From positions 24,420 through 88,419 of the forward strand of contig CAVYJB010000001.1 in NCBI GenBank assembly GCA_963768835.1: 64,000 nucleotides of DNA, read 5' to 3'. A program made the translations under genes and the position numbers. Shown here piece by piece: positions 1 to 64,000 of the stretch (position 1 is the first letter of the stretch; each line of letters starts with the position of its first letter). The DNA is from an uncultured bacterium. GTDB taxonomy: Bacteria > Patescibacteriota > Minisyncoccia > UBA6257 > GWB1-50-10. The notes under the pieces were generated by a model. That model did no database searches, was not told the origin of the DNA, and saw nothing but the letters and a program-made list of their open reading frames with translations.

Positions 1-78
1 CCCCCCGTTTCCCGCCTTAATCTGGATTTTTACGTCGTCTACGAGCATATCTCCATTGTATCAGGTAATCACAAAGAG

Positions 79-104
79 AAGACCCACGCTTTCGCGTGGG
101 TCTT
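79..104 (-). terminator. Rho-independent terminator hairpin downstream of the RRM-protein gene
   Basis: Perfect 11-bp inverted repeat aagacccacgc/gcgtgggtctt with a 4-nt loop; the minus-strand transcript is followed by a U-rich tract (ttctctttgt). Confidence 0.7.
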
Positions 105-128
105 CTTTGGTATTCGGAACGGGGAAGG

Positions 129-461
129 CTAGTAACGCCCGCCTCCGCCTCCGAAATCGCCCCGACCGCCACCAAAACCACGGTCCCCGCCGCGGAACCC
201 ACCAGGCTTTCTGTCGCCCAGAGGTCGCGCCTCGTTTACCACGATCTTGCGGCCGCCGAAGTCGGTACCATCCAGTGATTCGATCGCCTTCTGCGCTTCC
301 GCGTCATCGGACATCTCTACGAAGCCGAAACCGCGGCTCTTTCCCGAGAACTTGTCCATCAAGACAGTTGCCGAGGTAACGGCACCGTACTTGCTGAAAA
401 GCTCGTTGAGCTCCGCATCCGTCGTCGAATAGGGGAGGCCACCTACGTAAAGTTTCTTCAT
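129..461 (-). CDS. RNA-binding protein, RRM (RNP-type) domain with Gly/Arg-rich C-terminal tail
   Basis: RNP-2-like YVGGLPY and RNP-1 RGFGFVEM motifs; RGG/Gly-rich tail. Confidence 0.9.
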   Translation of the reverse strand: MKKLYVGGLPYSTTDAELNELFSKYGAVTSATVLMDKFSGKSRGFGFVEMSDDAEAQKAIESLDGTDFGGRKIVVNEARPLGDRKPGGFRGGDRGFGGGRGDFGGGGGRY

Positions 462-840
462 GGCTGCTCTATCGATATATGCTCTGTTCGACCTTCACCC
501 CCTACCCGCAGCTACCGCCTTACGTTGGCTTCGCGCTCAAGGATGCTTAATTAACAGGCCCCCGAAGTGTACCACAGACGCTCAGGAAGTGCAAGCCCCC
601 CACAACCACTCTCCTGTATAGGTTTTAGAGACCCCTTTTGATTGATGGGGACTATTTGTGCCAACCCGTGATCATTGTTAAGCCTTGGACTTCGCAGAGC
701 GTTTCAGAAAGTTCGCTGCCACAGACTAACTCCGCCTCTGCGCGCTCTGGCCTTGCGAGTAACGTCGTCTCATTACTTCAGGGAGTTACCTCTTCTCGCG
801 CATCGAAATCTGACTGGTGGTGCGGTATACTGTCTAGAGT

Positions 841-1380
841 ATGGAACAGAGTGAGTTCCAGCGGCTCGGCCGGAAAACCCTTACCCTCTTCGTTCTGAAG
901 AGGAGCGGTATTGGGCTTCTTCTGCTTGTCCTCTCAATCGTCCTTCTCATCGCCGGCGCCTCTGTCGCCGCCGTCGTTACAGGAGGAAGGATTGCGTTTC
1001 TTGTTGCTCTCGTCGTGCTTCTCGTGGCTGTCGGTATCGGTTGGCTCGAGTACGCTCGCTATAAAATCAGCCTGCGAAGCGATTCGATCCAGATATCGAG
1101 AGGCGTCCTCGAGGAAGAGGAGATAGGGGTTCCGTACCGGCATATCGAGGATGTCGCCATCCATCGCTCTCTGCTCGACCAGATTATCGGAGTCTCGAAC
1201 CTGACCCTTTCCATTACAAGTTCGGACAAGGACCTCACGGACCAGGTTGGCGCAAAGGTGATCGTACCCTCCATCGATCGCAAGTTGGCGGAGGATATCC
1301 AGCAGGAACTCATGAGCCGGGCGAATATCGAAGATATCAAGGTAGATTCCAGCCGTCCGCCTGCGGCTTCCCCGCTCTAG
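841..1380 (+). CDS. Membrane protein with bacterial PH (bPH_2/YdbS-like) domain
   Basis: Two N-terminal hydrophobic helices followed by a ~80-aa domain resembling bPH_2 (DUF304). Confidence 0.55.
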   Translation: MEQSEFQRLGRKTLTLFVLKRSGIGLLLLVLSIVLLIAGASVAAVVTGGRIAFLVALVVLLVAVGIGWLEYARYKISLRSDSIQISRGVLEEEEIGVPYRHIEDVAIHRSLLDQIIGVSNLTLSITSSDKDLTDQVGAKVIVPSIDRKLAEDIQQELMSRANIEDIKVDSSRPPAASPL

Positions 1381-1391
1381 CGGTTCGGCGT

Positions 1392-2663
1392 ATGCGAGAA
1401 GGAGGTCTTAAGCGATTCTGGAGGATGCTCGGTCCGGGCTTCATTTCCGGTGCCGCCGACGACGATCCTACCGCTATCGCGACTTATACCCAGGCGGGCG
1501 CCGCCTTCGGGTATCGCGAGCTTTGGACCGCTCTCTTCACGCTGCCCTTCATGGTCGTGATCCAGGAGATGTGCGGCCGCATCGGCATGGTGACGGGCCG
1601 GGGGCTCGCCGGAGTCATCCGGGACCACTACCCGCGCCGACTTCTGTACTTTGCCGTTACCCTGCTTTGTATTGCGAACATTGTGAATATCGGGGCCGAC
1701 CTCGGCGCCATGGCCGCCACCGTCCAGATGCTCCTCGGGCTCCCGGTCGTCGTCTGGCTTCTTGTCATCACCGGGCTTACCCTCGCGCTCGAGGTTTTTG
1801 TTTCCTATCGGACCTACGCGAAATACCTTCGGTACCTTGCGCTCGTGCTCATCGCCTATGTCGGGGTCGCGCTTCTCGTGCGGCAGGATTGGGGCGCGGT
1901 ACTTAAGGGAACGCTCCTTCCCTCCATTACATGGAACCGGACCTTCCTTCTTGGCCTTGTCGCCATTCTAGGGACCAACCTCTCTCCCTATCTCTTCTTC
2001 TGGCAGGCGAGCGAGGAGGTCGAGGAAGAGGTAGCCCACGGCCGCCTGCATTCCATGGGTACGAAAGTGCCGAGAGTTACTCGGAGCGATGATCGTCGCT
2101 TGCGCTGGGACACCGTGCTCGGCATGCTCTTCTCGAATATTATTGTGTTCTTTATTGCCATCGCGGCGGCTTCCACCCTCGGGCACGCCGGCATTACGAG
2201 CATCACCACGCCCCAAGAAGCGGCTCGGGCGCTTGCACCGCTTGCGGGGAATCTCGCTTCTCTCCTTTTCGCCCTAGGAATTCTTGGAAGCGGACTCCTC
2301 GCGGTACCGGTGCTCGCTGGCTCCGCATCGTACGCCCTTTCCGAGAGCCTGGGATGGAGAGAAGGGCTCTATCGGAAGTTTCGGCAAGCCCACGGTTTTT
2401 ACGGGGTTATCATCGTTGCGACATTGGTCGGCCTCCTAGTGAATCTCACGTCGATCCAGCCCTTTGAGCTTCTTATCTATGCCGCCGCGCTGAACGCCAT
2501 CTTGGCGCCTCCGCTTCTCGCCATCATCCTCGTGATTTCGCGGAACCGCAACGTGATGGGGGAATATGCGAGTAAAGGCATTTCCACCGTTCTCGGCGGG
2601 CTGACAGTAGTTCTCATGGCCGCGGCGGCCGTCGCGTTCCTCGTGTTGCTTTTCAAGGGCTAA
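1392..2663 (+). CDS. mntH: NRAMP-family divalent metal (Mn2+/Fe2+) transporter
   Basis: N-terminal GPGFISGAADDDPTAIATYTQAGAAFGY resembles the Nramp signature; multi-pass membrane protein of 423 aa. Confidence 0.8.
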   Translation: MREGGLKRFWRMLGPGFISGAADDDPTAIATYTQAGAAFGYRELWTALFTLPFMVVIQEMCGRIGMVTGRGLAGVIRDHYPRRLLYFAVTLLCIANIVNIGADLGAMAATVQMLLGLPVVVWLLVITGLTLALEVFVSYRTYAKYLRYLALVLIAYVGVALLVRQDWGAVLKGTLLPSITWNRTFLLGLVAILGTNLSPYLFFWQASEEVEEEVAHGRLHSMGTKVPRVTRSDDRRLRWDTVLGMLFSNIIVFFIAIAAASTLGHAGITSITTPQEAARALAPLAGNLASLLFALGILGSGLLAVPVLAGSASYALSESLGWREGLYRKFRQAHGFYGVIIVATLVGLLVNLTSIQPFELLIYAAALNAILAPPLLAIILVISRNRNVMGEYASKGISTVLGGLTVVLMAAAAVAFLVLLFKG

Positions 2664-3199
2664 CGCGCGGGCACGCGGTAGGACCACACGCCGTCCGTGT
2701 GGCCTAGCGGCGTCCAATCGGGGATGGGAAAGATATTCGACGCGATGGGAGTGCCCGGTCGGAGCTCCTTTGCGAATTTCTGGCCGAGCTCCCGCATGAT
2801 GTAGGGGATGCCGTAAACCACGAGCCCGTCGAACCGGGAAAGGTCCGCGCGCCAGAAACTCGAGAGATGTACGCGTGCCCGGTCTCTGAATCCCGCTTTC
2901 CGGATGCGGAAACGGGTTATCCACACGAGGAGGGGATTTACCTCGAACCCTTCGACGGTGGCTCCTTGTGCCACGAGAGCGAGAAGCAAGCGTCCGTCCC
3001 CGGAGCCGAGATCCGCGAGGTGCTTCCCCGGCCCCGGACTGAGAATAGCGATGGTCTGCTGGGTTGCCTTTGCGCTTGTCGGAAAGTAGATGGCACCGCG
3101 GAGCATGGGTCGGAGGAGGAGATAGATGAGGATTACGAAGATTGCCGTCTTCGCGATAAGGAACATGAGCATCCCATTCATTATACAAAGATTCCGCAC
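2660..3199 (-). CDS. Membrane-anchored class I SAM-dependent methyltransferase
   Basis: N-terminal TM helix; LADLGSGDGRLLLALVAQGATVEGFEVNP glycine-rich SAM-binding motif; start could be an internal Met (MNGMLMF). Confidence 0.65.
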   Translation of the reverse strand: MRNLCIMNGMLMFLIAKTAIFVILIYLLLRPMLRGAIYFPTSAKATQQTIAILSPGPGKHLADLGSGDGRLLLALVAQGATVEGFEVNPLLVWITRFRIRKAGFRDRARVHLSSFWRADLSRFDGLVVYGIPYIMRELGQKFAKELRPGTPIASNIFPIPDWTPLGHTDGVWSYRVPAR

Positions 3200-3303
3200 A
3201 ACCCCGGTTTACCAGTTCCGAGATTTTTGATATCCTAAAGTCAGCCAGCGCACCACCCAACTAAATACTGGAACTGCTACCACAGCGAAAAGGAGATACG
3301 AAA

Positions 3304-3531
3304 ATGTCCGAGGGAACTATCAAGGTGACTTGGGAGCGTTTCGACGGAACCCACAGTAAGAATCCGCACCCGCCGAAGTGCCATAGCTGTGAGAGCCCCG
3401 CGACGCAGGAAGTTGTATGCCGCCGCGGCGAAAGGGAGAGCCGTGTCCCATGCTGCGAACTCATTCCCTGCCGGAACATGGCGGGCAGGGAGGCTCGACA
3501 AGCCCTCGAGGGCCAACCCCAAGCTGTTTAA
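3304..3531 (+). CDS. Small Cys-rich hypothetical protein (possible zinc-binding)
   Basis: Strong SD aaggag 8 nt upstream of the ATG; GC3 close to that of confident genes; competes with the antisense ORF 3277..3573. Confidence 0.3.
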   Translation: MSEGTIKVTWERFDGTHSKNPHPPKCHSCESPATQEVVCRRGERESRVPCCELIPCRNMAGREARQALEGQPQAV

Positions 3532-3579
3532 CCGCTGATTCCACTCGCCCCGCGCTTTCCATGCGCGGGGCATCTTTCT

Positions 3580-4155
3580 CTACGCCTGCGGTGATCGAAA
3601 CGCAGCTTTCAAGCCAACAAATACTAAGGTAAGAAACATCGCGGTGCCCCACGCCAGAACGGTGATGAGATTCAACGCGTCAACGCGCTTTTCAACCTCG
3701 CGGAGCGAACGCCCCGCAGCCACGAAGCCAGGGTGCGCACCTCCATAGTGAACCACAATAAGCGCCTCCCGGACGCTGCTTTCCGGCTGCCACGTGACGC
3801 GCTCCTCGCCGGCCGTGCGGGTGTAAGCGAAAATTCCATTGGGTAGTTCCGGAAGAGAACCGCTCAAGAGTCCCGACGCGGCGATTGGTTTTCCTGTGTC
3901 GTCGTAGATGGCGAGGAAGGGAGCAAGGCTTGTTCCGATGTCCACGCTCGCCGTGGGGATGACGGCAACAGGGCTCGCGCCCGCCGCAAGCATCGTAGCG
4001 GCATCTTCCGCCATCTGGATCTGTGGGTCGTTCGCGCTCTGCCGATAATTCTGTTGGACCGCAAGATTGACGAGACCTGTGAGAACGGTCACCGCAACTG
4101 CGAGAGGTAACCACGCAAGAAGAATATGGAAGAGAGAAGGACGTACTGGATTCAT
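3580..4155 (-). CDS. Hypothetical membrane protein (N- and C-terminal TM helices)
   Basis: ORF with hydrophobic termini; no recognisable motif. Confidence 0.5.
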   Translation of the reverse strand: MNPVRPSLFHILLAWLPLAVAVTVLTGLVNLAVQQNYRQSANDPQIQMAEDAATMLAAGASPVAVIPTASVDIGTSLAPFLAIYDDTGKPIAASGLLSGSLPELPNGIFAYTRTAGEERVTWQPESSVREALIVVHYGGAHPGFVAAGRSLREVEKRVDALNLITVLAWGTAMFLTLVFVGLKAAFRSPQA

Positions 4156-4226
4156 GGGGAAAGTATAGGATGTTACGCTCTATTTTGCCAGATTGCACCC
4201 ATGGGTCGGCCTGGTATGATTGGAGG

Positions 4227-5024
4227 ATGCGACAAAAGCTGGCTCACTTTGTTCCTGCAATTCTTCTTGTTCTAGCGCTCCTCGTCGGCATCGCCGTAGG
4301 GCACTTCGCATGGATGAGCCGGACGTCCGTGCACGGAAATCTCGTTCCGGTGGTTGCGACCGCCTCAACGTCTACTACAAGTCTCGCGCTTAATGTGGTT
4401 TCGGTACACGACACCTCGAATCCTCTCTACCGTATCGATGTGGAGTATCCGGAAATCTCCGCAGCGCCCGTGGAATGGAACGCATCCATCAAGACCTTCA
4501 TCGATGGAAAGATTGCAGAGTTCGAGAAGAATTCGAACGACAACTGGAAGGCTCGACAGGACACCGCTCCGGCAAATGCTCCCGTACCCGCACCCCAAGG
4601 TGAACCGTTCTACCTCAAGATTTCTTGGTCGCCGGAGCAGCTGAATGCTCATTACCTGAGCTTCATCATCCGCCTGGAGGCCTTTGAGGGCGGTGCGAAC
4701 GAGCGACAGGAACTCTGGACTTGGAACTATGACCTCGAGCAGCACCGCGACATCTCGTTGGGGGATCTGTTCCCCAACGTTCCGGATTACCTCACGAAAA
4801 TCGCGAAGCTTTCCCATGACGAACTACTCCCTCAGCTTCAGATAGCTTCGGACGACAACGCTTCGCAGGACATGCTCAACGCCGGAACCGCGCCCACCGC
4901 CGAGAACTTCCAAAACTTCCTTTTCAACGATCAGATAGTCACCATCTACTTCCCGAAGTACCAGGTTGCGCCCGGCGTCTTTGGTGAACAGCACGTCATT
5001 ATCCCGCGGGGGAGCATCCAATAA
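4227..5024 (+). CDS. DUF3298/DUF4163 (RsiV-like) domain protein, signal-anchored
   Basis: C-terminal IVTIYFPKYQVAPGVFGEQHVIIP typical of DUF3298; start chosen at MRQKLAHF, alternative ATG at 4170. Confidence 0.6.
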   Translation: MRQKLAHFVPAILLVLALLVGIAVGHFAWMSRTSVHGNLVPVVATASTSTTSLALNVVSVHDTSNPLYRIDVEYPEISAAPVEWNASIKTFIDGKIAEFEKNSNDNWKARQDTAPANAPVPAPQGEPFYLKISWSPEQLNAHYLSFIIRLEAFEGGANERQELWTWNYDLEQHRDISLGDLFPNVPDYLTKIAKLSHDELLPQLQIASDDNASQDMLNAGTAPTAENFQNFLFNDQIVTIYFPKYQVAPGVFGEQHVIIPRGSIQ

Positions 5025-5032
5025 AACCAACG

Positions 5033-5602
5033 ATGCCTGATTTTATTCACCCTACCCAGATTCCTGAACCGCCCCTCGCGCGCGTTCTTTTCGCCGACAC
5101 GCGTTTCGCGTGGGTGTGGCTTCTTCTTCGGCTCTACGTCGGATATGAGTGGCTCGCGGCAGGTTGGGAAAAAGTACAGAGCAGCGCGTGGGTGGGTGCA
5201 CATGCGGGTTCAGCTCTTCAAGGTTTCATTCTAGGGGCGCTCCAGAAAGCCGGCGGCGGGCACCCCGACGTTTCCGGCTGGTACGCGTGGTTTCTCCAAA
5301 CGCTCGTGCTCCCGCACCCCGCATTCTTTTCTTATCTTGTCACCTTAGGGGAGTTGGCGGTCGGTCTTGGGCTCGCGCTCGGGCTCTTCACGGGGCTCGC
5401 GGCATTCTTCGGTTCCTTCATGAACCTGAACTATCTTTTTGCGGGGACCGTGAGCGTAAACCCTCTGCTTTTCTTCATCCAGATCTTTCTCATTCTCGCG
5501 TGGCGCGTCGCGGGAAGCTGGGGATTGGATCGTTACCTCTTGCCGCGCCTCGGCGTCCCTTGGAATCCGGGACCGTGGTTCAGGCGCTCTCCCGAGGTAT
5601 AA
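5033..5602 (+). CDS. DoxX-family membrane protein
   Basis: Four predicted TM helices with YVGYEWLAAGWEK, consistent with DoxX/TQO small subunit. Confidence 0.5.
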   Translation: MPDFIHPTQIPEPPLARVLFADTRFAWVWLLLRLYVGYEWLAAGWEKVQSSAWVGAHAGSALQGFILGALQKAGGGHPDVSGWYAWFLQTLVLPHPAFFSYLVTLGELAVGLGLALGLFTGLAAFFGSFMNLNYLFAGTVSVNPLLFFIQIFLILAWRVAGSWGLDRYLLPRLGVPWNPGPWFRRSPEV

Positions 5603-5631
5603 GAACCCCGCCGATGGCGGGGTTTTTTCTA
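5603..5631. terminator. Bidirectional rho-independent terminator between convergent genes
   Basis: aaccccgcc gatg ggcggggtt hairpin followed by tttttt. Confidence 0.8.
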
Positions 5632-6177
5632 TTTCGTCTCTTTCAGAAGCTCCGTGAAACGCTTGCGGAGTTTCTCAAGTTTGGGGCTTATCACGACTTG
5701 GCAGTATGGTTGGTCTTCATGCGTGCGGTAGTACTCACGGTGATACGCCTCGGCAGGATAAACAGCATCCAGAGGCTGCACCTCCGTCACGACCTTCGCA
5801 CCCATTGGCTCCCCTTGGTCCAGCTCTTGGATAAAAGCTTCCGCTTCTTTTTTCTGCGCATCGGTAGTTGTGAGAATAATGGAACGATACTGGGTGCCGA
5901 CGTCGGCGCCCTGACGGTTCAGGGTTGTGGGATCGTGCGTTGCGAAAAAGACCGTGAGGAGGTCGTGGTAGGCGATGCGGGACGGATTGAACTCTATTTT
6001 GATGACTTCCGCATGGCCGGTCCGACCGCTCGAGACCTGTTCATAGGTCGGGTTTGCGGTCGTTCCTCCCGCATAACCAGACATTACCGAGACGACTCCT
6101 TTCAGAGACTCGAAAACGGCTTCTGTGCACCAAAAACACCCACCCCCGAACACCGCCACTTCGTTCTTAGTTTCCAT
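5629..6177 (-). CDS. msrA: Peptide methionine sulfoxide reductase MsrA
   Basis: VFGGGCFWCTEAVF active-site motif and overall MsrA-like sequence. Confidence 0.92.
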   Translation of the reverse strand: METKNEVAVFGGGCFWCTEAVFESLKGVVSVMSGYAGGTTANPTYEQVSSGRTGHAEVIKIEFNPSRIAYHDLLTVFFATHDPTTLNRQGADVGTQYRSIILTTTDAQKKEAEAFIQELDQGEPMGAKVVTEVQPLDAVYPAEAYHREYYRTHEDQPYCQVVISPKLEKLRKRFTELLKETK

Positions 6178-6252
6178 ATAGAATCATTCTACTATATACA
6201 ACAGGAAGGTTTGCAGCCCAAGGGAAATGGCCCTGTGGTATAATCAGATATT

Positions 6253-6963
6253 ATGCTTAATGTTCCTTTAATAGTCGCTTTCGTCGCCGGTATCGTGTCC
6301 TTCCTTTCGCCCTGCGTGCTCCCCATCATCCCGGGTTTTCTTGCGTACCTAGCGGGAGAATCCTCCTCGAGTGGTGAACATCCCCGACGCGCTGCGGTTT
6401 TCCTGAACAGTTGCTTCTTCGTCCTCGGTTTTTCCGTCGTCTTCGCGATCCTCGGCGTTCTTTTAAACGGTGTCCTTGCTCACGTTGCGTATGGCGTCCA
6501 GACATGGCTCTCCCGCATCGGCGGCGCGCTCATCATATTCTTCGGCCTCTATCTCATGGGGCTCATCCATATCGGTTTCCTGGAGTATGACCATAAGATG
6601 AACGTTGGTATCAAGACCCGCTCCCGCTACCTCACGTCCCTTCTCTTCGGACTCGCGTTTGCGGCAGGTTGGACGCCCTGCGTGGGGCCGGTCTTGGGAG
6701 GGATTCTCGGCTTCGCGGCCACATCGCCGGGCCAGGCGCTCTACCTCCTCCTCGCATACGCGCTGGGGCTCGGGATACCGTTTCTCATCGTAGGTCTTTT
6801 CGTAGCGCAAGCCGCGCATCTCATCCAGCGCTATCTCGGTGCTCTGGTGTGGGTGGAACGCGTCTTCGGAGCTATCCTCGTGGCACTCGGCATTCTGGTT
6901 TTCACACAGAATCTTTCGCTCATCGCGAATTTCGATTTCCTGAACAAACTTCTCCTTAAATGA
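6253..6963 (+). CDS. ccdA: Cytochrome c-type biogenesis / thiol-disulfide transporter CcdA (DsbD family)
   Basis: SFLSPCVLP and second Cys motif WTPCVGP; six TM helices; no SD, so possibly leaderless. Confidence 0.85.
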   Translation: MLNVPLIVAFVAGIVSFLSPCVLPIIPGFLAYLAGESSSSGEHPRRAAVFLNSCFFVLGFSVVFAILGVLLNGVLAHVAYGVQTWLSRIGGALIIFFGLYLMGLIHIGFLEYDHKMNVGIKTRSRYLTSLLFGLAFAAGWTPCVGPVLGGILGFAATSPGQALYLLLAYALGLGIPFLIVGLFVAQAAHLIQRYLGALVWVERVFGAILVALGILVFTQNLSLIANFDFLNKLLLK

Positions 6964-8153
6964 AAAAGAATATCGCCCTCGTATCGGTTCTTGTCGTCGT
7001 TGTCCTCGCGATCGTCTATCTTGAAGGGCTGAAAGCGGGTCCGACAACACCGAGCGGCCCCACGAAAAGCGTTTCCATCGCTCTTCCGTCGCCGACGGTA
7101 CAACCGTCAGAAACCTCAACGGTTCCGATTGCATCGTCCGGAACCCAGCCTGCGGCACCCTCCGTATCGCTCGCCTCCATCCGCGCGGAAGACGCAAAGA
7201 ACGGCTATCCGCCTGCGGTGGAACTTGTGGATCCCACAGGGTTTGTGAACACCCCTCCCTTCAAGCTCGCGGATCTCGTGGGCAAAAAGGTTATCCTTCT
7301 CGACTTTTGGACCTACAGCTGCATTAACTGCATCCGAACGCTTCCATATCTCACCGCATGGTATGCGAAGTACCATGACCAAGGCCTTGAGATTGTGGGT
7401 GTTCACACGCCGGAGTTCGAGTTCGAGAAGGATATTGCAAACGTCCAGGCCGCGACACAAAAATTCGGCATTCTCTATCCCGTGGTCCTCGATTCAAACT
7501 ACGGCACGTGGCAGGCCTATAATAACCTATACTGGCCCCACGAATATCTCATCGATATCGCGGGAAACATCGTCCACGACCATATCGGGGAAGGGGACTA
7601 CGACGCGACGGAAGCCGAGATACAGAAGCTCTTGGCGCAGCGCGCGGAGGCCTTAGGTCTAGGACCGATGCCCGAGGCGACCGGCACCACCGCTATCGCT
7701 CCTGCTGATCTTTCAGGCGTCGGAAGCCCCGAAACGTACTTCGGCGCGGCGAGGAACCAATATCTGGCAAATGGCGTGCAGAGCACCCAGGGGACGCAAT
7801 CCCTCACGCTGCCTTCAAGCACCACCCTGAACCAGCTTTACCTCGATGGAAATTGGAACTTCGTGCAGGAATATGCAACGAATGTTGCGGGTGGCGCGAA
7901 GATCCTCTATAAATACCACTCCGCGAAGGTTTTCCTTGTCGCGAGCGCACCCGCGGGAGTCACGGTGGAGGTTTTGCAGGATGGCAAACCCATCGGCTCC
8001 GCGGCAGGAAGTGACGTCGTGGATGGAAAGGTAACCGTGAAGGAAAGCCGCCTTTATAGCCTGGCGTCGAACCCCGATGGTGCGGGCGATCATACGCTGG
8101 AACTCATCATTGATGGCCCGGGACTCCAGGCGTACACCTTCACTTTCGGGTGA
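6960..8153 (+). CDS. Membrane-anchored thioredoxin-like (TlpA/ResA-type) oxidoreductase with DipZ-like C-terminal domain
   Basis: ATGA overlap with ccdA; LLDFWTYSCINCIRTLPY (CxxC redoxin); C-terminal ~150 aa resembles the extra domain of mycobacterial DipZ. Confidence 0.75.
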   Translation: MKKNIALVSVLVVVVLAIVYLEGLKAGPTTPSGPTKSVSIALPSPTVQPSETSTVPIASSGTQPAAPSVSLASIRAEDAKNGYPPAVELVDPTGFVNTPPFKLADLVGKKVILLDFWTYSCINCIRTLPYLTAWYAKYHDQGLEIVGVHTPEFEFEKDIANVQAATQKFGILYPVVLDSNYGTWQAYNNLYWPHEYLIDIAGNIVHDHIGEGDYDATEAEIQKLLAQRAEALGLGPMPEATGTTAIAPADLSGVGSPETYFGAARNQYLANGVQSTQGTQSLTLPSSTTLNQLYLDGNWNFVQEYATNVAGGAKILYKYHSAKVFLVASAPAGVTVEVLQDGKPIGSAAGSDVVDGKVTVKESRLYSLASNPDGAGDHTLELIIDGPGLQAYTFTFG

Positions 8154-8175
8154 TGCCTTTCGCTTCTACTAAAAA

Positions 8176-8206
8176 AACCAGCCCCTCTCAGGGCTGGTTT
8201 GTTTTA
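8176..8206. terminator. Bidirectional terminator
   Basis: aaccagccc/gggctggtt hairpin flanked by an A-run and ttgtttt. Confidence 0.75.
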
Positions 8207-8219
8207 AGTTCCCCGCTTC

Positions 8220-8900
8220 CTATTGGCAGTGGAGTGCCGAGAGACATTGCGCTTTCGCGCTCGCATCTGGAATTATATTACACTGCGCGCACTGGGCCGA
8301 TGCGCCCCCGGAGGGCGGGTTATAATTCGGACCGGTCGAGCTCTTGGGGAGCGTCGCGCCGGAAGGACCACCAGGCAGCGCTCCTTGCATCATTGCGCTC
8401 ATGTCCGTGAATGTTATGCCCGCCGGCGGCACAAACTCGCTTGGATCGCCGGACCAGGGACTGCAGGAGTAATTCGCTTTTGCATCCGGATTCACGCCGC
8501 CCGCTTGACTGCCCTGCCCTCCGACCGCCGAGAATGCCATTTTGATGCCCTGCGGCATCTGGCTACTCCACATCTTTGCCGTCTGCCCGTCTGTGATCAT
8601 GTGACTTGTTACTGTTTGCCCCGAACCCGCAGTCGCAGTAAAGTCACCACGCATATGGCCTCCCGAGACATAGATCTGGCCCGATGCGCCTCCGTTTGCC
8701 GCGGAGCTTGAGAAGGAGCAGGTCTGCGGAGCGCCGCTCGCGAGAAGATCTCTCAAGGATTGCATCGGGGAAGAGCCTCCCGCAGGCTGTGGCGACGCCA
8801 CTGGCGTGCCGCCTGGACCGGATTTCGAAGAAAACGCGAGCCATACGATGACGCCGACCACGACCACCGCGATGACCACGTACAGAACTTTTTTATTCAT
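8220..8900 (-). CDS. Secreted hypothetical protein with Cys-rich C-terminus
   Basis: Start at MNKKVLYVVIAVVVV (signal anchor); the longer ORF to 9023 would overlap the helicase gene. Confidence 0.5.
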   Translation of the reverse strand: MNKKVLYVVIAVVVVGVIVWLAFSSKSGPGGTPVASPQPAGGSSPMQSLRDLLASGAPQTCSFSSSAANGGASGQIYVSGGHMRGDFTATAGSGQTVTSHMITDGQTAKMWSSQMPQGIKMAFSAVGGQGSQAGGVNPDAKANYSCSPWSGDPSEFVPPAGITFTDMSAMMQGALPGGPSGATLPKSSTGPNYNPPSGGASAQCAQCNIIPDASAKAQCLSALHCQ

Positions 8901-8991
8901 TGTTTTAGTATAGCAAATCGGATTTCTCAGCGAAACGTCGGCAAGCGGCCCCCATTGCGGTTTCTCGCGTTCTGTGTTATCCTTGGGGCAG

Positions 8992-10354
8992 ATGCAAGAA
9001 ACTCCGCATAACCAAAATAACACCTCTTTCTATGGCCTGGGTATCGCCCCGGCTATTTTGGATGTTATCCAACGGCTCGGTTTCAAGGTTCCGACGCCTA
9101 TCCAGCAAGAATCCATCCCCATCGCGCTTAAGGGGAACGATATGATCGGCATCGCGCAGACCGGTACGGGGAAAACTCTCGCGTTTGGCATCCCGATGGT
9201 GCAGGAACTCCTCAAGGGAAAAGGGGCGGGTCTCGTGGTGCTCCCGACACGTGAGCTTGCGGAGCAGGTGGACAAGGCGCTCCGGCAGGTAGGTGATCGA
9301 CTGGGTCTCCGAACCGCGGTTATCATCGGTGGCGCTTCGATGCTTATGCAACGCCGAGCTTTGGAGCGACAGCCTCACATCGTCATCGGCACACCCGGCC
9401 GCATCCTGGACCACCTCGAACATCGCTCTCTCTCGCTCGCGCAGGTTTCTATTCTCGTCCTCGACGAAGCCGACCGCATGCTTGATATGGGTTTCGCGCC
9501 ACAGCTGAACCGCATCCTTGAAGCGGTCCCCAAAGATCGCCAAACGATGCTGTTCTCGGCCACGATGCCGGACCAGATCGTCAAGATCGCGCAGCGCTTC
9601 ATGCGGACCCCGCTCCGTATCGAGGTGGCGCGTACCGGCGCTACGCCGAAAGAAGTTTCGCAGGAGGTTTTCTTCGTTCTCCAGACTTTAAAGCCGCGCC
9701 TTCTTGAGAAGATTCTCAAGGAAATCTACGGGCCCGTCCTTATCTTCACCCGCACGAAGTACGGCGCGAAGAAACTCCATCGACTCGTGAGCACGATGGG
9801 CCTCTCCTCGTCGGAGATTCACTCGAACCGATCCTTGGCACAGCGCCGGGAAGCTCTGGAAGGGTTTAAAAACCGGAAAGTACCAGGTGCTCGTTGCGAC
9901 CGACATCGCGGCGCGCGGCATCGACGTCCAGGGCATTGAACTTGTTTTGAACTACGACCTCCCGGAACAGGCGGAGGATTATGTCCATCGCATTGGACGC
10001 ACCGGCCGGGCAGGCCGTATCGGACGTGCCATTTCTTTTGCAGCTCCGGATCAGCGCGGTGACGTAATTGCGATTGAGCGGCTTCTCCGCGCCGCACTAC
10101 CCGTATCCAAGGTTCCGTCTGAACTTCCGCCGGCCCGGATCCAACCCAATGTTCCTGAGGATTATTCCGATTTTCGAGGCCGTCCCAGCCGTGGACGACG
10201 GACTACTTCTGGCGGGCATCGTCCGAGAGGGGGCTCTCGCCGAGGTTCTGCGCCGGGCAGGAGCGCTTCCGCGGGAAGTTATTTTAGCCCCTATTCGCGC
10301 GGTCGCCGTTCGTTCGGCGGTTCGGGGTTCGGTGGCGCCCGACGTAGAGGATAA
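8992..10354 (+). CDS. DEAD-box ATP-dependent RNA helicase, interrupted by an apparent +1 frameshift near 9876-9880
   Basis: Q motif, GTGKT, DEAD (VLDEADRML), SAT and [10 protein letters not shown] motifs; ORFs 8974..9939 and 9887..10354 join if one A of ggaaag is removed ([14 protein letters not shown]); Arg/Gly-rich tail. Confidence 0.85.
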
Positions 10355-10383
10355 CTAGAAAAAGATAGCGCACGGCAGAAGAC

Positions 10384-10410
10384 AGGCCCCGCATCCGCGG
10401 GGCTTTGTAG
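10384..10410 (+). terminator. Rho-independent terminator after the helicase gene
   Basis: ggccccgc atcc gcggggct then tttgtagtcttg. Confidence 0.65.
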
Positions 10411-10491
10411 TCTTGAAACACTTTAAGCAATGGAACGTATGTATCTGATGCACAAAGGTCGTATCAAGGTCGATAACGATAAAAAATTACA

Positions 10492-11982
10492 ATGAAGAAA
10501 TCAATTAAAATAGCGGTCGCACTTGCTTCCATGACAGGAACGGTAGCCTTGGTCGCGATTCTCTCGGCACAGGCAGCGACACCGCTTGCGGTTAGCTGCG
10601 CCGGAGTAGTCTCCACGAACACGATTACATGGAGCGCTGCGCCGACGGGCGGAGCAACGCCCTACACGTTTCTTTGGTCCGGCGATTCGAAGGTTGCAGG
10701 TAGCACGAGTACATCGATCCTTGCCACCTATGACGAGAATGGCACGTATACCGCGGATATCCAAGTGATTGACGCGTCCTCGAGCGTCGCGACCTCCACA
10801 TGTTCTGCGATGGTGACGTCCTTTCCGGCACCGACCTCGACTCTCACGGTCGTCGTCGGAGTAAGCGGCGGATCGGCGATACCCGCAAACTTTAGCGTCG
10901 GTGTCACGGGCGGAAACCCTCAACCCTCGTCCTTTGCGGGTAGCGCGGGAACCGCGGTGACGCTGAACTCGAGCTCGTCCTACTCGGTGGCGGAAACTTC
11001 CATCCCGGCGAACTATTCGCCGTCCTATGGAGCGAACTGTTCCTCGAGCGGGCTTGCGCCGGGTACTTCCGCGGTCTGTACCATCACAAACACATACACG
11101 CTCTCACCCGTGACGACATCTACGGTGAATGTCACCGTTGCGGTGAACGGCGGGTCCGCCGTGCCGGGCAACTTCATGGTCGCCGTGACGGGCGGAAGCC
11201 CGAACCCCGCATCCTTCCTCGGAAGCGCGGGAACGGCCGTTGTCCTGAATGCGAATTCATCCTACTCAGTGACGGAGACCTCGCTGCCGGCTAACTACGG
11301 TGTGACCTACAGCGGCGGATGCGCGTCTTCCGTCGGACTGTCGCCGGGAAGTTCTGCGGATTGCACGATCACGGATACCTTCAACGCCGCAACGACCACG
11401 CCACCTCTGCCGCGGGTGAATCCGCCATCGCTCTCGATCGGGCCGAACGGCAGCTTCTTGGGCCGCGGGATGACCGTTACGAGCGTGGGCACGAACACCT
11501 TTCAGGCACAGGTCTGGGGCATCACGTACACCGTGAATTGGTCTGGAAACCTTCCGACGTTCTACCTCCGCGGCGGCAACACGGCGACCTCGACGCCCTC
11601 CGAGCAGCTCCAGGTCGGAGACGAAGTGGGCGTGATGGGGAAAGTGGACCCGTCCGCACCGCTTGTGGTAAACGCCAACATTGTTCGTGACTACAGCATC
11701 ATTAGACCTCGCCCTCCTCGTTCCGAGAGAGGTAGCAATGGAGGTAACGGAGTAGGTTACGGCAATAACGGGAATGGTATCGGCTGGGGATGGGAAAACG
11801 GAGCGACTCCGAACGCGGGAGCCTCGGTGAACGCAACTGTCACGCCACCGACGATTCCTGCGATTCCGACGATCCCCGGGAATCCCGGAGATTTCCAGGG
11901 TCGCATGAACAACCTCATGCAGCAGTTCAACCGGCTGAGCCAGATGTTCAAGAATCGCTTTGGGAATGGGAAAGGGCACTAA
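10492..11982 (+). CDS. Secreted repeat protein with two ~90-aa Ig-like tandem domains and a Gly/Asn-rich C-terminus
   Basis: Signal peptide; two copies of ...VTGG.P.P.SF.GSAGTAV.LN...SYSV.ETS.PANY...Y...C.SS.GL.PG.SA.CTIT.T..; tail GSNGGNGVGYGNNGNGIGWGWENG. Confidence 0.7.
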   Translation: MKKSIKIAVALASMTGTVALVAILSAQAATPLAVSCAGVVSTNTITWSAAPTGGATPYTFLWSGDSKVAGSTSTSILATYDENGTYTADIQVIDASSSVATSTCSAMVTSFPAPTSTLTVVVGVSGGSAIPANFSVGVTGGNPQPSSFAGSAGTAVTLNSSSSYSVAETSIPANYSPSYGANCSSSGLAPGTSAVCTITNTYTLSPVTTSTVNVTVAVNGGSAVPGNFMVAVTGGSPNPASFLGSAGTAVVLNANSSYSVTETSLPANYGVTYSGGCASSVGLSPGSSADCTITDTFNAATTTPPLPRVNPPSLSIGPNGSFLGRGMTVTSVGTNTFQAQVWGITYTVNWSGNLPTFYLRGGNTATSTPSEQLQVGDEVGVMGKVDPSAPLVVNANIVRDYSIIRPRPPRSERGSNGGNGVGYGNNGNGIGWGWENGATPNAGASVNATVTPPTIPAIPTIPGNPGDFQGRMNNLMQQFNRLSQMFKNRFGNGKGH

Positions 11983-12087
11983 CAGCCCGTTCTCACCGGC
12001 CCTGGGAATCGTGGACGGCCTGCTGATTTATCGGCGAGCACCCCGCACCAGGGCCGCAGAGCCCACAACGTACAGGTCAGATAAAAT

Positions 12088-12124
12088 GCCGCACCCCGCT
12101 TAAAACTGGGTGCGGTTGTGTTTA
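12088..12124. terminator. Bidirectional terminator
   Basis: ccgcaccc ... gggtgcgg hairpin followed by ttgtgttt. Confidence 0.6.
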
Positions 12125-12126
12125 CG

Positions 12127-13167
12127 TTAAAGTACGGGCTCAAGCTTTGACTGTCTGCGGAAGAGCAAGGATTCGAGGGTGTAGCGGTCATATCCGTGGG
12201 CGAAGAGTGCGATGTTGATGCCGAAAAGAATGACATGCGGCCACACAACCTCTCCGAAGTGGATAATAGAAAGCGTAAGGAACGCAGTGAACACGATCGC
12301 GGTAAAGCGCACTTCGAAGCCGATCGCGAAGAAGGTTCCGATGGTCGCTTCGATGACGAAAGCTCCGAGCACCAAGAAGAGGGGAGAGAACGGGAAGAAT
12401 TGCGTGAGGTGGTAGTCTCTCACGGTATCAAGCGCAAGATTGCTGTGAAGGAACTTCGCGTAGAACGATGCATAAAATACGGCAATGCCGAAACAGACAC
12501 GAAGAACAAGGAAGGCGTACTGTTCGAATCGCGCGGTAAGAGGAGATACGCTTCGTTTCTTCAGAAACATATCCAGCGAGAATTCACCGCTTCCTAAAAG
12601 GAACGCAACGATCATCTCGCCGAAATAGTTCAGGTAGGTGAGCATGTAACCCTGAAAGCGCACAATCGCTATCGCAAATATCGCCATGGCGGCAAGCGCG
12701 GCCCAGCGCGTTCCGAGCCCGAGGACGAAGAGTGCCCCCACGATGTAGAGAAAGATCCGTAGTGCAGGCGCGAAGGGACCCACGACAGTTGTAAGCGGAA
12801 GTTCTGGCCCAAAGAGACCGCCATAGTGTGCCGATGCGATGAGACTAAAACCAATGGTCAAGCGTCCGACAAGAGGCGCGTAGCGCTTCAATCGCGAGAG
12901 CCAGGGGCTTGCCCAAAGTTCGGCCCGACGGATAACCGAGACGCGCAGCACTACAATGACAAGGAGGAGAATGAGGAACCCCCACAGAATGAACAGTTGT
13001 TCTTGGGTAGCGAGAACCGAGAAGGGATTAGGCGAGGGCATGCTCACCGCCGATTGGATCTCCTGAGGCGATAAGACATAAACCTCGTGCGCGGAACTCA
13101 CCGCCGGCAGGAGGAATAGCCCGAACAAGAAAGCCGCTGAAGCGAGTCGAAGGGTAGTTCGGTGCAT
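12127..13167 (-). CDS. Integral membrane protein, DoxX-like (duplicated)
   Basis: 346 aa with about eight TM helices; signal peptide; two DoxX-like halves. Confidence 0.55.
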   Translation of the reverse strand: MHRTTLRLASAAFLFGLFLLPAVSSAHEVYVLSPQEIQSAVSMPSPNPFSVLATQEQLFILWGFLILLLVIVVLRVSVIRRAELWASPWLSRLKRYAPLVGRLTIGFSLIASAHYGGLFGPELPLTTVVGPFAPALRIFLYIVGALFVLGLGTRWAALAAMAIFAIAIVRFQGYMLTYLNYFGEMIVAFLLGSGEFSLDMFLKKRSVSPLTARFEQYAFLVLRVCFGIAVFYASFYAKFLHSNLALDTVRDYHLTQFFPFSPLFLVLGAFVIEATIGTFFAIGFEVRFTAIVFTAFLTLSIIHFGEVVWPHVILFGINIALFAHGYDRYTLESLLFRRQSKLEPVL

Positions 13168-13226
13168 AATAAATCTAGTTTAACATAATGCCCACGCCCG
13201 CAGATCGCACAGTGCCCAGGACATCC

Positions 13227-13682
13227 CTAAGCGGCTTCTTCTACCAAGCCATACTTAGTATTCCATCGAGCGATGCAATCCTCGAGCAGGTCCTGTGCCT
13301 CGGTTGAAAAGTTTTCTTTTCCAATAAATTCAACAATTGGCCGTATGTCCCTTTCTGGAATGCCTTTTGAGTAATCTATTTCATCGAAAGGCTGGTTTGC
13401 GAGTCGGAATATGAAGTTGCCATTTTGTTCTACAATAACGTGGTCAACGTAATTTCCGAAGGTCTTGATATCTCCTGTCTGTTTATCCGCATAACCGTTC
13501 GCGGCGGTACAAGGCCAGGATTTTCCGCTGATCTCAACACTGCGTGCGTTCCCGCCCATTGATTCGGTACGGAGCAACTCGTGCATCTCTGTTTCCATTT
13601 TCTCGAGGTTCCGCTCGATCGCAAGTTCTCGCTCGGATTTCTCAGGCGATCGCTCGGCCAGGTGGAAAAGTTTCTCGAACAT
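13227..13682 (-). CDS. Hypothetical cytoplasmic protein
   Basis: Start set at MFEKLFHL to avoid overlapping the divergent VOC gene; no recognisable motif. Confidence 0.45.
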   Translation of the reverse strand: MFEKLFHLAERSPEKSERELAIERNLEKMETEMHELLRTESMGGNARSVEISGKSWPCTAANGYADKQTGDIKTFGNYVDHVIVEQNGNFIFRLANQPFDEIDYSKGIPERDIRPIVEFIGKENFSTEAQDLLEDCIARWNTKYGLVEEAA

Positions 13683-13788
13683 CGGTGTTTTTATAGTAAC
13701 GCTCCCATCGTAAATGGTAAATAGAATAAGGACAGGGAGAGCTATGGTATAATCAACCCCATAGTCGTAACAGGATAAAAACATAACC

Positions 13789-14178
13789 ATGAACCGCGTC
13801 ATACATTTCGAGATACAGGCGGACAACATCGAGCGGGCGAAGAAGTTTTACGAGAACGCCCTTGGTTGGAAAATTAGCCAGATGATGACGAAGGAGAAGG
13901 GCGGGATGGACTACTGGGGCGTCACGACGGGCGAGGGAACCCCGGGTATCAATGGCGGCCTTTATCAGCGACCGACCGCCGGAGATAAATTCTACCTCTA
14001 TGACTGCACAATCGAGGTCAAGGATATCGATGTAGCCATCGCGGCGGTCAAGGCAAACGGGGGCACCATTACGAAGGAGAAGTCAGAGATCCCTGGCGTG
14101 GGCTTGTTTGCAGGCGCGAAAGATACAGAAGGGAACCGTTTTGGTCTCATGCAGCCGACCGGCTGGCAGGCAAAATAG
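13789..14178 (+). CDS. VOC family (glyoxalase/bleomycin-resistance fold) protein
   Basis: MNRVIHFEIQADNIERAKKFYENALGW and a C-terminal beta-alpha-beta-beta-beta repeat typical of VOC proteins. Confidence 0.8.
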   Translation: MNRVIHFEIQADNIERAKKFYENALGWKISQMMTKEKGGMDYWGVTTGEGTPGINGGLYQRPTAGDKFYLYDCTIEVKDIDVAIAAVKANGGTITKEKSEIPGVGLFAGAKDTEGNRFGLMQPTGWQAK

Positions 14179-14198
14179 GGTTATTATTCTTGTACGCA

Positions 14199-14234
14199 GA
14201 GGACCGCCGATCGATCGGCGGTTCTCGTTTTTAT
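14199..14234 (+). terminator. Rho-independent terminator
   Basis: 28-bp near-perfect palindrome gaggaccgccgatcgatcggcggttctc followed by gtttttat. Confidence 0.75.
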
Positions 14235-14283
14235 GAAAGGGGTATAATGGTACCAAAGGTCGGGGAAGCCAAAATTTTCACCT

Positions 14284-14583
14284 ATGGCAAAAGAGGTCAT
14301 CAAGCACGGTGGGAAGCGAGTACCCTTTAAGCCCGAGAAGCTGAAGCGCTCTATCCGTCTCGCGTGCAAGGACGCACATGTTCCGACGGCTCGCGTGAAA
14401 GGCATCGTTTCGAAGGTGGCCGGGCCCATCCTGCGATTCGCCAAGAAGCGAAAAGCGGTCCGCGGTTCCGTGCTGCGCACGAAGGTTCTCGCGGGGCTCA
14501 AGAAGGCGGAACCGAAAGCGGCAGTGGCATGGATGCGGTATGAGAAGCGCCGGCGTGCGCGGAAGTCACGACGACGGAAATAG
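14284..14583 (+). CDS. Standalone ATP-cone domain protein with poly-basic C-terminal tail
   Basis: VIKHGGKRVPFKPEKLKRSIRLACKDA ... AWMRYEKRRRAR matches the ATP-cone pattern (compare NrdR [26 protein letters not shown]...AYIRFASVYRSF); no zinc ribbon; KSRRRK tail. Confidence 0.7.
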   Translation: MAKEVIKHGGKRVPFKPEKLKRSIRLACKDAHVPTARVKGIVSKVAGPILRFAKKRKAVRGSVLRTKVLAGLKKAEPKAAVAWMRYEKRRRARKSRRRK

Positions 14584-14629
14584 CCGGTATCGCGCAAAAA
14601 TCACTCCGATGAAAATCGGGGTGGTTTTT

Positions 14630-15619
14630 CTATGCAAGGTGTGTCCGGTCGGGCCAACGAGAGGATACGTACGTTGCTACCTCACTGAGCTTTAATGCGG
14701 TCGTTGTATTCCCCGTGCGGACGTAGAAGTGCTCGCTATTGTCAGTCCGGAGATAGACCGGATGCGCACTCTGGGCGATGTCCACTACGCAGACATCGTG
14801 GCCGTCACGTTTCTCGAACCAAAGCTTCACGAGGTGCCGAAGCTCCGGCCCTATCATCGCATTAAAAACCTGGGTGAAATGATTCTCAAAGCCGTCGCTG
14901 GTGGGTCGTTGGATGGTGCCATAATCGTTTTCGAGACCCAAGGTGTGCCGCGTATCATCCACCCCAAGAACGATGCGGCCGCCGTCGGAATTCAGGAAAG
15001 CTGCCACCGATTTCATCGTCGCTTTCTCGAGGTCCCGGTTCACGCGTCCCACATGAGGATCGAAACGCAACGAGGACTTGAACTCCAAGCGCTCGTCCTC
15101 TTCCTGCTGTACGAGCTTCGAAAGATCGGGGCGTTCGCCGGAGGACGCGCGGACAGTTCGTGCGATGTCGGCAAAATGCCCCTGCGGTGAAGAAATATCG
15201 CCTAACACAAAGGGTTTCTCTCCTTGCACGGCTATCCGGACCGTTCCATAACGGAAAAGTTTCCCAAGGAAACCGACAGAGAGCGTCACCGAAGGTGCTT
15301 CTGAGATCCGCACTTCCCGGCGATTGCGCAGAAAAACGCCACGTTCATGGACGAGAATATTCGGGCGAATAACATAACGTTCGCGATACCATCGGAGAAA
15401 GGCGTAGATAGTAATGAGAAACTGGGCCCCGGAGAGAAAGAGTATCTTGGCCGTCTGGTAGGGGAAGAGCCCGGCAAGTGGCAGCTGGCTATACAGGTCG
15501 TACTTAGTGCTCCCACCGCCTAAGGAGAGCAGGTAGGCGGCGAAGGCCGCCACTTCAATAAATGCGAAGGTTCGAATGAGAACGACGGGGCTTCGGCGCA
15601 CAACCATTTCGTTCGTCAT
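14630..15619 (-). CDS. Membrane-anchored bPH_2 - AlbA_2 (Schlafen-like putative DNA-binding) fusion protein
   Basis: N-terminal 2 TM plus bPH_2-like region; C-terminal ERLEFKSSLRFD...KSVAAFLNSDGGRIVLGVDDTRHTLGLEND matches AlbA_2 (PF04326) consensus. Confidence 0.65.
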   Translation of the reverse strand: MTNEMVVRRSPVVLIRTFAFIEVAAFAAYLLSLGGGSTKYDLYSQLPLAGLFPYQTAKILFLSGAQFLITIYAFLRWYRERYVIRPNILVHERGVFLRNRREVRISEAPSVTLSVGFLGKLFRYGTVRIAVQGEKPFVLGDISSPQGHFADIARTVRASSGERPDLSKLVQQEEDERLEFKSSLRFDPHVGRVNRDLEKATMKSVAAFLNSDGGRIVLGVDDTRHTLGLENDYGTIQRPTSDGFENHFTQVFNAMIGPELRHLVKLWFEKRDGHDVCVVDIAQSAHPVYLRTDNSEHFYVRTGNTTTALKLSEVATYVSSRWPDRTHLA

Positions 15620-15682
15620 GCTTTGGGATAATGCTATACCGAGGTTTCGAGGAAGGGAAGGGCTCCGAGATTATCGGTTCGT

Positions 15683-15847
15683 CTATTGGCTTAACTTAAA
15701 GCCCAACCAAATCCCAACGATTCCTCCGACGCCACTCAAAAGAATCGATGAAAAGGAAAAAATGTCGCCTCCCCAAAGAGCTGGCAGAAATCCTCCAATG
15801 GTAGATCCTACGAATAACCCGATCCAAATAAAGGGATTAGATTTCAT
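15683..15847 (-). CDS. Small hydrophobic membrane protein (54 aa; GlsB/YeaQ/YmgE-like?)
   Basis: My own translation MKSNPFIWIGLFVGSTIGGFLPALWGGDIFSFSSILLSGVGGIVGIWLGFKLSQ; below the 60-aa ORF-track cutoff. Confidence 0.35.
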   Translation of the reverse strand: MKSNPFIWIGLFVGSTIGGFLPALWGGDIFSFSSILLSGVGGIVGIWLGFKLSQ

Positions 15848-16017
15848 ATTTTATGAAAGGTCAGGAACCTAAAATTGTGCATGAGCGATCCTCTAGGTAA
15901 TCCAATAATACCTTACCTCCCTTGTTCAAGTCATCGCATACCTTGCCCGGAGCCATATATGGTGGTATATCTTCAATCAGAAATGACACCTCTCCTTTAG
16001 TAGTAATATAAAGACTC

Positions 16018-17829
16018 ATGGGAACTTCTTCTCAAGTTAAGAACAAAAAAACCGGCGGTCTTACGCGAGACGTCTTTTTTGAAGGAATCAAGGCTATTGC
16101 GAAGTACTTGAAGCCTCATAAGAAGATGCTTGTTATTCTCACTGTTTTCGGCTTATTGAATGCCGCCGCGCAGGCGTTTGTTCCTCTTATCTCCGGGAGA
16201 ATTTTTGATGCGATTATTGCGATTTCAAGAAATTCTCTCCTGCCGCTTGTCCCGATATTTACCCTGATCATCGTTTGGCTTTTGCTCCAGTTGAGTAGTA
16301 ATACGATCAGTTGGTGGACCGGCTTTCAAAACGATAAATTAAGCACGCTGTTAAGCGCTAACTACATTGCAAAGGGGTTCGGAAAGCTCTTCGAATTGCC
16401 GTTGGCGTTTCATACCACGCAAAAGCAGGGCGACGTCAACGACCGCATAAATCGCGCCTCGAACTGGCTCGATAATATCGTGAACAATGTGCTCCTTACC
16501 CTTCTACCAAACTTTCTCAGCATCGTGATCGCGCTCGTTATTACGGTCTATATTAATTCAACTTTTACGCTCATTCTTATCGGAGCAATCATCGTTTACA
16601 GCCTCATCCTTTGGAGCGCGGTCCCGCGCCTCACGGGCCTTCAAACGAAAATGCACCGTGCCTACAACGTTGCTTATGGCAACGCCTACGATGCGATGGG
16701 GAATATTCGAGAAATAAAACAAGCGGCAACCGAAAAACAGGAGCAGAAGAAAATCTACAACAACTTCATTGACCGCGCTGCGCAATTCTGGGTGGACATG
16801 AACACCATCTTCCAGCGATTGAATTTTTTTCAAAAGACGGTTGTGACCCTGACGCAATTATCGATTTTTACCTTGTCGGTCTTTTTCGTGAAAAACGGAA
16901 TGTTGACTCCCGGCGGACTTGTCGCGTTCAACGGTTATGCCGCGATGATCTTGGGACCATTCGTCATCTTGGGGCAGAACTGGCAAACCATCCAAAATGG
17001 GTTGGTTGCAATCGTTCGCGCGGAAAAGATACTTGCGACGCCGACCGAAAATTACCTTCCCAAAAACGCCGTGGCACCCCAAACGCTACGAGGGGAGGTG
17101 GAATTCGAAAACGTATATTTTTCTTATAAGAGCAGCGAGCAAACCCTCGGGGGGATTTCTTTCCACGTGAAGCCCGGAGAACGCGTGGCCTTGGTGGGCG
17201 AATCAGGGGTGGGCAAGACAACAATCATCGATTTGCTTTCCGGTTTTTACTTCCCGCAGCAAGGGAGAATTCTTATTGACGCTATCGACATTAAGAGAAT
17301 GAACTTGACGAAATATCGATCCCGCATCGGCGTTGTCCCCCAGGAACCGACGCTATTTAACGACACGATTGAGGCGAATATCCGTTACGGTAACCAGGGT
17401 AAATCGCAGGATGAAATGATCGCGGCTGCAAAAGAGGCCTACGCACATGAGTTCATCGAATCATTTCCGAAGAAATATAAGCAAGTCGTGGGCTGGCGCG
17501 GCATCAAGCTTTCTATCGGGCAAAAACAACGCATTGCCCTCGCGCGGGCATTTTTGCGCAATCCTGATATCCTCGCTCTCGACGAGCCGACGTCGGCCCT
17601 TGATGCAAAATCCGAACATCTGATCAAGGCATCGCTGGTAAAGCTAATGGAAGGGAGAACTAGTTTTATTATTGCCCATCGCCTGAGTACAGTGCGCGAA
17701 GCGGATATGATTCTAGTACTGAAGGGCGGCAAAATCGTTGAGCGAGGCAGCCATCAAGAGCTCATCAAGATTCCTGACGGCGTATACCGGTCTCTCTACG
17801 AACTTCAAATCGGATTCGCGGCCCAATAG
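16018..17829 (+). CDS. ABC transporter, fused permease/ATP-binding exporter (MsbA-like)
   Basis: Six-TM N-domain; Walker A GESGVGKTT, signature LSIGQKQRIALARA, Walker B ILALDEPTSALD; visibly lower GC than flanks. Confidence 0.9.
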   Translation: MGTSSQVKNKKTGGLTRDVFFEGIKAIAKYLKPHKKMLVILTVFGLLNAAAQAFVPLISGRIFDAIIAISRNSLLPLVPIFTLIIVWLLLQLSSNTISWWTGFQNDKLSTLLSANYIAKGFGKLFELPLAFHTTQKQGDVNDRINRASNWLDNIVNNVLLTLLPNFLSIVIALVITVYINSTFTLILIGAIIVYSLILWSAVPRLTGLQTKMHRAYNVAYGNAYDAMGNIREIKQAATEKQEQKKIYNNFIDRAAQFWVDMNTIFQRLNFFQKTVVTLTQLSIFTLSVFFVKNGMLTPGGLVAFNGYAAMILGPFVILGQNWQTIQNGLVAIVRAEKILATPTENYLPKNAVAPQTLRGEVEFENVYFSYKSSEQTLGGISFHVKPGERVALVGESGVGKTTIIDLLSGFYFPQQGRILIDAIDIKRMNLTKYRSRIGVVPQEPTLFNDTIEANIRYGNQGKSQDEMIAAAKEAYAHEFIESFPKKYKQVVGWRGIKLSIGQKQRIALARAFLRNPDILALDEPTSALDAKSEHLIKASLVKLMEGRTSFIIAHRLSTVREADMILVLKGGKIVERGSHQELIKIPDGVYRSLYELQIGFAAQ

Positions 17830-17911
17830 AGGAGCGGGTGTCAATAAGGGTCGTAAAACCGTCCTTGAAATGGCCCCCCGACTGGGGTTTAAAAACATCC
17901 GCTAACCTAGT

Positions 17912-18580
17912 CTAATATTCAAATCGTGCTCCTGAATCGGTGGCAAAAGCGATTTTCTCACCTACTCCAGACGTTTCCCTGACAATGAAATCGATTCCGT
18001 CACTTAGGATTTTTATGAATGCACCGTTCTCAATGTCCGGAAACCCTTTCCGCTCTGCAAAACCAATATGTATCAAGAATGCACGCAAGATACCGCCATG
18101 CGTTACCACCAAAACCGTCTTGCCTGGTGACGCAACTGCCACCTCCCTCAAAAAGGTGATCATCCTACTGATAATCTCAGGATCGCTCTCGATGTTATCT
18201 GGATAGGCGACTTCCTTTCGGGCTTCTTCCGACAATTTCCGCAAATTTTCGAAAAACACTTTCGTTCGTTCCGCATAATCTTCATATTGCTTCCCCTCAT
18301 GAATACCATAGCTTCTTTCTCTTAGAAGCTCGGATGTTTGCACAGCCAATTTCTTCTCCAATGCGATGATTTCTGCGGTTTGTCGCGCGCGGGCTAAATC
18401 AGAAGAGTAGATAGAATCGAAATGAACGTTTTTAAGTTTCTGAGAAGTTTCGCGCGCCTGTGTCTCTCCTTGGGCCGTAAGAGGCATATCCTTGTGCCCC
18501 ATGATAATGCCCTTGGCGTTTCCCTCAGCTTCACCATGACGGACAAGATAAATCGTGCAAAGATTGTTATGTTCTTTCAT
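17912..18580 (-). CDS. Histidine phosphatase family protein (phosphoglycerate mutase-like)
   Basis: LVRHGEAEGN catalytic motif and SDLARARQTA; AT-rich. Confidence 0.85.
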   Translation of the reverse strand: MKEHNNLCTIYLVRHGEAEGNAKGIIMGHKDMPLTAQGETQARETSQKLKNVHFDSIYSSDLARARQTAEIIALEKKLAVQTSELLRERSYGIHEGKQYEDYAERTKVFFENLRKLSEEARKEVAYPDNIESDPEIISRMITFLREVAVASPGKTVLVVTHGGILRAFLIHIGFAERKGFPDIENGAFIKILSDGIDFIVRETSGVGEKIAFATDSGARFEY

Positions 18581-18904
18581 GTGACAAACCTTAGCTGTGT
18601 TCTCCGCTCTAGTACCAACCGGCTTGAATCAGTATAAGCGTTCTTTGGGGGCTGGAGTAGGGGACCAATCGACCCGTCTCGGTCAGGGGTCAAATGTGAC
18701 ACAAAGAGGTGCCTCACGGGGTGTCTTGTCCTGGGCAGACGAGGCAGCAATGTTACAAATGTTACTGTGCTAAGCGCTTCAGCTGGCGCTCTTGACTGCT
18801 AACGAAGTAAACGCTATAACACTTCCAGCTGTTTGAACGCCCTACCAACCCTCCGAAGCGTAGTAGGAGCGTGCGGTACGGCATAACTGAGAAGGGGTTG
18901 TCAC

Positions 18905-19345
18905 ATGACGGCGAAACACGTTGTCGCAGACGACCTGTACGGAAAGTTCTCCAAGCGGATCTGGGAACTCGACCGTCGCGTTCTCGAGGGAACCATTCCC
19001 ATCGAGGATGCGTTGGATGTGGTGCAAAGGATATTCGACGGAACGTTCCCAAAATCGCTCCCCCCGGTGCCGCTCCCCGAACTTATCTCGACGGCGCTTG
19101 CGGAAATCGTCGAGGAAAAGAAAAGAGGTTACTTCTTCCCCGACGAACGGTTCCATCACGCCGAGATCGGGCGTCGCCTCTTCTTCCGTCGCCACTGTGG
19201 CACACGCGCTCTCCAGGTGAGGTTTTACCACCTATGGACATATGACCATGGCATCAAGCAGGTCAGGCGTTCGTATGACGACATGGCGCTGTGCCCGGTC
19301 TGTGGATTCTTTTGGGACGTCCAACCGACCGCTCACAATGATTAG
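18905..19345 (+). CDS. Hypothetical protein
   Basis: RBS gaagggg 8 nt upstream; followed by a terminator; C-terminal CPVCG motif. Confidence 0.45.
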   Translation: MTAKHVVADDLYGKFSKRIWELDRRVLEGTIPIEDALDVVQRIFDGTFPKSLPPVPLPELISTALAEIVEEKKRGYFFPDERFHHAEIGRRLFFRRHCGTRALQVRFYHLWTYDHGIKQVRRSYDDMALCPVCGFFWDVQPTAHND

Positions 19346-19381
19346 CGCACGCGTGCGGAAGTAGGATAGATCGCTCCACGA

Positions 19382-19414
19382 GCGGCATCGAACCATATCG
19401 GTGCCGCTTTTTAT
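19382..19414 (+). terminator. Rho-independent terminator
   Basis: gcggcatcg ... cggtgccgc hairpin then tttttat. Confidence 0.65.
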
Positions 19415-19484
19415 AGATTTGACTCGACTGGGTTGACGCTGCCGGTCCGCCGGTGGAACAAAGCCCGCATTTCCAGGCTACAAA

Positions 19485-19528
19485 ACGCTCTCTCCGGTCT
19501 CCCACGATACTGCGCTCAAGGTGGCTGC
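19485..19528 (+). repeat. Direct repeat copy A (distal att-like site): tRNA-Gln 3' terminus plus trailer
   Basis: acgctct(ct)ccggtctcccacgatactgcgctcaaggtggctgc, near-identical to 20598..20639. Confidence 0.75.
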
Positions 19529-19612
19529 CGCGACTATATTCTCACTCGACCCCGAAAAGTATTGAAAAATCTACACTCGACTCTAAAAACCTCGGTTCGA
19601 ATCCAGGACGGG

Positions 19613-20119
19613 TCATTTATTTACCCGATAATGCAGTTGAATTTCATTATCGGTGATTTTCTTTTGCCCCACGAGCTCCAGTTTCCGCTCAAAGCCTTTG
19701 TCCTTAAAAATTGGTATTCCTCGACCGATAACGATCGGCTCAATGTCTAAGTAGATTTCGTCAACGAGATTTTCAGCCAGGAACGAGGCGTTAAGAATGC
19801 CGCCGCCAGCGACAATGACTTCCTTAAAATCTTTCAGAAGATCGAGAGCTTCCTTTGGTGAATGAGCAACCAGGTGGTTGGGAGCTAACGTTGCGAAATC
19901 TTCCCCTGAAACCGCTACGATGGTTATACCCTTCAATTCGGCAAATTCGGGTTGTTTCGTGAGAATGTGATAGGTTCTCCGCCCCACCACGACACATCCT
20001 GCCGTGCGTATTACCAAACTGTAGCTATCCCACTCTTCCTGGGAAATCCAGCTTGTGTCGTCGTCGCTTTTGGCAATCACGCCGTTTATGCTGATTGCCA
20101 TGTAGAGAATTACTTTCAT
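19613..20119 (-). CDS. RibD C-terminal domain / dihydrofolate reductase-family reductase
   Basis: MKVILYMAISINGVIA ... RRTY ... VIVAGGGILNASFL pattern of PF01872; AT-rich. Confidence 0.75.
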   Translation of the reverse strand: MKVILYMAISINGVIAKSDDDTSWISQEEWDSYSLVIRTAGCVVVGRRTYHILTKQPEFAELKGITIVAVSGEDFATLAPNHLVAHSPKEALDLLKDFKEVIVAGGGILNASFLAENLVDEIYLDIEPIVIGRGIPIFKDKGFERKLELVGQKKITDNEIQLHYRVNK

Positions 20120-20126
20120 AGTGGCG

Positions 20127-20519
20127 TTATTTCAGAATCTCAGAAATCTTCTCCCGTGGAATGATGCGTACCCTCACTTTGTCCATTTTGAGGATATAAG
20201 CCTTCATGAGGCGGTGCAACCCATCCAGAATCAGCCATCGTCCTTTGTTTTCCATGATATCAATGGGGTGCCGCAGGTCCGCCTTCATGGTCCGCTCGTA
20301 TTCCTTCTGGTATTTGCTGGGGTTCTCGATAATGTCCCTGGATTTCAGGTTATAGATACCACCCTCATGCCAGTGGAAGGGGACATCGAAATGCCAGGTG
20401 AGTTCATTGATATCCATCTCAGAAACCGGTACCTCAAGGGCCCAGACCTTCCTCTCATCCCAAGAGAAATCAAACCCCACATCTTTGATGATTTTGGGAA
20501 AATCTTTCTTCAGGTTCAT
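20127..20519 (-). CDS. Hypothetical protein, possibly ParB-like nuclease domain
   Basis: WLILDGLHRL resembles the ParB/Srx-fold DGxHR motif; AT-rich; domain call is weak. Confidence 0.45.
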   Translation of the reverse strand: MNLKKDFPKIIKDVGFDFSWDERKVWALEVPVSEMDINELTWHFDVPFHWHEGGIYNLKSRDIIENPSKYQKEYERTMKADLRHPIDIMENKGRWLILDGLHRLMKAYILKMDKVRVRIIPREKISEILK

Positions 20520-20597
20520 GTTTCAGCTCTCTTAGTTCGAATCCAGAGAGGGTCACGGGTTCTGGATTCGAACCGACGTTCAAAAATGCTGATAAAC

Positions 20598-20639
20598 ACG
20601 CTCTCCGGTCTCCCACGATACTGCGCTCAAGGTGGCTGC
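20598..20639 (+). repeat. Direct repeat copy B, overlapping the tRNA-Gln 3' end
   Basis: Matches 19485..19528 apart from a 2-nt indel. Confidence 0.75.
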
Positions 20640-20706
20640 GGGGCCTGGATTCGAACCAAGATACCATGGTTCAGAGCCATGTGTCCTACCATTAGACGAC
20701 CCCGCA
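20633..20706 (-). tRNA. tRNA-Gln (anticodon CTG), CCA encoded
   Basis: Manual fold: acceptor TGCGGGG/CCCCGCA (U1-A72), D-stem GTCT/GGAC, anticodon stem CATGG/CCATG with loop CTCTGAA, T-arm CTTGG-TTCGAAT-CCAGG, G73, CCA; 74 nt. Confidence 0.85.
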
Positions 20707-20728
20707 ATGTCTTCAGTCTGCCCTACCT

Positions 20729-21157
20729 TTGCAAAATTTTCAAATCATATATACTAGCTCCATGCTTACCAAATATAAGAACCTTGACCTAGCGCTTCTC
20801 ATCGCCCGGCTCGGGCTCTCGGTGCTGTTCTTCAATGAGGGGATCACGAAGATTCTCAGTTTCGGTCAGACGTCGAAGTTCTTCGCGTCCATCGGCCTCA
20901 GCGTCGACATGCTCTACTTCATCATCGCGGTCGAACTTTTGGCTGCTGTTGTGTTTCTTATCGGTATCCTGCCTGAGTGGGGTTATGTCATCGCCATTGA
21001 AATGCTTGTCATCATCTTTAAGCTTCAGCTTCCGCATGGCATCGGCCATATCTTCGGGTTCGAGTTCACGGTCTTTGCTCTCGCGCTCGCGGTGGCACTT
21101 GCGGGCCCCGGAAAATATTCGCTTACAAGGTGGTTTGCGGGACGTTCAAAGAGTTAA
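20729..21157 (+). CDS. DoxX-family membrane protein
   Basis: Four TM helices; LALLIARLGLSVLFFNEG typical DoxX N-terminus; possible internal start at 20762. Confidence 0.55.
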   Translation: MQNFQIIYTSSMLTKYKNLDLALLIARLGLSVLFFNEGITKILSFGQTSKFFASIGLSVDMLYFIIAVELLAAVVFLIGILPEWGYVIAIEMLVIIFKLQLPHGIGHIFGFEFTVFALALAVALAGPGKYSLTRWFAGRSKS

Positions 21158-21175
21158 TACTTTCGCTCGAGAACT

Positions 21176-21206
21176 AAAGGCCCCTGCACTTGTGGCGGGG
21201 GCCTTT
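21176..21206 (+). terminator. Rho-independent terminator (weak U tract)
   Basis: aaaggcccctgc ... gcgggggccttt hairpin. Confidence 0.45.
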
Positions 21207-21214
21207 AATGCCTT

Positions 21215-21979
21215 ATGATGGGTGAAATGGCGAAGCGAAGATCTTTCCTGCCGTGGCTCATCATAGCGCTCATCGTTGTGGGCATTGTTCTCATTCTTCG
21301 GGGAACGATTTTCCGGAAGCCCGGCTCCATGGTGGACGCGACGGGCGTAGCCTGCAACGTGGCGGGGGCGCCGTATGACCATCGGTGGCTTGCGCATCTC
21401 ACGATCATCACGGACGACATGAATGAGCCGGTGCCCTTAAACGCGGGGCTCGATACCTGTGCGCACGCAGTTCATACGGCGACGGATATCGGCATGATCC
21501 ACATCGATGCCCAGGACCAGCAGGATTACTTTCTCGGGGACTTCTTCGCGGTCATGGGAAAGCCGATTAATCGCATGGGCTACCGTGTGACGGCTACCCT
21601 GAACGGTCAGCCGTGGGCCGGGGATCCAGGAACCATCCCGCTTACCGATCAGGCTCAAATTGTCCTCACCTACACCTCGCTCTCGCGACCCGTGACCTCT
21701 TCGACGACGAGTGGGGGAGCCTCAACGAGCTACGAACTTACGTCCGGAAACAACGGGCAAACTTTCATATATCCTGTGGGGGCAACCTTCCGGGTTGTTC
21801 TGAACGGCAGCGACTATCCCAAGAAGAGTTTAGCTTGCACACCCGCCGGCATCATTGGCCCCGCTTCAGGCATTCCCGCCGTCGCCGCTCCTTTCTATGC
21901 GGCGCCGTTCAAAACGCTTGCGACCGGCACCTGCACGCTTTCCTCAGGAGGTTTCTCCGTCACCGTCAGTGTGAGGTGA
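21215..21979 (+). CDS. Hypothetical membrane-anchored secreted protein
   Basis: N-terminal signal anchor LPWLIIALIVVGIVLIL; no known motif. Confidence 0.5.
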   Translation: MMGEMAKRRSFLPWLIIALIVVGIVLILRGTIFRKPGSMVDATGVACNVAGAPYDHRWLAHLTIITDDMNEPVPLNAGLDTCAHAVHTATDIGMIHIDAQDQQDYFLGDFFAVMGKPINRMGYRVTATLNGQPWAGDPGTIPLTDQAQIVLTYTSLSRPVTSSTTSGGASTSYELTSGNNGQTFIYPVGATFRVVLNGSDYPKKSLACTPAGIIGPASGIPAVAAPFYAAPFKTLATGTCTLSSGGFSVTVSVR

Positions 21980-22817
21980 CGGGCTTTTTCCCCTCCATCT
22001 GTGTCATTGTGAGCTTTAGCTTGCCATCCACAACGTCGGCGGCAAGGAGTTTCATTCGCTGGGGCCCGCTTTCGGTTTGCTGGAGGGTCCAAACCCCCGG
22101 TTCCGGATTCAGCGCCCGAACCATCCGATCAATCTTGGCCGCCTTTGCGCCGCCCGTCTCCTGCGCCTCCTCCAACTCTTTTTCGTCCACGAAGCCGTCC
22201 TTTCCTTCAAACTTCCGGGTTCGGGAAACCCCATTTTCATTCTGAGGATGCGCTTTCATTTTCCCCTCAAAGAGCTTCGGGAGGGTCTCCACTAGAAGCT
22301 CTCCGCCGATGTTCGCCAGCTTGTCATGCAAAGTTTCGTAGGTTTCGCGAGGGTCCACCGCACATGTGCGCGTAGCTACGATCGGTCCATGGTCCATCCC
22401 GGTATCCAAGAAATAAAGCGTGACGCCCGTCTCTGATACACCGTCTAAAAGTGCCGATTGGATGGGGGAGGAACCCCGGTATTTCGGGAGAAGGGAGGGG
22501 TGTACGCCAACGGCTCCAAGGCGCGGAATCTTGAGGATGGAGCCCGGGATTATTTTTGCATATGCCGCGACAACAAAGAGATCGGGATGAAGCTCCGACA
22601 GGGCGCCCTCGATATCGCTTAACGTTTCCGGTTGGAAGACCGGGATGCCATGCTTTTCCGCAATCATCTTCGTCGGCGGAGGCGTAATGACCTGTTTCCG
22701 CCCGACCGGCCGATCTGGATTCGCCACAAGCGCGGAAGGCTTCACATTTGCCCGTATGAGTTTCCCAAGAATCGTCCTCGCGAATTCCGGGGAACCGAAA
22801 AAAACGAAATTAGACAT
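21966..22817 (-). CDS. fmt: Methionyl-tRNA formyltransferase
   Basis: Start at MSNFVFFGSPEFA; formyltransferase N-domain and C-terminal domain; immediately downstream of def. Confidence 0.9.
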   Translation of the reverse strand: MSNFVFFGSPEFARTILGKLIRANVKPSALVANPDRPVGRKQVITPPPTKMIAEKHGIPVFQPETLSDIEGALSELHPDLFVVAAYAKIIPGSILKIPRLGAVGVHPSLLPKYRGSSPIQSALLDGVSETGVTLYFLDTGMDHGPIVATRTCAVDPRETYETLHDKLANIGGELLVETLPKLFEGKMKAHPQNENGVSRTRKFEGKDGFVDEKELEEAQETGGAKAAKIDRMVRALNPEPGVWTLQQTESGPQRMKLLAADVVDGKLKLTMTQMEGKKPVTSH

Positions 22818-22819
22818 GC

Positions 22820-23332
22820 CTACGGAGTCGTTTTCTTTTGATATTTTCGAAGCTCCTTGCTGCGGTCGATGAAGAGTTTGCCGTCCAGGTGATCCACCTC
22901 GTGCTGGAACACGCGGGCCAGGAGTCCCCATGCTTTAATCTTCACTTTCTTCCCGTTCTGATCTTGACCCGCGAGAACCAGCCGATAGACCCGTTCCACC
23001 GGGCCATAGGTCTCGGGGACCGAAAGACACCCTTCCTCCAAGGTTTCCGCGCCAGGGAAAGTCTTCTCAATCTTCGGATTGAAGAGAGCATAAAACTTCG
23101 GGTTACCCTGATCGTCCGGTACCTGGGCCACAAACACCCTCCAATGAAGGCCGATCTGGTTCGCGGAGAGCCCTACCCCGTTCGCTTTGCGCATCATGGC
23201 GCGCATGTGGGCAACGAGTTCCCGGACCTCTTTCTTCGTAAACTTCCCGAAATCAAAATGCTCCGTCTTCGTACGGAGGAATTTTTCCTCTTTTTTCTCG
23301 GAAATCGTAACGATCCTATTTTCGAGCTTCAT
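22820..23332 (-). CDS. def: Peptide deformylase
   Basis: GVGLSANQIG, EGCLSVP and HEVDHLDG motifs. Confidence 0.93.
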   Translation of the reverse strand: MKLENRIVTISEKKEEKFLRTKTEHFDFGKFTKKEVRELVAHMRAMMRKANGVGLSANQIGLHWRVFVAQVPDDQGNPKFYALFNPKIEKTFPGAETLEEGCLSVPETYGPVERVYRLVLAGQDQNGKKVKIKAWGLLARVFQHEVDHLDGKLFIDRSKELRKYQKKTTP

Positions 23333-23582
23333 CGTTGGAATGGAGGAGACGCATGAAATAGGCGCCCCGATTCTTCACGCCCTTCCGTTCGGCGACCGAT
23401 TTCGCGAGCGTCATGAGCTTTCCGACACCATGTTCCTTGGCAAGCTTAATGTAAAGCGCCTTGTGCCTACGGTCTCCTAGTATCTCCGCGAGTTCGAGGC
23501 CCGCGAGCTGGTAATCACGGTAGAGGTGGCCTTCTTTCCGGCGCTCCTTCAAAAGCTTCAGATATTCCGCATCGAACGCCAT
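23316..23582 (-). CDS. Small hypothetical protein overlapping the def start
   Basis: 88-aa ORF, 17-nt overlap with def suggests translational coupling; no motif. Confidence 0.4.
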   Translation of the reverse strand: MAFDAEYLKLLKERRKEGHLYRDYQLAGLELAEILGDRRHKALYIKLAKEHGVGKLMTLAKSVAERKGVKNRGAYFMRLLHSNDEARK

Positions 23583-23598
23583 ATCCCCATCTTATGCT

Positions 23599-24183
23599 AT
23601 GATGGAGCGGATGAAAAGGCGGCTCTTTATCGCGCTTCCATTGCAAGAAAATGTGGAAGCCGCTCTCATGCAGGAGGCGAAAACGCTTGCCCCGCGCATG
23701 CGCACCTTCGCCCGATTTCTCGCGGAGGACACTTGGCATCTCACGCTGACATTCCTTGGCGACCAAGAAGAGAGCCAGATCCCTACGATGGAACGCGCGA
23801 TGCGAGAGGCGATGGGTGCGCGACCGTCTCCCAAGGTGACCTTCGAACGTATCGCATACGGCCCGCCTCAAGGGTCGCCGCGGATGATCTGGCTTTTGAC
23901 GGACCATACAACCTCGATTGCGCTGGGAAGATTGAGAAATTCGCTCGAGAACAACCTTGAGACCCTTGGAATTCGCTGGGAACGGGATCACCGTCCCTAC
24001 CACGGCCACCTCACGCTGGCCCGGTTCCGCCCCGATGCCCAAGGTCCGTTCCCGCCCCTCGACCGCCCATTCCAGCAAGATTTCGCACCCACCTCACTTA
24101 ATCTTATGGAATCGGAGCTCCAGAGAGAGGGAGCTCTCTATACGGTCCGAGCTGCGTTGCGTTGGGCCTCCGAATCTGCTTAA
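23599..24183 (+). CDS. thpR: RNA 2',3'-cyclic phosphodiesterase (2H phosphoesterase, LigT/ThpR)
   Basis: Two H-x-T-x motifs: HLTLTFLG and HGHLTLAR. Confidence 0.85.
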   Translation: MMERMKRRLFIALPLQENVEAALMQEAKTLAPRMRTFARFLAEDTWHLTLTFLGDQEESQIPTMERAMREAMGARPSPKVTFERIAYGPPQGSPRMIWLLTDHTTSIALGRLRNSLENNLETLGIRWERDHRPYHGHLTLARFRPDAQGPFPPLDRPFQQDFAPTSLNLMESELQREGALYTVRAALRWASESA

Positions 24184-25401
24184 ATGGTTGAACAGCCTAT
24201 GCCACGAAAATCTAAGGTTAAGGTCCTTCTCGTCGTTCTCGGTCTCGTTGTAGTCCTCTGCGCGGCTTTTTATGCCGGTGATCTCTTCGGTGTGGGGAGG
24301 AAATCCATAACGATTTCCGACAGTCGAAGCATCATCAATGCGGACTTCTCTCTCTTTTGGAATGCGATGCAGCTCGTGAAGGACAAATACGTCAATATTG
24401 CAGATGTGAAGGATCAGGACCTCGTTTACGGGGCCATTAAAGGCGCGGTCGGAGCCCTGGGCGATCCCTACACGACCTTCTTCCCTCCCACCGATGCTCA
24501 GAAGTTTCAAGAAGATCTCACCGGCAGTTTTGGTGGCATCGGCGCCGAGATCGGTGAAAAGAACAATCAGATCGTCATCATCGCACCCTTGAAGGGCAAC
24601 GCGGCGGAGGCGGCGGGCCTCAAGGCGGGGGATATGATCTTGAAAATCAACGATACCGTGACTACCGACATGGCCGTGGAAGATGCCGTCACGCTCATCC
24701 GGGGACCCGAGGGAAGCACGGTGACGCTTCTCATCTATCGTGATGGCTGGAAAGACCCCCAGTCGATTAAAGTCACGCGCGGCGTGGTTTCGGTCCCCAC
24801 GCTCGACTGGGAGATGAAGCCCGGGAACATCGCCGTGTTCCACCTCTACAATTTCGATGCAAATGCGGCTCAGCTCTTCTACAATGCCTCCCTCGATGCG
24901 CTTTCGAAGGGTGCGCGGGGCGTGGTTTTGGATCTTCGGAATAACCCAGGTGGGTATCTGGATGTCGCAAATGAGCTCGCGGGATGGTTCGTGAAGCGCG
25001 GGGAAGTGGTGGTCCAAGAGAAGTTCCGCTCGGGTGAAACCACAACCTTCCGCGCCACAGGGAACGAGGCATTCGTAGGCTTCCCAACCGTAGTTCTTGT
25101 GAACGGTGGCTCAGCCTCCGCGGCAGAGATTCTTGCGGGAGCGCTCCGCGACGATTCGGGTGTGAAGCTCGTAGGTGAGAAAACCTTCGGGAAGGGGAGT
25201 GTGCAGGAGCTTCAGGCACTCTCGGACGGCTCGACGCTCAAGGTTACCATCGCAAAGTGGCTTACCCCGAACGGGGATGAGATTGATAAAAAGGGGCTCG
25301 ACCCCGATGTGGTGGCGACTTCCTCGGACGCCGATGCTCTCGCGAACCGCGACCCGGTGCTCGATAAAGCGCTCCAAATGGTAGGCGCGCAGCTTCACTA
25401 A
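24184..25401 (+). CDS. ctpA: Carboxyl-terminal processing (S41) peptidase with PDZ domain
   Basis: Signal anchor; PDZ ([13 protein letters not shown]); [11 protein letters not shown]; [18 protein letters not shown]; catalytic [11 protein letters not shown]. Confidence 0.9.
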
Positions 25402-25402
25402 A

Positions 25403-25840
25403 ATGAGAGTCATTCTATTAAAAGACGTGAAAGGGTTGGGGAAACGGCTTGAGGTCCACGAAGTGAAGGACGGCTATGCGCGGAATCTTCTGTTCCCTCA
25501 GAAACTCGCAGAGCCGGCAACCTCGGCGGCTCTCGCGCGTCTTGAAGCTCTGCGCATCCAATGGGAAGCGGAACATGCACGGATTGTCGAGGAACTCACC
25601 GCAAAGGCAACGGTTGTCGGAAAGCTAATCCTTGAGTTCCCGCTTCGTGTAGGCGAGAAAGACGAGATCTTCGGCTCGGTGACCGCGAAGGATGTCATGG
25701 AAGCGCTTGCGGCGAAGGGCTATCCCAACGTCACGATAGAACTAAAACGCCCCCTGAAAAAGCTGGGCGACCAGAGCGTTACGGCGGACTTGGGAGAGGG
25801 AATTAAAACAACCCTCGCCGTGAGGGTTGTCTCGAAGTAG
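25403..25840 (+). CDS. rplI: 50S ribosomal protein L9
   Basis: [40 protein letters not shown] matches the L9 N-domain. Confidence 0.92.
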
Positions 25841-25859
25841 GCCAGGAAGCTTCTCGCGG

Positions 25860-26138
25860 TTAGGCGGTGACCACGTTCACGACGGTCACCCTTTTTTTTG
25901 AGCCGTCGAAATGCGTGTGTCGCCGCTCCACGAACTTCACCGTGCCGGCCCGTCCGGCGTAGAGCGTATCATCCCCGCCCTGTCGGACGTTTTTGCCAGG
26001 ATAATACTTCGTTCCGCGCTGGCGTACAATGACCTCGCCGGGACCCACCTGGGAGCCGTCAGACCGTTTCACGCCGAGCCGCTTGGATTCGGACTCGCGC
26101 CCTAGTTTAGTTGAGCCTTTAGCTTTGGTATGCGCCAT
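25860..26138 (-). CDS. rpmA: 50S ribosomal protein L27
   Basis: [25 protein letters not shown]...[15 protein letters not shown]...DTLYA typical L27. Confidence 0.93.
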
Positions 26139-26175
26139 AGTTTACTGGGTTCAGGTTCGCGATTGATGCAGGAGC

Positions 26176-26204
26176 ATTATAGGGTGGACGCGCGAATGTG
26201 TCAA
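26176..26204 (-). promoter_or_regulatory. Consensus sigma70-type promoter for rpmA (TTGACA-N17-TATAAT)
   Basis: Minus-strand reading ttgacacattcgcgcgtccaccctataat; predicted TSS ~30 nt upstream of the rpmA ATG. Confidence 0.65.
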
Positions 26205-26311
26205 CCATGTCGGGGTAATAAAGGCCTTCGAGGCACCCGATTGGTTGACCCAATCCAAGACAGGGGAGTAGAGTTATTGCAGAAACGCTGATTCACAACC
26301 GAGGAGGGGAT

Positions 26312-26545
26312 ATGCAGCATCACTGGGAGGTGTATGCGTTCACGCTGATCGCCTGCCTGCTCCTGGCATTTATTGCCGAGAAGATGGATCGGGGCCGAGA
26401 ATTTCAGTATGCGAGTGCTCTGGTCCATAAACGCCGGAGATTGGCTTTCGTGGCCGGCGTCGGGCTTGCCGCCGCTGCTATCATCGTGGAGTATTTGACC
26501 CGATTTTCTTCGGGCGAACCCCACAGGGCATCGGGGCTCTTCTAA
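26312..26545 (+). CDS. Small hypothetical membrane protein
   Basis: Two hydrophobic helices; followed directly by a strong terminator. Confidence 0.4.
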   Translation: MQHHWEVYAFTLIACLLLAFIAEKMDRGREFQYASALVHKRRRLAFVAGVGLAAAAIIVEYLTRFSSGEPHRASGLF

Positions 26546-26590
26546 AAGCGCCGTCCTTTCCCAAGCTAGGGAGGACGGCGCTTTCATTTT
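26545..26590 (+). terminator. Rho-independent terminator
   Basis: aaagcgccgtcc ... ggacggcgcttt long hairpin followed by cattttctcc. Confidence 0.7.
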
Positions 26591-26710
26591 CTCCTGTGCA
26601 CCAGCTGGACGATGTTCGAACGATTTTAGAATCATCACCTAGTTAATTCTCTCTGCTGGACAATGCATCTCAAAAACGGATGATTTAGGGTCGGTCGGAT
26701 CGCAGAATGC

Positions 26711-27370
26711 TTAATCGTGAACCAGATGCTTCGTATACCCAAGTGCGACCAATTTATTATATGCGTCCCAAACCTCATCCGGTATTTCCTGATGAATCTG
26801 GAATCCCTTTTCCGGATAAATTCTTATTCTCTGCAAATAGCCAACCATAATATTTATAATAAAATCCTTCGATAACTTTTCATTAGGGTAGTTTTCGAAA
26901 GAGATTTGCGGTGAAGTAACGATAAGCTCTTTTCCGGGCCATACCTTTTCGAAGGTCGCATAGGAGCGCCGTTCCATATATGGATTTTGGACCAGGATTA
27001 TTCTCTTCGGGTTCAAATGGCGTTTAGCGAGAAGTTGTTTAGTAAGTTCAATATTTTCACCGGTGTTTCTGGATGTATTTTCAATGAGGATTTTATTCTC
27101 AGGAACCCCCATCGAGATCGCACGTTTTGCGAATTCCTCGGCTTCAGATGTTCGCCACTCAGCGGGAGTCAATCTGCTTCGTCCTCCGGAAAAAATGACA
27201 AGCGGAGCCAATCCTTCAAAGAATAATTGTGCTGCTCGCTCAGCAACTCTAATATCGTTACTGCCAAGGGCTAAAATGCAATCTGCTTTTTCAGGTTTTT
27301 GATGAAGGTTGTGGTAATCCCAAACGATCTTAGCTAATCGGTTAACATCGGTAGTTTGATCCATGACCAT
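26711..27370 (-). CDS. DUF218 (YdcF/ElyC/SanA-like) domain protein
   Basis: ADCILALGSNDIRVAERAAQLFFEGLAPLVIFSGG pattern of DUF218; markedly AT-rich compared with flanks. Confidence 0.7.
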   Translation of the reverse strand: MVMDQTTDVNRLAKIVWDYHNLHQKPEKADCILALGSNDIRVAERAAQLFFEGLAPLVIFSGGRSRLTPAEWRTSEAEEFAKRAISMGVPENKILIENTSRNTGENIELTKQLLAKRHLNPKRIILVQNPYMERRSYATFEKVWPGKELIVTSPQISFENYPNEKLSKDFIINIMVGYLQRIRIYPEKGFQIHQEIPDEVWDAYNKLVALGYTKHLVHD

Positions 27371-27499
27371 GCTTACAATCTAGCAGATTTGAAACAAAAA
27401 CGAACGAGCGTGGTCGACCATCCTATCGCCGTAAATGAATTGATCCCTCAAGTCAGTACTCAGTCTCTTACGGCGGGGTCTAGATTCAAACTTTCGTAG

Positions 27500-27583
27500 T
27501 GCGCGGGACAGGATTTGAACCTGCATGCCCTTACGGGCGCTACCACCTCAAGGTAGTGCGTCTGCCAATTTCGCCACCCGCGC
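27500..27583 (-). tRNA. tRNA-Leu (anticodon GAG), type II, CCA not encoded
   Basis: Manual fold: acceptor GCGCGGG/CCCGCGC, long D-loop with GG, anticodon stem CTACC/GGTAG with loop TTGAGGT, long variable arm GCCC-GTAA-GGGC, T-arm GCAGG-TTCAAAT-CCTGT, A73. Confidence 0.85.
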
Positions 27584-27679
27584 GCAACCCCCATTATATA
27601 CGAGGGAAGTTGGTTTTCAACTCAGTCTTACTTTTGATAAACCCCGATAAATCGCCTAAAATGTGGTAAGACCGCCTCT

Positions 27680-28015
27680 ATGGCAATCTTCAAACACAAG
27701 ATACTCGTCGTTCTTTTATCCATCGCTGCAGTCCTCACCCTCATTGCGTTGGGTACCATTGCCCTCAGAGTGGATCACCTTTCGACGCCGCTCATCATCC
27801 ACTTCGATGCTTACCACGGCATCGACTTCTTCGGGACCCGTGCGGATTTATGGGGCATCGGAGCCATCGGAGCCCTCGCGCTTGTTCTGAATACATTCCT
27901 GGCAGAGGCCTTTTTCTACCGAGAGCGGCTGCTCACATATGTTTTCATGGGCGCCAATGTTCTCGTATCGCTTTTTTTCCTCATCGCCGTCATCGTGATC
28001 GTATCGGTAAACTGA
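27680..28015 (+). CDS. Small hypothetical membrane protein (3 TM)
   Basis: Hydrophobic 111-aa ORF ending 2 nt before rmuC. Confidence 0.45.
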   Translation: MAIFKHKILVVLLSIAAVLTLIALGTIALRVDHLSTPLIIHFDAYHGIDFFGTRADLWGIGAIGALALVLNTFLAEAFFYRERLLTYVFMGANVLVSLFFLIAVIVIVSVN

Positions 28016-28016
28016 C

Positions 28017-29081
28017 ATGGACACCACCTTTTCTATTATCGTCATCGCAATCGTAATCGGCGGGTTCACGTTTCTGTGGTATGCGCTTCAGAAGCAACAG
28101 CGACGGGCTTCCACGACTGACCCCGCACTCCTTCTTCTCCAAAATCAGCTGAACGAGATCACCCGAACGCTCGACGCGAAGCTTGGGGAGTCCACCCGAG
28201 CCATCCAGCAACAGTTCGGCGCGAGCGCGAAGATCATTCAGAGCGTGACTGAGAAACTGACGCGGCTTGACGAGACCAATCGACAGGTGGTCGGGTTCGC
28301 CGACCAGCTCCAGAGCCTCCAGGACATTCTGAAGAACCCCAAGCAGCGCGGCATCCTCGGCGAGTACTACCTCGAAACGGTGCTCAAGAACGTCCTACCC
28401 CCCGGTTCCTACGAGATACAGTACCCGTTCAAGGATGGCACCATCGTGGATGCCGTGGTCTTCCTCAGCCAAGAGGGGAACGAGCGGCGCGTCATCCCCG
28501 TGGATTCCAAGTTCAGCTTGGAGAACTACAACCGCATGCTCGAGGCTCGCGACCCTGCGGATAAGCGACGCTACGAAACTGCGTTCGTGAATGATCTCAA
28601 GGTGCGCATCGATGAGACCTCCAAGTATGTAAAGCCGGAGTCGGGCACAACGGACTTTGCTTTTATGTTCATCCCGTCCGAAGCAGTATATTATGACCTC
28701 CTCATTAACAAGGTGGGAGCCATCGCGGACGACACCAACAACCTCATCCGCTATGCGGGATCAAAGCGCGTATACGTTGTTTCCCCCACGACATTCCTGG
28801 CCTTCCTTCAGACCGTGCTCCAAGGACTCCGGAACCAAAAGATCTCCGAACAGGCGCAAGAGATCATTAAGGAGGTGGAACGGCTCGGGAAGCACCTCCT
28901 TTCGTACAGTGAGTACATGGAGCGAGTTGGAAAGAATCTTGGCACAACGGTTTCGGCTTACAATAAGGCAAGCGGAGAGCTGCGGAAAATAGACAAGGAC
29001 GTGCTTCATATCACCGGGGAATCTGCCGGTATCGCCAGCGTGGAAGCTCTCGCAGCTCCCGCAGAACAGGATGAAGACTGA
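28017..29081 (+). CDS. rmuC: DNA recombination protein RmuC
   Basis: N-terminal TM, coiled-coil region, and C-terminal RmuC-family block (ILGEYYLETVL ... AVVFL ... IPVDSKFSLENY ... FAFMFIPSEAVYY). Confidence 0.8.
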   Translation: MDTTFSIIVIAIVIGGFTFLWYALQKQQRRASTTDPALLLLQNQLNEITRTLDAKLGESTRAIQQQFGASAKIIQSVTEKLTRLDETNRQVVGFADQLQSLQDILKNPKQRGILGEYYLETVLKNVLPPGSYEIQYPFKDGTIVDAVVFLSQEGNERRVIPVDSKFSLENYNRMLEARDPADKRRYETAFVNDLKVRIDETSKYVKPESGTTDFAFMFIPSEAVYYDLLINKVGAIADDTNNLIRYAGSKRVYVVSPTTFLAFLQTVLQGLRNQKISEQAQEIIKEVERLGKHLLSYSEYMERVGKNLGTTVSAYNKASGELRKIDKDVLHITGESAGIASVEALAAPAEQDED

Positions 29082-29964
29082 CACACTAAAGAATCTCCTG
29101 GAATTCTACGGCGCCCTCGGGCGACCCCTCTCAGTTCTTGAACTCCGGCGGCTCCTGCCTGAACGGGATGCGGACATAGGAGTGCTTACAAAAGATCTCG
29201 AAGAGTTGGAGAAAGAGGGGAGCGTGGTTCGCACGGAAGGGTTTTGGAAACCGGCACGCGTTGCCACGACCGCGCTCGATCGAAAGCGACAGGACGTGCA
29301 GGCAGACGTAAAATGGCGGAAACTCTTGAAACGAGCAAGATGGCTCCGCTTCGTTCCATTCCTGGAATGCGTTTTTGCTTCAGGATCAATGGCGCTCGGG
29401 AACGCGTCATGGTCCTCCGATTTTGACCTCCTCACCGTGGTCCGCACAGGACGTCTCTTCACCGCGCGCTATTTCCTGAACGCGCTCTTCTTCCTTCTCG
29501 GAGCGCGGCGCATGGATGATCTCGAACGGAGTGGGGTGGATCGGCTCTGCTTCAACCACATCGTGACAGCGACGACACTCGGAAAACCGCCGTACAACCG
29601 GTATCGTCACGAGCTTTACCGGAATCTTGTACCTCTCTGTGGAACCACGGCCGTTCTCGAGCAATTCTGGCGCGCAAATGCATGGTGCCACCCCAACCCT
29701 CAAGCCCATCTGGACCAACGTTTCCTCGTCCATCCCGGCCCTATTGCGCGAGCCCTAGAATCCCTTCTCGGCGGCTGGTTTGGAAGCGGCGTGGAGGCAC
29801 TCGCTCGTACTGTTGCGCTTTGGCGAATTGGGCGCTACGTCGCCCGGAAAGACCGCCGCGACCGTGTAGTGGTCACGCCCGAGGAACTCGAGTTTCACTT
29901 CCGGACCGATCTCGAGCGTCGCTTCGGAGAGCTTCCTCACTCCTTGGAAACGCTCGGTGGATAA
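29071..29964 (+). CDS. Nucleotidyltransferase (pol-beta superfamily) with N-terminal winged-helix-like region
   Basis: ASGSMALGNASWSSDFDLLTVV matches the hG[GS]x9-13Dh[DE]h motif of pol-beta/MNT/CD-NTase-type enzymes; 11-nt overlap with rmuC. Confidence 0.6.
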   Translation: MKTDTLKNLLEFYGALGRPLSVLELRRLLPERDADIGVLTKDLEELEKEGSVVRTEGFWKPARVATTALDRKRQDVQADVKWRKLLKRARWLRFVPFLECVFASGSMALGNASWSSDFDLLTVVRTGRLFTARYFLNALFFLLGARRMDDLERSGVDRLCFNHIVTATTLGKPPYNRYRHELYRNLVPLCGTTAVLEQFWRANAWCHPNPQAHLDQRFLVHPGPIARALESLLGGWFGSGVEALARTVALWRIGRYVARKDRRDRVVVTPEELEFHFRTDLERRFGELPHSLETLGG

Positions 29965-30053
29965 TGCTTCGTTGCGCCGGCCTGTCCACCCGCTACAATG
30001 AAGAGGCAAGGGCACCTTCATAACCCATCTATCCATAGTTAGGGAGAAGCGGT

Positions 30054-30545
30054 ATGGTGACGAGCGCAGAGGAGCTGGTTGAGAGATGCTTCCTGGAGCA
30101 CAAGGAAGATGTAACCTTTTATCGGACCCTGCGGAACAGCCCGCTGGACCGCAAAAAGGTTGATTTCCTGGACGTGAGGCACCGCGCAACGGGCATCACG
30201 GCTTCGCTCCAAGTGAAGACCTCAACGAGTGGGAAGACCATCGGAATATCCCTCCCGTCCTCTTACCGGGAGCTTCAAGGGTTCAACGGAACTCTTACAT
30301 CCCGCATGCGGAGTCAGATTCATGTATATTCCCGTTATTCCAACGTTCTCGACGGCATTCTCTTTGTCGCACGAGTCGGCCATCGACAGAGTGAACCGGA
30401 AATTATTCAGAGAATCTGGTCCGAAATCGGGAAACTCTTTGCTGCTATCGGCCATAACCGGAGGCGAAAGGAAAGGACCGCCCGTCTCATCCCGGTACTT
30501 GCAAACCGCCGCAGACTATGCTATACTCGCGGCGTGAGTGACTAG
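30054..30545 (+). CDS. Hypothetical protein (possible small PD-(D/E)xK-fold protein)
   Basis: VDFLDV ... ASLQVKTS is reminiscent of a D...(E/Q)xK nuclease core; weak; followed by a terminator. Confidence 0.35.
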   Translation: MVTSAEELVERCFLEHKEDVTFYRTLRNSPLDRKKVDFLDVRHRATGITASLQVKTSTSGKTIGISLPSSYRELQGFNGTLTSRMRSQIHVYSRYSNVLDGILFVARVGHRQSEPEIIQRIWSEIGKLFAAIGHNRRRKERTARLIPVLANRRRLCYTRGVSD

Positions 30546-30607
30546 AGTTTTCGCCATCTGCAAGAGCTTCGGTTCGCGCGGAAATATGACGAAAATCCTT
30601 CCTTTCT

Positions 30608-30637
30608 TCCCCTGGGGCAACCCAGGGGGAGTTTTTA
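30608..30637 (+). terminator. Rho-independent terminator
   Basis: cccctgggg caa ccccagggg hairpin followed by gagttttta. Confidence 0.75.
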
Positions 30638-30895
30638 TCTACCACTAACCAGGTTGCCACCACTAGGTGAATTCGGTATTCTAAGGAGGGCGGGGAAATG
30701 GGGTACTCTAGAGCTCCTTTCGCGACTATGCTCTGTTCGGGCCGCGCGGGCGGCTACGGATGAGCACTCACTCACAAAAACAAAAAAGGAGGTCACCACC
30801 GTAGCCGCTCGGACGGCCGGAGGAGTACCCCGTTCCCAGCTCCGCACGGTAACTTACCTGCGCCTGCCGGCCGTTCGGTAGGCCTATTTTTCACT

Positions 30896-33403
30896 ATGGC
30901 ATTCCTCTCTAATCTTTTCCCCGATCGACGGCTCAAGGCCGCGGAGGCCGTTGTCGGGCCTGTGAACGCGCTTGAAGCGCGTATCTCCGCGCTCTCGGAC
31001 GATGCGCTCCGAATCCGATCGCTGGAGCTTAAGACCGAGATGAGCAAGAGCGAGGATAAACCCGCAGCCCTCGAAGGCGCCCTGCCGGAGGCTTTTGCGC
31101 TTGTTCGGGAGGCCGCCCGACGTACCCTTGGACAGCGCCACTTCGACGCACAGCTCATCGGAGGTGCGGTACTCCACCGGGGGCAAATCGCAGAGATGCT
31201 CACAGGTGAAGGAAAAACGCTCGTCGCGACCCTGCCCGCATACCTGAACGCCCTCGCGGGGGAGGGGGTCCATATCGTGACTGTAAACGACTACCTCGCC
31301 CGCCGTGATGCCGTTTGGATGGGACAAATTTATCATGCGCTTGGCCTTACCGTCGCTTGCCTTGTGCACGACGCGGCTTACCAGTACGATCCCGCGTTCG
31401 AAGCGACCGAGCTCGACAAGGAGCGTGATGCGACCGGAAGCTTCCGCGTGGTGGAAAAATTCCTTCGGCCCGTCAGCCGACGGGAGGCGTATGCCGCGGA
31501 TGTTACCTACGGAACGAACCATGAATTTGGTTTTGATTATCTCCGCGATAACCTTCTCCTGCGGCTCACCGACCGCGTCCAGCGGGGCCATCCTTATGCC
31601 ATCATCGACGAGGTGGATTCCATTCTGATCGATGAAGCGCGGACGCCCCTTATCATTGCTGCGCCGGACCAGGAATCGAGCGAGCACTACAAAACCTTCG
31701 CCCGGATGGTGGCGCGGCTTGAACCCGAAACCGACTACACGGTGGATGAGAAATTGCGTACTGTGAACATCACGGATGCCGGCATCGAGAAGGTGGAGAA
31801 AACGATGGGCATCGGGAACATCTTTGCTCCGGAGAACGGCCGGCTCGTACATTTCTTGCAGGAAAGCTTGAAAGCAAAGGCGCTGTTCCATCTGGATAAG
31901 GAATACGTGGTGCGGGACGGCAATGTCTTGATTGTGGACGAGTTCACCGGGCGCATCCTCCACGGGCGCCGCTACTCGGGTGGGCTCCACCAAGCCATCG
32001 AAGCGAAGGAGGGTGTCACCGTCCAGCAAGAGAACCGTACGTTTGCGCAGGTTACGATTCAGAACTACTTCCGCCTCTACAAAAAGATTGCCGGCATGAC
32101 AGGCACGGCTCAAACCTCCGCCGAGGAGTTTCATAAGGTTTACAACCTCGACGTAATCTCTATCCCGCCGAACCGGCCCATGATCCGGGAAAATCTTTCC
32201 GATTTGATTTATAAGACGAAGGAGGCTAAATACCGGGCCGTGGTGGAAAGCGTGCGGGAACGGCACGAAAAGGGACAGCCCGTTCTTCTTGGAACGACCT
32301 CCATCGCCAACAACGAGATTTTATCGCGTTACCTCACCGAGGCGGGCGTCCCGCATGAGGTGCTCAACGCCAAGAACAACGAGCGAGAAGGGGCCATCAT
32401 CGCCCAGGCGGGCCGAAAAGGAGCCGTCACGGTCGCAACCAATATGGCCGGCCGCGGCGTAGATATTATCCTCGGAGGAAATCCGCCGGTCGCCGAAGAG
32501 GCCACGGTGGTCAAGGGATTCGGCGGACTTCATGTCATCGGAACCGAACGGCACGAGGCACGGCGCATCGACAATCAGCTCCGGGGGCGTTCGGGTCGAC
32601 AGGGAGATCCAGGCTCTGCGCAGTTTTTCCTGTCCCTGGAGGATGACCTTATGCGCATTTTTGGAGGTGACCGCATCAAGCGGCTGATGGAGACTTTGCG
32701 GGTGCCTGATGAAACGCCCATCGAATCAGGGATGGTCTCGAAATCTGTAAACCAGGCTCAGGAGAAAGTGGAGGGGGCAAACTTTGATATGCGGAAACAC
32801 CTCCTCGATTTTGACGATGTACTAAACAAACAACGAAGCGCGATTTACGCTCGTCGTCTGGAGTATCTCGATGCGGGACTTTCAAACACTATTCTGCCGA
32901 CTGTCGAGGGAATCCTCCAGCATTTTGCAGAGATGGCCACCGCGCAACTCGGGGCAGGGGAGAGCTATGCGCCTGATCCCGAGAAGGAGAAAAAGATCGA
33001 GGAACTCCAAAAGCATGTGGCGTCACTCCCTAAATCCATCGAGCCGGAACGGAGCTTGATGGTAAGCCAGCACCTGGTTCAGATCCTTGATATGCTCTGG
33101 GTGGACCATCTCGACTACCTCGAGAACCTCCGTGACACCGTAAACATCCGCGCCTACGCCCAGCACGAGCCGCTGGTCGAATACCGTCGCGAGGCGCATC
33201 AGCTCTACCAGAATCTCCTCGCGAACTTCGAATCTCTTGTTTGGAACACGATTTCCCAAGTGCTCGAGTTTGATCTATCCAAGGCGCGGGCGAATAACGC
33301 CCGAGCTGCCACGCCGCCTCCACCAGAAGCCAAGAATATAGGCCGCAATGACCCCTGCTGGTGCGGATCGGGGAAAAAGTACAAGAAGTGCCATGGAGCA
33401 TAA
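30896..33403 (+). CDS. secA: Preprotein translocase ATPase SecA (with C-terminal zinc-binding CWCGSGKKYKKCHG)
   Basis: Full-length SecA (835 aa) with NBD1/NBD2 and characteristic C-terminal motifs. Confidence 0.97.
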   Translation: MAFLSNLFPDRRLKAAEAVVGPVNALEARISALSDDALRIRSLELKTEMSKSEDKPAALEGALPEAFALVREAARRTLGQRHFDAQLIGGAVLHRGQIAEMLTGEGKTLVATLPAYLNALAGEGVHIVTVNDYLARRDAVWMGQIYHALGLTVACLVHDAAYQYDPAFEATELDKERDATGSFRVVEKFLRPVSRREAYAADVTYGTNHEFGFDYLRDNLLLRLTDRVQRGHPYAIIDEVDSILIDEARTPLIIAAPDQESSEHYKTFARMVARLEPETDYTVDEKLRTVNITDAGIEKVEKTMGIGNIFAPENGRLVHFLQESLKAKALFHLDKEYVVRDGNVLIVDEFTGRILHGRRYSGGLHQAIEAKEGVTVQQENRTFAQVTIQNYFRLYKKIAGMTGTAQTSAEEFHKVYNLDVISIPPNRPMIRENLSDLIYKTKEAKYRAVVESVRERHEKGQPVLLGTTSIANNEILSRYLTEAGVPHEVLNAKNNEREGAIIAQAGRKGAVTVATNMAGRGVDIILGGNPPVAEEATVVKGFGGLHVIGTERHEARRIDNQLRGRSGRQGDPGSAQFFLSLEDDLMRIFGGDRIKRLMETLRVPDETPIESGMVSKSVNQAQEKVEGANFDMRKHLLDFDDVLNKQRSAIYARRLEYLDAGLSNTILPTVEGILQHFAEMATAQLGAGESYAPDPEKEKKIEELQKHVASLPKSIEPERSLMVSQHLVQILDMLWVDHLDYLENLRDTVNIRAYAQHEPLVEYRREAHQLYQNLLANFESLVWNTISQVLEFDLSKARANNARAATPPPPEAKNIGRNDPCWCGSGKKYKKCHGA

Positions 33404-34082
33404 ACCGGAGCTACCGCTGGTCGGGGCTTGGGCCCGGGATTATTTTCATGCCGCACGCGGATACGCCGCGGCTTTCTTGTCCCGCCAGCCGCCTGCCCAC
33501 TATCTCGGACATGTCGAAGAAGGAAAATCTCCCATTATCCTGATTCCGGGCGTCTATACGGAATGGCACTTTTTACAACTGATCGCCGACCCGCTCTCGC
33601 TCTCAGGACATCCGGTCTACATGGTTGAGAAGTTAGGGTATAACACAGCAGCAATCCCAGACGCGGCACGGATTGTTCGTGAACTTATCGACGAGAGGGG
33701 ACTGCGTGATGTGATCATCATCGCCCATAGCAAGGGTGGTCTTATCGCAAAGTATCTGCTCGTAAAACTAAATGGCGACGGACGTATTCGGAAAGTCATC
33801 GCAATCGCAACCCCTTTCGCAGGGAGCGAACTCGCTACCCGGGTACGCTTAAAAACAATCCAGGAGCTTGCGCCAACGAGTGACACCATCCGGATGCTCG
33901 CAGCGGAGAAACAAGCGAACCGCGCCATCGTCTCTATCTTCGGAACCTTCGATAACCACGTTTGGCCGACTGAAAGTTGTCGCCTTGAAGGCGCCAAGAA
34001 CATCCAGATAGACGTCTTTGGCCACCACGCAATTCTCGACGACCCAAGAATCCAGCCGATCATCCAGGAAGAAGTAAGGTAA
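33393..34082 (+). CDS. Alpha/beta-hydrolase (lipase/esterase-like, PGAP1-like)
   Basis: IILIPGVY ... IIIAHSKGG nucleophile-elbow variant; start at MEHKPELP overlapping the secA stop. Confidence 0.65.
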   Translation: MEHKPELPLVGAWARDYFHAARGYAAAFLSRQPPAHYLGHVEEGKSPIILIPGVYTEWHFLQLIADPLSLSGHPVYMVEKLGYNTAAIPDAARIVRELIDERGLRDVIIIAHSKGGLIAKYLLVKLNGDGRIRKVIAIATPFAGSELATRVRLKTIQELAPTSDTIRMLAAEKQANRAIVSIFGTFDNHVWPTESCRLEGAKNIQIDVFGHHAILDDPRIQPIIQEEVR

Positions 34083-34139
34083 CACCGTGCTCGAGATAGA
34101 AGGAAAAAGCTCCGATGTAGTAGCATCGGAGCTTCTTTA

Positions 34140-34904
34140 TCAGAGGTAGCCAGCTTTTTTTAGCCAGTCCACGTTCTCCCACTCCCATAATTTCTTTGCG
34201 CCAAGAAACGCCTCGAAATCGTCTTTCCAGTATGGAAATTCCTGGAGTTCGATACGGCCTTCCAAGGGACCCCACTCGTGGGTACAGGCCTGCATAAAGG
34301 GGTTGCCCCATTGGACCTTCACTTTCGCCGTACCGCCTTTCGTCCGCAGGATTGCGCCGCAGTGAATACACCGACGATCTTGATCGATACGGAGTATCCA
34401 GCGAGTCTCCAGGCCTTTGATAGCATCTTTCATCGCTGCAAGATACGCCGAAGTCTGCAAATTATAATCGCGATAGATCTCCTGCGAAGTCTTAATATCC
34501 AAGATGCCGAGTCGGCCACCAATGAGCGCGACGGCGTCCAGAGTTCCTGCATAACGGTGCTCGTAGTTTACAAGACGGTGCTCCACATAGGTCGGGTCCA
34601 CCGTTATCTTGTTCGCGAGCATGAACTCGAGGAACGCCCGAATGGACGGCTCAATAGAAGGGTCTACCGCTGGCTTTTTGCTGAGAAGTATGCCCTCTAC
34701 CGTCTCATGGATGAGGGTCCCTTCCGTCGCGGATTGTCTTTTTACGCGTTCGCCGGCCGCAAAGCTCTCCATCCGCCCATAGAAGTGATAAAGGGCTGGT
34801 TTCGATTTGATTTCAACGATTTTTGTGACTCGCGGATACCACGTCCCGTCGATCTCATACCCCGCCCGCTCTTTAAAAGCCTCAACTGTTTTATACTCGT
34901 TCAT
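34140..34904 (-). CDS. PD-(D/E)xK nuclease, RecB/Cas4-like, with C-terminal Cys cluster
   Basis: GTLDAVAL ... LGILDIKTS ... YNLQTSAYL (motifs II, III and QxxxY); CIHCG ... C cluster; no cas or recBCD genes nearby. Confidence 0.65.
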   Translation of the reverse strand: MNEYKTVEAFKERAGYEIDGTWYPRVTKIVEIKSKPALYHFYGRMESFAAGERVKRQSATEGTLIHETVEGILLSKKPAVDPSIEPSIRAFLEFMLANKITVDPTYVEHRLVNYEHRYAGTLDAVALIGGRLGILDIKTSQEIYRDYNLQTSAYLAAMKDAIKGLETRWILRIDQDRRCIHCGAILRTKGGTAKVKVQWGNPFMQACTHEWGPLEGRIELQEFPYWKDDFEAFLGAKKLWEWENVDWLKKAGYL

Positions 34905-34999
34905 AGAAATTCGGAACCGCTGTACACTTCATTTTACCAGAAAATTGCAAAAATGCACGTGATTCCACGAGCGGCAGGGGAATGTGCTTTCTCCAGCTA

Positions 35000-35029
35000 T
35001 TGACAATATAGATTAGATTATATTATTAT
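35000..35029 (+). promoter_or_regulatory. Sigma70-like promoter in an AT-rich intergenic region (TTGACA-N18-TATTAT)
   Basis: ttgaca at 35000-35005 and tattat at 35024-35029; ~45 nt upstream of the GTG start at 35076. Confidence 0.5.
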
Positions 35030-35075
35030 ATGTTCAGCAATCCGAGGCTCAACATTCACAACTAGAGGTGGTACC

Positions 35076-35468
35076 GTGATCATCGAGGTGCACCACGGCG
35101 AAAAAGAAGGCATGTGGTACGTCGAAGGAAGAGAACGACCGTTGTGCGCAGGCTGCGCAAGACTCGACAACAACGTCCGAGAGATGGAGAAAAGACCTCA
35201 CCGCAGGTGGTTGCTCCGCAAGGGGATAGCGTGGCTCGACAGGATACCCACCTTACGCGCACGGTGGATGGAAACGCTTAAAGACAAGGAACCATGTCCT
35301 GCAGCTCGAGCCGCGGCCGCTTTTGCCCTTTCTTTCAATCAAATCGAAAATGGAAAGATGAGTCGCATGGAAGCCATGAACGGCATCATCCGATGCGCCT
35401 ACTTCGTACCAAATGCGGATGCCACAATCTTACAGTCATCAAAGAATCAGACGCGAGACCCAAGATAA
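35076..35468 (+). CDS. Hypothetical protein (GTG start)
   Basis: Promoter upstream and strong terminator downstream; no known motif. Confidence 0.45.
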   Translation: MIIEVHHGEKEGMWYVEGRERPLCAGCARLDNNVREMEKRPHRRWLLRKGIAWLDRIPTLRARWMETLKDKEPCPAARAAAAFALSFNQIENGKMSRMEAMNGIIRCAYFVPNADATILQSSKNQTRDPR

Positions 35469-35505
35469 GTGTTACGAGCGGGATATTTGAGACTCGGAAA
35501 CAAAC

Positions 35506-35545
35506 AAGCCGGCAGGGGAATACTCCCTTGCCGGCTATCTTTTAC
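35506..35545 (+). terminator. Rho-independent terminator
   Basis: agccggcagggga ata tcccttgccggct hairpin followed by atctttt. Confidence 0.75.
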
Positions 35546-35623
35546 CTTTAATACTGTCGCACAATATATCTTTTGCGTCATAACTATATTCGCAAAGGAC
35601 CAATCCGTCCTACCCTTCTCCCA

Positions 35624-36058
35624 TTAGTGTATGAGCGATAGAAGCCAGGTCACAATTCCCTTCACGATGTCGATAACCCACAAAACTGCATTTCCAACAG
35701 CTCGCCCGACCTCAGAAAGGCTTATCCCGAGTTTAGACACTACAAAGCTATTAATCTGGTCTAGAAGGCCCTGGGGGCTCGTAGGAAGCCCTGGGGCGTC
35801 CTGCAGTGCCCCACGGACCCCATTCCCGATGCTCTGCGCTGTCTGAGAAACGACGGGAAGGTTTTGGATGTTTGCGGTAACACGGCTAAAGAGGCTCCAA
35901 ACGTCCTGCAGTGGTTGCGGGATATTGTTTAGATTTAATACTCCTGGAGCGCTCGCCGGTAACACCAGGGCCTTGCTTGCACCGGGTGCCAATACTAACA
36001 TAAGAAAAATCCCAAGCGCCGCGATTCGCGCCTTTCGGTTCATATTCAAATTATACAA
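35624..36058 (-). CDS. Secreted/membrane hypothetical protein
   Basis: Signal anchor IAALGIFLMLVLAPGASKA; C-terminal TM helix. Confidence 0.5.
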   Translation of the reverse strand: MYNLNMNRKARIAALGIFLMLVLAPGASKALVLPASAPGVLNLNNIPQPLQDVWSLFSRVTANIQNLPVVSQTAQSIGNGVRGALQDAPGLPTSPQGLLDQINSFVVSKLGISLSEVGRAVGNAVLWVIDIVKGIVTWLLSLIH

Positions 36059-36085
36059 TATTTACAAGGCTAAGCCAAGATTAGG

Positions 36086-37066
36086 TTAGCGACGGAAGCG
36101 CTTCACGAGCCGATAAGCGGTATAAAGCGGTCTCCAGAGCGGCAAATCCCAGGTTCCGACTCTCCGAATCTCTGTGCCACCAAAACTCTTTTTGAATGCG
36201 GTGATACCCTGCCATCCCGGTTTCTCGTGGCTCACTCCCCAGAAATCGAAGGTGTGGCATTGCATCTCATGCGCTGCGCGGATTGCGTGCCAAAGTATGA
36301 GTGACGGCGCATTGTATTTTCCGTAGCCAGGCGCGGAAGCCGCATAAAGATAGGTAGCGGTGTCACCAAAAAACACAACGAGGGCGGCTGCGATGGGTTT
36401 TCGTTGAAATTCCGCAGTGAAAAGCTCGGTCCAGCACTCCCCTGCCATCCCAAGAACCGATCGGTAGTAAGCGGGCGGATAATGCGTGAGTGCGTGCCGC
36501 GCATTGGTATGCTCAAAAAGATCCCAGAAGATATTGAATCGTGCTTCTTTCTCGGCTGGTTCTGTATAGCGGTGGATCGCAACGCCTCTCCGCTCGGCCA
36601 CTCGAAGCGCGTAACGGGTATCATGTTCCATATCCGTCAATAGGTCCTCCTCGGATTTTGTGAGGTCGAGGAGGAGGGTCTCTTTAGGTTGGGCATCCCG
36701 CCATTCCTGAAACCCCTCATGCATGAGGATCCGCCGAGTTTCTTCCCCATCCTCTGTCATGAGCTCGATGCGTAGAAAAAGTGGATGCCCGGCCCCAGGA
36801 ACCTTTTTTACCGAGCGCACGAACTCCAAAAGTCCTTCCGTGGTAACGTGAGCATTTCCCAATAAAGGTCCTTGCGGAGCGTAGAGATAGTTCAATCCGA
36901 GCGGCAATGGATAACGAATGAGAAGCGCGGGCGCAGGTCCCTCGACGCGCATCGTGCGACGCCCGAGGGATTCTTGGAGACTCCCCCACTCTGAGGATTG
37001 AAGAAAAGAGCCTCCGTGCGCAAGCACTACATCATTCCAAATCGCGGGCACAGTCGTGTTCTCCAT
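36086..37066 (-). CDS. FemAB-family peptidoglycan bridge-forming aminoacyltransferase (FemX/MurM-like)
   Basis: TYLYAASAPGYGKYNAPSLILWHAIRAA ... FDFWG characteristic of the FemABX family. Confidence 0.7.
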   Translation of the reverse strand: MENTTVPAIWNDVVLAHGGSFLQSSEWGSLQESLGRRTMRVEGPAPALLIRYPLPLGLNYLYAPQGPLLGNAHVTTEGLLEFVRSVKKVPGAGHPLFLRIELMTEDGEETRRILMHEGFQEWRDAQPKETLLLDLTKSEEDLLTDMEHDTRYALRVAERRGVAIHRYTEPAEKEARFNIFWDLFEHTNARHALTHYPPAYYRSVLGMAGECWTELFTAEFQRKPIAAALVVFFGDTATYLYAASAPGYGKYNAPSLILWHAIRAAHEMQCHTFDFWGVSHEKPGWQGITAFKKSFGGTEIRRVGTWDLPLWRPLYTAYRLVKRFRR

Positions 37067-37072
37067 GATACT

Positions 37073-38422
37073 CTACTGGACCACTTCTAGATATTGGCGC
37101 GGGTCGAGGTCACCACCGACAGGCATTGGGCCGCAGCTCTTGGTCCATTCAGCCCCTTCGGGAAGCCCCGGACGCGCAGGCGTCAAGGTTTGAGAAGCAA
37201 AAACTGAGAAGTGGGTATGGGGTCCCGTGGCCCACCCGGTTTTCCCCAAATAGCCGATAACGTCGCCGCGCTTCACTTTCTCCCCAATGGTGACAATAGA
37301 ACGCGAGAGATGGCCGTAGAGCGTAGTAAGGCCATTGTTATGCTTGATCTCAATGAAGCGGCCGTAGGCCGCCCGAGGACAGAACTGGTCCTGGTTACCG
37401 GTATCGATGACGGTACCATCCTCGGCCGCATAAACTTCCGTACCGACCGCCACCGCATCGATATCAATACCGTTGTGCCATTGGCTGTGGTAATTCTTGA
37501 TGGCAAAATCTGTACGGCCATAGCCTTGCGTCATCCGTCCGTCCTTCACGGGCCAAAGTAGCACGCCGGGGCGCGGCAACGGGAGAAGATTGGGATCGAT
37601 GTTTTTCCGGAGAATGGATTCAATACCCGCAATCTCGTCTGAAATGGCCTGTTGCTGCTGCTCCAGTGCGGAGAGTTGGCTTTGATAAACCTGCTCTTGG
37701 TCGTTGGTTTGAGCCAAGAGTTGCTGTTTCGCCACCTGTTGATCTTGAACAATATACTGGCGGTTCACAAGATCTACCCGTTCGACTTGGCGTGCCGCCC
37801 GGTCACTTTGCGCACTGGAGATCTGGCTCGTCAGCTGATTCTCTAGATCTCCGAGGCGCTTCACGTTATCAACTAGAGTTTGGCTTAGGGTCACGGTTGC
37901 TTGGATGTCCGCGACGCTATCGCTCAAATGTTCATTTCTAAGAAGGGTCGTGAGAATGGTGTCGTGGTCTCGTTCTTCGAGTGAGACAAAAAGCCGCAAG
38001 ACGCCCGCGCGCTGGTCATCAATCTGCGTCTTGAGCGTCGCAATAGCATCCGTAGATTGCTGAATCTCGAGACCTAGTTGATCAATACGGATCTGGTTCT
38101 CCTTGATGGAAAGGTTCACCTGCTGGACACTCGCATCGATAGTGTTAAGGTCACGGCTTAGGCTGCTTTTGGACTGCGTGACCACATCGAGGTTCTTCTG
38201 GATGGCGCTCTTCTGGTCCTCGATAGTTTGGAGCTCCTGCGCTTTTTGCTTAATAAGATCCGCGAGGGTCCCTCCAGCGGATGTAGAGGATGCCGTCGAG
38301 GACGACATGGTCGCGTCCTGCGAATAGACCGTCGACGCAATGAAAAGCCCAGCAAGGGTTACGCTCATCGTGAGCGCAGAGAGGGCAAGAACAAACCGTT
38401 TATGGAAAGGGCGGTAATTCAT
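37073..38422 (-). CDS. M23 family metallopeptidase with N-terminal coiled coil (EnvC-like)
   Basis: HNGIDID ... GRFIEIKHNNGLTTLYGHL ... GKTGWATGPHTHF (HxxxD and HxH motifs); start at MNYRPFHK. Confidence 0.85.
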   Translation of the reverse strand: MNYRPFHKRFVLALSALTMSVTLAGLFIASTVYSQDATMSSSTASSTSAGGTLADLIKQKAQELQTIEDQKSAIQKNLDVVTQSKSSLSRDLNTIDASVQQVNLSIKENQIRIDQLGLEIQQSTDAIATLKTQIDDQRAGVLRLFVSLEERDHDTILTTLLRNEHLSDSVADIQATVTLSQTLVDNVKRLGDLENQLTSQISSAQSDRAARQVERVDLVNRQYIVQDQQVAKQQLLAQTNDQEQVYQSQLSALEQQQQAISDEIAGIESILRKNIDPNLLPLPRPGVLLWPVKDGRMTQGYGRTDFAIKNYHSQWHNGIDIDAVAVGTEVYAAEDGTVIDTGNQDQFCPRAAYGRFIEIKHNNGLTTLYGHLSRSIVTIGEKVKRGDVIGYLGKTGWATGPHTHFSVFASQTLTPARPGLPEGAEWTKSCGPMPVGGDLDPRQYLEVVQ

Positions 38423-38432
38423 CTCTTTATTT

Positions 38433-39845
38433 CTACTCTTCCGAAAACTTCCTAAGTGCGATGTCGATCCGGCGGAGGGATTCCTTCTTCTTGAGAACCG
38501 CAAGAAGATCCTGAGGAGCTGGCGAGGCTTGGGAACCAGAGAGCGCGACCCGGAGAGGCCAGAAGACCTCTCCCCTCCCCCGACGTTCTACCAGTGACGC
38601 GAGGGCCTGCATTGTCCCCTCCGAAGTAAAAGATTCGTCGTTCAATTTTTCAAGCGCAGAGCGTACCTCAAGGAGCGCCGCGACGGTATCCTCAGGAGGC
38701 GTATCGTTCCAATGAAGAAGTTTTGATGGATAATCCGGGAGCTCGAAAAAGAACCGAGCGATGTCAGCAAAGCCTGAGAGACGCTTCAGGCGTTCGCGCT
38801 CGGCTCCCACCACCGCGCGGAAAAAAACTTCATCCTTCATCCATCCCTCCGGAATGAAAGGTTTGAGATGTCCCACCAATGCTTCCACGGAGAGCGTCCG
38901 GAGATAATGCGCATTGAGCCATTCGAGTTTTTCCTCATTGAAAACCGCTCCTCCTTTTTGTACCCGACGAATATCGAATTCCTTCACCATCGCCGCACGA
39001 TCCAGCACCTCGCGGTCCGGCACGGGATGCCATCCAAGGAGCACGAGGAAGTTCAAGAGCGCCTCCGGAAGATACCCTTGGGTCCGATAGTCGCTCACCG
39101 ATGCAGCCATGAATCGCTTCGATAGCTTCTTCCGGTCGGGCCCTAGAATGAGGGGCAGGTGGGCATAGTGAGGGTGCGAGTACCCCAGCGCATCCTGGAT
39201 GGCCATCTGCTTCGGCGTGTTCGAGAGATGCTCTTCACCCCGGATGACGTGGGAAACGCGCGCGTCGAAATCGTCCACCACGACTGCGAAGTTATAGAGA
39301 GGCTCCCGAAGCCCTTTTGCAATGATAATATCCCCGAAGAGAGCCCCGCTGAATTCCACCTTCCCGCGCACGAGATCTGTAAAGGCAAAAATCCCCTCCG
39401 GCATCCGAAAACGAATGACCGATGATCGCGTTTTCTGCTTCTCCTCCACCTCGGCAGGGGAAAGCCCGCGACACCGCCCTCCGTACTTCGGCGGGAGCCC
39501 CTGGGAAAGTTGCGCTTGGCGTTCCGCTTCCAGTTCTTCGGGGGTGCAGAAACACCGATACGCCTTCCGTTCCTCGAGGAGCTTACGGAGAACCGCTTCG
39601 TACGTCCCGAGGCGCTCACTCTGACGCACCACCGGTTCATCGCTTTCAAGGCCGAACCATTCGAGGCTCTTCAATAGATCCGCCTCGTACTCGGGGCGGG
39701 AACGCTCCCGGTCCGTATCCTCGATTCGGACAAGGAAAACACCGCCCTCATGGCGGGCGAAAAGCCAGGTAAAGAGGGCGGTCCGGATATTCGCAAGGCT
39801 GACGAGCCCCGTAGGAGAAGGAGCGAAACGCACCCGGACTTCCAT
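38433..39845 (-). CDS. gltX: Glutamyl-tRNA synthetase
   Basis: RFAPSPTG ... VRIEDTDRERS; C-terminal anticodon-binding domain; ATG at 39845 preferred over the upstream TTG at 39881. Confidence 0.9.
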   Translation of the reverse strand: MEVRVRFAPSPTGLVSLANIRTALFTWLFARHEGGVFLVRIEDTDRERSRPEYEADLLKSLEWFGLESDEPVVRQSERLGTYEAVLRKLLEERKAYRCFCTPEELEAERQAQLSQGLPPKYGGRCRGLSPAEVEEKQKTRSSVIRFRMPEGIFAFTDLVRGKVEFSGALFGDIIIAKGLREPLYNFAVVVDDFDARVSHVIRGEEHLSNTPKQMAIQDALGYSHPHYAHLPLILGPDRKKLSKRFMAASVSDYRTQGYLPEALLNFLVLLGWHPVPDREVLDRAAMVKEFDIRRVQKGGAVFNEEKLEWLNAHYLRTLSVEALVGHLKPFIPEGWMKDEVFFRAVVGAERERLKRLSGFADIARFFFELPDYPSKLLHWNDTPPEDTVAALLEVRSALEKLNDESFTSEGTMQALASLVERRGRGEVFWPLRVALSGSQASPAPQDLLAVLKKKESLRRIDIALRKFSEE

Positions 39846-39918
39846 GGGGCCAGTATACCCCCCAAAACCGGGCTTGGCCAATCCTGCTCAGTATTTCTTG
39901 GAGAAATCCGGCGGAATA

Positions 39919-41055
39919 TCAGCGCCGTGCGAGGCCGAGGACCGCCTGGGCCAGAAGATGAGCCGCGTCGGGTTTGTAGAACGCCCGGGCCGCCGCCTCC
40001 ATCGCTGCCCGCCGTTCGGGCTTCCCGACAATCCCCTCGAGCTCCCGAAGAACGAGATGGGGACCCAAATTATCCTCCGCAAGAAGCACCGCCGCGCCCG
40101 TCGAGGCATACTCGAAGGCGTTTGCGTGCTGGTGATTCCCGGCCGCACTCGCGAGCGGCACGAGAAGCGCGGCCCGGCCGAAGTAAGCGAGCTCGTAAAT
40201 AGATCCAGCGCCCGCCCGTTCCATAACGATATCGGCAGCTTCGAGAGCCCGGCGGAGTTCGTACCCGGGAAGAAAACTGATACTGCGGTAGCGTGTCCGG
40301 AGCGCGGGATCCAAATCCCGGAGCGCAAGCCCTAGGGTTTCCTTCACCGCTTTTTCATTTCCACTCCCCACTTGGTGGAGCACCTGATAGAGCGGAAGCA
40401 GCATGCTAAGGTTATCAATGATAAAGCGGTTCAATGCCGCGGCGCCTTGGGATCCCCCCAGAACAAGCAGGAGGGAGATATGGGGATCAAAGCCGAGTTC
40501 ATGTTTCGCTTGCGATGTTTCCACTCGGTCCCCCAGGAGATCGGAGCGAAGCGGGTTTCCCACGAGCGCCACCTTTTTCGCCGGGAAGTAGCGGGCGGCA
40601 GCCGCGAAGGCAATACCAATACGCTCCGCAAAAGGCGCGGAGAGACGATTCGTGAGGCCTGGCACCGCGTCAGACTCATGAATGACGACGGGAATTCGAT
40701 AGAATCGCGCCACAAGAACCACCGCCAACGCGCCTGGCCCTCCTTTTGAGAAAACCGCGTCGGGCATCAAGATATAAAGGTGGACGAGCGCCTGGGCAAG
40801 CCCGATGCAGAACTTGGGAACATCAAAAAGATTTCTTAAATCGAAATATCGTCGCAGCTTGCTCGACAAGATGCGGCGTATGGGAATTCCGCGTTCCTCA
40901 ATCTCGACGTCCCACGGGCTCGGGGGGCCGATATAGTAGAGCTCAAGCGTACCCTTTGGTTCTTTTAGGAGCTCTTCCGCAACGGCCAGGAGCGGATATA
41001 GGTGGCCTCCGGTTCCCCCACCAGTCAGGACAATGCGTGTGCGGTCAGTGGTCAT
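39919..41055 (-). CDS. murG: Undecaprenyldiphospho-muramoylpentapeptide beta-N-acetylglucosaminyltransferase
   Basis: LTGGGTGGHLYPLLAVAEEL N-terminal motif and MurG C-domain. Confidence 0.92.
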   Translation of the reverse strand: MTTDRTRIVLTGGGTGGHLYPLLAVAEELLKEPKGTLELYYIGPPSPWDVEIEERGIPIRRILSSKLRRYFDLRNLFDVPKFCIGLAQALVHLYILMPDAVFSKGGPGALAVVLVARFYRIPVVIHESDAVPGLTNRLSAPFAERIGIAFAAAARYFPAKKVALVGNPLRSDLLGDRVETSQAKHELGFDPHISLLLVLGGSQGAAALNRFIIDNLSMLLPLYQVLHQVGSGNEKAVKETLGLALRDLDPALRTRYRSISFLPGYELRRALEAADIVMERAGAGSIYELAYFGRAALLVPLASAAGNHQHANAFEYASTGAAVLLAEDNLGPHLVLRELEGIVGKPERRAAMEAAARAFYKPDAAHLLAQAVLGLARR

Positions 41056-42164
41056 CGGCGCGTGCGGTATCTAGAAATATTAACGATGACACCGCCCATC
41101 GTCAAAAGAACGGTGAGTGCGGTCCCCCCATAGCTCACGAACGGCAAGGGCAACCCCGTCAAAGGAATGACGCCTGAGATGGCGGCAATATTCATGAAGG
41201 CCTGGAACCCGATAAGGGAAGCGAAACCAGTCGCAAGTAGCCGCCCAAAATTATCAGGACAGGAACGGGCGATTACGAGACCCCGAAGGACAAGAAGCAG
41301 GTAAACCACGACAAGAGCGGCGGCGCCTACAAACCCCAACTCATTCGCGATAACCGCGAAGATGGAGTCCCCAATGGGCTCCGGAAGCGCGTTGAGCTTC
41401 GTGGTGGATTGGCCGTATCCCACGCCCCATAAACCCCCTGCTCCAATCGTGATAAGCGCCTGATTCGCCTGATAGGAAGCTCCGTAGGGATCGCTCGTTG
41501 GGTTTAGAAACGTTGCAACGCGAGCAAAGCGATAAGGCGTAATGGTCACGAGAAGCGAAAGTACCAGACAAGCGAGGAGTCCTGCAACCGCAAGGAAACG
41601 CAGACGTGCCCCCGCGGTGAAGTATGTGAGAATCGAAGCGCCAAAAAGCACCACCGCTGTCGAGGTGGAAGGTTGAAGAAAGAGCAGGCCCATCACCATT
41701 CCGAGAAGCACCAGAAAGGGCAGGAATCCATCCTTCCAATTCCGACTACGCGCCTGGTTACGACTGACCCACACCGCGAGATACATAAGGAAAGCTAATT
41801 TTAGAAGTTCGCCCGGCTGAAACGTGATAGAACCCACGTGGAGCGCACGAGCACTTCCTTTCGCGCCAAATCCTAAAGGCGTGAAAACGAGGATAAGGAG
41901 AACAATAGATACGATAAGAAGCGGCGTAGCCCAAGATCCCCAGCGACGATAGTATACGAAGGCCCCTAAGAAAAACCCGGCGATGCCCGGCAAGAGCCCC
42001 AGCATCAGCTGGTGCTTCAGATAGTAATAACTGTCGCCGAATTGCGCTTTCGCAAGGTCCGAGGAAGCGCTCGTGAGCATCACGAGTCCAAAGACCGTGA
42101 GGACCACGAGGAGCGATATGAACGCGTAGTCCGGCGCAGAGACCCTTGGTTTCCCGGTAGCCAT
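41052..42164 (-). CDS. ftsW: SEDS-family peptidoglycan glycosyltransferase FtsW/RodA
   Basis: Ten TM helices with conserved SEDS blocks; 4-nt overlap with murG. Confidence 0.9.
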   Translation of the reverse strand: MATGKPRVSAPDYAFISLLVVLTVFGLVMLTSASSDLAKAQFGDSYYYLKHQLMLGLLPGIAGFFLGAFVYYRRWGSWATPLLIVSIVLLILVFTPLGFGAKGSARALHVGSITFQPGELLKLAFLMYLAVWVSRNQARSRNWKDGFLPFLVLLGMVMGLLFLQPSTSTAVVLFGASILTYFTAGARLRFLAVAGLLACLVLSLLVTITPYRFARVATFLNPTSDPYGASYQANQALITIGAGGLWGVGYGQSTTKLNALPEPIGDSIFAVIANELGFVGAAALVVVYLLLVLRGLVIARSCPDNFGRLLATGFASLIGFQAFMNIAAISGVIPLTGLPLPFVSYGGTALTVLLTMGGVIVNISRYRTRR

Positions 42165-42168
42165 GGGT

Positions 42169-43668
42169 TCAAGCGCTTGCCCGTAGGATGGAGCCCTTGA
42201 GGGTGTTTGTGACGGCTCCTTCGCGCAGAGCCGGGACTCCGTTCACGAGGACGTCGGTCGGCCTAAAATCGCGTAGAACGACGAGGTCGGCTGCGTATCC
42301 CTCACGGATAAAGCCCCTGCCTTTCAACCGGTACTTCTTCGCGGGGATCCCGGTCGCTTTTGCGACGGCGCGCTCAAGTGGCATTAAGCTCTTTTCAGCA
42401 ACAAGGGAGAGGAATGCGGGGAATGTACGGCAGCTTCGTTCTTGCTTCAACTCACCCTCCCCAAGTGCGGTGCCGTTTGAGGCAATGATGGAGGTCCCTT
42501 TCGTGAGAAAGCTCTCAAGCGCGTTCATACTGACATCCTTGTAAAAAAGAATGGTGCCAAGGCGTGTCATTCTGAGGAGGCGGAGGAATGCCGCCTCGAA
42601 TGGTAGCCCTTGGTTCGCCGCGAACTGCTGAACTGTTTTCCCCTCAAGAAACTTCAGTGCCGGGTCCTGCACATGACCAATCACAAGATCTGTCGCGGCG
42701 AACCTTGAGAAGTATTCCAGGAGGCGTGCCTCGCTCATGGACGATAGAATGTGGTCCAGCATGACGTGTACGCCGCCATCCTGTACCCATTGGGGTAGGA
42801 AGGTATAAATTGCCATCGCGAGGGTATCAAAGGGGCATACATCAAAATGGATATGAATCGTCGCGGACGCGCTCTCGATGAGATTCACGGCTTCCTCGTA
42901 GAGCGGCACGTACGCGCGGCGCGGCTCCAGGTGACTTATCTCCACGTTTACACCGGTCGCTTCCGCGAGATGGAGTGTTTCGCGGACGGACTCCATGATG
43001 TTCTGCTCCACGTTCCGAAGATGCGTTGCATAGACGCGACCAGAAAGCGCCGCAACCTTCGCGAGCGCCTCGATCTCGTAAGGCGCCACACGGCGGGAAT
43101 GGACGTACTCTAGTCCGGTAGAGAAACCGAACGCGCCCTCCGCGAGCGCTTCGCGGATCATGAGCTTCGAGCGCTCGAGTTCCCCTTCCGTGAGATCCCG
43201 AAGTTGGTCGCCGATCAAGGCCCGGCGGATAGTCGAGTGTCCCACCAACGTCCCGAAGTTAACGCCGAGTCCCTGCGTCTCAAGAACCGCGAGGAACTCT
43301 TTCATGCTCCTCCAGTTTACATTTACACGCGACGGTTCCCCCCACTTCTTGATGGGATCCAAAGACCCTGTCGGAAGCGGCGCAAGGGATGCTCCGCAGT
43401 TTCCCCCAATAGTGGTTGTGACGCCCTGACGAATGAAGTCGCGCTGATAGGGTTCGGAAAACAGCGAGAGGTAGTGATCCGAACCCGTGTCGATATCCAC
43501 AAAACCTGGCGTTACGAGGGCGCCCGTCGCATCAATGACTACATCGGCCCTCTCGCGAGGGAAACTCCCGCGCGGGGCAAAGACGCCATCCTGGATCAAC
43601 ACATCTTCCTGTTTCGGCGTTTCCCCGCTTCCGTCATAGACTACGCCGTTCTTGATGAGCGTCGTCAT
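42169..43668 (-). CDS. Amidohydrolase-family protein (N-acyl-D-amino-acid deacylase-like), with an atypical metal-binding motif
   Basis: LIKNGVVYDG ... VIDATGALVTPGFVDIDTGSDH in place of the canonical DxHxH; YATHLRN block; start at MTTLIKNG. Confidence 0.7.
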   Translation of the reverse strand: MTTLIKNGVVYDGSGETPKQEDVLIQDGVFAPRGSFPRERADVVIDATGALVTPGFVDIDTGSDHYLSLFSEPYQRDFIRQGVTTTIGGNCGASLAPLPTGSLDPIKKWGEPSRVNVNWRSMKEFLAVLETQGLGVNFGTLVGHSTIRRALIGDQLRDLTEGELERSKLMIREALAEGAFGFSTGLEYVHSRRVAPYEIEALAKVAALSGRVYATHLRNVEQNIMESVRETLHLAEATGVNVEISHLEPRRAYVPLYEEAVNLIESASATIHIHFDVCPFDTLAMAIYTFLPQWVQDGGVHVMLDHILSSMSEARLLEYFSRFAATDLVIGHVQDPALKFLEGKTVQQFAANQGLPFEAAFLRLLRMTRLGTILFYKDVSMNALESFLTKGTSIIASNGTALGEGELKQERSCRTFPAFLSLVAEKSLMPLERAVAKATGIPAKKYRLKGRGFIREGYAADLVVLRDFRPTDVLVNGVPALREGAVTNTLKGSILRASA

Positions 43669-43736
43669 TATCCTCTCATTGTACCGCAAACCATACGGCC
43701 CCAACAGCGCATAGCGTGCCCGCCGTCATAACCTCC

Positions 43737-43895
43737 CTAATGCACCGCCGTGAACGCGACGCCGAGATAATAGGGCCAGAGGATGATGGCAAATACCGCC
43801 TTCCAAAACGCGAGATGGAGAAAGCCGATGCTGAATAACCAGCCGATAACCCAGAGAATTCCCATACCATGTTGTTGTGCCGCGGCCTTTTTCAT
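43737..43895 (-). CDS. Small membrane protein (52 aa)
   Basis: My own translation MKKAAAQQHGMGILWVIGWLFSIGFLHLAFWKAVFAIILWPYYLGVAFTAVH; fills the gap between the amidohydrolase and mraY; below the ORF-track cutoff. Confidence 0.3.
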   Translation of the reverse strand: MKKAAAQQHGMGILWVIGWLFSIGFLHLAFWKAVFAIILWPYYLGVAFTAVH

Positions 43896-43913
43896 AGTTG
43901 GAGCAATAAATAG

Positions 43914-44960
43914 TTAGACAAAATGCGAGAGAAAAAAGAGAACGAGGCCCACGATGGCCATCACGGCCGAGATAATCCAAAACCGCATGGTAACCTGACT
44001 TTCGGGCCACCCCAGACCTTCAAAGTGATGGTGAATGGGTGTCGAGAGAAAGACTTTCTTCTTTCGAAGTTTCTTGCTTATAAGCTGGACAATCACCGAA
44101 CCGGACTCCACCACGGGGATGAAGGCGAAGAAGGGTAGGAGAAGTACGGTGTTTGTAAGCATCGCCATCACCCCTAGGGTGATACCAAGAGACATCGAGC
44201 CCGTATCCCCCATAAAGAATCTTGCGGGATAAATGTTGAACCACAGGAATGCGAGGAGCGCGCCCAAAATGGTTGCGTCCATCGCAGCCAGATCATAACG
44301 CTGGAGGACGAAGGCAACGACCGCCAAGGCTCCAAAGGCAAAGAAGAAAGTGCCGGCCGCGAGACCGTCTAATCCGTCGGTTTCGTTCGCGGAAAAGGCG
44401 GTCGCAACCAAGATGAAAAGGAAAATGGGGATATACCAGGGTCCCACCTGGACATTCCCAATGAAAGGGATGGAGAGCACGGTCCAGTTCAGCTTGAAGT
44501 AGAACCACCAGGCGCCTATTGCAGCGATGGCTGTATAGATGAGAAGTTTCTGCCGCACCGCGAGTCCCCCGCCATGCGGCCCTTTCCCTAAAATACCAAA
44601 GAGATCGTCCACTAGGCCCACAACCGCAGCGAGCGCCAAGGCGAAGAGCGGAAGAAAAGTCTCCGCACGATTCATGAAGTTCAGATAGTTTGCGAAGCCA
44701 TCAAAAAGGTTCCCGAGGAGGGCAAAGAGGAGCGCCAGAAGAAGCACTGTCCCCCAGATGATAATGCCACCCATCGTCGGCGTATTCCCCTTATCCTTGT
44801 GAAATTGGTGGAAAATAGGTGCCGTTTCAGCTGTCCGGATGTTCCTTTTTCGGAGATTCCATCGATAGAGACTGTGGAGAATAAACGGCGTGAGGATGAG
44901 CGCGACGAGGAACGCCAGCGCGAAGAGGATGAGAGTGCGAATTCCTTCAAAAGCAACCAT
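43914..44960 (-). CDS. mraY: Phospho-N-acetylmuramoyl-pentapeptide transferase
   Basis: MGGIIIWG, GLDGLAAG, DTGSMSLG motifs. Confidence 0.93.
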   Translation of the reverse strand: MVAFEGIRTLILFALAFLVALILTPFILHSLYRWNLRKRNIRTAETAPIFHQFHKDKGNTPTMGGIIIWGTVLLLALLFALLGNLFDGFANYLNFMNRAETFLPLFALALAAVVGLVDDLFGILGKGPHGGGLAVRQKLLIYTAIAAIGAWWFYFKLNWTVLSIPFIGNVQVGPWYIPIFLFILVATAFSANETDGLDGLAAGTFFFAFGALAVVAFVLQRYDLAAMDATILGALLAFLWFNIYPARFFMGDTGSMSLGITLGVMAMLTNTVLLLPFFAFIPVVESGSVIVQLISKKLRKKKVFLSTPIHHHFEGLGWPESQVTMRFWIISAVMAIVGLVLFFLSHFV

Positions 44961-44982
44961 GAGAAAGAGGGGGGGTTAGGGC

Positions 44983-45936
44983 CTAGAACGTGTAGGCATT
45001 TTCCATCCACTGGAGGACCTGAGTCGCAGCCTTCACCCGGTCTGAACTTCCAAGAATGATGAGGACAACCCGAAGATCGTGCAGTTGAAAAATAGCGATA
45101 AGATTCTGGTCGGCCTCGGGAAGCGTCCCGGTCTTACCGCCCAGGAAATCCGCGCGCGCGGCGAGCGGGTCGATGTTTGGAATCGTTTTAACCGCCGTCC
45201 CGTCCAAGGGCTGGACGAGAATAGAAGGAAGACGTGTCCAAGCGAAGATCTCTGGATGGTGCTCCAAAATATATTTCGTGAGCACGAAAAGATCGTCAAT
45301 CGTACCCTGATTCTGCGGCGAAAGACCTGACCCATCGTGGTAGGACGTATGGTCCATACCGAGTTCTTTCGCTTTGTTGTTCATGCGCGCCGCGAGAGCA
45401 TCTGCGCCACCGAAATAATCCTCGAATGCAGCTGCTGCGTCGTTCGAGGACGCGAGGAGCATCACGCGGAGAAGGTCCTGGGCGGAATAGGTTTCGCCGG
45501 CTACAAGCTGACCGAGATCACCCGGACTCTGAAGCGCATCGGCGTTAACCGTAACCTTCTTGTCCGCACCCGCGTCCTCAAGAACCACCACCGCGGTCAT
45601 AAGCTTTGTAAGAGATGCGATGGGCCACAGAGTATAGGGCCCAAGACGCAGGAGCTGGAAATCTTCGTCGAGAGACTCGGCGAGTACAGCTTTCGCGTCC
45701 ACCGCAGGATCTAGAACCTTCCAGTTCCTCGCCGGAAGACCGCTTGCCGCTACGACGGCGGGCTCGAGCGATGCCTTTTCGAACGAAAGAGCCGGCGGAA
45801 TAGGTATTGAGGTCGTTGTCTCCCCGGTTGCCACGGGCGCCCCAACGCTCACCGTAAGACGCGAAGGGATTTGCGTCAGGGCAAGTGAAACGAGGATAAA
45901 CAGCACGAGGACAAGCGCCTGGACACGAGGTGTCAT
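44983..45936 (-). CDS. D-alanyl-D-alanine carboxypeptidase (S11, PBP5/6-like)
   Basis: SLTKLMT (SxxK), SSND (SxN), KTGT motifs; signal peptide. Confidence 0.85.
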   Translation of the reverse strand: MTPRVQALVLVLFILVSLALTQIPSRLTVSVGAPVATGETTTSIPIPPALSFEKASLEPAVVAASGLPARNWKVLDPAVDAKAVLAESLDEDFQLLRLGPYTLWPIASLTKLMTAVVVLEDAGADKKVTVNADALQSPGDLGQLVAGETYSAQDLLRVMLLASSNDAAAAFEDYFGGADALAARMNNKAKELGMDHTSYHDGSGLSPQNQGTIDDLFVLTKYILEHHPEIFAWTRLPSILVQPLDGTAVKTIPNIDPLAARADFLGGKTGTLPEADQNLIAIFQLHDLRVVLIILGSSDRVKAATQVLQWMENAYTF

Positions 45937-46562
45937 GGTGTGGGAGAAACCTCGGGTCCCTTGGGGATGGGTGCGGGTGCGGCGCCAGAGGCTTCAACCG
46001 TTTGGGCCTCAATGGCCTGTGCTTCGAACCGTTCAAGGATCTCGCGGAAGTGCGGATACTCCGGCAAATCTTCAAGTTTCACGAGCCCCATATGGTTCAG
46101 GAAGGCGAAGCTTGCCCGGTACTGATGTACGTTCCCTTTCTCCCGCCCCATATCGCGCTCGATAAGGCCTCGCACCATCAGGTTGCGGAGCGTAAAACTC
46201 GAGTTCACACCACGAATGTAATCCACGGTGGAACGCGGCATCGGTCCAAGGTATGCAACAAGCGCAAGAACTTCGAGGGCAGCGGGGGTGAGTTGCTCGC
46301 GGAGTTCGTCCTTCAAAATCTTTTCCCCAATAGTCTTGAGCTCCGGCTTCGTCGCAAGTTGCACCGCATCGCCTTGGCGGATAAGAGTAAGACCCCGCAT
46401 AGGATCTGCCGCAAGAGTACCCGCGAACCCCTGCAGGAGTTGCTCACATTCCTCGGGTTTGATCTCAAGAAGATGCGCGATGCGTTTTACAGATATCGCC
46501 TCGCCATAATAAAAAAGGAGCGCTTCAAGCTCACTGAATTTGGGTGCTGATTCTCCGTTCAT
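45933..46562 (-). CDS. scpB: Segregation and condensation protein B
   Basis: LEALLFYYGEAISVKRIAHLL ... LEVLALVAYLGPMPRSTVDYIRGV tandem wHTH; the longer ORF to 46613 would overlap scpA. Confidence 0.85.
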   Translation of the reverse strand: MNGESAPKFSELEALLFYYGEAISVKRIAHLLEIKPEECEQLLQGFAGTLAADPMRGLTLIRQGDAVQLATKPELKTIGEKILKDELREQLTPAALEVLALVAYLGPMPRSTVDYIRGVNSSFTLRNLMVRGLIERDMGREKGNVHQYRASFAFLNHMGLVKLEDLPEYPHFREILERFEAQAIEAQTVEASGAAPAPIPKGPEVSPTP

Positions 46563-46596
46563 GGATGGTTCAATCTGCTCTGGAATAGTAACGAAT

Positions 46597-47304
46597 TTAG
46601 GTCCGCTTCGCAATGTTAATGGCTCCGAAATGCTCGGTCTGCGTGACTTCTACCAGTTGGTCCTTGATGAGATGGAGAACCGCGAGGAACAACACGACAA
46701 GTTCGGTGCGGCCCTTCCCCATACGGAAAGCTCCCAGCTCCTTCGGGGCCACCGTGAGCCGCGCAAACATCCTTTCAATCGTCTCCTTGAGGTGGAGAAT
46801 TTCCGCCTTGATGGTCCCGGCAGGACGGAAAACCCGCTCCAACTCCCCCACCATATGGCGCACCGTGTCGGCGAGAAGCGCGGGCGTGATGTCCTTCGGG
46901 GGGTAGAATACCGGCTCGGAACTGCTCAAAAACTCCCTTACAAGCATCTGTGGAAGTTCGTCCCACTTACTGCGAATCAGGCGCTGGGTAGCCTTAAGCT
47001 CCTGGTAAAGCTGGAGTCGCCCCTCGAGGTCACGGATGGCCCCTTCCTCCTCCTCAGTCAAGGGCAGCGCTGGAAGAAGAGCTTTGGACTTGATGAGTAG
47101 GAGTCTCGAAGCCACCACAAGGAAGTCTGCCATAATAGCCTCCGTGCCCTCTTTCGCTTCAAGCGTCTTCACATATTTCAAAAAATCGGCCGTCACATCG
47201 GCCAGAGTGAGCCGCGTAACCTCAAGTTTTTTCTCCTCAATAAGCTCCAGAAGCTTTTCCATCGGCCCCTGGAAATATTCGAGGGAGAGCTGATAAGAAA
47301 CCAT
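46597..47304 (-). CDS. scpA: Segregation and condensation protein A
   Basis: FQGPMEKLLELIEEKKLEVTRLTLADVTADFLKYV ScpA N-terminus. Confidence 0.88.
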   Translation of the reverse strand: MVSYQLSLEYFQGPMEKLLELIEEKKLEVTRLTLADVTADFLKYVKTLEAKEGTEAIMADFLVVASRLLLIKSKALLPALPLTEEEEGAIRDLEGRLQLYQELKATQRLIRSKWDELPQMLVREFLSSSEPVFYPPKDITPALLADTVRHMVGELERVFRPAGTIKAEILHLKETIERMFARLTVAPKELGAFRMGKGRTELVVLFLAVLHLIKDQLVEVTQTEHFGAINIAKRT

Positions 47305-47330
47305 TATTTCTATGATATACTAAAGCCGCA

Positions 47331-47720
47331 ATGAACGGAACTATTGATGGTTCGCCCAACGATCGCTCACCGCTACTTGATCCGGCGCTCCTACTGCGAC
47401 TAGGAATCGGCCTTACCCTCCTCTACGCAGCTATCCAGGCGTTTGCGAATCCTACAAGTTGGGTGGGCTTCATCCCGCATTGGCTTGGAGCTATCATCGA
47501 CCCTCAACTTTTCCTCAAGATCCATTCCTTTTTCGAGCTCGTGCTGGGAATCGCACTCGTAGCTGGATTCCGGGTGCGGTGGGCCGCAATGCTTGCCGCG
47601 CTTGATATGCTAGCCCTTCTTGTCTTCTATGGCGTGGACGACCTCACGTTTCGCGACATGGGACTTCTCATGGCGGCGCTTGCTCTCTTCGTACTGGTAC
47701 GCACCCGTCCAAGAAGATAG
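47331..47720 (+). CDS. DoxX-like small membrane protein
   Basis: Four TM helices; LLLRLGIGLTLLYAAIQAF. Confidence 0.5.
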   Translation: MNGTIDGSPNDRSPLLDPALLLRLGIGLTLLYAAIQAFANPTSWVGFIPHWLGAIIDPQLFLKIHSFFELVLGIALVAGFRVRWAAMLAALDMLALLVFYGVDDLTFRDMGLLMAALALFVLVRTRPRR

Positions 47721-47732
47721 GTATATAAAAAT

Positions 47733-47752
47733 CAGGGACCCGCGGGTCCCTG
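47733..47752. terminator. Bidirectional terminator hairpin
   Basis: Perfect palindrome cagggacccgcgggtccctg between convergent genes, A/T-rich flanks. Confidence 0.55.
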
Positions 47753-47772
47753 AATATTTCTTACGTCGGGAG

Positions 47773-48156
47773 TCACCCCTCCACAATAATCGGATTGGGC
47801 TTCTTCCCTTCAAGAATATCTTTTGTCACCACTACACAGCGAGGCTCACGTGTTCGCATCCGCCAATCTGCGAGCGGAACCGCCACATGGATCACGTCGT
47901 TCGGATCACTGGGGCGTTGAAGAAAGATGCAGCGAAATTCTTCCGTTGGACAATCGGAGCAGCCTAAGGCTTTAACTACGAAACGTCCTTCGGAAACTTC
48001 TGCGAGCGGGGTTGCTCGACCATAGGGACACCCAATCGGGACCTGAGTTTTTCTGGCATCTCGAAACATCCATCGGAACACAAAGAAAACGAGGGCGGTT
48101 AGTATAGCAACAGCTCCAATCGCCTTCCCAGCGATTACAAAAGATATGATAGGCAT
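47773..48156 (-). CDS. Membrane-anchored Cys-containing hypothetical protein (zinc-ribbon-like)
   Basis: N-terminal TM helix; CPYG ... CSDCP. Confidence 0.5.
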   Translation of the reverse strand: MPIISFVIAGKAIGAVAILTALVFFVFRWMFRDARKTQVPIGCPYGRATPLAEVSEGRFVVKALGCSDCPTEEFRCIFLQRPSDPNDVIHVAVPLADWRMRTREPRCVVVTKDILEGKKPNPIIVEG

Positions 48157-48257
48157 AGCAATCTCCTTAAAGTTAAGGGGGGTTATGCAGGGATAAATTG
48201 GTAATAGCGCTATGGTAGTTATACCTCCGTAGCGCTTTACCCGTCAACGCTCTGAGA

Positions 48258-49277
48258 TTACCCGTGCCGGATCACCATCACGTCACCATCCTGTACCACG
48301 TAGTCCTTCCCCTCAAGCCGAAGCCACCCTTTTTGTTTTGCGCCGCTCCAACCACCAGCAGTAACAAGCTTGTCATAGGAAACTACTTCTGCGCGGATAA
48401 ACTTGTGTTCAAAATCCGTGTGAATGGTTCCCGCTGCCTGGGGCGCTTTCCATCCTCTCTCAATGGTCCACGCGCGAGTCTCGTCTTCGCCAGTCGTGAA
48501 AAAGCTCATTAGGTTCAAGATACGATACGCCTCGCGGATGAGTTCAGGGATCCCACCCACCGTCGAGAGATCCGCCGCAAGGTAACCCGCGGCTTTCTGC
48601 TTCACGGTTTCGAGGAGCGCGGGCGATACCTCTGCGAGCGAACCGTTGAAAAGGACGAGTTGGGGCTTCGCGGTGAGAAGATTCAACTGGCGGATAACCG
48701 GCGTGGCAGGATCTTTTGGATTGAGCGCTGCACTTCCAGAAACAAGCCATTCGCCCTTAGCGAGCCGCTCCCGAATACGCTTGAGCGCTTCAACCTCCGC
48801 GAGCGCTTCCTTTGAACGACCGTGCGCGTCTGCTTCCGCCCGCGGGAGCCGTTTTTCAACAGTCTCGAGATCCTTCAGGGCGAGCTCGGTCTCGATAATA
48901 TCAAAATCACGTACCGGGTCTACGCCTCCTTCTACATGAATGATTTCACCGTTCTTAAATACGCGCACGAGGTGAAGAACTGCATTTGTCTCACGGATAT
49001 GCGACAGGAACTGATTCCCAAGCCCCTCGCCTTTATTAGCTCCCTTCACAAGCCCCGCAATATCGTAAAACTCCACGACCGCGGGAACGGTTTTTTTCGA
49101 GCTTGAGAGTTTCGTAAGAATATTTAACCTCTCATCGGGGACGGGAACTACGCCCACGTTCGGGTCGATGGTCGCGAAAGGATAGTTTGCGATGTGTACT
49201 TCCTGCGCGGTGAGAATTTTGAAGAGCGTCGATTTGCCGACATTTGGAAGTCCGACGATGCCGATAGAGAGTTTCAT
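48258..49277 (-). CDS. ychF: Ribosome-binding ATPase YchF
   Basis: GIVGLPNVGKSTLF P-loop; C-terminal TGS domain AAGTIHTDFEHKFIRAEVVSY. Confidence 0.93.
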   Translation of the reverse strand: MKLSIGIVGLPNVGKSTLFKILTAQEVHIANYPFATIDPNVGVVPVPDERLNILTKLSSSKKTVPAVVEFYDIAGLVKGANKGEGLGNQFLSHIRETNAVLHLVRVFKNGEIIHVEGGVDPVRDFDIIETELALKDLETVEKRLPRAEADAHGRSKEALAEVEALKRIRERLAKGEWLVSGSAALNPKDPATPVIRQLNLLTAKPQLVLFNGSLAEVSPALLETVKQKAAGYLAADLSTVGGIPELIREAYRILNLMSFFTTGEDETRAWTIERGWKAPQAAGTIHTDFEHKFIRAEVVSYDKLVTAGGWSGAKQKGWLRLEGKDYVVQDGDVMVIRHG

Positions 49278-49287
49278 GATGAGAGTC

Positions 49288-49317
49288 TTGACAAACTCAT
49301 AAAGAATATAGTATACT
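49288..49317 (+). promoter_or_regulatory. Sigma70-like promoter (TTGACA-N18-TATACT) for the 49372 gene
   Basis: Exact -35 hexamer and a 5/6 match at -10, in the divergent ychF intergenic region. Confidence 0.6.
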
Positions 49318-49371
49318 GCGACCGGATGTTTTACAACCCACTATACCATAACCACCTGAAGGAGGTGTGGC

Positions 49372-49875
49372 TTGAAACGACCTGAGGCTATTATTGCATT
49401 CGCATTCGGCGGTCGTACAAATCAGCAGCCAGGCAAAAGCAACGAGGCGCTCGCCCAAGTAGTGAACAGCTACCAGTGGGCGAACCCTAACACCGTCATC
49501 GTTGCACAACAAGAAATCGCCGGGCAACTTAAACCAGCGGCAGGTTGTACAATTCGCTGGCACCGAAAAGAGGGCGACTATCTCGATACGGACGAGGTCG
49601 CAACACAAGCCCTAATTCACCTTCACAACTTCGATCCAACTGCAGAGTGGTCCATCCTTGTGGCGGCACAACCGTTCATCCACCGATTTCAAGCCGTCGG
49701 GTTGGTCCGAAAGATTGCCCTCTCGCGCTATCCAATGCAGAGATTTATCGTGCGGAGGCTTCAAACCGGACGGATACCGTTCGACCGTGAATCCATCCAA
49801 TGGTGGACGCGGGGACCATTTCGTTTTTTTCTCTACGCGATCGGGCGTGTGGCCCTGGATCGCCGCGGACCCTGA
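49372..49875 (+). CDS. Hypothetical protein (possibly DUF218/SanA-like)
   Basis: AIIAFAFGGRTNQ N-terminus; promoter upstream and terminator downstream. Confidence 0.45.
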   Translation: MKRPEAIIAFAFGGRTNQQPGKSNEALAQVVNSYQWANPNTVIVAQQEIAGQLKPAAGCTIRWHRKEGDYLDTDEVATQALIHLHNFDPTAEWSILVAAQPFIHRFQAVGLVRKIALSRYPMQRFIVRRLQTGRIPFDRESIQWWTRGPFRFFLYAIGRVALDRRGP

Positions 49876-49894
49876 GGGCGTGAAAAAACACATT

Positions 49895-49919
49895 AGGACG
49901 GGAGATTATCTCCCGTCCT
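49895..49919. terminator. Bidirectional terminator
   Basis: aggacgggaga tta tctcccgtcct hairpin; aaaaaaca upstream and ttgctatttatt downstream. Confidence 0.7.
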
Positions 49920-49921
49920 TG

Positions 49922-50464
49922 CTATTTATTGTCTTGAATTAAGAATCGGTACCGCTTCTTCGCCCATACCGGTCCGGCATATTCCACGCCGATACGCGCT
50001 GTACGCCTGATACGCGATTTTGGAATTCTTACTCCCCTATCTTCTATCCATAATCCTGCCCGCCGGGTGGCGGGTTTTTTATTAAACCGATTGTTGATTT
50101 TAAGAAACCTCGTAAGCCGGGCGGGACCGTCAATGCGTTTCCCCTCCACCTCGATGCCGCGGACGAGAACCGCCGCGGGATATCCTTCCTTTCCCGTCAC
50201 AATGTTAAGCATCCAATGCATCCCGTAAGTGAAATAGACATACCAACAACCAGCTGGCCCAAACATTACCGCATTCCGTTTCGTTCTCCCGCGTGAAGCG
50301 TGCGAAGCCTTATCGCGCGACCCGTCATAGGCCTCTACCTCGGTTACCATGACAGCAACCATTCGTCGTCCAACCTTCCGCACGAGATATTTTCCAAGCA
50401 GCCTCTGCGCGACTGCAAGCGTAGAATTGCTAAAGAATTTATATGTTAGAATATTTGACATCAT
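49922..50464 (-). CDS. DNA-3-methyladenine glycosylase (Mpg/AAG family)
   Basis: VAQRLLGKYLV ... VTEVEAYDG ... HASRGRTKRNAVMFGPAG ... YVYFTYGMHWMLNIV typical of PF02245. Confidence 0.88.
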   Translation of the reverse strand: MMSNILTYKFFSNSTLAVAQRLLGKYLVRKVGRRMVAVMVTEVEAYDGSRDKASHASRGRTKRNAVMFGPAGCWYVYFTYGMHWMLNIVTGKEGYPAAVLVRGIEVEGKRIDGPARLTRFLKINNRFNKKPATRRAGLWIEDRGVRIPKSRIRRTARIGVEYAGPVWAKKRYRFLIQDNK

Positions 50465-50539
50465 TGCGACCTGGTGCTATCACTTGAAATAGCACCACAA
50501 CAACTAGGCACAGATTCATCCACCATCTGGAGGTTCCCG

Positions 50540-50764
50540 ATGAACACCCCGATTACACAGCGTCCGGCGGAGAAATCAGTGGGGGCACAACTAGCAGACT
50601 GCATCTTTGGGATGGCGACCCTAGCTCTAGCCCTCTTCCTCTTCCACCGCTTCGGTATCGACAAAAATCTACTCGAGCTGTTCGTAGGAGTGTTATGTCT
50701 CTTGCTTTCCGTCGGGGCCTCCGACAATGACCCCAATGACGATGGCCCCTGCGGTGGCCCGTAG
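50540..50764 (+). CDS. Small hypothetical membrane protein
   Basis: ggagg RBS 7 nt upstream of the ATG; two hydrophobic helices; acidic Cys-containing tail. Confidence 0.4.
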   Translation: MNTPITQRPAEKSVGAQLADCIFGMATLALALFLFHRFGIDKNLLELFVGVLCLLLSVGASDNDPNDDGPCGGP

Positions 50765-50839
50765 TACAGATCCGATCCCGTAACCCTCGGGCAGTATCCG
50801 AATTATTAAAGCAATCTCTGCACCTCTGCGATAATTTCA

Positions 50840-51178
50840 CTAGGCACCGGATCCCTCTCGGGGCTCTTCCCTGGGTAGCGCCAGGCCGTGATAACCTTCA
50901 GCTTCCCTCCCGTTTGCGGTACCACCGCGAACGGGCTTTTTTTTATCTTTATCTTTTTTTTCTTGTCGCTGAATTTTATACATCACCCAAATCTCCTGAT
51001 ATTTGGAGGTACCCGCCGACTGCATCACCGCAACCGTCCGAGGTGCAATCCCTTCTTCTGTGCGGGCAGGAAATCGAATGACACGTTTGATACGAGATTC
51101 CGAAAGCCCGTAGAATTGCATCTTCTCCCACACGTGGTGCGTCCACGCGTAGTGCGCATCATCCTTAGGCGGTTTCAT
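50840..51178 (-). CDS. DUF4258-like (toxin-like) domain protein
   Basis: YAWTHHVWEKMQFYGLSESRIKRVI ... EIWVMYKI resembles the DUF4258 consensus (TxHAxERMxERGIsxxEI ... VVY). Confidence 0.45.
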   Translation of the reverse strand: MKPPKDDAHYAWTHHVWEKMQFYGLSESRIKRVIRFPARTEEGIAPRTVAVMQSAGTSKYQEIWVMYKIQRQEKKDKDKKKPVRGGTANGREAEGYHGLALPREEPREGSGA

Positions 51179-51181
51179 CTT

Positions 51182-51757
51182 TTAGCGGCCGTAGAGGCCG
51201 ATAAGTGTCGCTTCTTCAAGAACGTGGCCATCCATCGCGCGCTCCAGATCTGCTTTTGTAGAAGCATCGGGAAGCGCCAAAACCACATCCAATGCGTAAA
51301 GCTTGAACATATATCGGTGGGGCTTCGCTGCACTTCCTCGTGGCGGACACGGGCCTCCGTATCGCTGCTTCCCGAAACCTGTCATCCCTTGCACCGCACC
51401 AGAGGGCACGTTGTCTTCGGACACGTACTGTGTTTTTGCATCAATGTTCCACACGATCCAATGATCAAAAGGGACGCCGCGTGTCGCGTCCGGATCGTCC
51501 ACTACGAGCGCTAACGATTTCGCGTCGGGCGGAACACTTTTCACCTCGAGCATCGGGTTCACATCATCCCCGTCACAGGTGAACTTTGACGGGATGGCTT
51601 CGTTGTTCTTGAAAGATGAGCTTTTGAGTTCCATAGTTCCGGCAGAAATTTTGAGTGGTGGCGGGGGCAGTAACGTTTGGGATGTTCGAGTTATAACGTA
51701 CGAGCCCCCCGCTGCAAGAGCCAGCACGACAACCAGGGAAAGGATGGTGCGTCGCAT
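51182..51757 (-). CDS. YbhB/YbcL-family phosphatidylethanolamine-binding protein (PEBP)
   Basis: FTCDG ... DPDAT ... FDHWIVWNI ... YGGPCPPRG ... HRYMFKLYAL; signal peptide; start at MRRTILSL. Confidence 0.85.
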   Translation of the reverse strand: MRRTILSLVVVLALAAGGSYVITRTSQTLLPPPPLKISAGTMELKSSSFKNNEAIPSKFTCDGDDVNPMLEVKSVPPDAKSLALVVDDPDATRGVPFDHWIVWNIDAKTQYVSEDNVPSGAVQGMTGFGKQRYGGPCPPRGSAAKPHRYMFKLYALDVVLALPDASTKADLERAMDGHVLEEATLIGLYGR

Positions 51758-51832
51758 ACCGTATTCACTTGCCGTATAACTATACCGCAGTGGAATTTTG
51801 AATGACAATGCCCCTATAATGAGGGGGTTCCT

Positions 51833-52936
51833 ATGGCACTGGCAATCTATCGGCGATATCGCCCCGCCACCTTTGGAGACCTCCTGGGACAGGAGCTCAC
51901 GGTCCGCATTCTCAGGGAGGCGGCTCGTCAGGATACCCTGGCCCATGCCTACCTTTTCGCGGGACCCCGCGGTACAGGGAAAACTACCACGGCTCGGCTT
52001 ATCGCGAAAATCGCGAACTGCGAGAAACGCGCGTCAGATGCTGCCTTCCGTGCGAAAGGAGAGCCCTGCAATGCGTGCGCGCACTGCCACGACATCGACG
52101 AAGGGCGCTCGCTCGATGTCATTGAGATTGATGCGGCCTCGAACCGAGGTATCGACGAGATACGGAACCTGAAGGAGAGCGTGCGCACCGAGCCCTCCTC
52201 CGCACGCTACAAGGTTTTCATTATCGACGAAGCACATCAGCTCACCAAAGATGCATGGAACGCGCTCCTTAAAACCCTAGAGGAACCGCCCGCGCACGTC
52301 ATTATGGTGCTCGCCACCACAGAAGCGGACCGGGTACCGGCGACTATTCTCTCACGCGCCCAGCAGTTTTACTTCCGCCATGTACCTTTAGAAACCATCG
52401 TCATGAAACTGAAACGCATCGCAACCGCGGAAAAGATCGCCATCGCGCCTGACGCTCTGGAGCTTATCGCAGCCTCTGGAGAAGGCAGTTTCCGCGATGC
52501 AGAGTCGCTCTTAGATCAACTAGTCGCCTTTAAAGACAAGAACCTCACGCTTGAGGATGTGGAATCGCTGGTTGGCAAGGTGGGCTTCCGGACACTCGCG
52601 GACTTCGCTGGGTATCTCCTTGCCGGCGAGGTTCCGAAAGCCTTGGAGAAGCTCGCGGGGGTAACCGACCGTGGCTACAATCTCACCCAGTTCACCAAGG
52701 ACCTCATCACATATCTCAGGCGTGCGGCTGTTCTACATTATGACCCGCAAATGGAAACCTTGTTCCAAGATGAACTTGCTCCAGACCACCTAACGCAACT
52801 CACGGCGCATTCTAAGCTCTTCACGGAACACCATCTCCTGCTCCTCAAGGGCCTCATCACCGCGTACGGCCAGATGCGCTACAGTCCGTTCCCTATCGTT
52901 CCCCTCGAAATCGCGATCCTCGAAGCCGGTGTGTAG
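51833..52936 (+). CDS. dnaX: DNA polymerase III subunit gamma/tau (short, gamma-only form)
   Basis: GPRGTGKTT P-loop, C-x-x-C zinc module (CNACAHC), DEAH Walker B, SRAQ. Confidence 0.92.
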   Translation: MALAIYRRYRPATFGDLLGQELTVRILREAARQDTLAHAYLFAGPRGTGKTTTARLIAKIANCEKRASDAAFRAKGEPCNACAHCHDIDEGRSLDVIEIDAASNRGIDEIRNLKESVRTEPSSARYKVFIIDEAHQLTKDAWNALLKTLEEPPAHVIMVLATTEADRVPATILSRAQQFYFRHVPLETIVMKLKRIATAEKIAIAPDALELIAASGEGSFRDAESLLDQLVAFKDKNLTLEDVESLVGKVGFRTLADFAGYLLAGEVPKALEKLAGVTDRGYNLTQFTKDLITYLRRAAVLHYDPQMETLFQDELAPDHLTQLTAHSKLFTEHHLLLLKGLITAYGQMRYSPFPIVPLEIAILEAGV

Positions 52937-52945
52937 ATATTTAGG

Positions 52946-53608
52946 ATGAACCCTGTATTCTCTTCCAAGACCCTCTCGCGGGGCGCGAAGGTCGCCATCG
53001 GTATCGCGCTCTCCTGTCTCGTGGTGCTCGTGGGGACACTGCTCTACATCGCATCGCACGAACACGCCGCAACGGCTTGCACCCAGGACGCAAAAATCTG
53101 TCCCGACGGATCTACAGTCGGTCGTGTCGGCCCTTACTGCCAGTTCGCCGACTGTCCCTCAACGAGTACGGTAGGCGGCGCACCAGGCAGCGTGGCCTGC
53201 GCGGAGGACATGCGCGCCTGTCCGGATGGAAGTCTTGTTCCGCGCGTGCCCCCCTCCTGCGATTTCGCTCCCTGCAATTCACAAACGGGGTTTGGCACCC
53301 TCGAAGGCCACGTGACGATCGGCCCCATTTGCCCCGTGGAACGCCCCGGACAGCCATGCCCTGTACCACCAGAAATGTACGCGGCGCGGAAGGTCCTGAT
53401 CTACAACGCCGATCGAACAGTGCTCATCCAAACCGTTTCCTTGGACACGAGCGGAAATTACCGCATCCGACTTGCCGTGGGGCGCTACACGGTGGACGTG
53501 AGCCGCGCGGGCGGCATAGGAGGAGTCCGTGGCGTTCCCACAATCGCTCCCATCGAACCAAACGGAACCGCGACAGTTGATATCATGATCGATACCGGGA
53601 TACGATAG
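52946..53608 (+). CDS. Membrane-anchored protein with a tandem 4-Cys repeat and C-terminal Ig-like domain
   Basis: Two copies of C..D...CPDGS.V.RV.P.C.FA.C; C-terminal GNYRIRLAVGRYTVDV beta-sandwich-like. Confidence 0.55.
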   Translation: MNPVFSSKTLSRGAKVAIGIALSCLVVLVGTLLYIASHEHAATACTQDAKICPDGSTVGRVGPYCQFADCPSTSTVGGAPGSVACAEDMRACPDGSLVPRVPPSCDFAPCNSQTGFGTLEGHVTIGPICPVERPGQPCPVPPEMYAARKVLIYNADRTVLIQTVSLDTSGNYRIRLAVGRYTVDVSRAGGIGGVRGVPTIAPIEPNGTATVDIMIDTGIR

Positions 53609-53645
53609 TTTCGGGTTTACCGTTCATCGTTTATAGTTTTGACAT

Positions 53646-53716
53646 TGGGAGGTCGTCTAACGGTAGGACATGGGCCTTTGGAGCCCAGTATGAAGGTTCG
53701 ATTCCTTCCCTCCCAA
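53646..53716 (+). tRNA. tRNA-Gln (anticodon TTG), CCA not encoded
   Basis: Manual fold: TGGGAGG/CCTCCCA acceptor, D-stem GTCT/GGAC, anticodon stem TGGGC/GCCCA with loop CTTTGGA, T-arm GAAGG-TTCGATT-CCTTC, A73. Confidence 0.8.
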
Positions 53717-53911
53717 CTAGAACAGTCCGTGTGGCACCAGAAAAAGCAAGCGCTCTTTACCCCCACCGCCCTTGGACTGTGGACAAATCTCTGTATAATC
53801 TAGGGTAGTAGTTTGGGGGCCTAGGGAAACCCCACAGTAGTTCTTTCCAATCAAATCGAGAATGGAATGCTCTGGAACCTAAAAGGTCGAATTGTGATAG
53901 TACCTAACCGA

Positions 53912-54619
53912 ATGAAGAAAACGCTTGTCATCGCTGTTGCCCTGTTTGTAGGACTCGGAACCGGAGCCGTATCGGGAGTGGCACATGCCGCAAACTCCAA
54001 TCTCAGTGAGCACGACCGGATCGTTCTCCAGTCAGAACTCGATGCGCTGAAGGGCACTCTTCTGCAACTCCAGACGGAATATGCGGTCCTTGCCCCCTCC
54101 GCTCCGGTCGCCGTAACCCCACCCGAGGAATCAGGGACCGTGTGGGATCCTACTGAACTCTCCGCATTGAAGGACGGGCTCGACATGTTGGAGGTGACCC
54201 TTGCAGAGCTCCAGCTTCGAGTTGAAGCAGGCGCTGTGCCGGTTGCGAATCGCGCGGCCATTGCCGTGAGCCTCGGTTCTCTGGGAAATGCTCTTGCCGC
54301 TATCGGTGATAGCATGACCCCGACGGTTGCCCAGTCGCAAAGCTCAGCTCCGGCAGCAGAATCGGCCCCCATCGTAACCCAGGCGCAACCCCCTGTTCCG
54401 CAGAGTAACACCGACCTTAATTCGGCCCCTGGGAGCGCCCCTGCCGCGGCTGTAAACAACCAAGCCCTAGCATCGGAGGCCCAGAACGCAGGTCCGAACG
54501 GGATGGTGGTTGCGGGCATCGTAATCCTGATTGCCGCCGTCATCGCTATCTGGTTTTGGAGAGCAAGGGCAGGTGCAAAAGCACCGAAACCGACTCCGAC
54601 ATACCCCAAAAGGGCATAA
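53912..54619 (+). CDS. Secreted Ala/Pro/Gln-rich protein with C-terminal membrane anchor
   Basis: Signal peptide MKKTLVIAVALFVGLGTGAVSGVAHA; coiled-coil segment; C-terminal TM plus basic tail. Confidence 0.55.
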   Translation: MKKTLVIAVALFVGLGTGAVSGVAHAANSNLSEHDRIVLQSELDALKGTLLQLQTEYAVLAPSAPVAVTPPEESGTVWDPTELSALKDGLDMLEVTLAELQLRVEAGAVPVANRAAIAVSLGSLGNALAAIGDSMTPTVAQSQSSAPAAESAPIVTQAQPPVPQSNTDLNSAPGSAPAAAVNNQALASEAQNAGPNGMVVAGIVILIAAVIAIWFWRARAGAKAPKPTPTYPKRA

Positions 54620-54656
54620 AAAGAAGATCCGCTTGGCCAGGCGGATTTTCTTTTTA
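54620..54656 (+). terminator. Rho-independent terminator
   Basis: atccgc ttggccag gcggat hairpin followed by tttctttttat. Confidence 0.7.
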
Positions 54657-54694
54657 TGCCGTTTTCCTTGTGCACTTTATCTACCATCCCCATT

Positions 54695-54703
54695 TGGTAC
54701 AAT
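54695..54703 (+). promoter_or_regulatory. Extended -10 promoter (TGgTACAAT) giving a near-leaderless transcript for the first GH130-like gene
   Basis: tggtacaat ending 10 nt before the ATG at 54714. Confidence 0.4.
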
Positions 54704-54713
54704 AGAGGTTGGC

Positions 54714-56558
54714 ATGAGTATTCCCAACCCATCTGGGGCTGCTGGTGTGTTTGGAACCGACAAGGAGGTCCTGCTTTTGTACACCTCGTTTGATAGCAGG
54801 AAAAAGTCCAGCCGATTTCACGTAGCAACCAGTTCGGACGGGATGAAGTTCTCGTCCTCCGAAAAAGTTCCGACTATCGCCGGTCCTACGCGCGGATCGC
54901 GCGAAGAAGCTCGGCGATGTGAAGATCTCTATATCTCGCGACTGTCGGGGAAATACCTTCTTACCTACCTTAAAAAAGTGGGGCGCACGCACACGTTCCG
55001 TATCGCGACCAGCATCGATGGCCTTCACTGGACATCCGAGGGAACAATCTCGGGCGTTCATGAACCCGGCGCTGTCATCCCAAACTTCGAATACCGCGGT
55101 GAACGCGCTCTTCTTTTCGGCGCGACCTCGCTTCACCTCGCGCTCTCCAAAAACCTGAAGAGCTGGAAGCAGGTCCGCTCCCCCATCTTAAAACCACGCC
55201 GAGGGCAGTTTGATAGCGCCGCGGTCGCGTTCGCCGGAACCTTCCTCACAACGCGTGGCATTGCGGTTCTCTACATCGGGACGGACCGCCGCGGCCATCG
55301 AGGCATCGGAGCGGCGGTTCTAGATCCCAACGATCTCACACGTGTCCGATGGCGAACCGAGTTCGCTCTTTGGGAGGCGCCCCTCGAATGGAAATCTGAG
55401 GATGTGCATTTGGTAGGCTGTGTCCATCGCAAAGAACATTCCTTGGTCTACTGGGAGGTCCGCGGGAAAGGTATTCTCGTGGCACCCGTACCAGCCGCCT
55501 GGCGCGACTTCAGGGTTCCACCGCTTGGAACATCTGAGGGGTTGAAACTTAAGAAGTCCGACCGGAATCCCCTGATCGCTCCCCACCCCGGGCATCGGTG
55601 GGAATCTCAAGCCACATTCAATGCTGCCGCCGCGCACGACGGGGGTGCGATCCACCTACTCTATCGAGCCATCGGGGACGACGGAGTCTCGGTTCTCGGC
55701 TATGCCGCAAGTCGCGATGGCATCCACATTGACGAGCGGCTCCCAGAGCCCGCTTACGTGCCCACCCGAGCTTTCGAAGGCCCCCAGCAGGACCGGAAGC
55801 TCCGCGTAGAATACGTTTCTGGAGGCGGCTATGGCGGTTGCGAAGACCCACGGCTCACCCGCATCGGCAACCGATACTACATGACCTATGTGGCATTTAA
55901 TGGATGGGACCTGCCCCGCGTGGCGCTTACCTCCATCGACGCCGATGATTTCCTGAACAAGCGGTGGACTTGGGCAGCTCCTGTTCTTATCTCACCGCCG
56001 GGCGTCATCGACAAGAACGCTTGCATCCTCCCCGAGAAGGTCCGAGGCAAATATGTGGTGTTCCACCGCGTCTTTCCGAACATTCAAATTGATTTTGTGG
56101 ACGACCTCGACGCTTTCGATGGACAAACAACGTGGCTTAAGCCCCATGGCGACGCCGAGATACGCCCACGACCCACAATGTGGGACAGCCGCAAAGTAGG
56201 AGCTGGCGCTCCTCCCCTAAAGACTCGCGACGGCTGGCTTCTTATCTACCAGGCAATTGGAAATCAAGACGCGTCCCGTTACAAGATTGGCGCGATGCTG
56301 CTGGATCTCAAAGACCCCACGGTCGTTCTCGCCCGCTCGAAGGTACCAATCGTGGAACCCGTCGAACCCTATGAAAACGAGGGGCACAAATGGGGCGTGG
56401 TATACCCTTGTGGGGCTGTAGAAAAAGATGGAGAACTCTTCGTATATTATGGAGGCGCCGACAAGGTCACCTGCGTTGCGACCGCTCCGCTGCAACCGTT
56501 TGTGGACGAACTGAAGCGCTCTGAGAAACCGACGCTCTCTCCGATTCATTTTGCCTGA
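54714..56558 (+). CDS. Double-domain GH130-like protein (PF04041 glycosidase / beta-mannoside phosphorylase-like), paralog 1
   Basis: Two ~300-aa halves each with FNAAA..DGG.IHLLYRAIGDDGVSVLGYAASRDGIHIDERL and GGCEDPRLTRIG.RYYMTY blocks; start at MSIPNPSG. Confidence 0.8.
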   Translation: MSIPNPSGAAGVFGTDKEVLLLYTSFDSRKKSSRFHVATSSDGMKFSSSEKVPTIAGPTRGSREEARRCEDLYISRLSGKYLLTYLKKVGRTHTFRIATSIDGLHWTSEGTISGVHEPGAVIPNFEYRGERALLFGATSLHLALSKNLKSWKQVRSPILKPRRGQFDSAAVAFAGTFLTTRGIAVLYIGTDRRGHRGIGAAVLDPNDLTRVRWRTEFALWEAPLEWKSEDVHLVGCVHRKEHSLVYWEVRGKGILVAPVPAAWRDFRVPPLGTSEGLKLKKSDRNPLIAPHPGHRWESQATFNAAAAHDGGAIHLLYRAIGDDGVSVLGYAASRDGIHIDERLPEPAYVPTRAFEGPQQDRKLRVEYVSGGGYGGCEDPRLTRIGNRYYMTYVAFNGWDLPRVALTSIDADDFLNKRWTWAAPVLISPPGVIDKNACILPEKVRGKYVVFHRVFPNIQIDFVDDLDAFDGQTTWLKPHGDAEIRPRPTMWDSRKVGAGAPPLKTRDGWLLIYQAIGNQDASRYKIGAMLLDLKDPTVVLARSKVPIVEPVEPYENEGHKWGVVYPCGAVEKDGELFVYYGGADKVTCVATAPLQPFVDELKRSEKPTLSPIHFA

Positions 56559-56560
56559 AC

Positions 56561-58483
56561 GTGCTGACACTCGAGCGAACCCCCGAGAACCCCATCGTGG
56601 TCCCCGATTCCCGGGAGGCTTGGCGCGCCGAGGCAACCTTTAATGGGTGTGTCGCCAAAGACCGCAACGGCATTCATATTCTCTATCGAGCTCTCTCATC
56701 CCCGCAGTATCAAGCGGGGGTGACAATGAACGTATCGACGATTGGCCATGCGGTCAGTCGCGATGGATTCCACTTCAAAGACCACGCGCAGTTCATCCGA
56801 CCGGAACATGACTGGGAACGGTTCGGTTGCGAGGACCCGCGGGTAACAAAGCTTGGGAATACTTACTATATTTTTTATACGTCGCTGAGCTCTTACCCCT
56901 TCAGCCCCGAGGGTATTACCGTGGGTCTTGCGCGTACTTCGAACTTCACTACCATCCGAGACAAGCACCATGTAACGCCTTTCAATGCAAAAGCGATGGC
57001 GCTTTTCCCAGAAAAAATAAGTGGAAAATTCGCCGCACTCCTTACCGCTAACACAGACCGACCACCGGCCCGTATAGGGCTCGCGCTTTTCGACGAAGAA
57101 GAGGACCTATGGTCCCCTGACTACTGGGAGCACTGGTACAGGAACCTTGAATCCCGCATCCTGCCTCTGGTACGTGACCCCGCGGACCAAGTAGAGGTGG
57201 GGGCACCGCCCCTAAAAACCAAGGCGGGGTGGCTTGTCGTCTATTCCTACATCCGGAACTATTTTCGTCCTCCCCAGCAGTTCGGGGTCGAAGCGGCCCT
57301 TCTCGATCTCCGTAACCCCCAAAAGGTCCTAGGAAGGACCTCGAGGCCATTCCTTGTACCGCAGGAAGAATACGAACGCTACGGAAAAGTGCCTAATATT
57401 GTTTTCCCTTCGGGAGCGCTCGTGCGGGGCAAGACTTTCCATCTTTACTATGGCGCCGCGGACACGACCTGTTGTCTCGCGAGCGCACCCCTTTCCGCCG
57501 TCCTGGGTACCGTCAAACCTCCCAAACGATCTCCTGTTCTCTTCGAACGCGCTCGCGAGAACCCTATCCTAGGGCCGCGCCCCGACCACACTTGGGAAAC
57601 AAGAGCTGTTTTCAATCCTGCGGCCCTACGCGCAGGCGGAAAAATTCATCTTCTCTACCGCGCAATGTCGGAGGACAACACTTCCGTCCTGGGCTATGCC
57701 GCAAGCCGGGACGGCGTCCATATCGACGAAAGGCTTCTTGAGCCAGCCTATAAACCCAGGACAGATTCAGAACGGAAAGGCCAGGCGGGTGGCAATTCCG
57801 GTTGCGAAGACCCGCGCCTTACACGAATCGGCGACACGATCTACATGTGCTATACCGCGTTCAATGGCATCCAGCCACCGCAGGTGGCGCTCTCTACCAT
57901 TTCGCTTCAAGACTTCCTCGCCCACCAATGGGTATGGAGCAACCCGGTGCTGATCTCGCCAGAGGGCATCGAGGACAAAGACGCTTGTCTTTTGCCTGCG
58001 AAGGTAAACGGGAAATTTATGGTGTTTCACCGTATCCGCACCTCTATTGATATCGACTTCGTGGATCACCTTGACCGTACGAAACGCCTCCCGCTCACTG
58101 ATAGCCGTTGGCTTCTTCCCCGGAAAGATAAATGGGATAGTGAAAAGGTTGGCATCGCGGCGCCTCCGTTGAAAACCAGCGAGGGTTGGCTCCTTTTGTA
58201 CCATGGCGTTTCTTCAGACGACCATTACTACCGCGTAGGAGCCGTGCTCCTCGCACTCAAGAATCCTTCGACGATCCTTGCTCGCACCGATGCGCCCCTC
58301 TTTGAACCGGATGAATGGTACGAACGGGAAGGCCAGGTTTCGAACGTTGTGTTTCCTTGCGGCGCTGTAATTCATGACAAACTTCTTCGTATCTACTATG
58401 GCGGCGCCGATCGTGTGGTTGGCACGGCATCCGCCGAACTCGAGCGATTGTTAAAACTTCTCAAGACCAGCAAGCTGAAATAA
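56561..58483 (+). CDS. Double-domain GH130-like protein, paralog 2 (GTG start 2 nt after paralog 1)
   Basis: Same twofold architecture: GIHILYRAL, FNPAALRAGGKIHLLYRAMSEDNTSVLGYAASRDGVHIDERL, GCEDPRLTRIGDTIYMCYTAFNG. Confidence 0.8.
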   Translation: MLTLERTPENPIVVPDSREAWRAEATFNGCVAKDRNGIHILYRALSSPQYQAGVTMNVSTIGHAVSRDGFHFKDHAQFIRPEHDWERFGCEDPRVTKLGNTYYIFYTSLSSYPFSPEGITVGLARTSNFTTIRDKHHVTPFNAKAMALFPEKISGKFAALLTANTDRPPARIGLALFDEEEDLWSPDYWEHWYRNLESRILPLVRDPADQVEVGAPPLKTKAGWLVVYSYIRNYFRPPQQFGVEAALLDLRNPQKVLGRTSRPFLVPQEEYERYGKVPNIVFPSGALVRGKTFHLYYGAADTTCCLASAPLSAVLGTVKPPKRSPVLFERARENPILGPRPDHTWETRAVFNPAALRAGGKIHLLYRAMSEDNTSVLGYAASRDGVHIDERLLEPAYKPRTDSERKGQAGGNSGCEDPRLTRIGDTIYMCYTAFNGIQPPQVALSTISLQDFLAHQWVWSNPVLISPEGIEDKDACLLPAKVNGKFMVFHRIRTSIDIDFVDHLDRTKRLPLTDSRWLLPRKDKWDSEKVGIAAPPLKTSEGWLLLYHGVSSDDHYYRVGAVLLALKNPSTILARTDAPLFEPDEWYEREGQVSNVVFPCGAVIHDKLLRIYYGGADRVVGTASAELERLLKLLKTSKLK

Positions 58484-58505
58484 GGTTGCGCTGACCTAAG
58501 AAAAC

Positions 58506-58535
58506 AAAATGACCCGCTTCGAAGCAGGTCATTTT
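58506..58535. terminator. Bidirectional terminator
   Basis: aaaatgacccgcttc/gaagcaggtcatttt palindrome between convergent genes. Confidence 0.7.
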
Positions 58536-58548
58536 AGAAACCTCAGGA

Positions 58549-58875
58549 CTATTGCTGCGGAGCTGTCGAAGTCGGACCTCCGTTTGGGAAGTTGACCGGC
58601 CCGTAGCCGCCCCGGACACCCATCATACTGCCATACCCCCCATAACCCCTCATCATCACAGGATAATGGCTAGAACCATAACGACCGTACCGCATCTGCC
58701 CCAGAAATCCCTTGAGCTCACCAAGTGCGAGACCTGCGCAGAACACAAACCCAAGCAGAATAAGCCCGAGAATCCAGCGAACAACGTGGTGCCGTCCACC
58801 GTAGCAGGCGCACCCCATGCATCGGCATCCTTCCGGGTGCCCATGCATTTGCTCCCCTTTGTTATTATTTTCCAT
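58549..58875 (-). CDS. Small membrane protein with N-terminal Cys/His-rich metal-binding-like motif and Gly/Tyr/Met-rich tail
   Basis: MHGHPEGCRCMGCACYGGRHH, then a TM helix, then YGRYGSSHYPVMMRGYGGYGSMMGVRGGYG. Confidence 0.5.
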   Translation of the reverse strand: MENNNKGEQMHGHPEGCRCMGCACYGGRHHVVRWILGLILLGFVFCAGLALGELKGFLGQMRYGRYGSSHYPVMMRGYGGYGSMMGVRGGYGPVNFPNGGPTSTAPQQ

Positions 58876-59097
58876 AAATTATGAATGGATATGAATATGT
58901 GAACACCGACCTTTCCGTCCATTATACCGAATGACTTATACGCGAGGCAAGAAGGACAAAATCCTGTTGTGGTAGCCTTTGATGAGTCTTATCGTACCAT
59001 ACCATAAATAAAGAGATGTGCACCGCACATGAGAGTTTCGCGGTATTAGAAGATGCAGGCCGGTGGGGAACCGGCCTAGGTTATAATTAAGGTAGCA

Positions 59098-59331
59098 ATG
59101 ACAACTATCCTTGGTAACGATCTTGTATGGTGGACCGGTATCCTCGGAGGCTTTTTCTCGCTCCTTCTGCTCGTGACCGCTATCGTAAAACAGTACAACT
59201 GGAAAATCTTCCTACGCTGGCAAATACCGCTTACTCCCCTCCACCACTGGTTTGGGTGGATTGCAGTTGGTTTCCTTGCTATCCATTTCCTTCTCGCGAT
59301 CTTCCAATTCAATTTCCATGTCTATTTTTGA
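59098..59331 (+). CDS. Small 2-TM membrane protein with conserved His residues (possible redox-partner subunit)
   Basis: TM1 WTGILGGFFSLLLLVTAIV, TM2 WFGWIAVGFLAIHFLLAIF, with PLHHW; 14-nt overlap with the downstream FNR-like gene. Confidence 0.5.
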   Translation: MTTILGNDLVWWTGILGGFFSLLLLVTAIVKQYNWKIFLRWQIPLTPLHHWFGWIAVGFLAIHFLLAIFQFNFHVYF

Positions 59332-60040
59332 GAACCTCCTGGCACGGCTTGAGGCCGTGCCACTCCAGATGCAGATCACTTCGTCGGAACCTATCGGCTC
59401 CCACATCCAGAAAGTGACGCTTGCCTATCCGCGTGGACAGGCGAAGGAATTCCCCATCGGTTCCTATATCCAACCCATGATCGCGGGGTGTATACCGAGG
59501 GCCTACTCTATCGTAGAGGCGACCGACAGGAACTGCACTATCATTGTAAGCACGAGTGGTCGTGGGGTGGGCGCTCGGTTTTTCGAGAATGCTCCGGTGG
59601 GTACGCCTATCGAAAGCTTCGGGCCTTTCAGCGATTTTCCTTACCGATATGGCACCGGCCGATCGAAAATATTCCTGGCGACCGGAACCGGCGTGGCACC
59701 TTTTGTCCGAATGATACCGGAAGCCATCCACGAAAACCTCCCTGCTCTTCTGGCCCTCGGCGTTCCAGAAGAACGCGATATCCCCTACCGTGCATACCTC
59801 GAGAGCCTCTCCGCCCGCACTCCAAGCTTCCACTGTCTTTTTGTTCTTTCGCGGGCCAGCAAGACCTGGGAAGGCCCTCGAGGGTATATAACAGATCAGT
59901 TTGAGGGCACTCGAGAGGAATGGCTTCGTGCAAGCGACGTTTATGTCTGCGGAATCCCCGCTATGACGGAGGGTACCCGAGAGCTTCTTCGCCGGGTCCA
60001 CGTGCCGCGAAAACAAATCTTTGTCCAAAAGTTTGGATAA
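59318..60040 (+). CDS. FNR-like FAD/NAD(P)-binding oxidoreductase (ferredoxin-NADP reductase / ferric-reductase C-terminal-domain type)
   Basis: RAYSIVE (RxYS FAD motif), GTGVAPF, C-terminal VCGIPAM; start at MSIFENLL. Confidence 0.75.
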   Translation: MSIFENLLARLEAVPLQMQITSSEPIGSHIQKVTLAYPRGQAKEFPIGSYIQPMIAGCIPRAYSIVEATDRNCTIIVSTSGRGVGARFFENAPVGTPIESFGPFSDFPYRYGTGRSKIFLATGTGVAPFVRMIPEAIHENLPALLALGVPEERDIPYRAYLESLSARTPSFHCLFVLSRASKTWEGPRGYITDQFEGTREEWLRASDVYVCGIPAMTEGTRELLRRVHVPRKQIFVQKFG

Positions 60041-60047
60041 ATCCTTT

Positions 60048-60548
60048 ATGAAAGACGAGTTCGACTCTCCGACAACCAGTGCGACCGTAAAGGAAAGCGG
60101 AAATCTTAGAAGCGTACGCACCTACGGAGAATTACTCCTTCTTCTGCTCCTCGTGGCGCATGCAGTAGCCTTCCTCGCTTTCCGTTGGGTGGAGCGTGAT
60201 GAAATCCAATCTGAACTCACCGATTTCGTACGAAACGCACCAGTGAATGTTTTTGGCCCCCAAGGAGCGGATCTTGGACCCTCTTCCAATGGCATCGTAG
60301 TCCTTCGCTATGGCGATGCCGGTCCGGGATGGGGTTTCCATGAAACGAGTATCCAGGGCCAGGAATACCTTTCTTTTGCGCCGCCTGGCGGCAACCTTGT
60401 AGTCGCGAAATCTGAAGGAGATCTTCATCAGGAAGAGATGCGCATCGCTCTCATCCTTGCAGTTCTCTACATCGGCGAGGTTATTTTGCTCTTTGGATGG
60501 TGGTCGTTCCTTAAGGAACGACTGAAAACACTTTTCACGGTCTCCTAG
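60048..60548 (+). CDS. Hypothetical membrane protein (N- and C-terminal TM helices)
   Basis: ATG 8 nt after the FNR-like stop; alternative TTG at 60021. Confidence 0.45.
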   Translation: MKDEFDSPTTSATVKESGNLRSVRTYGELLLLLLLVAHAVAFLAFRWVERDEIQSELTDFVRNAPVNVFGPQGADLGPSSNGIVVLRYGDAGPGWGFHETSIQGQEYLSFAPPGGNLVVAKSEGDLHQEEMRIALILAVLYIGEVILLFGWWSFLKERLKTLFTVS

Positions 60549-60552
60549 TGCT

Positions 60553-61092
60553 ATGTCAAAGAAACTACTCCAACGATTCCTCATTTTTTTCTTTTCCTGG
60601 ACCTTCCTCATCATTCTGGTGGTAGGCTGGGTTCGTACAAAACGCCAAGGAGGGACGGTACAGGTAAGCCTAGTATCAAGCCAGAGCACCTCGACGGCCC
60701 CAACCAAGCCGAGCACCGTGCCGAGTACCCCTTCGGTAACGCCGCCTGCATCACCCTCACAAAACACGCCGAAGTCAACGGCGCCAAAACCACCGAGCAC
60801 CCCTACACCTCCGCCTGCCCCAGCCCCAACGCAACAGACCTTCACAGGATCCACGTACAGCATTCCATGGGGCAACGTGACAGTCTCCGTCACGACAGAC
60901 GGCGGGAAGATTGTCGCCGTGGATACGCCGGATATCCCGAATTCACCGCCTAGCCGTTACGCGCAGCCTATTCTTATCCAACAGGCTCTCCAGGCTGGCT
61001 CCGCAAACATCCAAGGAGTCTCCGGCGCAACTTATACAAGCCTTGCATTCCAGAAATCGCTTGAAAATGCGATCGCGCAGGCCGGTCTCTGA
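60553..61092 (+). CDS. Membrane-anchored FMN-binding domain protein with Pro/Thr/Ser-rich linker (NqrC/RnfG/PplA-like)
   Basis: Signal anchor; ~55-aa PTS-rich spacer; C-terminal FMN_bind domain with SGATYTS flavinylation-type motif. Confidence 0.75.
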   Translation: MSKKLLQRFLIFFFSWTFLIILVVGWVRTKRQGGTVQVSLVSSQSTSTAPTKPSTVPSTPSVTPPASPSQNTPKSTAPKPPSTPTPPPAPAPTQQTFTGSTYSIPWGNVTVSVTTDGGKIVAVDTPDIPNSPPSRYAQPILIQQALQAGSANIQGVSGATYTSLAFQKSLENAIAQAGL

Positions 61093-61096
61093 ACCC

Positions 61097-62005
61097 ATGC
61101 CCGTGGAAGAACACGTAGTGTTCCATTCGATGGGCTTACCCGTCCATCTCACGCTCATTGGGGTCACGCCATCTCAAGCGGCTGTCTTCGGGCAACGAGC
61201 TGAAACGGTCTTCCAAAAATGGGATCGGGTCTTCAGCCGCTTCCGAGAGGACAGCGAATTGGCGAGATTGAATGCCCATGCGGGAGAGTGGGTGGAGGTG
61301 AGCCCATTAATGCTCGAGGTGCTTGGGAAATGTCTCGCGCTGACTAAAGAAACGGAAGGATGTTTCGATCCGAGCGCGGGGAGCTACCTTGCTGCAGCCG
61401 GCTATGGCCTTCCCAAAAACCTTATCCTCCCTACACAGGTACCGACTTATCGCGATATAGCGATGGACATACCGAACAGCCGTATACGGACTGCTCCCAG
61501 ACAGGTACTCGAGCCTGCGGCTCTCGTGAAGGGCATGGCGATCGACGCCGCGGGAACCGCCCTCGCTGGTGTCCCCGCCTGGATGGTCAATGCTGGGGGC
61601 GATCTCCGCACTCAAGGCGACTATCCTGGGCAGGGAGCGTGGAATGTCGCTATCCAGGCCCCTCAAGATCGCCGAGCAGTTATTTCCACCGTTCGCGCTC
61701 GTAACGAAGCGGTCGCCACTTCTGGGACTTATGAAACGACCTGGGAATCCGGACGGGAAAGATGGCACCACCAAATAAACATGACAACGGGTAAGCCGAC
61801 GACCGGGGTCATAAGTGTCACGGTTCTTGCCCCTACCGCAGAACTCGCCGACGGATTTTCGAGCGCTGCGCTCCTTCTTGGCATCAAAACTGGCTCTGCG
61901 TACCTCAATCGACATGGCATCCCATGGATGTGTGTCGATAACATGGGTCGAATGTTTCGGAACGAGATGTACCATGAGCGAGAAATGGCTATTACCCACG
62001 CATAG
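61097..62005 (+). CDS. apbE: FAD:protein FMN transferase (ApbE family)
   Basis: ApbE-like blocks (SELARLN, GCFDPSAG, KGMAIDAAG, AVATSGTYE); start 5 nt after the FMN-binding gene. Confidence 0.85.
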   Translation: MPVEEHVVFHSMGLPVHLTLIGVTPSQAAVFGQRAETVFQKWDRVFSRFREDSELARLNAHAGEWVEVSPLMLEVLGKCLALTKETEGCFDPSAGSYLAAAGYGLPKNLILPTQVPTYRDIAMDIPNSRIRTAPRQVLEPAALVKGMAIDAAGTALAGVPAWMVNAGGDLRTQGDYPGQGAWNVAIQAPQDRRAVISTVRARNEAVATSGTYETTWESGRERWHHQINMTTGKPTTGVISVTVLAPTAELADGFSSAALLLGIKTGSAYLNRHGIPWMCVDNMGRMFRNEMYHEREMAITHA

Positions 62006-62074
62006 GAAATAAAATAAGAGCCGTCCCAGTCGCAACGGCTCTTATTATTATGCCTTAAGATTAAAAATCAGGGA

Positions 62075-62875
62075 CTAGGGAGTTGTTGAAGTAGACGTGG
62101 TAGTAGCTGTGGTCCCAATCCCACCCATCGCCTTCAATTCTTTTACAATGCTCACGGCGTCCTGGCGGGCCGCTTGTAGATCGGACATCGCAGTCTTCAA
62201 TTTCGATCGAGCATCTTTCAGCATCTGAGTATTGGCCTGAAGCTTCGTCGGATCTCCCTGGTCAGGCGTTAAACCAGAGATTTCCGCCACAGCTGTCTGC
62301 GCTTGCGTCTGGGCATCTGAAACCTTGGTGCTTAGATCTGTAAGTGAGGTCTGGAGCGCAGCTACATCGCTCCCCGCGCTCTGGGCCGCCGTGATGCGAG
62401 TTTGGAGTTTTGTGGCAATGATAGAAAGGTTATCCACGATTGTAAGCACCCGATCCGTGGCCGCAGTGATAGCACCTTGGGGAATGACGAGGAGGTAAAT
62501 CCGATAAGATTTCGTGATGGACTGCAGGTCCGTACGAAGCGTTGGGAGATCCGTGTCAGCTGCTACTTTCGTTTGCAACGCCGTGAGTTCGGTTTCCTGC
62601 GCCTGAATCGACGAAGCAAGGTTGTCCTTTTCGGTGCCCGAAAGCTTCTGCATATCCTGGATACGCGTAGCGAGCGCTTGGAGACCCTGAAGTCGACGAT
62701 TGATCTCCTGGTTCGCTCGGCTTATAAGCGTTTGTATCCGAGCAGCAGCGGAACCCCCAGTCGTAGAGGATGCGTTTGGCAGTACAACCGCAGAAACCGA
62801 GATGGCCCCCACGAGAAAAATGGTAACGCCGAGAACGACTGGGATGGCCGCGGTGCTGATTGTTTTATAGTTCAT
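62075..62875 (-). CDS. Secreted coiled-coil hypothetical protein
   Basis: Signal anchor; Gln/Ala/Thr-rich heptad-like sequence; Thr/Ser tail. Confidence 0.5.
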   Translation of the reverse strand: MNYKTISTAAIPVVLGVTIFLVGAISVSAVVLPNASSTTGGSAAARIQTLISRANQEINRRLQGLQALATRIQDMQKLSGTEKDNLASSIQAQETELTALQTKVAADTDLPTLRTDLQSITKSYRIYLLVIPQGAITAATDRVLTIVDNLSIIATKLQTRITAAQSAGSDVAALQTSLTDLSTKVSDAQTQAQTAVAEISGLTPDQGDPTKLQANTQMLKDARSKLKTAMSDLQAARQDAVSIVKELKAMGGIGTTATTTSTSTTP

Positions 62876-62900
62876 GGTTCTAAAAATAGTTTAGTTTCCT

Positions 62901-63224
62901 CTATTGACCCTGCGGGATGGGTTGGTCATTTAAACTCTGGTCAACACTAGATGCATCGGCATTGAGTCCGTTCATTTGGGTATCGATGTTTTGAAGATCT
63001 TGGTCAAGCGCTGCGTTCGAAGTATCCTGAGGCGAGATAGTCCCCGACATGGCGGAAGAGCTTGTAACTGGAGCGCCCGAAGTCGGCTGGCTCGCAACCG
63101 GAACTGGCGCACTTGGTGCCGGCGAAGGAGCGCTCGGACCCTGTTGACTCACGAGCCACCAAACTCCGCCTACAACTACGACTAACACAATGGCCCCGAT
63201 GATCATATTAGAAGATTTTTGCAT
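62901..63224 (-). CDS. Small membrane-anchored hypothetical protein
   Basis: N-terminal TM IIGAIVLVVVVGGVWWLV, Pro/Ser-rich and acidic tail. Confidence 0.45.
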   Translation of the reverse strand: MQKSSNMIIGAIVLVVVVGGVWWLVSQQGPSAPSPAPSAPVPVASQPTSGAPVTSSSAMSGTISPQDTSNAALDQDLQNIDTQMNGLNADASSVDQSLNDQPIPQGQ

Positions 63225-63399
63225 AGTTCTAGATTCGAATATTTTATGGGCGACTTTTTATGGCCCTATTATTATATATATTTAGGAAAGCTTTTAGAAT
63301 AGCGTAGTCTGCTCTTTAATAATACGGCAAATCAGATAGGAATATTTCATCCTAACTAAAACGCACCGAATTGAGCTCCCCCACGGTAATAGTTAAGGT

Positions 63400-64000
63400 A
63401 TGGACCCCAAAGGAAAGGTGGCCATCGTAACCGGAGCTTCCGAAGGCATCGGGCAATTGACCGCGCGGTATCTTGCTGATCAAGGAGCAAAACTTGTACT
63501 CGCGGCCCGTTCTAGCAAGATTCTAGAAAAGTTTGCAACAGAGCTTCCAGATGCTATCGCGGTTACTACGGATATGCGTCGATCAAAATATATTGAGCGC
63601 CTGGTGGACGCAGCGTTGGAGCATTATGGCCGCATTGATATCCTGGTGAACAACGCAGGCCAAGGAATCTACGGACCAGTGGAGACTATTGACATCGGCC
63701 AGTACCAGAGCGTCATCGAGTTAAACGTGTTCGGACCGCTCCGAGCAATGCAGGCTGTCATCCCGGCGATGCGTTCGCAAGGAGGCGGCGTAATCTTGAA
63801 CGTGAGTTCTCTCGTCTCCAAGAACTATTTCCCGAACCTCGGTGCCTATGCCTCCACAAAATATGCCCTGAACGCCCTATCGCTGACCGCGCGTACGGAG
63901 CTCGCGAAGTACGGAATCATAGTTTCCGTATTTCATCCTCGCATGACGGCCACGGCCTTCGGGAAGAATGCAATCGGGACACGCCCTACCTGGAATACGG
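63400..64000 (+). CDS. Short-chain dehydrogenase/reductase (SDR), 3'-truncated by the window edge
   Basis: TGASEGIG Rossmann motif, NNAG, and S...YxxxK catalytic triad (YASTKYAL). Confidence 0.85.
   Translation, partial: MDPKGKVAIVTGASEGIGQLTARYLADQGAKLVLAARSSKILEKFATELPDAIAVTTDMRRSKYIERLVDAALEHYGRIDILVNNAGQGIYGPVETIDIGQYQSVIELNVFGPLRAMQAVIPAMRSQGGGVILNVSSLVSKNYFPNLGAYASTKYALNALSLTARTELAKYGIIVSVFHPRMTATAFGKNAIGTRPTWNT

Follow-up and report, generated by a model that had tools for sequence, protein, structure and literature searches.

Positions 19490–20639 of the window, by which the whole 64,000-nt stretch of DNA analysed is meant, probably represent an integrated, non-autonomous mobile cassette of a CIME-like kind, for which a recombinase would be needed in trans. 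The cassette lies at the 3′ end of tRNA-Gln(CTG), is bounded by two copies of a core segment (O) and contains two genes placed between two non-coding arms (P and P′). The features discussed below are the following.

15683–18580: low-GC block with a small membrane protein, an ABC exporter and a His_Phos_1 gene
19490–19528, minus strand: distal copy of core O (putative attR), followed by flank B′
19529–19593, minus strand: remainder of the P arm, with a pseudo-tRNA 3′ end (GAGTGAGAATATAGTCGCG, then GCAGCCA)
19594–19615, plus strand: element a, a T-arm/acceptor-like 22-mer antisense to the tRNA, at which the P arm starts
19613–20119, minus strand: cargo gene 2, encoding a 168-aa RibD_C/DHFR-like reductase
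20127–20519, minus strand: cargo gene 1, encoding a 130-aa protein of predicted ParB/Srx fold
20520–20600, minus strand: P′ arm, the element side of the putative attL, extending from the core up to the start codon (ATG) of cargo gene 1
20534–20555, plus strand: element a-prime, antisense T-arm-like, within P′
20553–20574, minus strand: element s, sense T-arm-like, within P′
20601–20639, minus strand: proximal copy of core O (putative attL), which reads GCAGCCACCTTGAGCGCAGTATCGTGGGAGACCGGAGAG on the tRNA strand
20633–20706, minus strand: tRNA-Gln(CTG), intact, with the CCA encoded

The repeat, the arms and the cargo genes

The tRNA gene was detected both by ARAGORN and by Rfam (RF00005, 60.8 bits), and a promoter-like site is located upstream of it at 20772–20744. 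The initial annotation had described a direct repeat with the 3′ end of this tRNA on both sides of two genes, and this repeat is real: it is exact over 39 nt (19490–19528 and 20601–20639, 1111 bp apart from start to start), a match obtained in 0 of 100 shuffles, and if two mismatches or a 2-nt indel are allowed, it covers 59 nt at 88% identity (19483–19541 and 20594–20652). The exact part is formed by the final 7 nt of the tRNA as called by ARAGORN (GCAGCCA, encoded CCA included) and 32 nt of its trailer. The tRNA itself would be the chromosomal (B) side of attL, with these last 7 nt lying within the repeated core. At the distal copy the core is preceded, on the tRNA strand, by a degenerate T-loop/acceptor continuation (GAATATAGTCGCGGCAGCCA against GAATCCAGGCCCCGCAGCCA, 15/20), and flank B′ diverges from P′ except for a short and weak resemblance across the 2-nt indel. 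The inverted-repeat pattern of a core site is weak in core O of the window, which counts against the cassette reading. No further copy of the repeat was found in the 64-kb window, and no repeat was found to bound the segment with tRNA-Leu(gag) and DUF218. Terminal inverted repeats were not found at the element ends; the boundaries are direct repeats of 39–59 nt, far longer than a target-site duplication, and the segment therefore does not fit an IS or a MITE.

In classical tRNA-targeting elements the identity segment lies inside the tRNA. Here it is almost entirely trailer, an observation that likewise counts against the cassette reading.

The T-arm-like fragments noted initially inside the segment are also real. 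Elements s and a-prime pair into a hairpin of 13–14 bp, which is the only strong structure of the region, no stable fold being found for the 39-nt repeat itself. Element a overlaps the stop codon of the RibD_C gene and recurs in direct orientation as a-prime (18/21). Such 22-mers are restricted to the cassette locus, the other GGTTCGAATCC-like matches in the window being three true tRNAs. The three T-arm-like 22-mers, together with the diverged copy of the tRNA 3′ half in P, are probably not debris but sites for binding in cis.

Both cargo ORFs are intact, and the RibD_C gene starts 7 nt beyond the ParB-like gene. The identities proposed for them at first hold. The reductase is assigned by Pfam (RibD_C, E=8.7e-18; DHFR_1, E=3.9e-5), and the best cluster representative is 62% identical to it. 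The product of cargo gene 1 has no Pfam match; it resembles SbnI (E=1.4e-4) via the DGxHR motif, which is present as an invariant DGLHRL across 37 homologs. Its AF2 model (pLDDT 90.5) gave top Foldseek matches that, among those inspected, were all of the ParB/Srx fold (Srx, Noc, SbnI, PadC, ParB, KorB and Osa), with TM values of only 0.35–0.40. The modelled fold and the motif together place the protein in the ParB/Srx-fold superfamily.

This protein has 764 homologs; 119 non-self matches are listed at 66–83% identity, and the named ones among the matches listed include CPR bacteria and DPANN archaea. For the host Fmt, the closest non-self match in a search of 5.8 billion proteins reaches no more than 58% identity; the 146-aa flanking gene is an orphan. 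Searches with these neighbouring genes thus led to no close relative. The ParB-like cargo is far closer to its homologs than the host genes are to theirs. Identity of up to 83% in homologs from unrelated neighbourhoods, set against at most 58% for Fmt, argues for mobility of the ParB-like gene.

Two roles considered for the ParB-like protein, that of the recombinase and that of a marker for the element, were both rejected. It is a bare ParB/Srx fold, and its homologs occur without these att features in many contexts (L093, L099, L102, L108 and L112).

Comparison with other loci

The metagenomic contig L111 carries at 690–904 the order P-O-P′, contiguous around a single core, as against tRNA-O-P′, cargo and P-O-flank in the window. 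Its left side aligns with the left flank of attR and its right side with the right flank of attL. An arrangement that is contiguous in one sequence and split in the other is the permutation produced when attP and attB recombine into attL and attR. The comparison thus supports the view that the two repeats act as the attL and attR left by Campbell-type integration at the 3′ end of tRNA-Gln and its trailer, and the integration signature suspected in the initial annotation is borne out by it.

The arms of the two sequences are well conserved. Core O is identical at 35/39 positions (90%; the L111 core contains a GTGCGCA heptamer), the P′ arm at 63/83 (76%) and the P arm at 62/95 (65%), the latter with blocks of 22/24 and 16/17. 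Element a is kept at 22/24 in L111; the remainder of the P arm aligns with L111 690–774, where GAGTCG.GTGAGAATAT makes up the 16/17 block. In the same pair the fourfold-degenerate sites are identical at 8/31 (26%), i.e. saturated, and identity at the third codon positions of the ParB-like gene is 45%. Since the identity of the arms and the core is far above that of saturated neutral sites, this alignment shows the signature of purifying selection on the non-coding arms. In both sequences O-P′ stands directly upstream of the ParB-like gene.

The cassette architecture recurs at tRNA-Gln in other Paceibacteria (L013, L006 and L091). L013 (DATJLR010000002.1) has three copies of the tRNA end with its trailer in the order tRNA-O-P′, P-O-P′ and P-O-flank; copies 1 and 2 are joined by a 154-nt O-P′ repeat and copies 2 and 3 by an identical P-O segment of 59 nt. 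They delimit tandem cassettes of 2.06 and 3.46 kb, and in neither of them was a recombinase domain found. The L013 core is a perfect 7-6-7 palindrome, GGACGCA GTATCG TGCGTCC. In L006 the genes for an MvaI/BcnI restriction enzyme and an N4/N6 methylase lie between the copies of a 29-nt repeat of the genome's own tRNA end and trailer, and the T-arm of this tRNA recurs there exactly, in direct as well as inverted orientation. In L091 tRNA-Gln is followed by four genes, including a 77%-identical ParB homolog, and by an a-like element and a pseudo-tRNA end. Short duplicates of the tRNA-Gln 3′ end with no clear cassette occur in L019, L020, L095 and L105.

This particular core is present in four genomes only, a further point against the cassette reading, and nhmmer with the core profile over 113 loci revealed no additional members. 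The 12-mer CGCAGTATCGTG is kept in the otherwise diverged cores of three genomes, the copies of L013 included, and L014 has its one-base variant CGCAGTATCGAG.

The topology of the locus is the same as would result without a site-specific recombinase, either from a RecA single crossover that brought in a circular or transformed DNA over roughly 39–150 nt of homology or from a local duplication of the trailer, the arms being then conserved as a promoter or regulator of the cargo. The failure to find a recombinase fits such an origin, as does the repeat of L006, which is simply the trailer of its own genome, and in both the window and L111 the ParB-like gene could have O-P′ as its leader or promoter. 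We nevertheless regard this origin as improbable. Identity is lost abruptly at both edges of the short core, the 12-mer persists in diverged cores, and the palindrome of L013 resembles the core sites of recombinases. A promoter role also leaves unexplained why the P arm is downstream of the cargo in the window and upstream of the core in L111.

The persistence of the trailer motif could have another cause, namely that the repeat acts at the tRNA locus as a functional RNA or in transcription (a processing signal, a terminator or a small RNA) needed at both places. Three genomes, between them with two different tRNA-Gln anticodons, have the motif after this tRNA, and tRNA and cassette may share a transcript, no terminator being predicted between them. 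This explanation is very improbable, as the tRNA alone was matched by Rfam at E≤10 over 19.0–21.2 kb, the repeat has no stable fold, and no tRNA precedes the motif in L111 or at the distal copies. A host processing signal would be expected more widely than at only 3 of the about 30 tRNA-Gln loci examined.

A misjoining of the cassette beside the tRNA via the 39-nt repeat during assembly is hardly credible. Short-read graphs do break at this point, and a Logan unitig ends inside the repeat, but the same architecture is present in the independent assemblies L013, L006, L091 and L111, the protein collection lists the cargo both for a 353,519-bp contig and for the short Logan one, and any placement of the unitig still needs two copies of the core.

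The Logan contig (L001, 1132 nt) was considered as evidence of an excised circle and rejected as such. It ends exactly 30 nt into each repeat and corresponds to a k=31 unitig of 1072 + 2×30 nt.

Recombinase searches and the proposed mechanism

In agreement with the initial annotation, no integrase was detected: Phage_integrase, Resolvase and transposase Pfam domains were not found in the scanned ORFs of the 64-kb window, which covers part of a 353-kb contig, and the six-frame ORFs beside the element (18.58–19.75 kb) gave no integrase pseudogene at E≤1. Among the repeat-bounded units at tRNA-Gln in different genomes, 0/5 contain a recognisable recombinase, with several of the cargo ORFs having no Pfam match. 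A search of IMG/VR with two core patterns, the hairpin and the ParB-like homologs yielded 0 matches; ParB-like homologs were not found in GenBank phages, and in PLSDB plasmids the only one was a 34% match from Photobacterium, so that no phage or plasmid vehicle was identified. No element combining this core with an integrase was found by the core and hairpin patterns in IMG/VR.

The tRNA fragments and the missing integrase had been read initially as signs of decay. The segment would then be the inert and immobile remnant of a once-autonomous island, with its integrase and the bulk of its genes deleted and the T-arm fragments as eroding traces of repeated integrations. There are precedents in the literature: such elements are modelled as decayed ICEs or IMEs with attL and attR kept (PMC5704250), and the tRNA-adjacent islands of Prochlorococcus hold partial tRNAs and degenerated elements (10.1101/2020.12.28.424599). 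The four loci with duplicates of the tRNA-Gln 3′ end and no clear cassette are in line with such a history. Decay is, however, an unlikely explanation here. The arms and T-arm-like elements are 65–90% identical between hosts with saturated synonymous sites, and the repeats are identical both in the window (39/39) and in L013 (59/59). The cargo ORFs are intact, an integrase pseudogene was not found, and the lack of a recognisable recombinase in all five units with their different cargo is unexpected if each had decayed independently. The recurring absence of a recognisable recombinase combined with selection on the arms suggests that the family is non-autonomous by design and not by recent decay.

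If the segment is a mobile cassette, excision would yield a 1111-bp circle consisting of a composite P-O-P′ site of ~210 bp and the ParB/Srx-fold and RibD_C cargo. The circle would recombine in Campbell fashion with a chromosomal site made up of the last 7 nt of tRNA-Gln(CTG) and the next 32 nt, and a crossover within the 39-nt core O would generate attL (tRNA-O-P′) and attR (P-O-flank). Since O provides the 3′ end of the tRNA with its CCA, the tRNA would remain intact. The predicted attP junction is ...GAATATAGTCGCG-GCAGCCACCTTGAGCGCAGTATCGTGGGAGACCGGAGAG-CGTGTTTATCAGC..., and the predicted empty attB is ...CCAGGCCCC-GCAGCCACC...GGAGAG-AGCGTTTTGTAGCC... As the cassette encodes no recombinase, its integration and excision would depend on one acting in trans, which may come from a related autonomous element or from the host chromosome. 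The joint was presumably made by a site-specific recombinase and not by RecA, and the cassette may still be able to move.

A broader proposal is conceivable but doubtful at present. Paceibacteria, and possibly other CPR bacteria, may possess an undescribed cassette-capture platform at the tRNA-Gln downstream of fmt, where a chromosomal recombinase acting in trans would insert and tandemly stack recombinase-less cassettes by means of ~200-bp sites that mimic the T-arm, acceptor and trailer of tRNA-Gln. Such a platform would be integron-like in function and unrelated in sequence, and it would supply restriction-modification, small enzymes and ParB/Srx proteins to very small genomes.

Patescibacteria have tiny genomes with few recognised mobile elements, and their acquisition of accessory genes is poorly understood. 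The locus offers a concrete acquisition route, with very small recombinase-less cassettes, selectively maintained att sites and a conserved tRNA-Gln. Restriction-modification is represented among the cargo seen so far, as is a ParB/Srx gene for which highly similar homologs are named from CPR bacteria and DPANN archaea. Should the trans recombinase be found, these lineages would have an integron-like gene-capture system, the assembly breaks at such loci would be explained, and a natural site for site-specific integration would become available for CPR genetic tools. If the cassettes are inert, the locus is an ordinary tRNA-linked islet.

Known integrative systems, base composition and the upstream block

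Integron cassettes are small recombinase-less units that carry their own inverted-repeat-like site, are stacked and are serviced in trans. Similarly, units of one to four genes are stacked here at a single chromosomal site. The differences are that intI, attI and Pc were not found in the 64-kb window and that the anchor is a tRNA gene. The junctions of ~200 bp have no R and L boxes, unlike attC, and by inspection their inverted repeats are T-arm-like (GGTTCGAATCC...), GTTCGAA not fitting GTTRRRY.

IMEX elements lack an integrase, are flanked by direct repeats of the host site and are mobilised by XerCD at dif. The absence of an integrase and the direct-repeat flanks are common to them and the cassette. 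The cassette site, however, is tRNA-adjacent and has long arms, and its core GCGCAGTATCGTGGGAGACC lacks the XerD-arm-like half TTATGTNAAAT, as judged by inspection against the dif consensus; the likeness to dif is limited to the GTGCGCA heptamer of L111.

In Islander, genomic islands are defined as those integrated in tRNA/tmRNA genes by tyrosine integrases (PMC4383910). The cassette shares with such islands an intact tRNA at one end, a displaced repeat of its 3′ end at the other and foreign cargo between them, as well as an attP that carries a look-alike of the tRNA 3′ half. It differs in its size of only 1.1 kb and in having no integrase gene inside. The displaced repeat is also atypical in being mostly trailer (7 nt of tRNA and 32 nt of trailer), with the T-arm mimics situated in the arms.

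Tycheposons of Prochlorococcus carry tyrosine recombinases and replication modules (10.1101/2020.12.28.424599). As with the cassette, their genome is streamlined, and tRNA-adjacent variable regions arise in it from repeated integration at the same site, with partial tRNAs left behind. The units at tRNA-Gln differ in carrying neither of these and in their target, the tRNA-Gln 3′ end and trailer.

In our reading the cassette is likened to CIMEs, which are described together with their tandem accretion at att sites in streptococci (PMC5704250) and are listed in ICEberg 2.0 (PMC6323972). Like a CIME, the cassette keeps attL and attR and has no integration or transfer genes, and the tandem arrays with attP-like internal junctions (L013 and L111) are compatible with accretion. 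On the other hand, the cassettes occur in a Patescibacterium, the units are far smaller, and no cognate ICE or IME is known.

The cargo had been described at first as AT-rich, which stands for the genes as a whole: with a mean GC of 0.548, their values of 0.462 and 0.468 correspond to z scores of about −2.2 and −2.1. It does not stand for the third codon positions of the ParB-like gene, where GC3 (0.64) is close to the host mean (0.62), the deficit being in codon positions 1 and 2. The compositional case for the cassette is therefore weaker than first thought, and the ParB-like gene did not arrive recently from a donor of different composition, which counts against the cassette reading. GC3 of the RibD_C gene is 0.51 (z −1.9).

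The low-GC block at 15683–18580, for which membership in the same acquired region was suggested initially, is separated from the cassette by a host-typical orphan gene (18905–19345), and no att-like repeat was found around it. Its GC3 z values are −3.1 for the small membrane gene and −2.7 for the His_Phos_1 gene, both atypical in composition, and −0.6 for the ABC exporter. At the nearest relative locus (L009, from a distant relative) an SLFN-like gene is situated ~1.1 kb from tRNA-Gln, and none of the genes that separate these two in the window has a homolog there. The synteny from Fmt to tRNA-Gln is ancestral and the content after the tRNA is variable; it is possible that the block is an older part of this variable region downstream of tRNA-Gln.

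The tRNA-Gln(CTG) locus and the repeat-bounded cassette

The host belongs to the Patescibacteria/Paceibacterota (CPR); its Def-Fmt matches are exclusively MAGs of that group. Def-Fmt identity to relatives among GTDB species representatives is ~50%, and the best identity of the host Fmt in a collection of 5.8 billion proteins does not exceed 58%. Most relatives carry tRNA-Gln (TTG or CTG) just 3' of fmt on the same strand, so this position of the tRNA is ancestral; the sequence beyond it differs between relatives. All features described there by the initial annotation are confirmed, at the positions it gave. Below, O denotes the repeated core, P and P' the non-coding arms on the element side, and B and B' the chromosomal sides.

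Features of the cassette locus
19490–19528, core O, distal copy of the exact 39-nt direct repeat
19594–19615, antisense to the tRNA, T-arm/acceptor-like 22-mer 'a', overlapping the RibD_C stop codon
between the repeat copies, tRNA strand, cargo gene 2, 168-aa RibD_C protein
20127–20519, minus (tRNA strand), cargo gene 1, 130-aa ParB/Srx-fold protein
20534–20555, antisense to the tRNA, T-arm/acceptor-like 22-mer 'a-prime'
20553–20574, sense, T-arm/acceptor-like 22-mer 's'
20601–20639, core O, proximal copy
20633–20706, minus, intact tRNA-Gln(CTG) (ARAGORN and Rfam)

The direct repeats containing the tRNA 3' end proved to be exact over 39 nt (matched by 0/100 shuffles) and reach 59 nt at 88% identity when two mismatches or a 2-nt indel are tolerated. 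Its sequence on the tRNA strand is GCAGCCA-CCTTGAGCGCAGTATCGTGGGAGACCGGAGAG; the first seven bases comprise the final three of the acceptor, the discriminator and the encoded CCA, and the other 32 nt belong to the trailer. The distal copy is preceded by GAATATAGTCGCG, which resembles the tRNA T-loop and acceptor at 15/20 positions. The T-arm-like sequences reported inside the repeat-bounded segment were resolved into three orphan 22-mers, confined to this locus in the whole 64 kb; 's' and 'a-prime' form a 13–14-bp hairpin just 5' of the first cargo gene. Among the three tRNAs of the window (the others at 27499–27583 and 53646–53717) only tRNA-Gln(CTG) encodes CCA, and this CCA falls within the part of the tRNA (20633–20639) that belongs to the repeated core. 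The pseudo-tRNA ends of the window attR and of contig L111 are likewise GCAGCCA, and the location of CCA in the core fits an element-derived tRNA 3' end.

The 130-aa cargo protein has the ParB/Srx fold. Its match to SbnI has E=1.4e-4, its DGLHRL motif is invariant across 37 homologs, and the top Foldseek matches inspected for its AF2 model (pLDDT 90.5) are also of this fold, but with TM of only 0.35–0.40. At least 764 homologs were found, 119 non-self ones among the matches listed being 66–83% identical; some are named by their sources as Paceibacterota, Wolfebacteria and Sungbacteria (CPR) or Pacearchaeota and Nanoarchaeota (DPANN). The homologs lie in unrelated surroundings, with murD and ftsW on either side, behind secA, by T4SS-like genes, or by archaeal DisA/RFC. 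Sequence comparison thus gives strong evidence for horizontal movement of the ParB-like gene, because homologs of 66–83% stand against the 58% ceiling of Fmt and the neighbouring 146-aa gene is an orphan. No homologs were found in IMG/VR or GenBank phages. The att features are missing from most other contexts of the gene, which argues that it is cargo; its role as the engine of the element was rejected on this ground.

Loci L091–L112 show homologs inserted as a lone gene in unrelated contexts, and in six loci checked the GC of the gene is 4–9 points under that of the locus (8 under the window mean here). A Logan contig with both cargo genes (L001, ERR11594402, 1132 nt) both starts and ends exactly 30 nt into the 39-nt repeat, as expected for a k=31 unitig (1072 + 60 nt). 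Many homologs lie on contigs of 1.0–1.6 kb; these could be similar repeat-bounded cassettes, or the lengths may simply follow from the short median size of contigs in that collection.

The permuted junction of L111 and the state of the arms

L111, a Logan contig of 1482 nt, bears the homolog nearest to the 130-aa protein (83% identity). There, 5' of the ParB-like gene, lie contiguously 'a', a ~60-nt spacer, the pseudo-tRNA end GAGAATATCGGACCGGCAGCCA, the core, a spacer and the s/a-prime hairpin. In alignment, the left half of the junction corresponds to the sequence left of the distal repeat of the window, and the right half to the sequence right of the proximal repeat; L111 is therefore P-O-P', while the window is tRNA-O-P' [cargo] P-O-flank. 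Judged from these alignments, the two loci are a putative attP, or else a junction within a tandem array, and the putative attL/attR pair from a single crossover in O. The permutation supports and sharpens the original proposal of integration at the tRNA 3' end. The L111 junction lies between a SET-domain gene and the ParB-like gene, with a DprA-like gene following, and these neighbours place L111 in an array whose cargo differs. A further 'a'-like element, ACCCATCTAGGACTCGAATC, is found in L111 at 175–240, overlapping the stop codon of a thioredoxin-like ORF and followed by CGAATCAGTATATAAAAA like the next junction, without the core. It is possible that single genes of this array are bounded by 'a' elements alone.

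Between the window and L111, the ParB-like gene is identical at 85%, 97% and 45% of codon positions 1, 2 and 3, respectively, and at 8/31 (26%) of fourfold-degenerate sites. The latter is no higher than chance, showing saturation of neutral sites. Nevertheless, 35/39 positions (90%) of the non-coding core are identical, as are 63/83 (76%) of P', with an almost intact hairpin, and 62/95 (65%) of P, with conserved blocks of 22/24 ('a') and 16/17 (pseudo-tRNA end). Such conservation despite saturation means that the T-arm-like pieces are conserved functional sequence; their most economical role would be that of putative cis-acting sites for recombination proteins. The arms are selected, not decaying. 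This stands against the alternative of an inert decay product, which the initial annotation had favoured on account of the absent integrase. Pfam scans of essentially all ORFs of ≥180 aa in the window (64 kb of a 353-kb contig), some shorter ones, and six-frame ORFs beside the element at E≤1 revealed no tyrosine or serine recombinase or transposase domain.

Similar units and the proposed mechanism

In L013 (DATJLR010000002.1) tRNA-Gln(TTG) is followed by a related trailer, TCTTAGGACGCAGTATCGTGCGTCCAGGGAGCGTC, present in three copies. Copies 1 and 2 have 154 nt of O-P' in common (84%), and copies 2 and 3 have an identical 59-nt P-O, with P being the pseudo-T-arm GTTGCGAATCGTTGCCGGG; the resulting B-O-P', P-O-P', P-O-B' is the pattern expected of two tandem elements. 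One of the two units (2.06 and 3.46 kb) encodes an AAA_18 protein together with a serine hydrolase and an SDR; the cargo of the other comprises two membrane proteins, a MOSC protein and an unknown protein. Pfam detected no recombinase domain in either unit, although three of the ORFs lack any match there. The L013 core holds the perfect 7-6-7 palindrome GGACGCA GTATCG TGCGTCC, a form typical of recombinase core sites; the right half of the window core is degenerate. A second, diverged core motif (CGGACGCGGTATCGGTGG vs AGGACGCAGTATCGTGCG, approximately 11880–11900 and 13935–13955) lies in the L013 P' arms ~80 nt past the core and may be an arm-type site of this subfamily.

L014 has a window-type core after tRNA-Gln(TTG), where the contig stops. 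L006 is of the same design with a different trailer: a 29-nt repeat of tRNA end and trailer encloses an MvaI/BcnI endonuclease and an N4/N6 methylase, and the tRNA is adjoined by exact copies of its own T-arm, both inverted and direct. In L091 the genes after tRNA-Gln(TTG) encode a methyltransferase, a ParB-like homolog (77%), an unknown protein of 372 aa and an aminotransferase; an antisense copy of the T-arm comes next, and ~70 nt beyond it the tRNA end and trailer recur at 72%. Shorter tRNA-Gln 3'-end duplicates occur in L019, L020 and the DPANN loci L095 and L105. A recognisable recombinase is present in 0/5 repeat-bounded units.

A 1111-bp circle would integrate Campbell-type via the 39-nt core, acted upon by a recombinase supplied in trans, and the T-arm mimics and the tRNA-3'-half look-alike would be its recognition sites, of arm or core type. 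Alternatives are RecA-mediated integration over the 40–150 nt in common, an inert decay product, and an RNA or regulatory repeat.

Integrase excepted, the cassette fits the structural definition of a tRNA-integrated island. The best-matching concept is the CIME, an element bounded by att sites that lacks genes for integration or transfer and occurs in tandem accretions (PMC5704250); a further analogy is with the tRNA-adjacent islands of Prochlorococcus, which arise by repeated integration (10.1101/2020.12.28.424599). The locus differs from these in its host phylum, extremely small size and an identity block that is mostly trailer, as well as in its selected arms, coupled with the consistent absence of any recognisable recombinase. 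Tests against their defining features rejected an integron cassette, an IMEX element, an IS and a MITE. A dedicated integron-like cassette platform in CPR bacteria seems unlikely, albeit conceivable.

Composition and other loci of the window

The expectation of compositionally atypical cargo held in part. RibD_C is moderately atypical (GC3 z −1.9). The ParB-like gene has a low GC of 0.468, the deficit coming from codon positions 1 and 2, whereas its GC3 is host-typical (0.64 vs a host mean of 0.62); in L111 (41% GC) the GC3 of the homolog is 0.47. The gene is thus equilibrated with each host, and must have either resided here for long or come from a donor with similar GC. The HisPhos and small membrane genes of the wider low-GC block are more atypical than the cassette (GC3 z −2.7 and −3.1), the ABC gene has z −0.6, and an orphan gene at 18905–19345 is host-typical. 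No att-like sequence was found at the block borders. In the nearest relative locus, L009, the SLFN-like gene lies ~1.1 kb from tRNA-Gln with one unrelated hydrolase between, vs 5 kb with six genes in the window. The low-GC region is plausibly an older variable island, with at most a possible link to the cassette. A Schlafen/AlbA_2 + bPH_2 protein (14630–15619, minus; L009 homolog 51% identical) is encoded at the distal end of the variable region; another bPH_2 protein is encoded close to the window start (841–1380, plus).

Immediately after tRNA-Leu(gag), whose 3' end is at 27499, lies AGTTTGAATCTAGACCCCGCCG (27492–27471, minus), which is 16/20 like the T-arm and acceptor of tRNA-Gln(CTG) and unlike tRNA-Leu. 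The DUF218 gene that comes next (26711–27370) has the lowest GC of the window (0.417, z −3.4) and is missing in relatives with common tRNA-Leu synteny. No bounding direct repeat was found at this locus (26711–27499); it may be a second tRNA-linked islet.

In the cell-wall cluster (41052–44960) the amidohydrolase gene (42169–43704) is directly followed by ftsW (41052–42164) with no murD between; the order in L108, one of the ParB-like loci, is amidohydrolase, murD, ParB-like gene, ftsW. At 54531–58483 two large GH130 genes lie side by side, encoding mannooligosaccharide phosphorylase-like paralogs of 675 and 640 aa, and a GH130 gene is also found near the ParB-like gene in L112.
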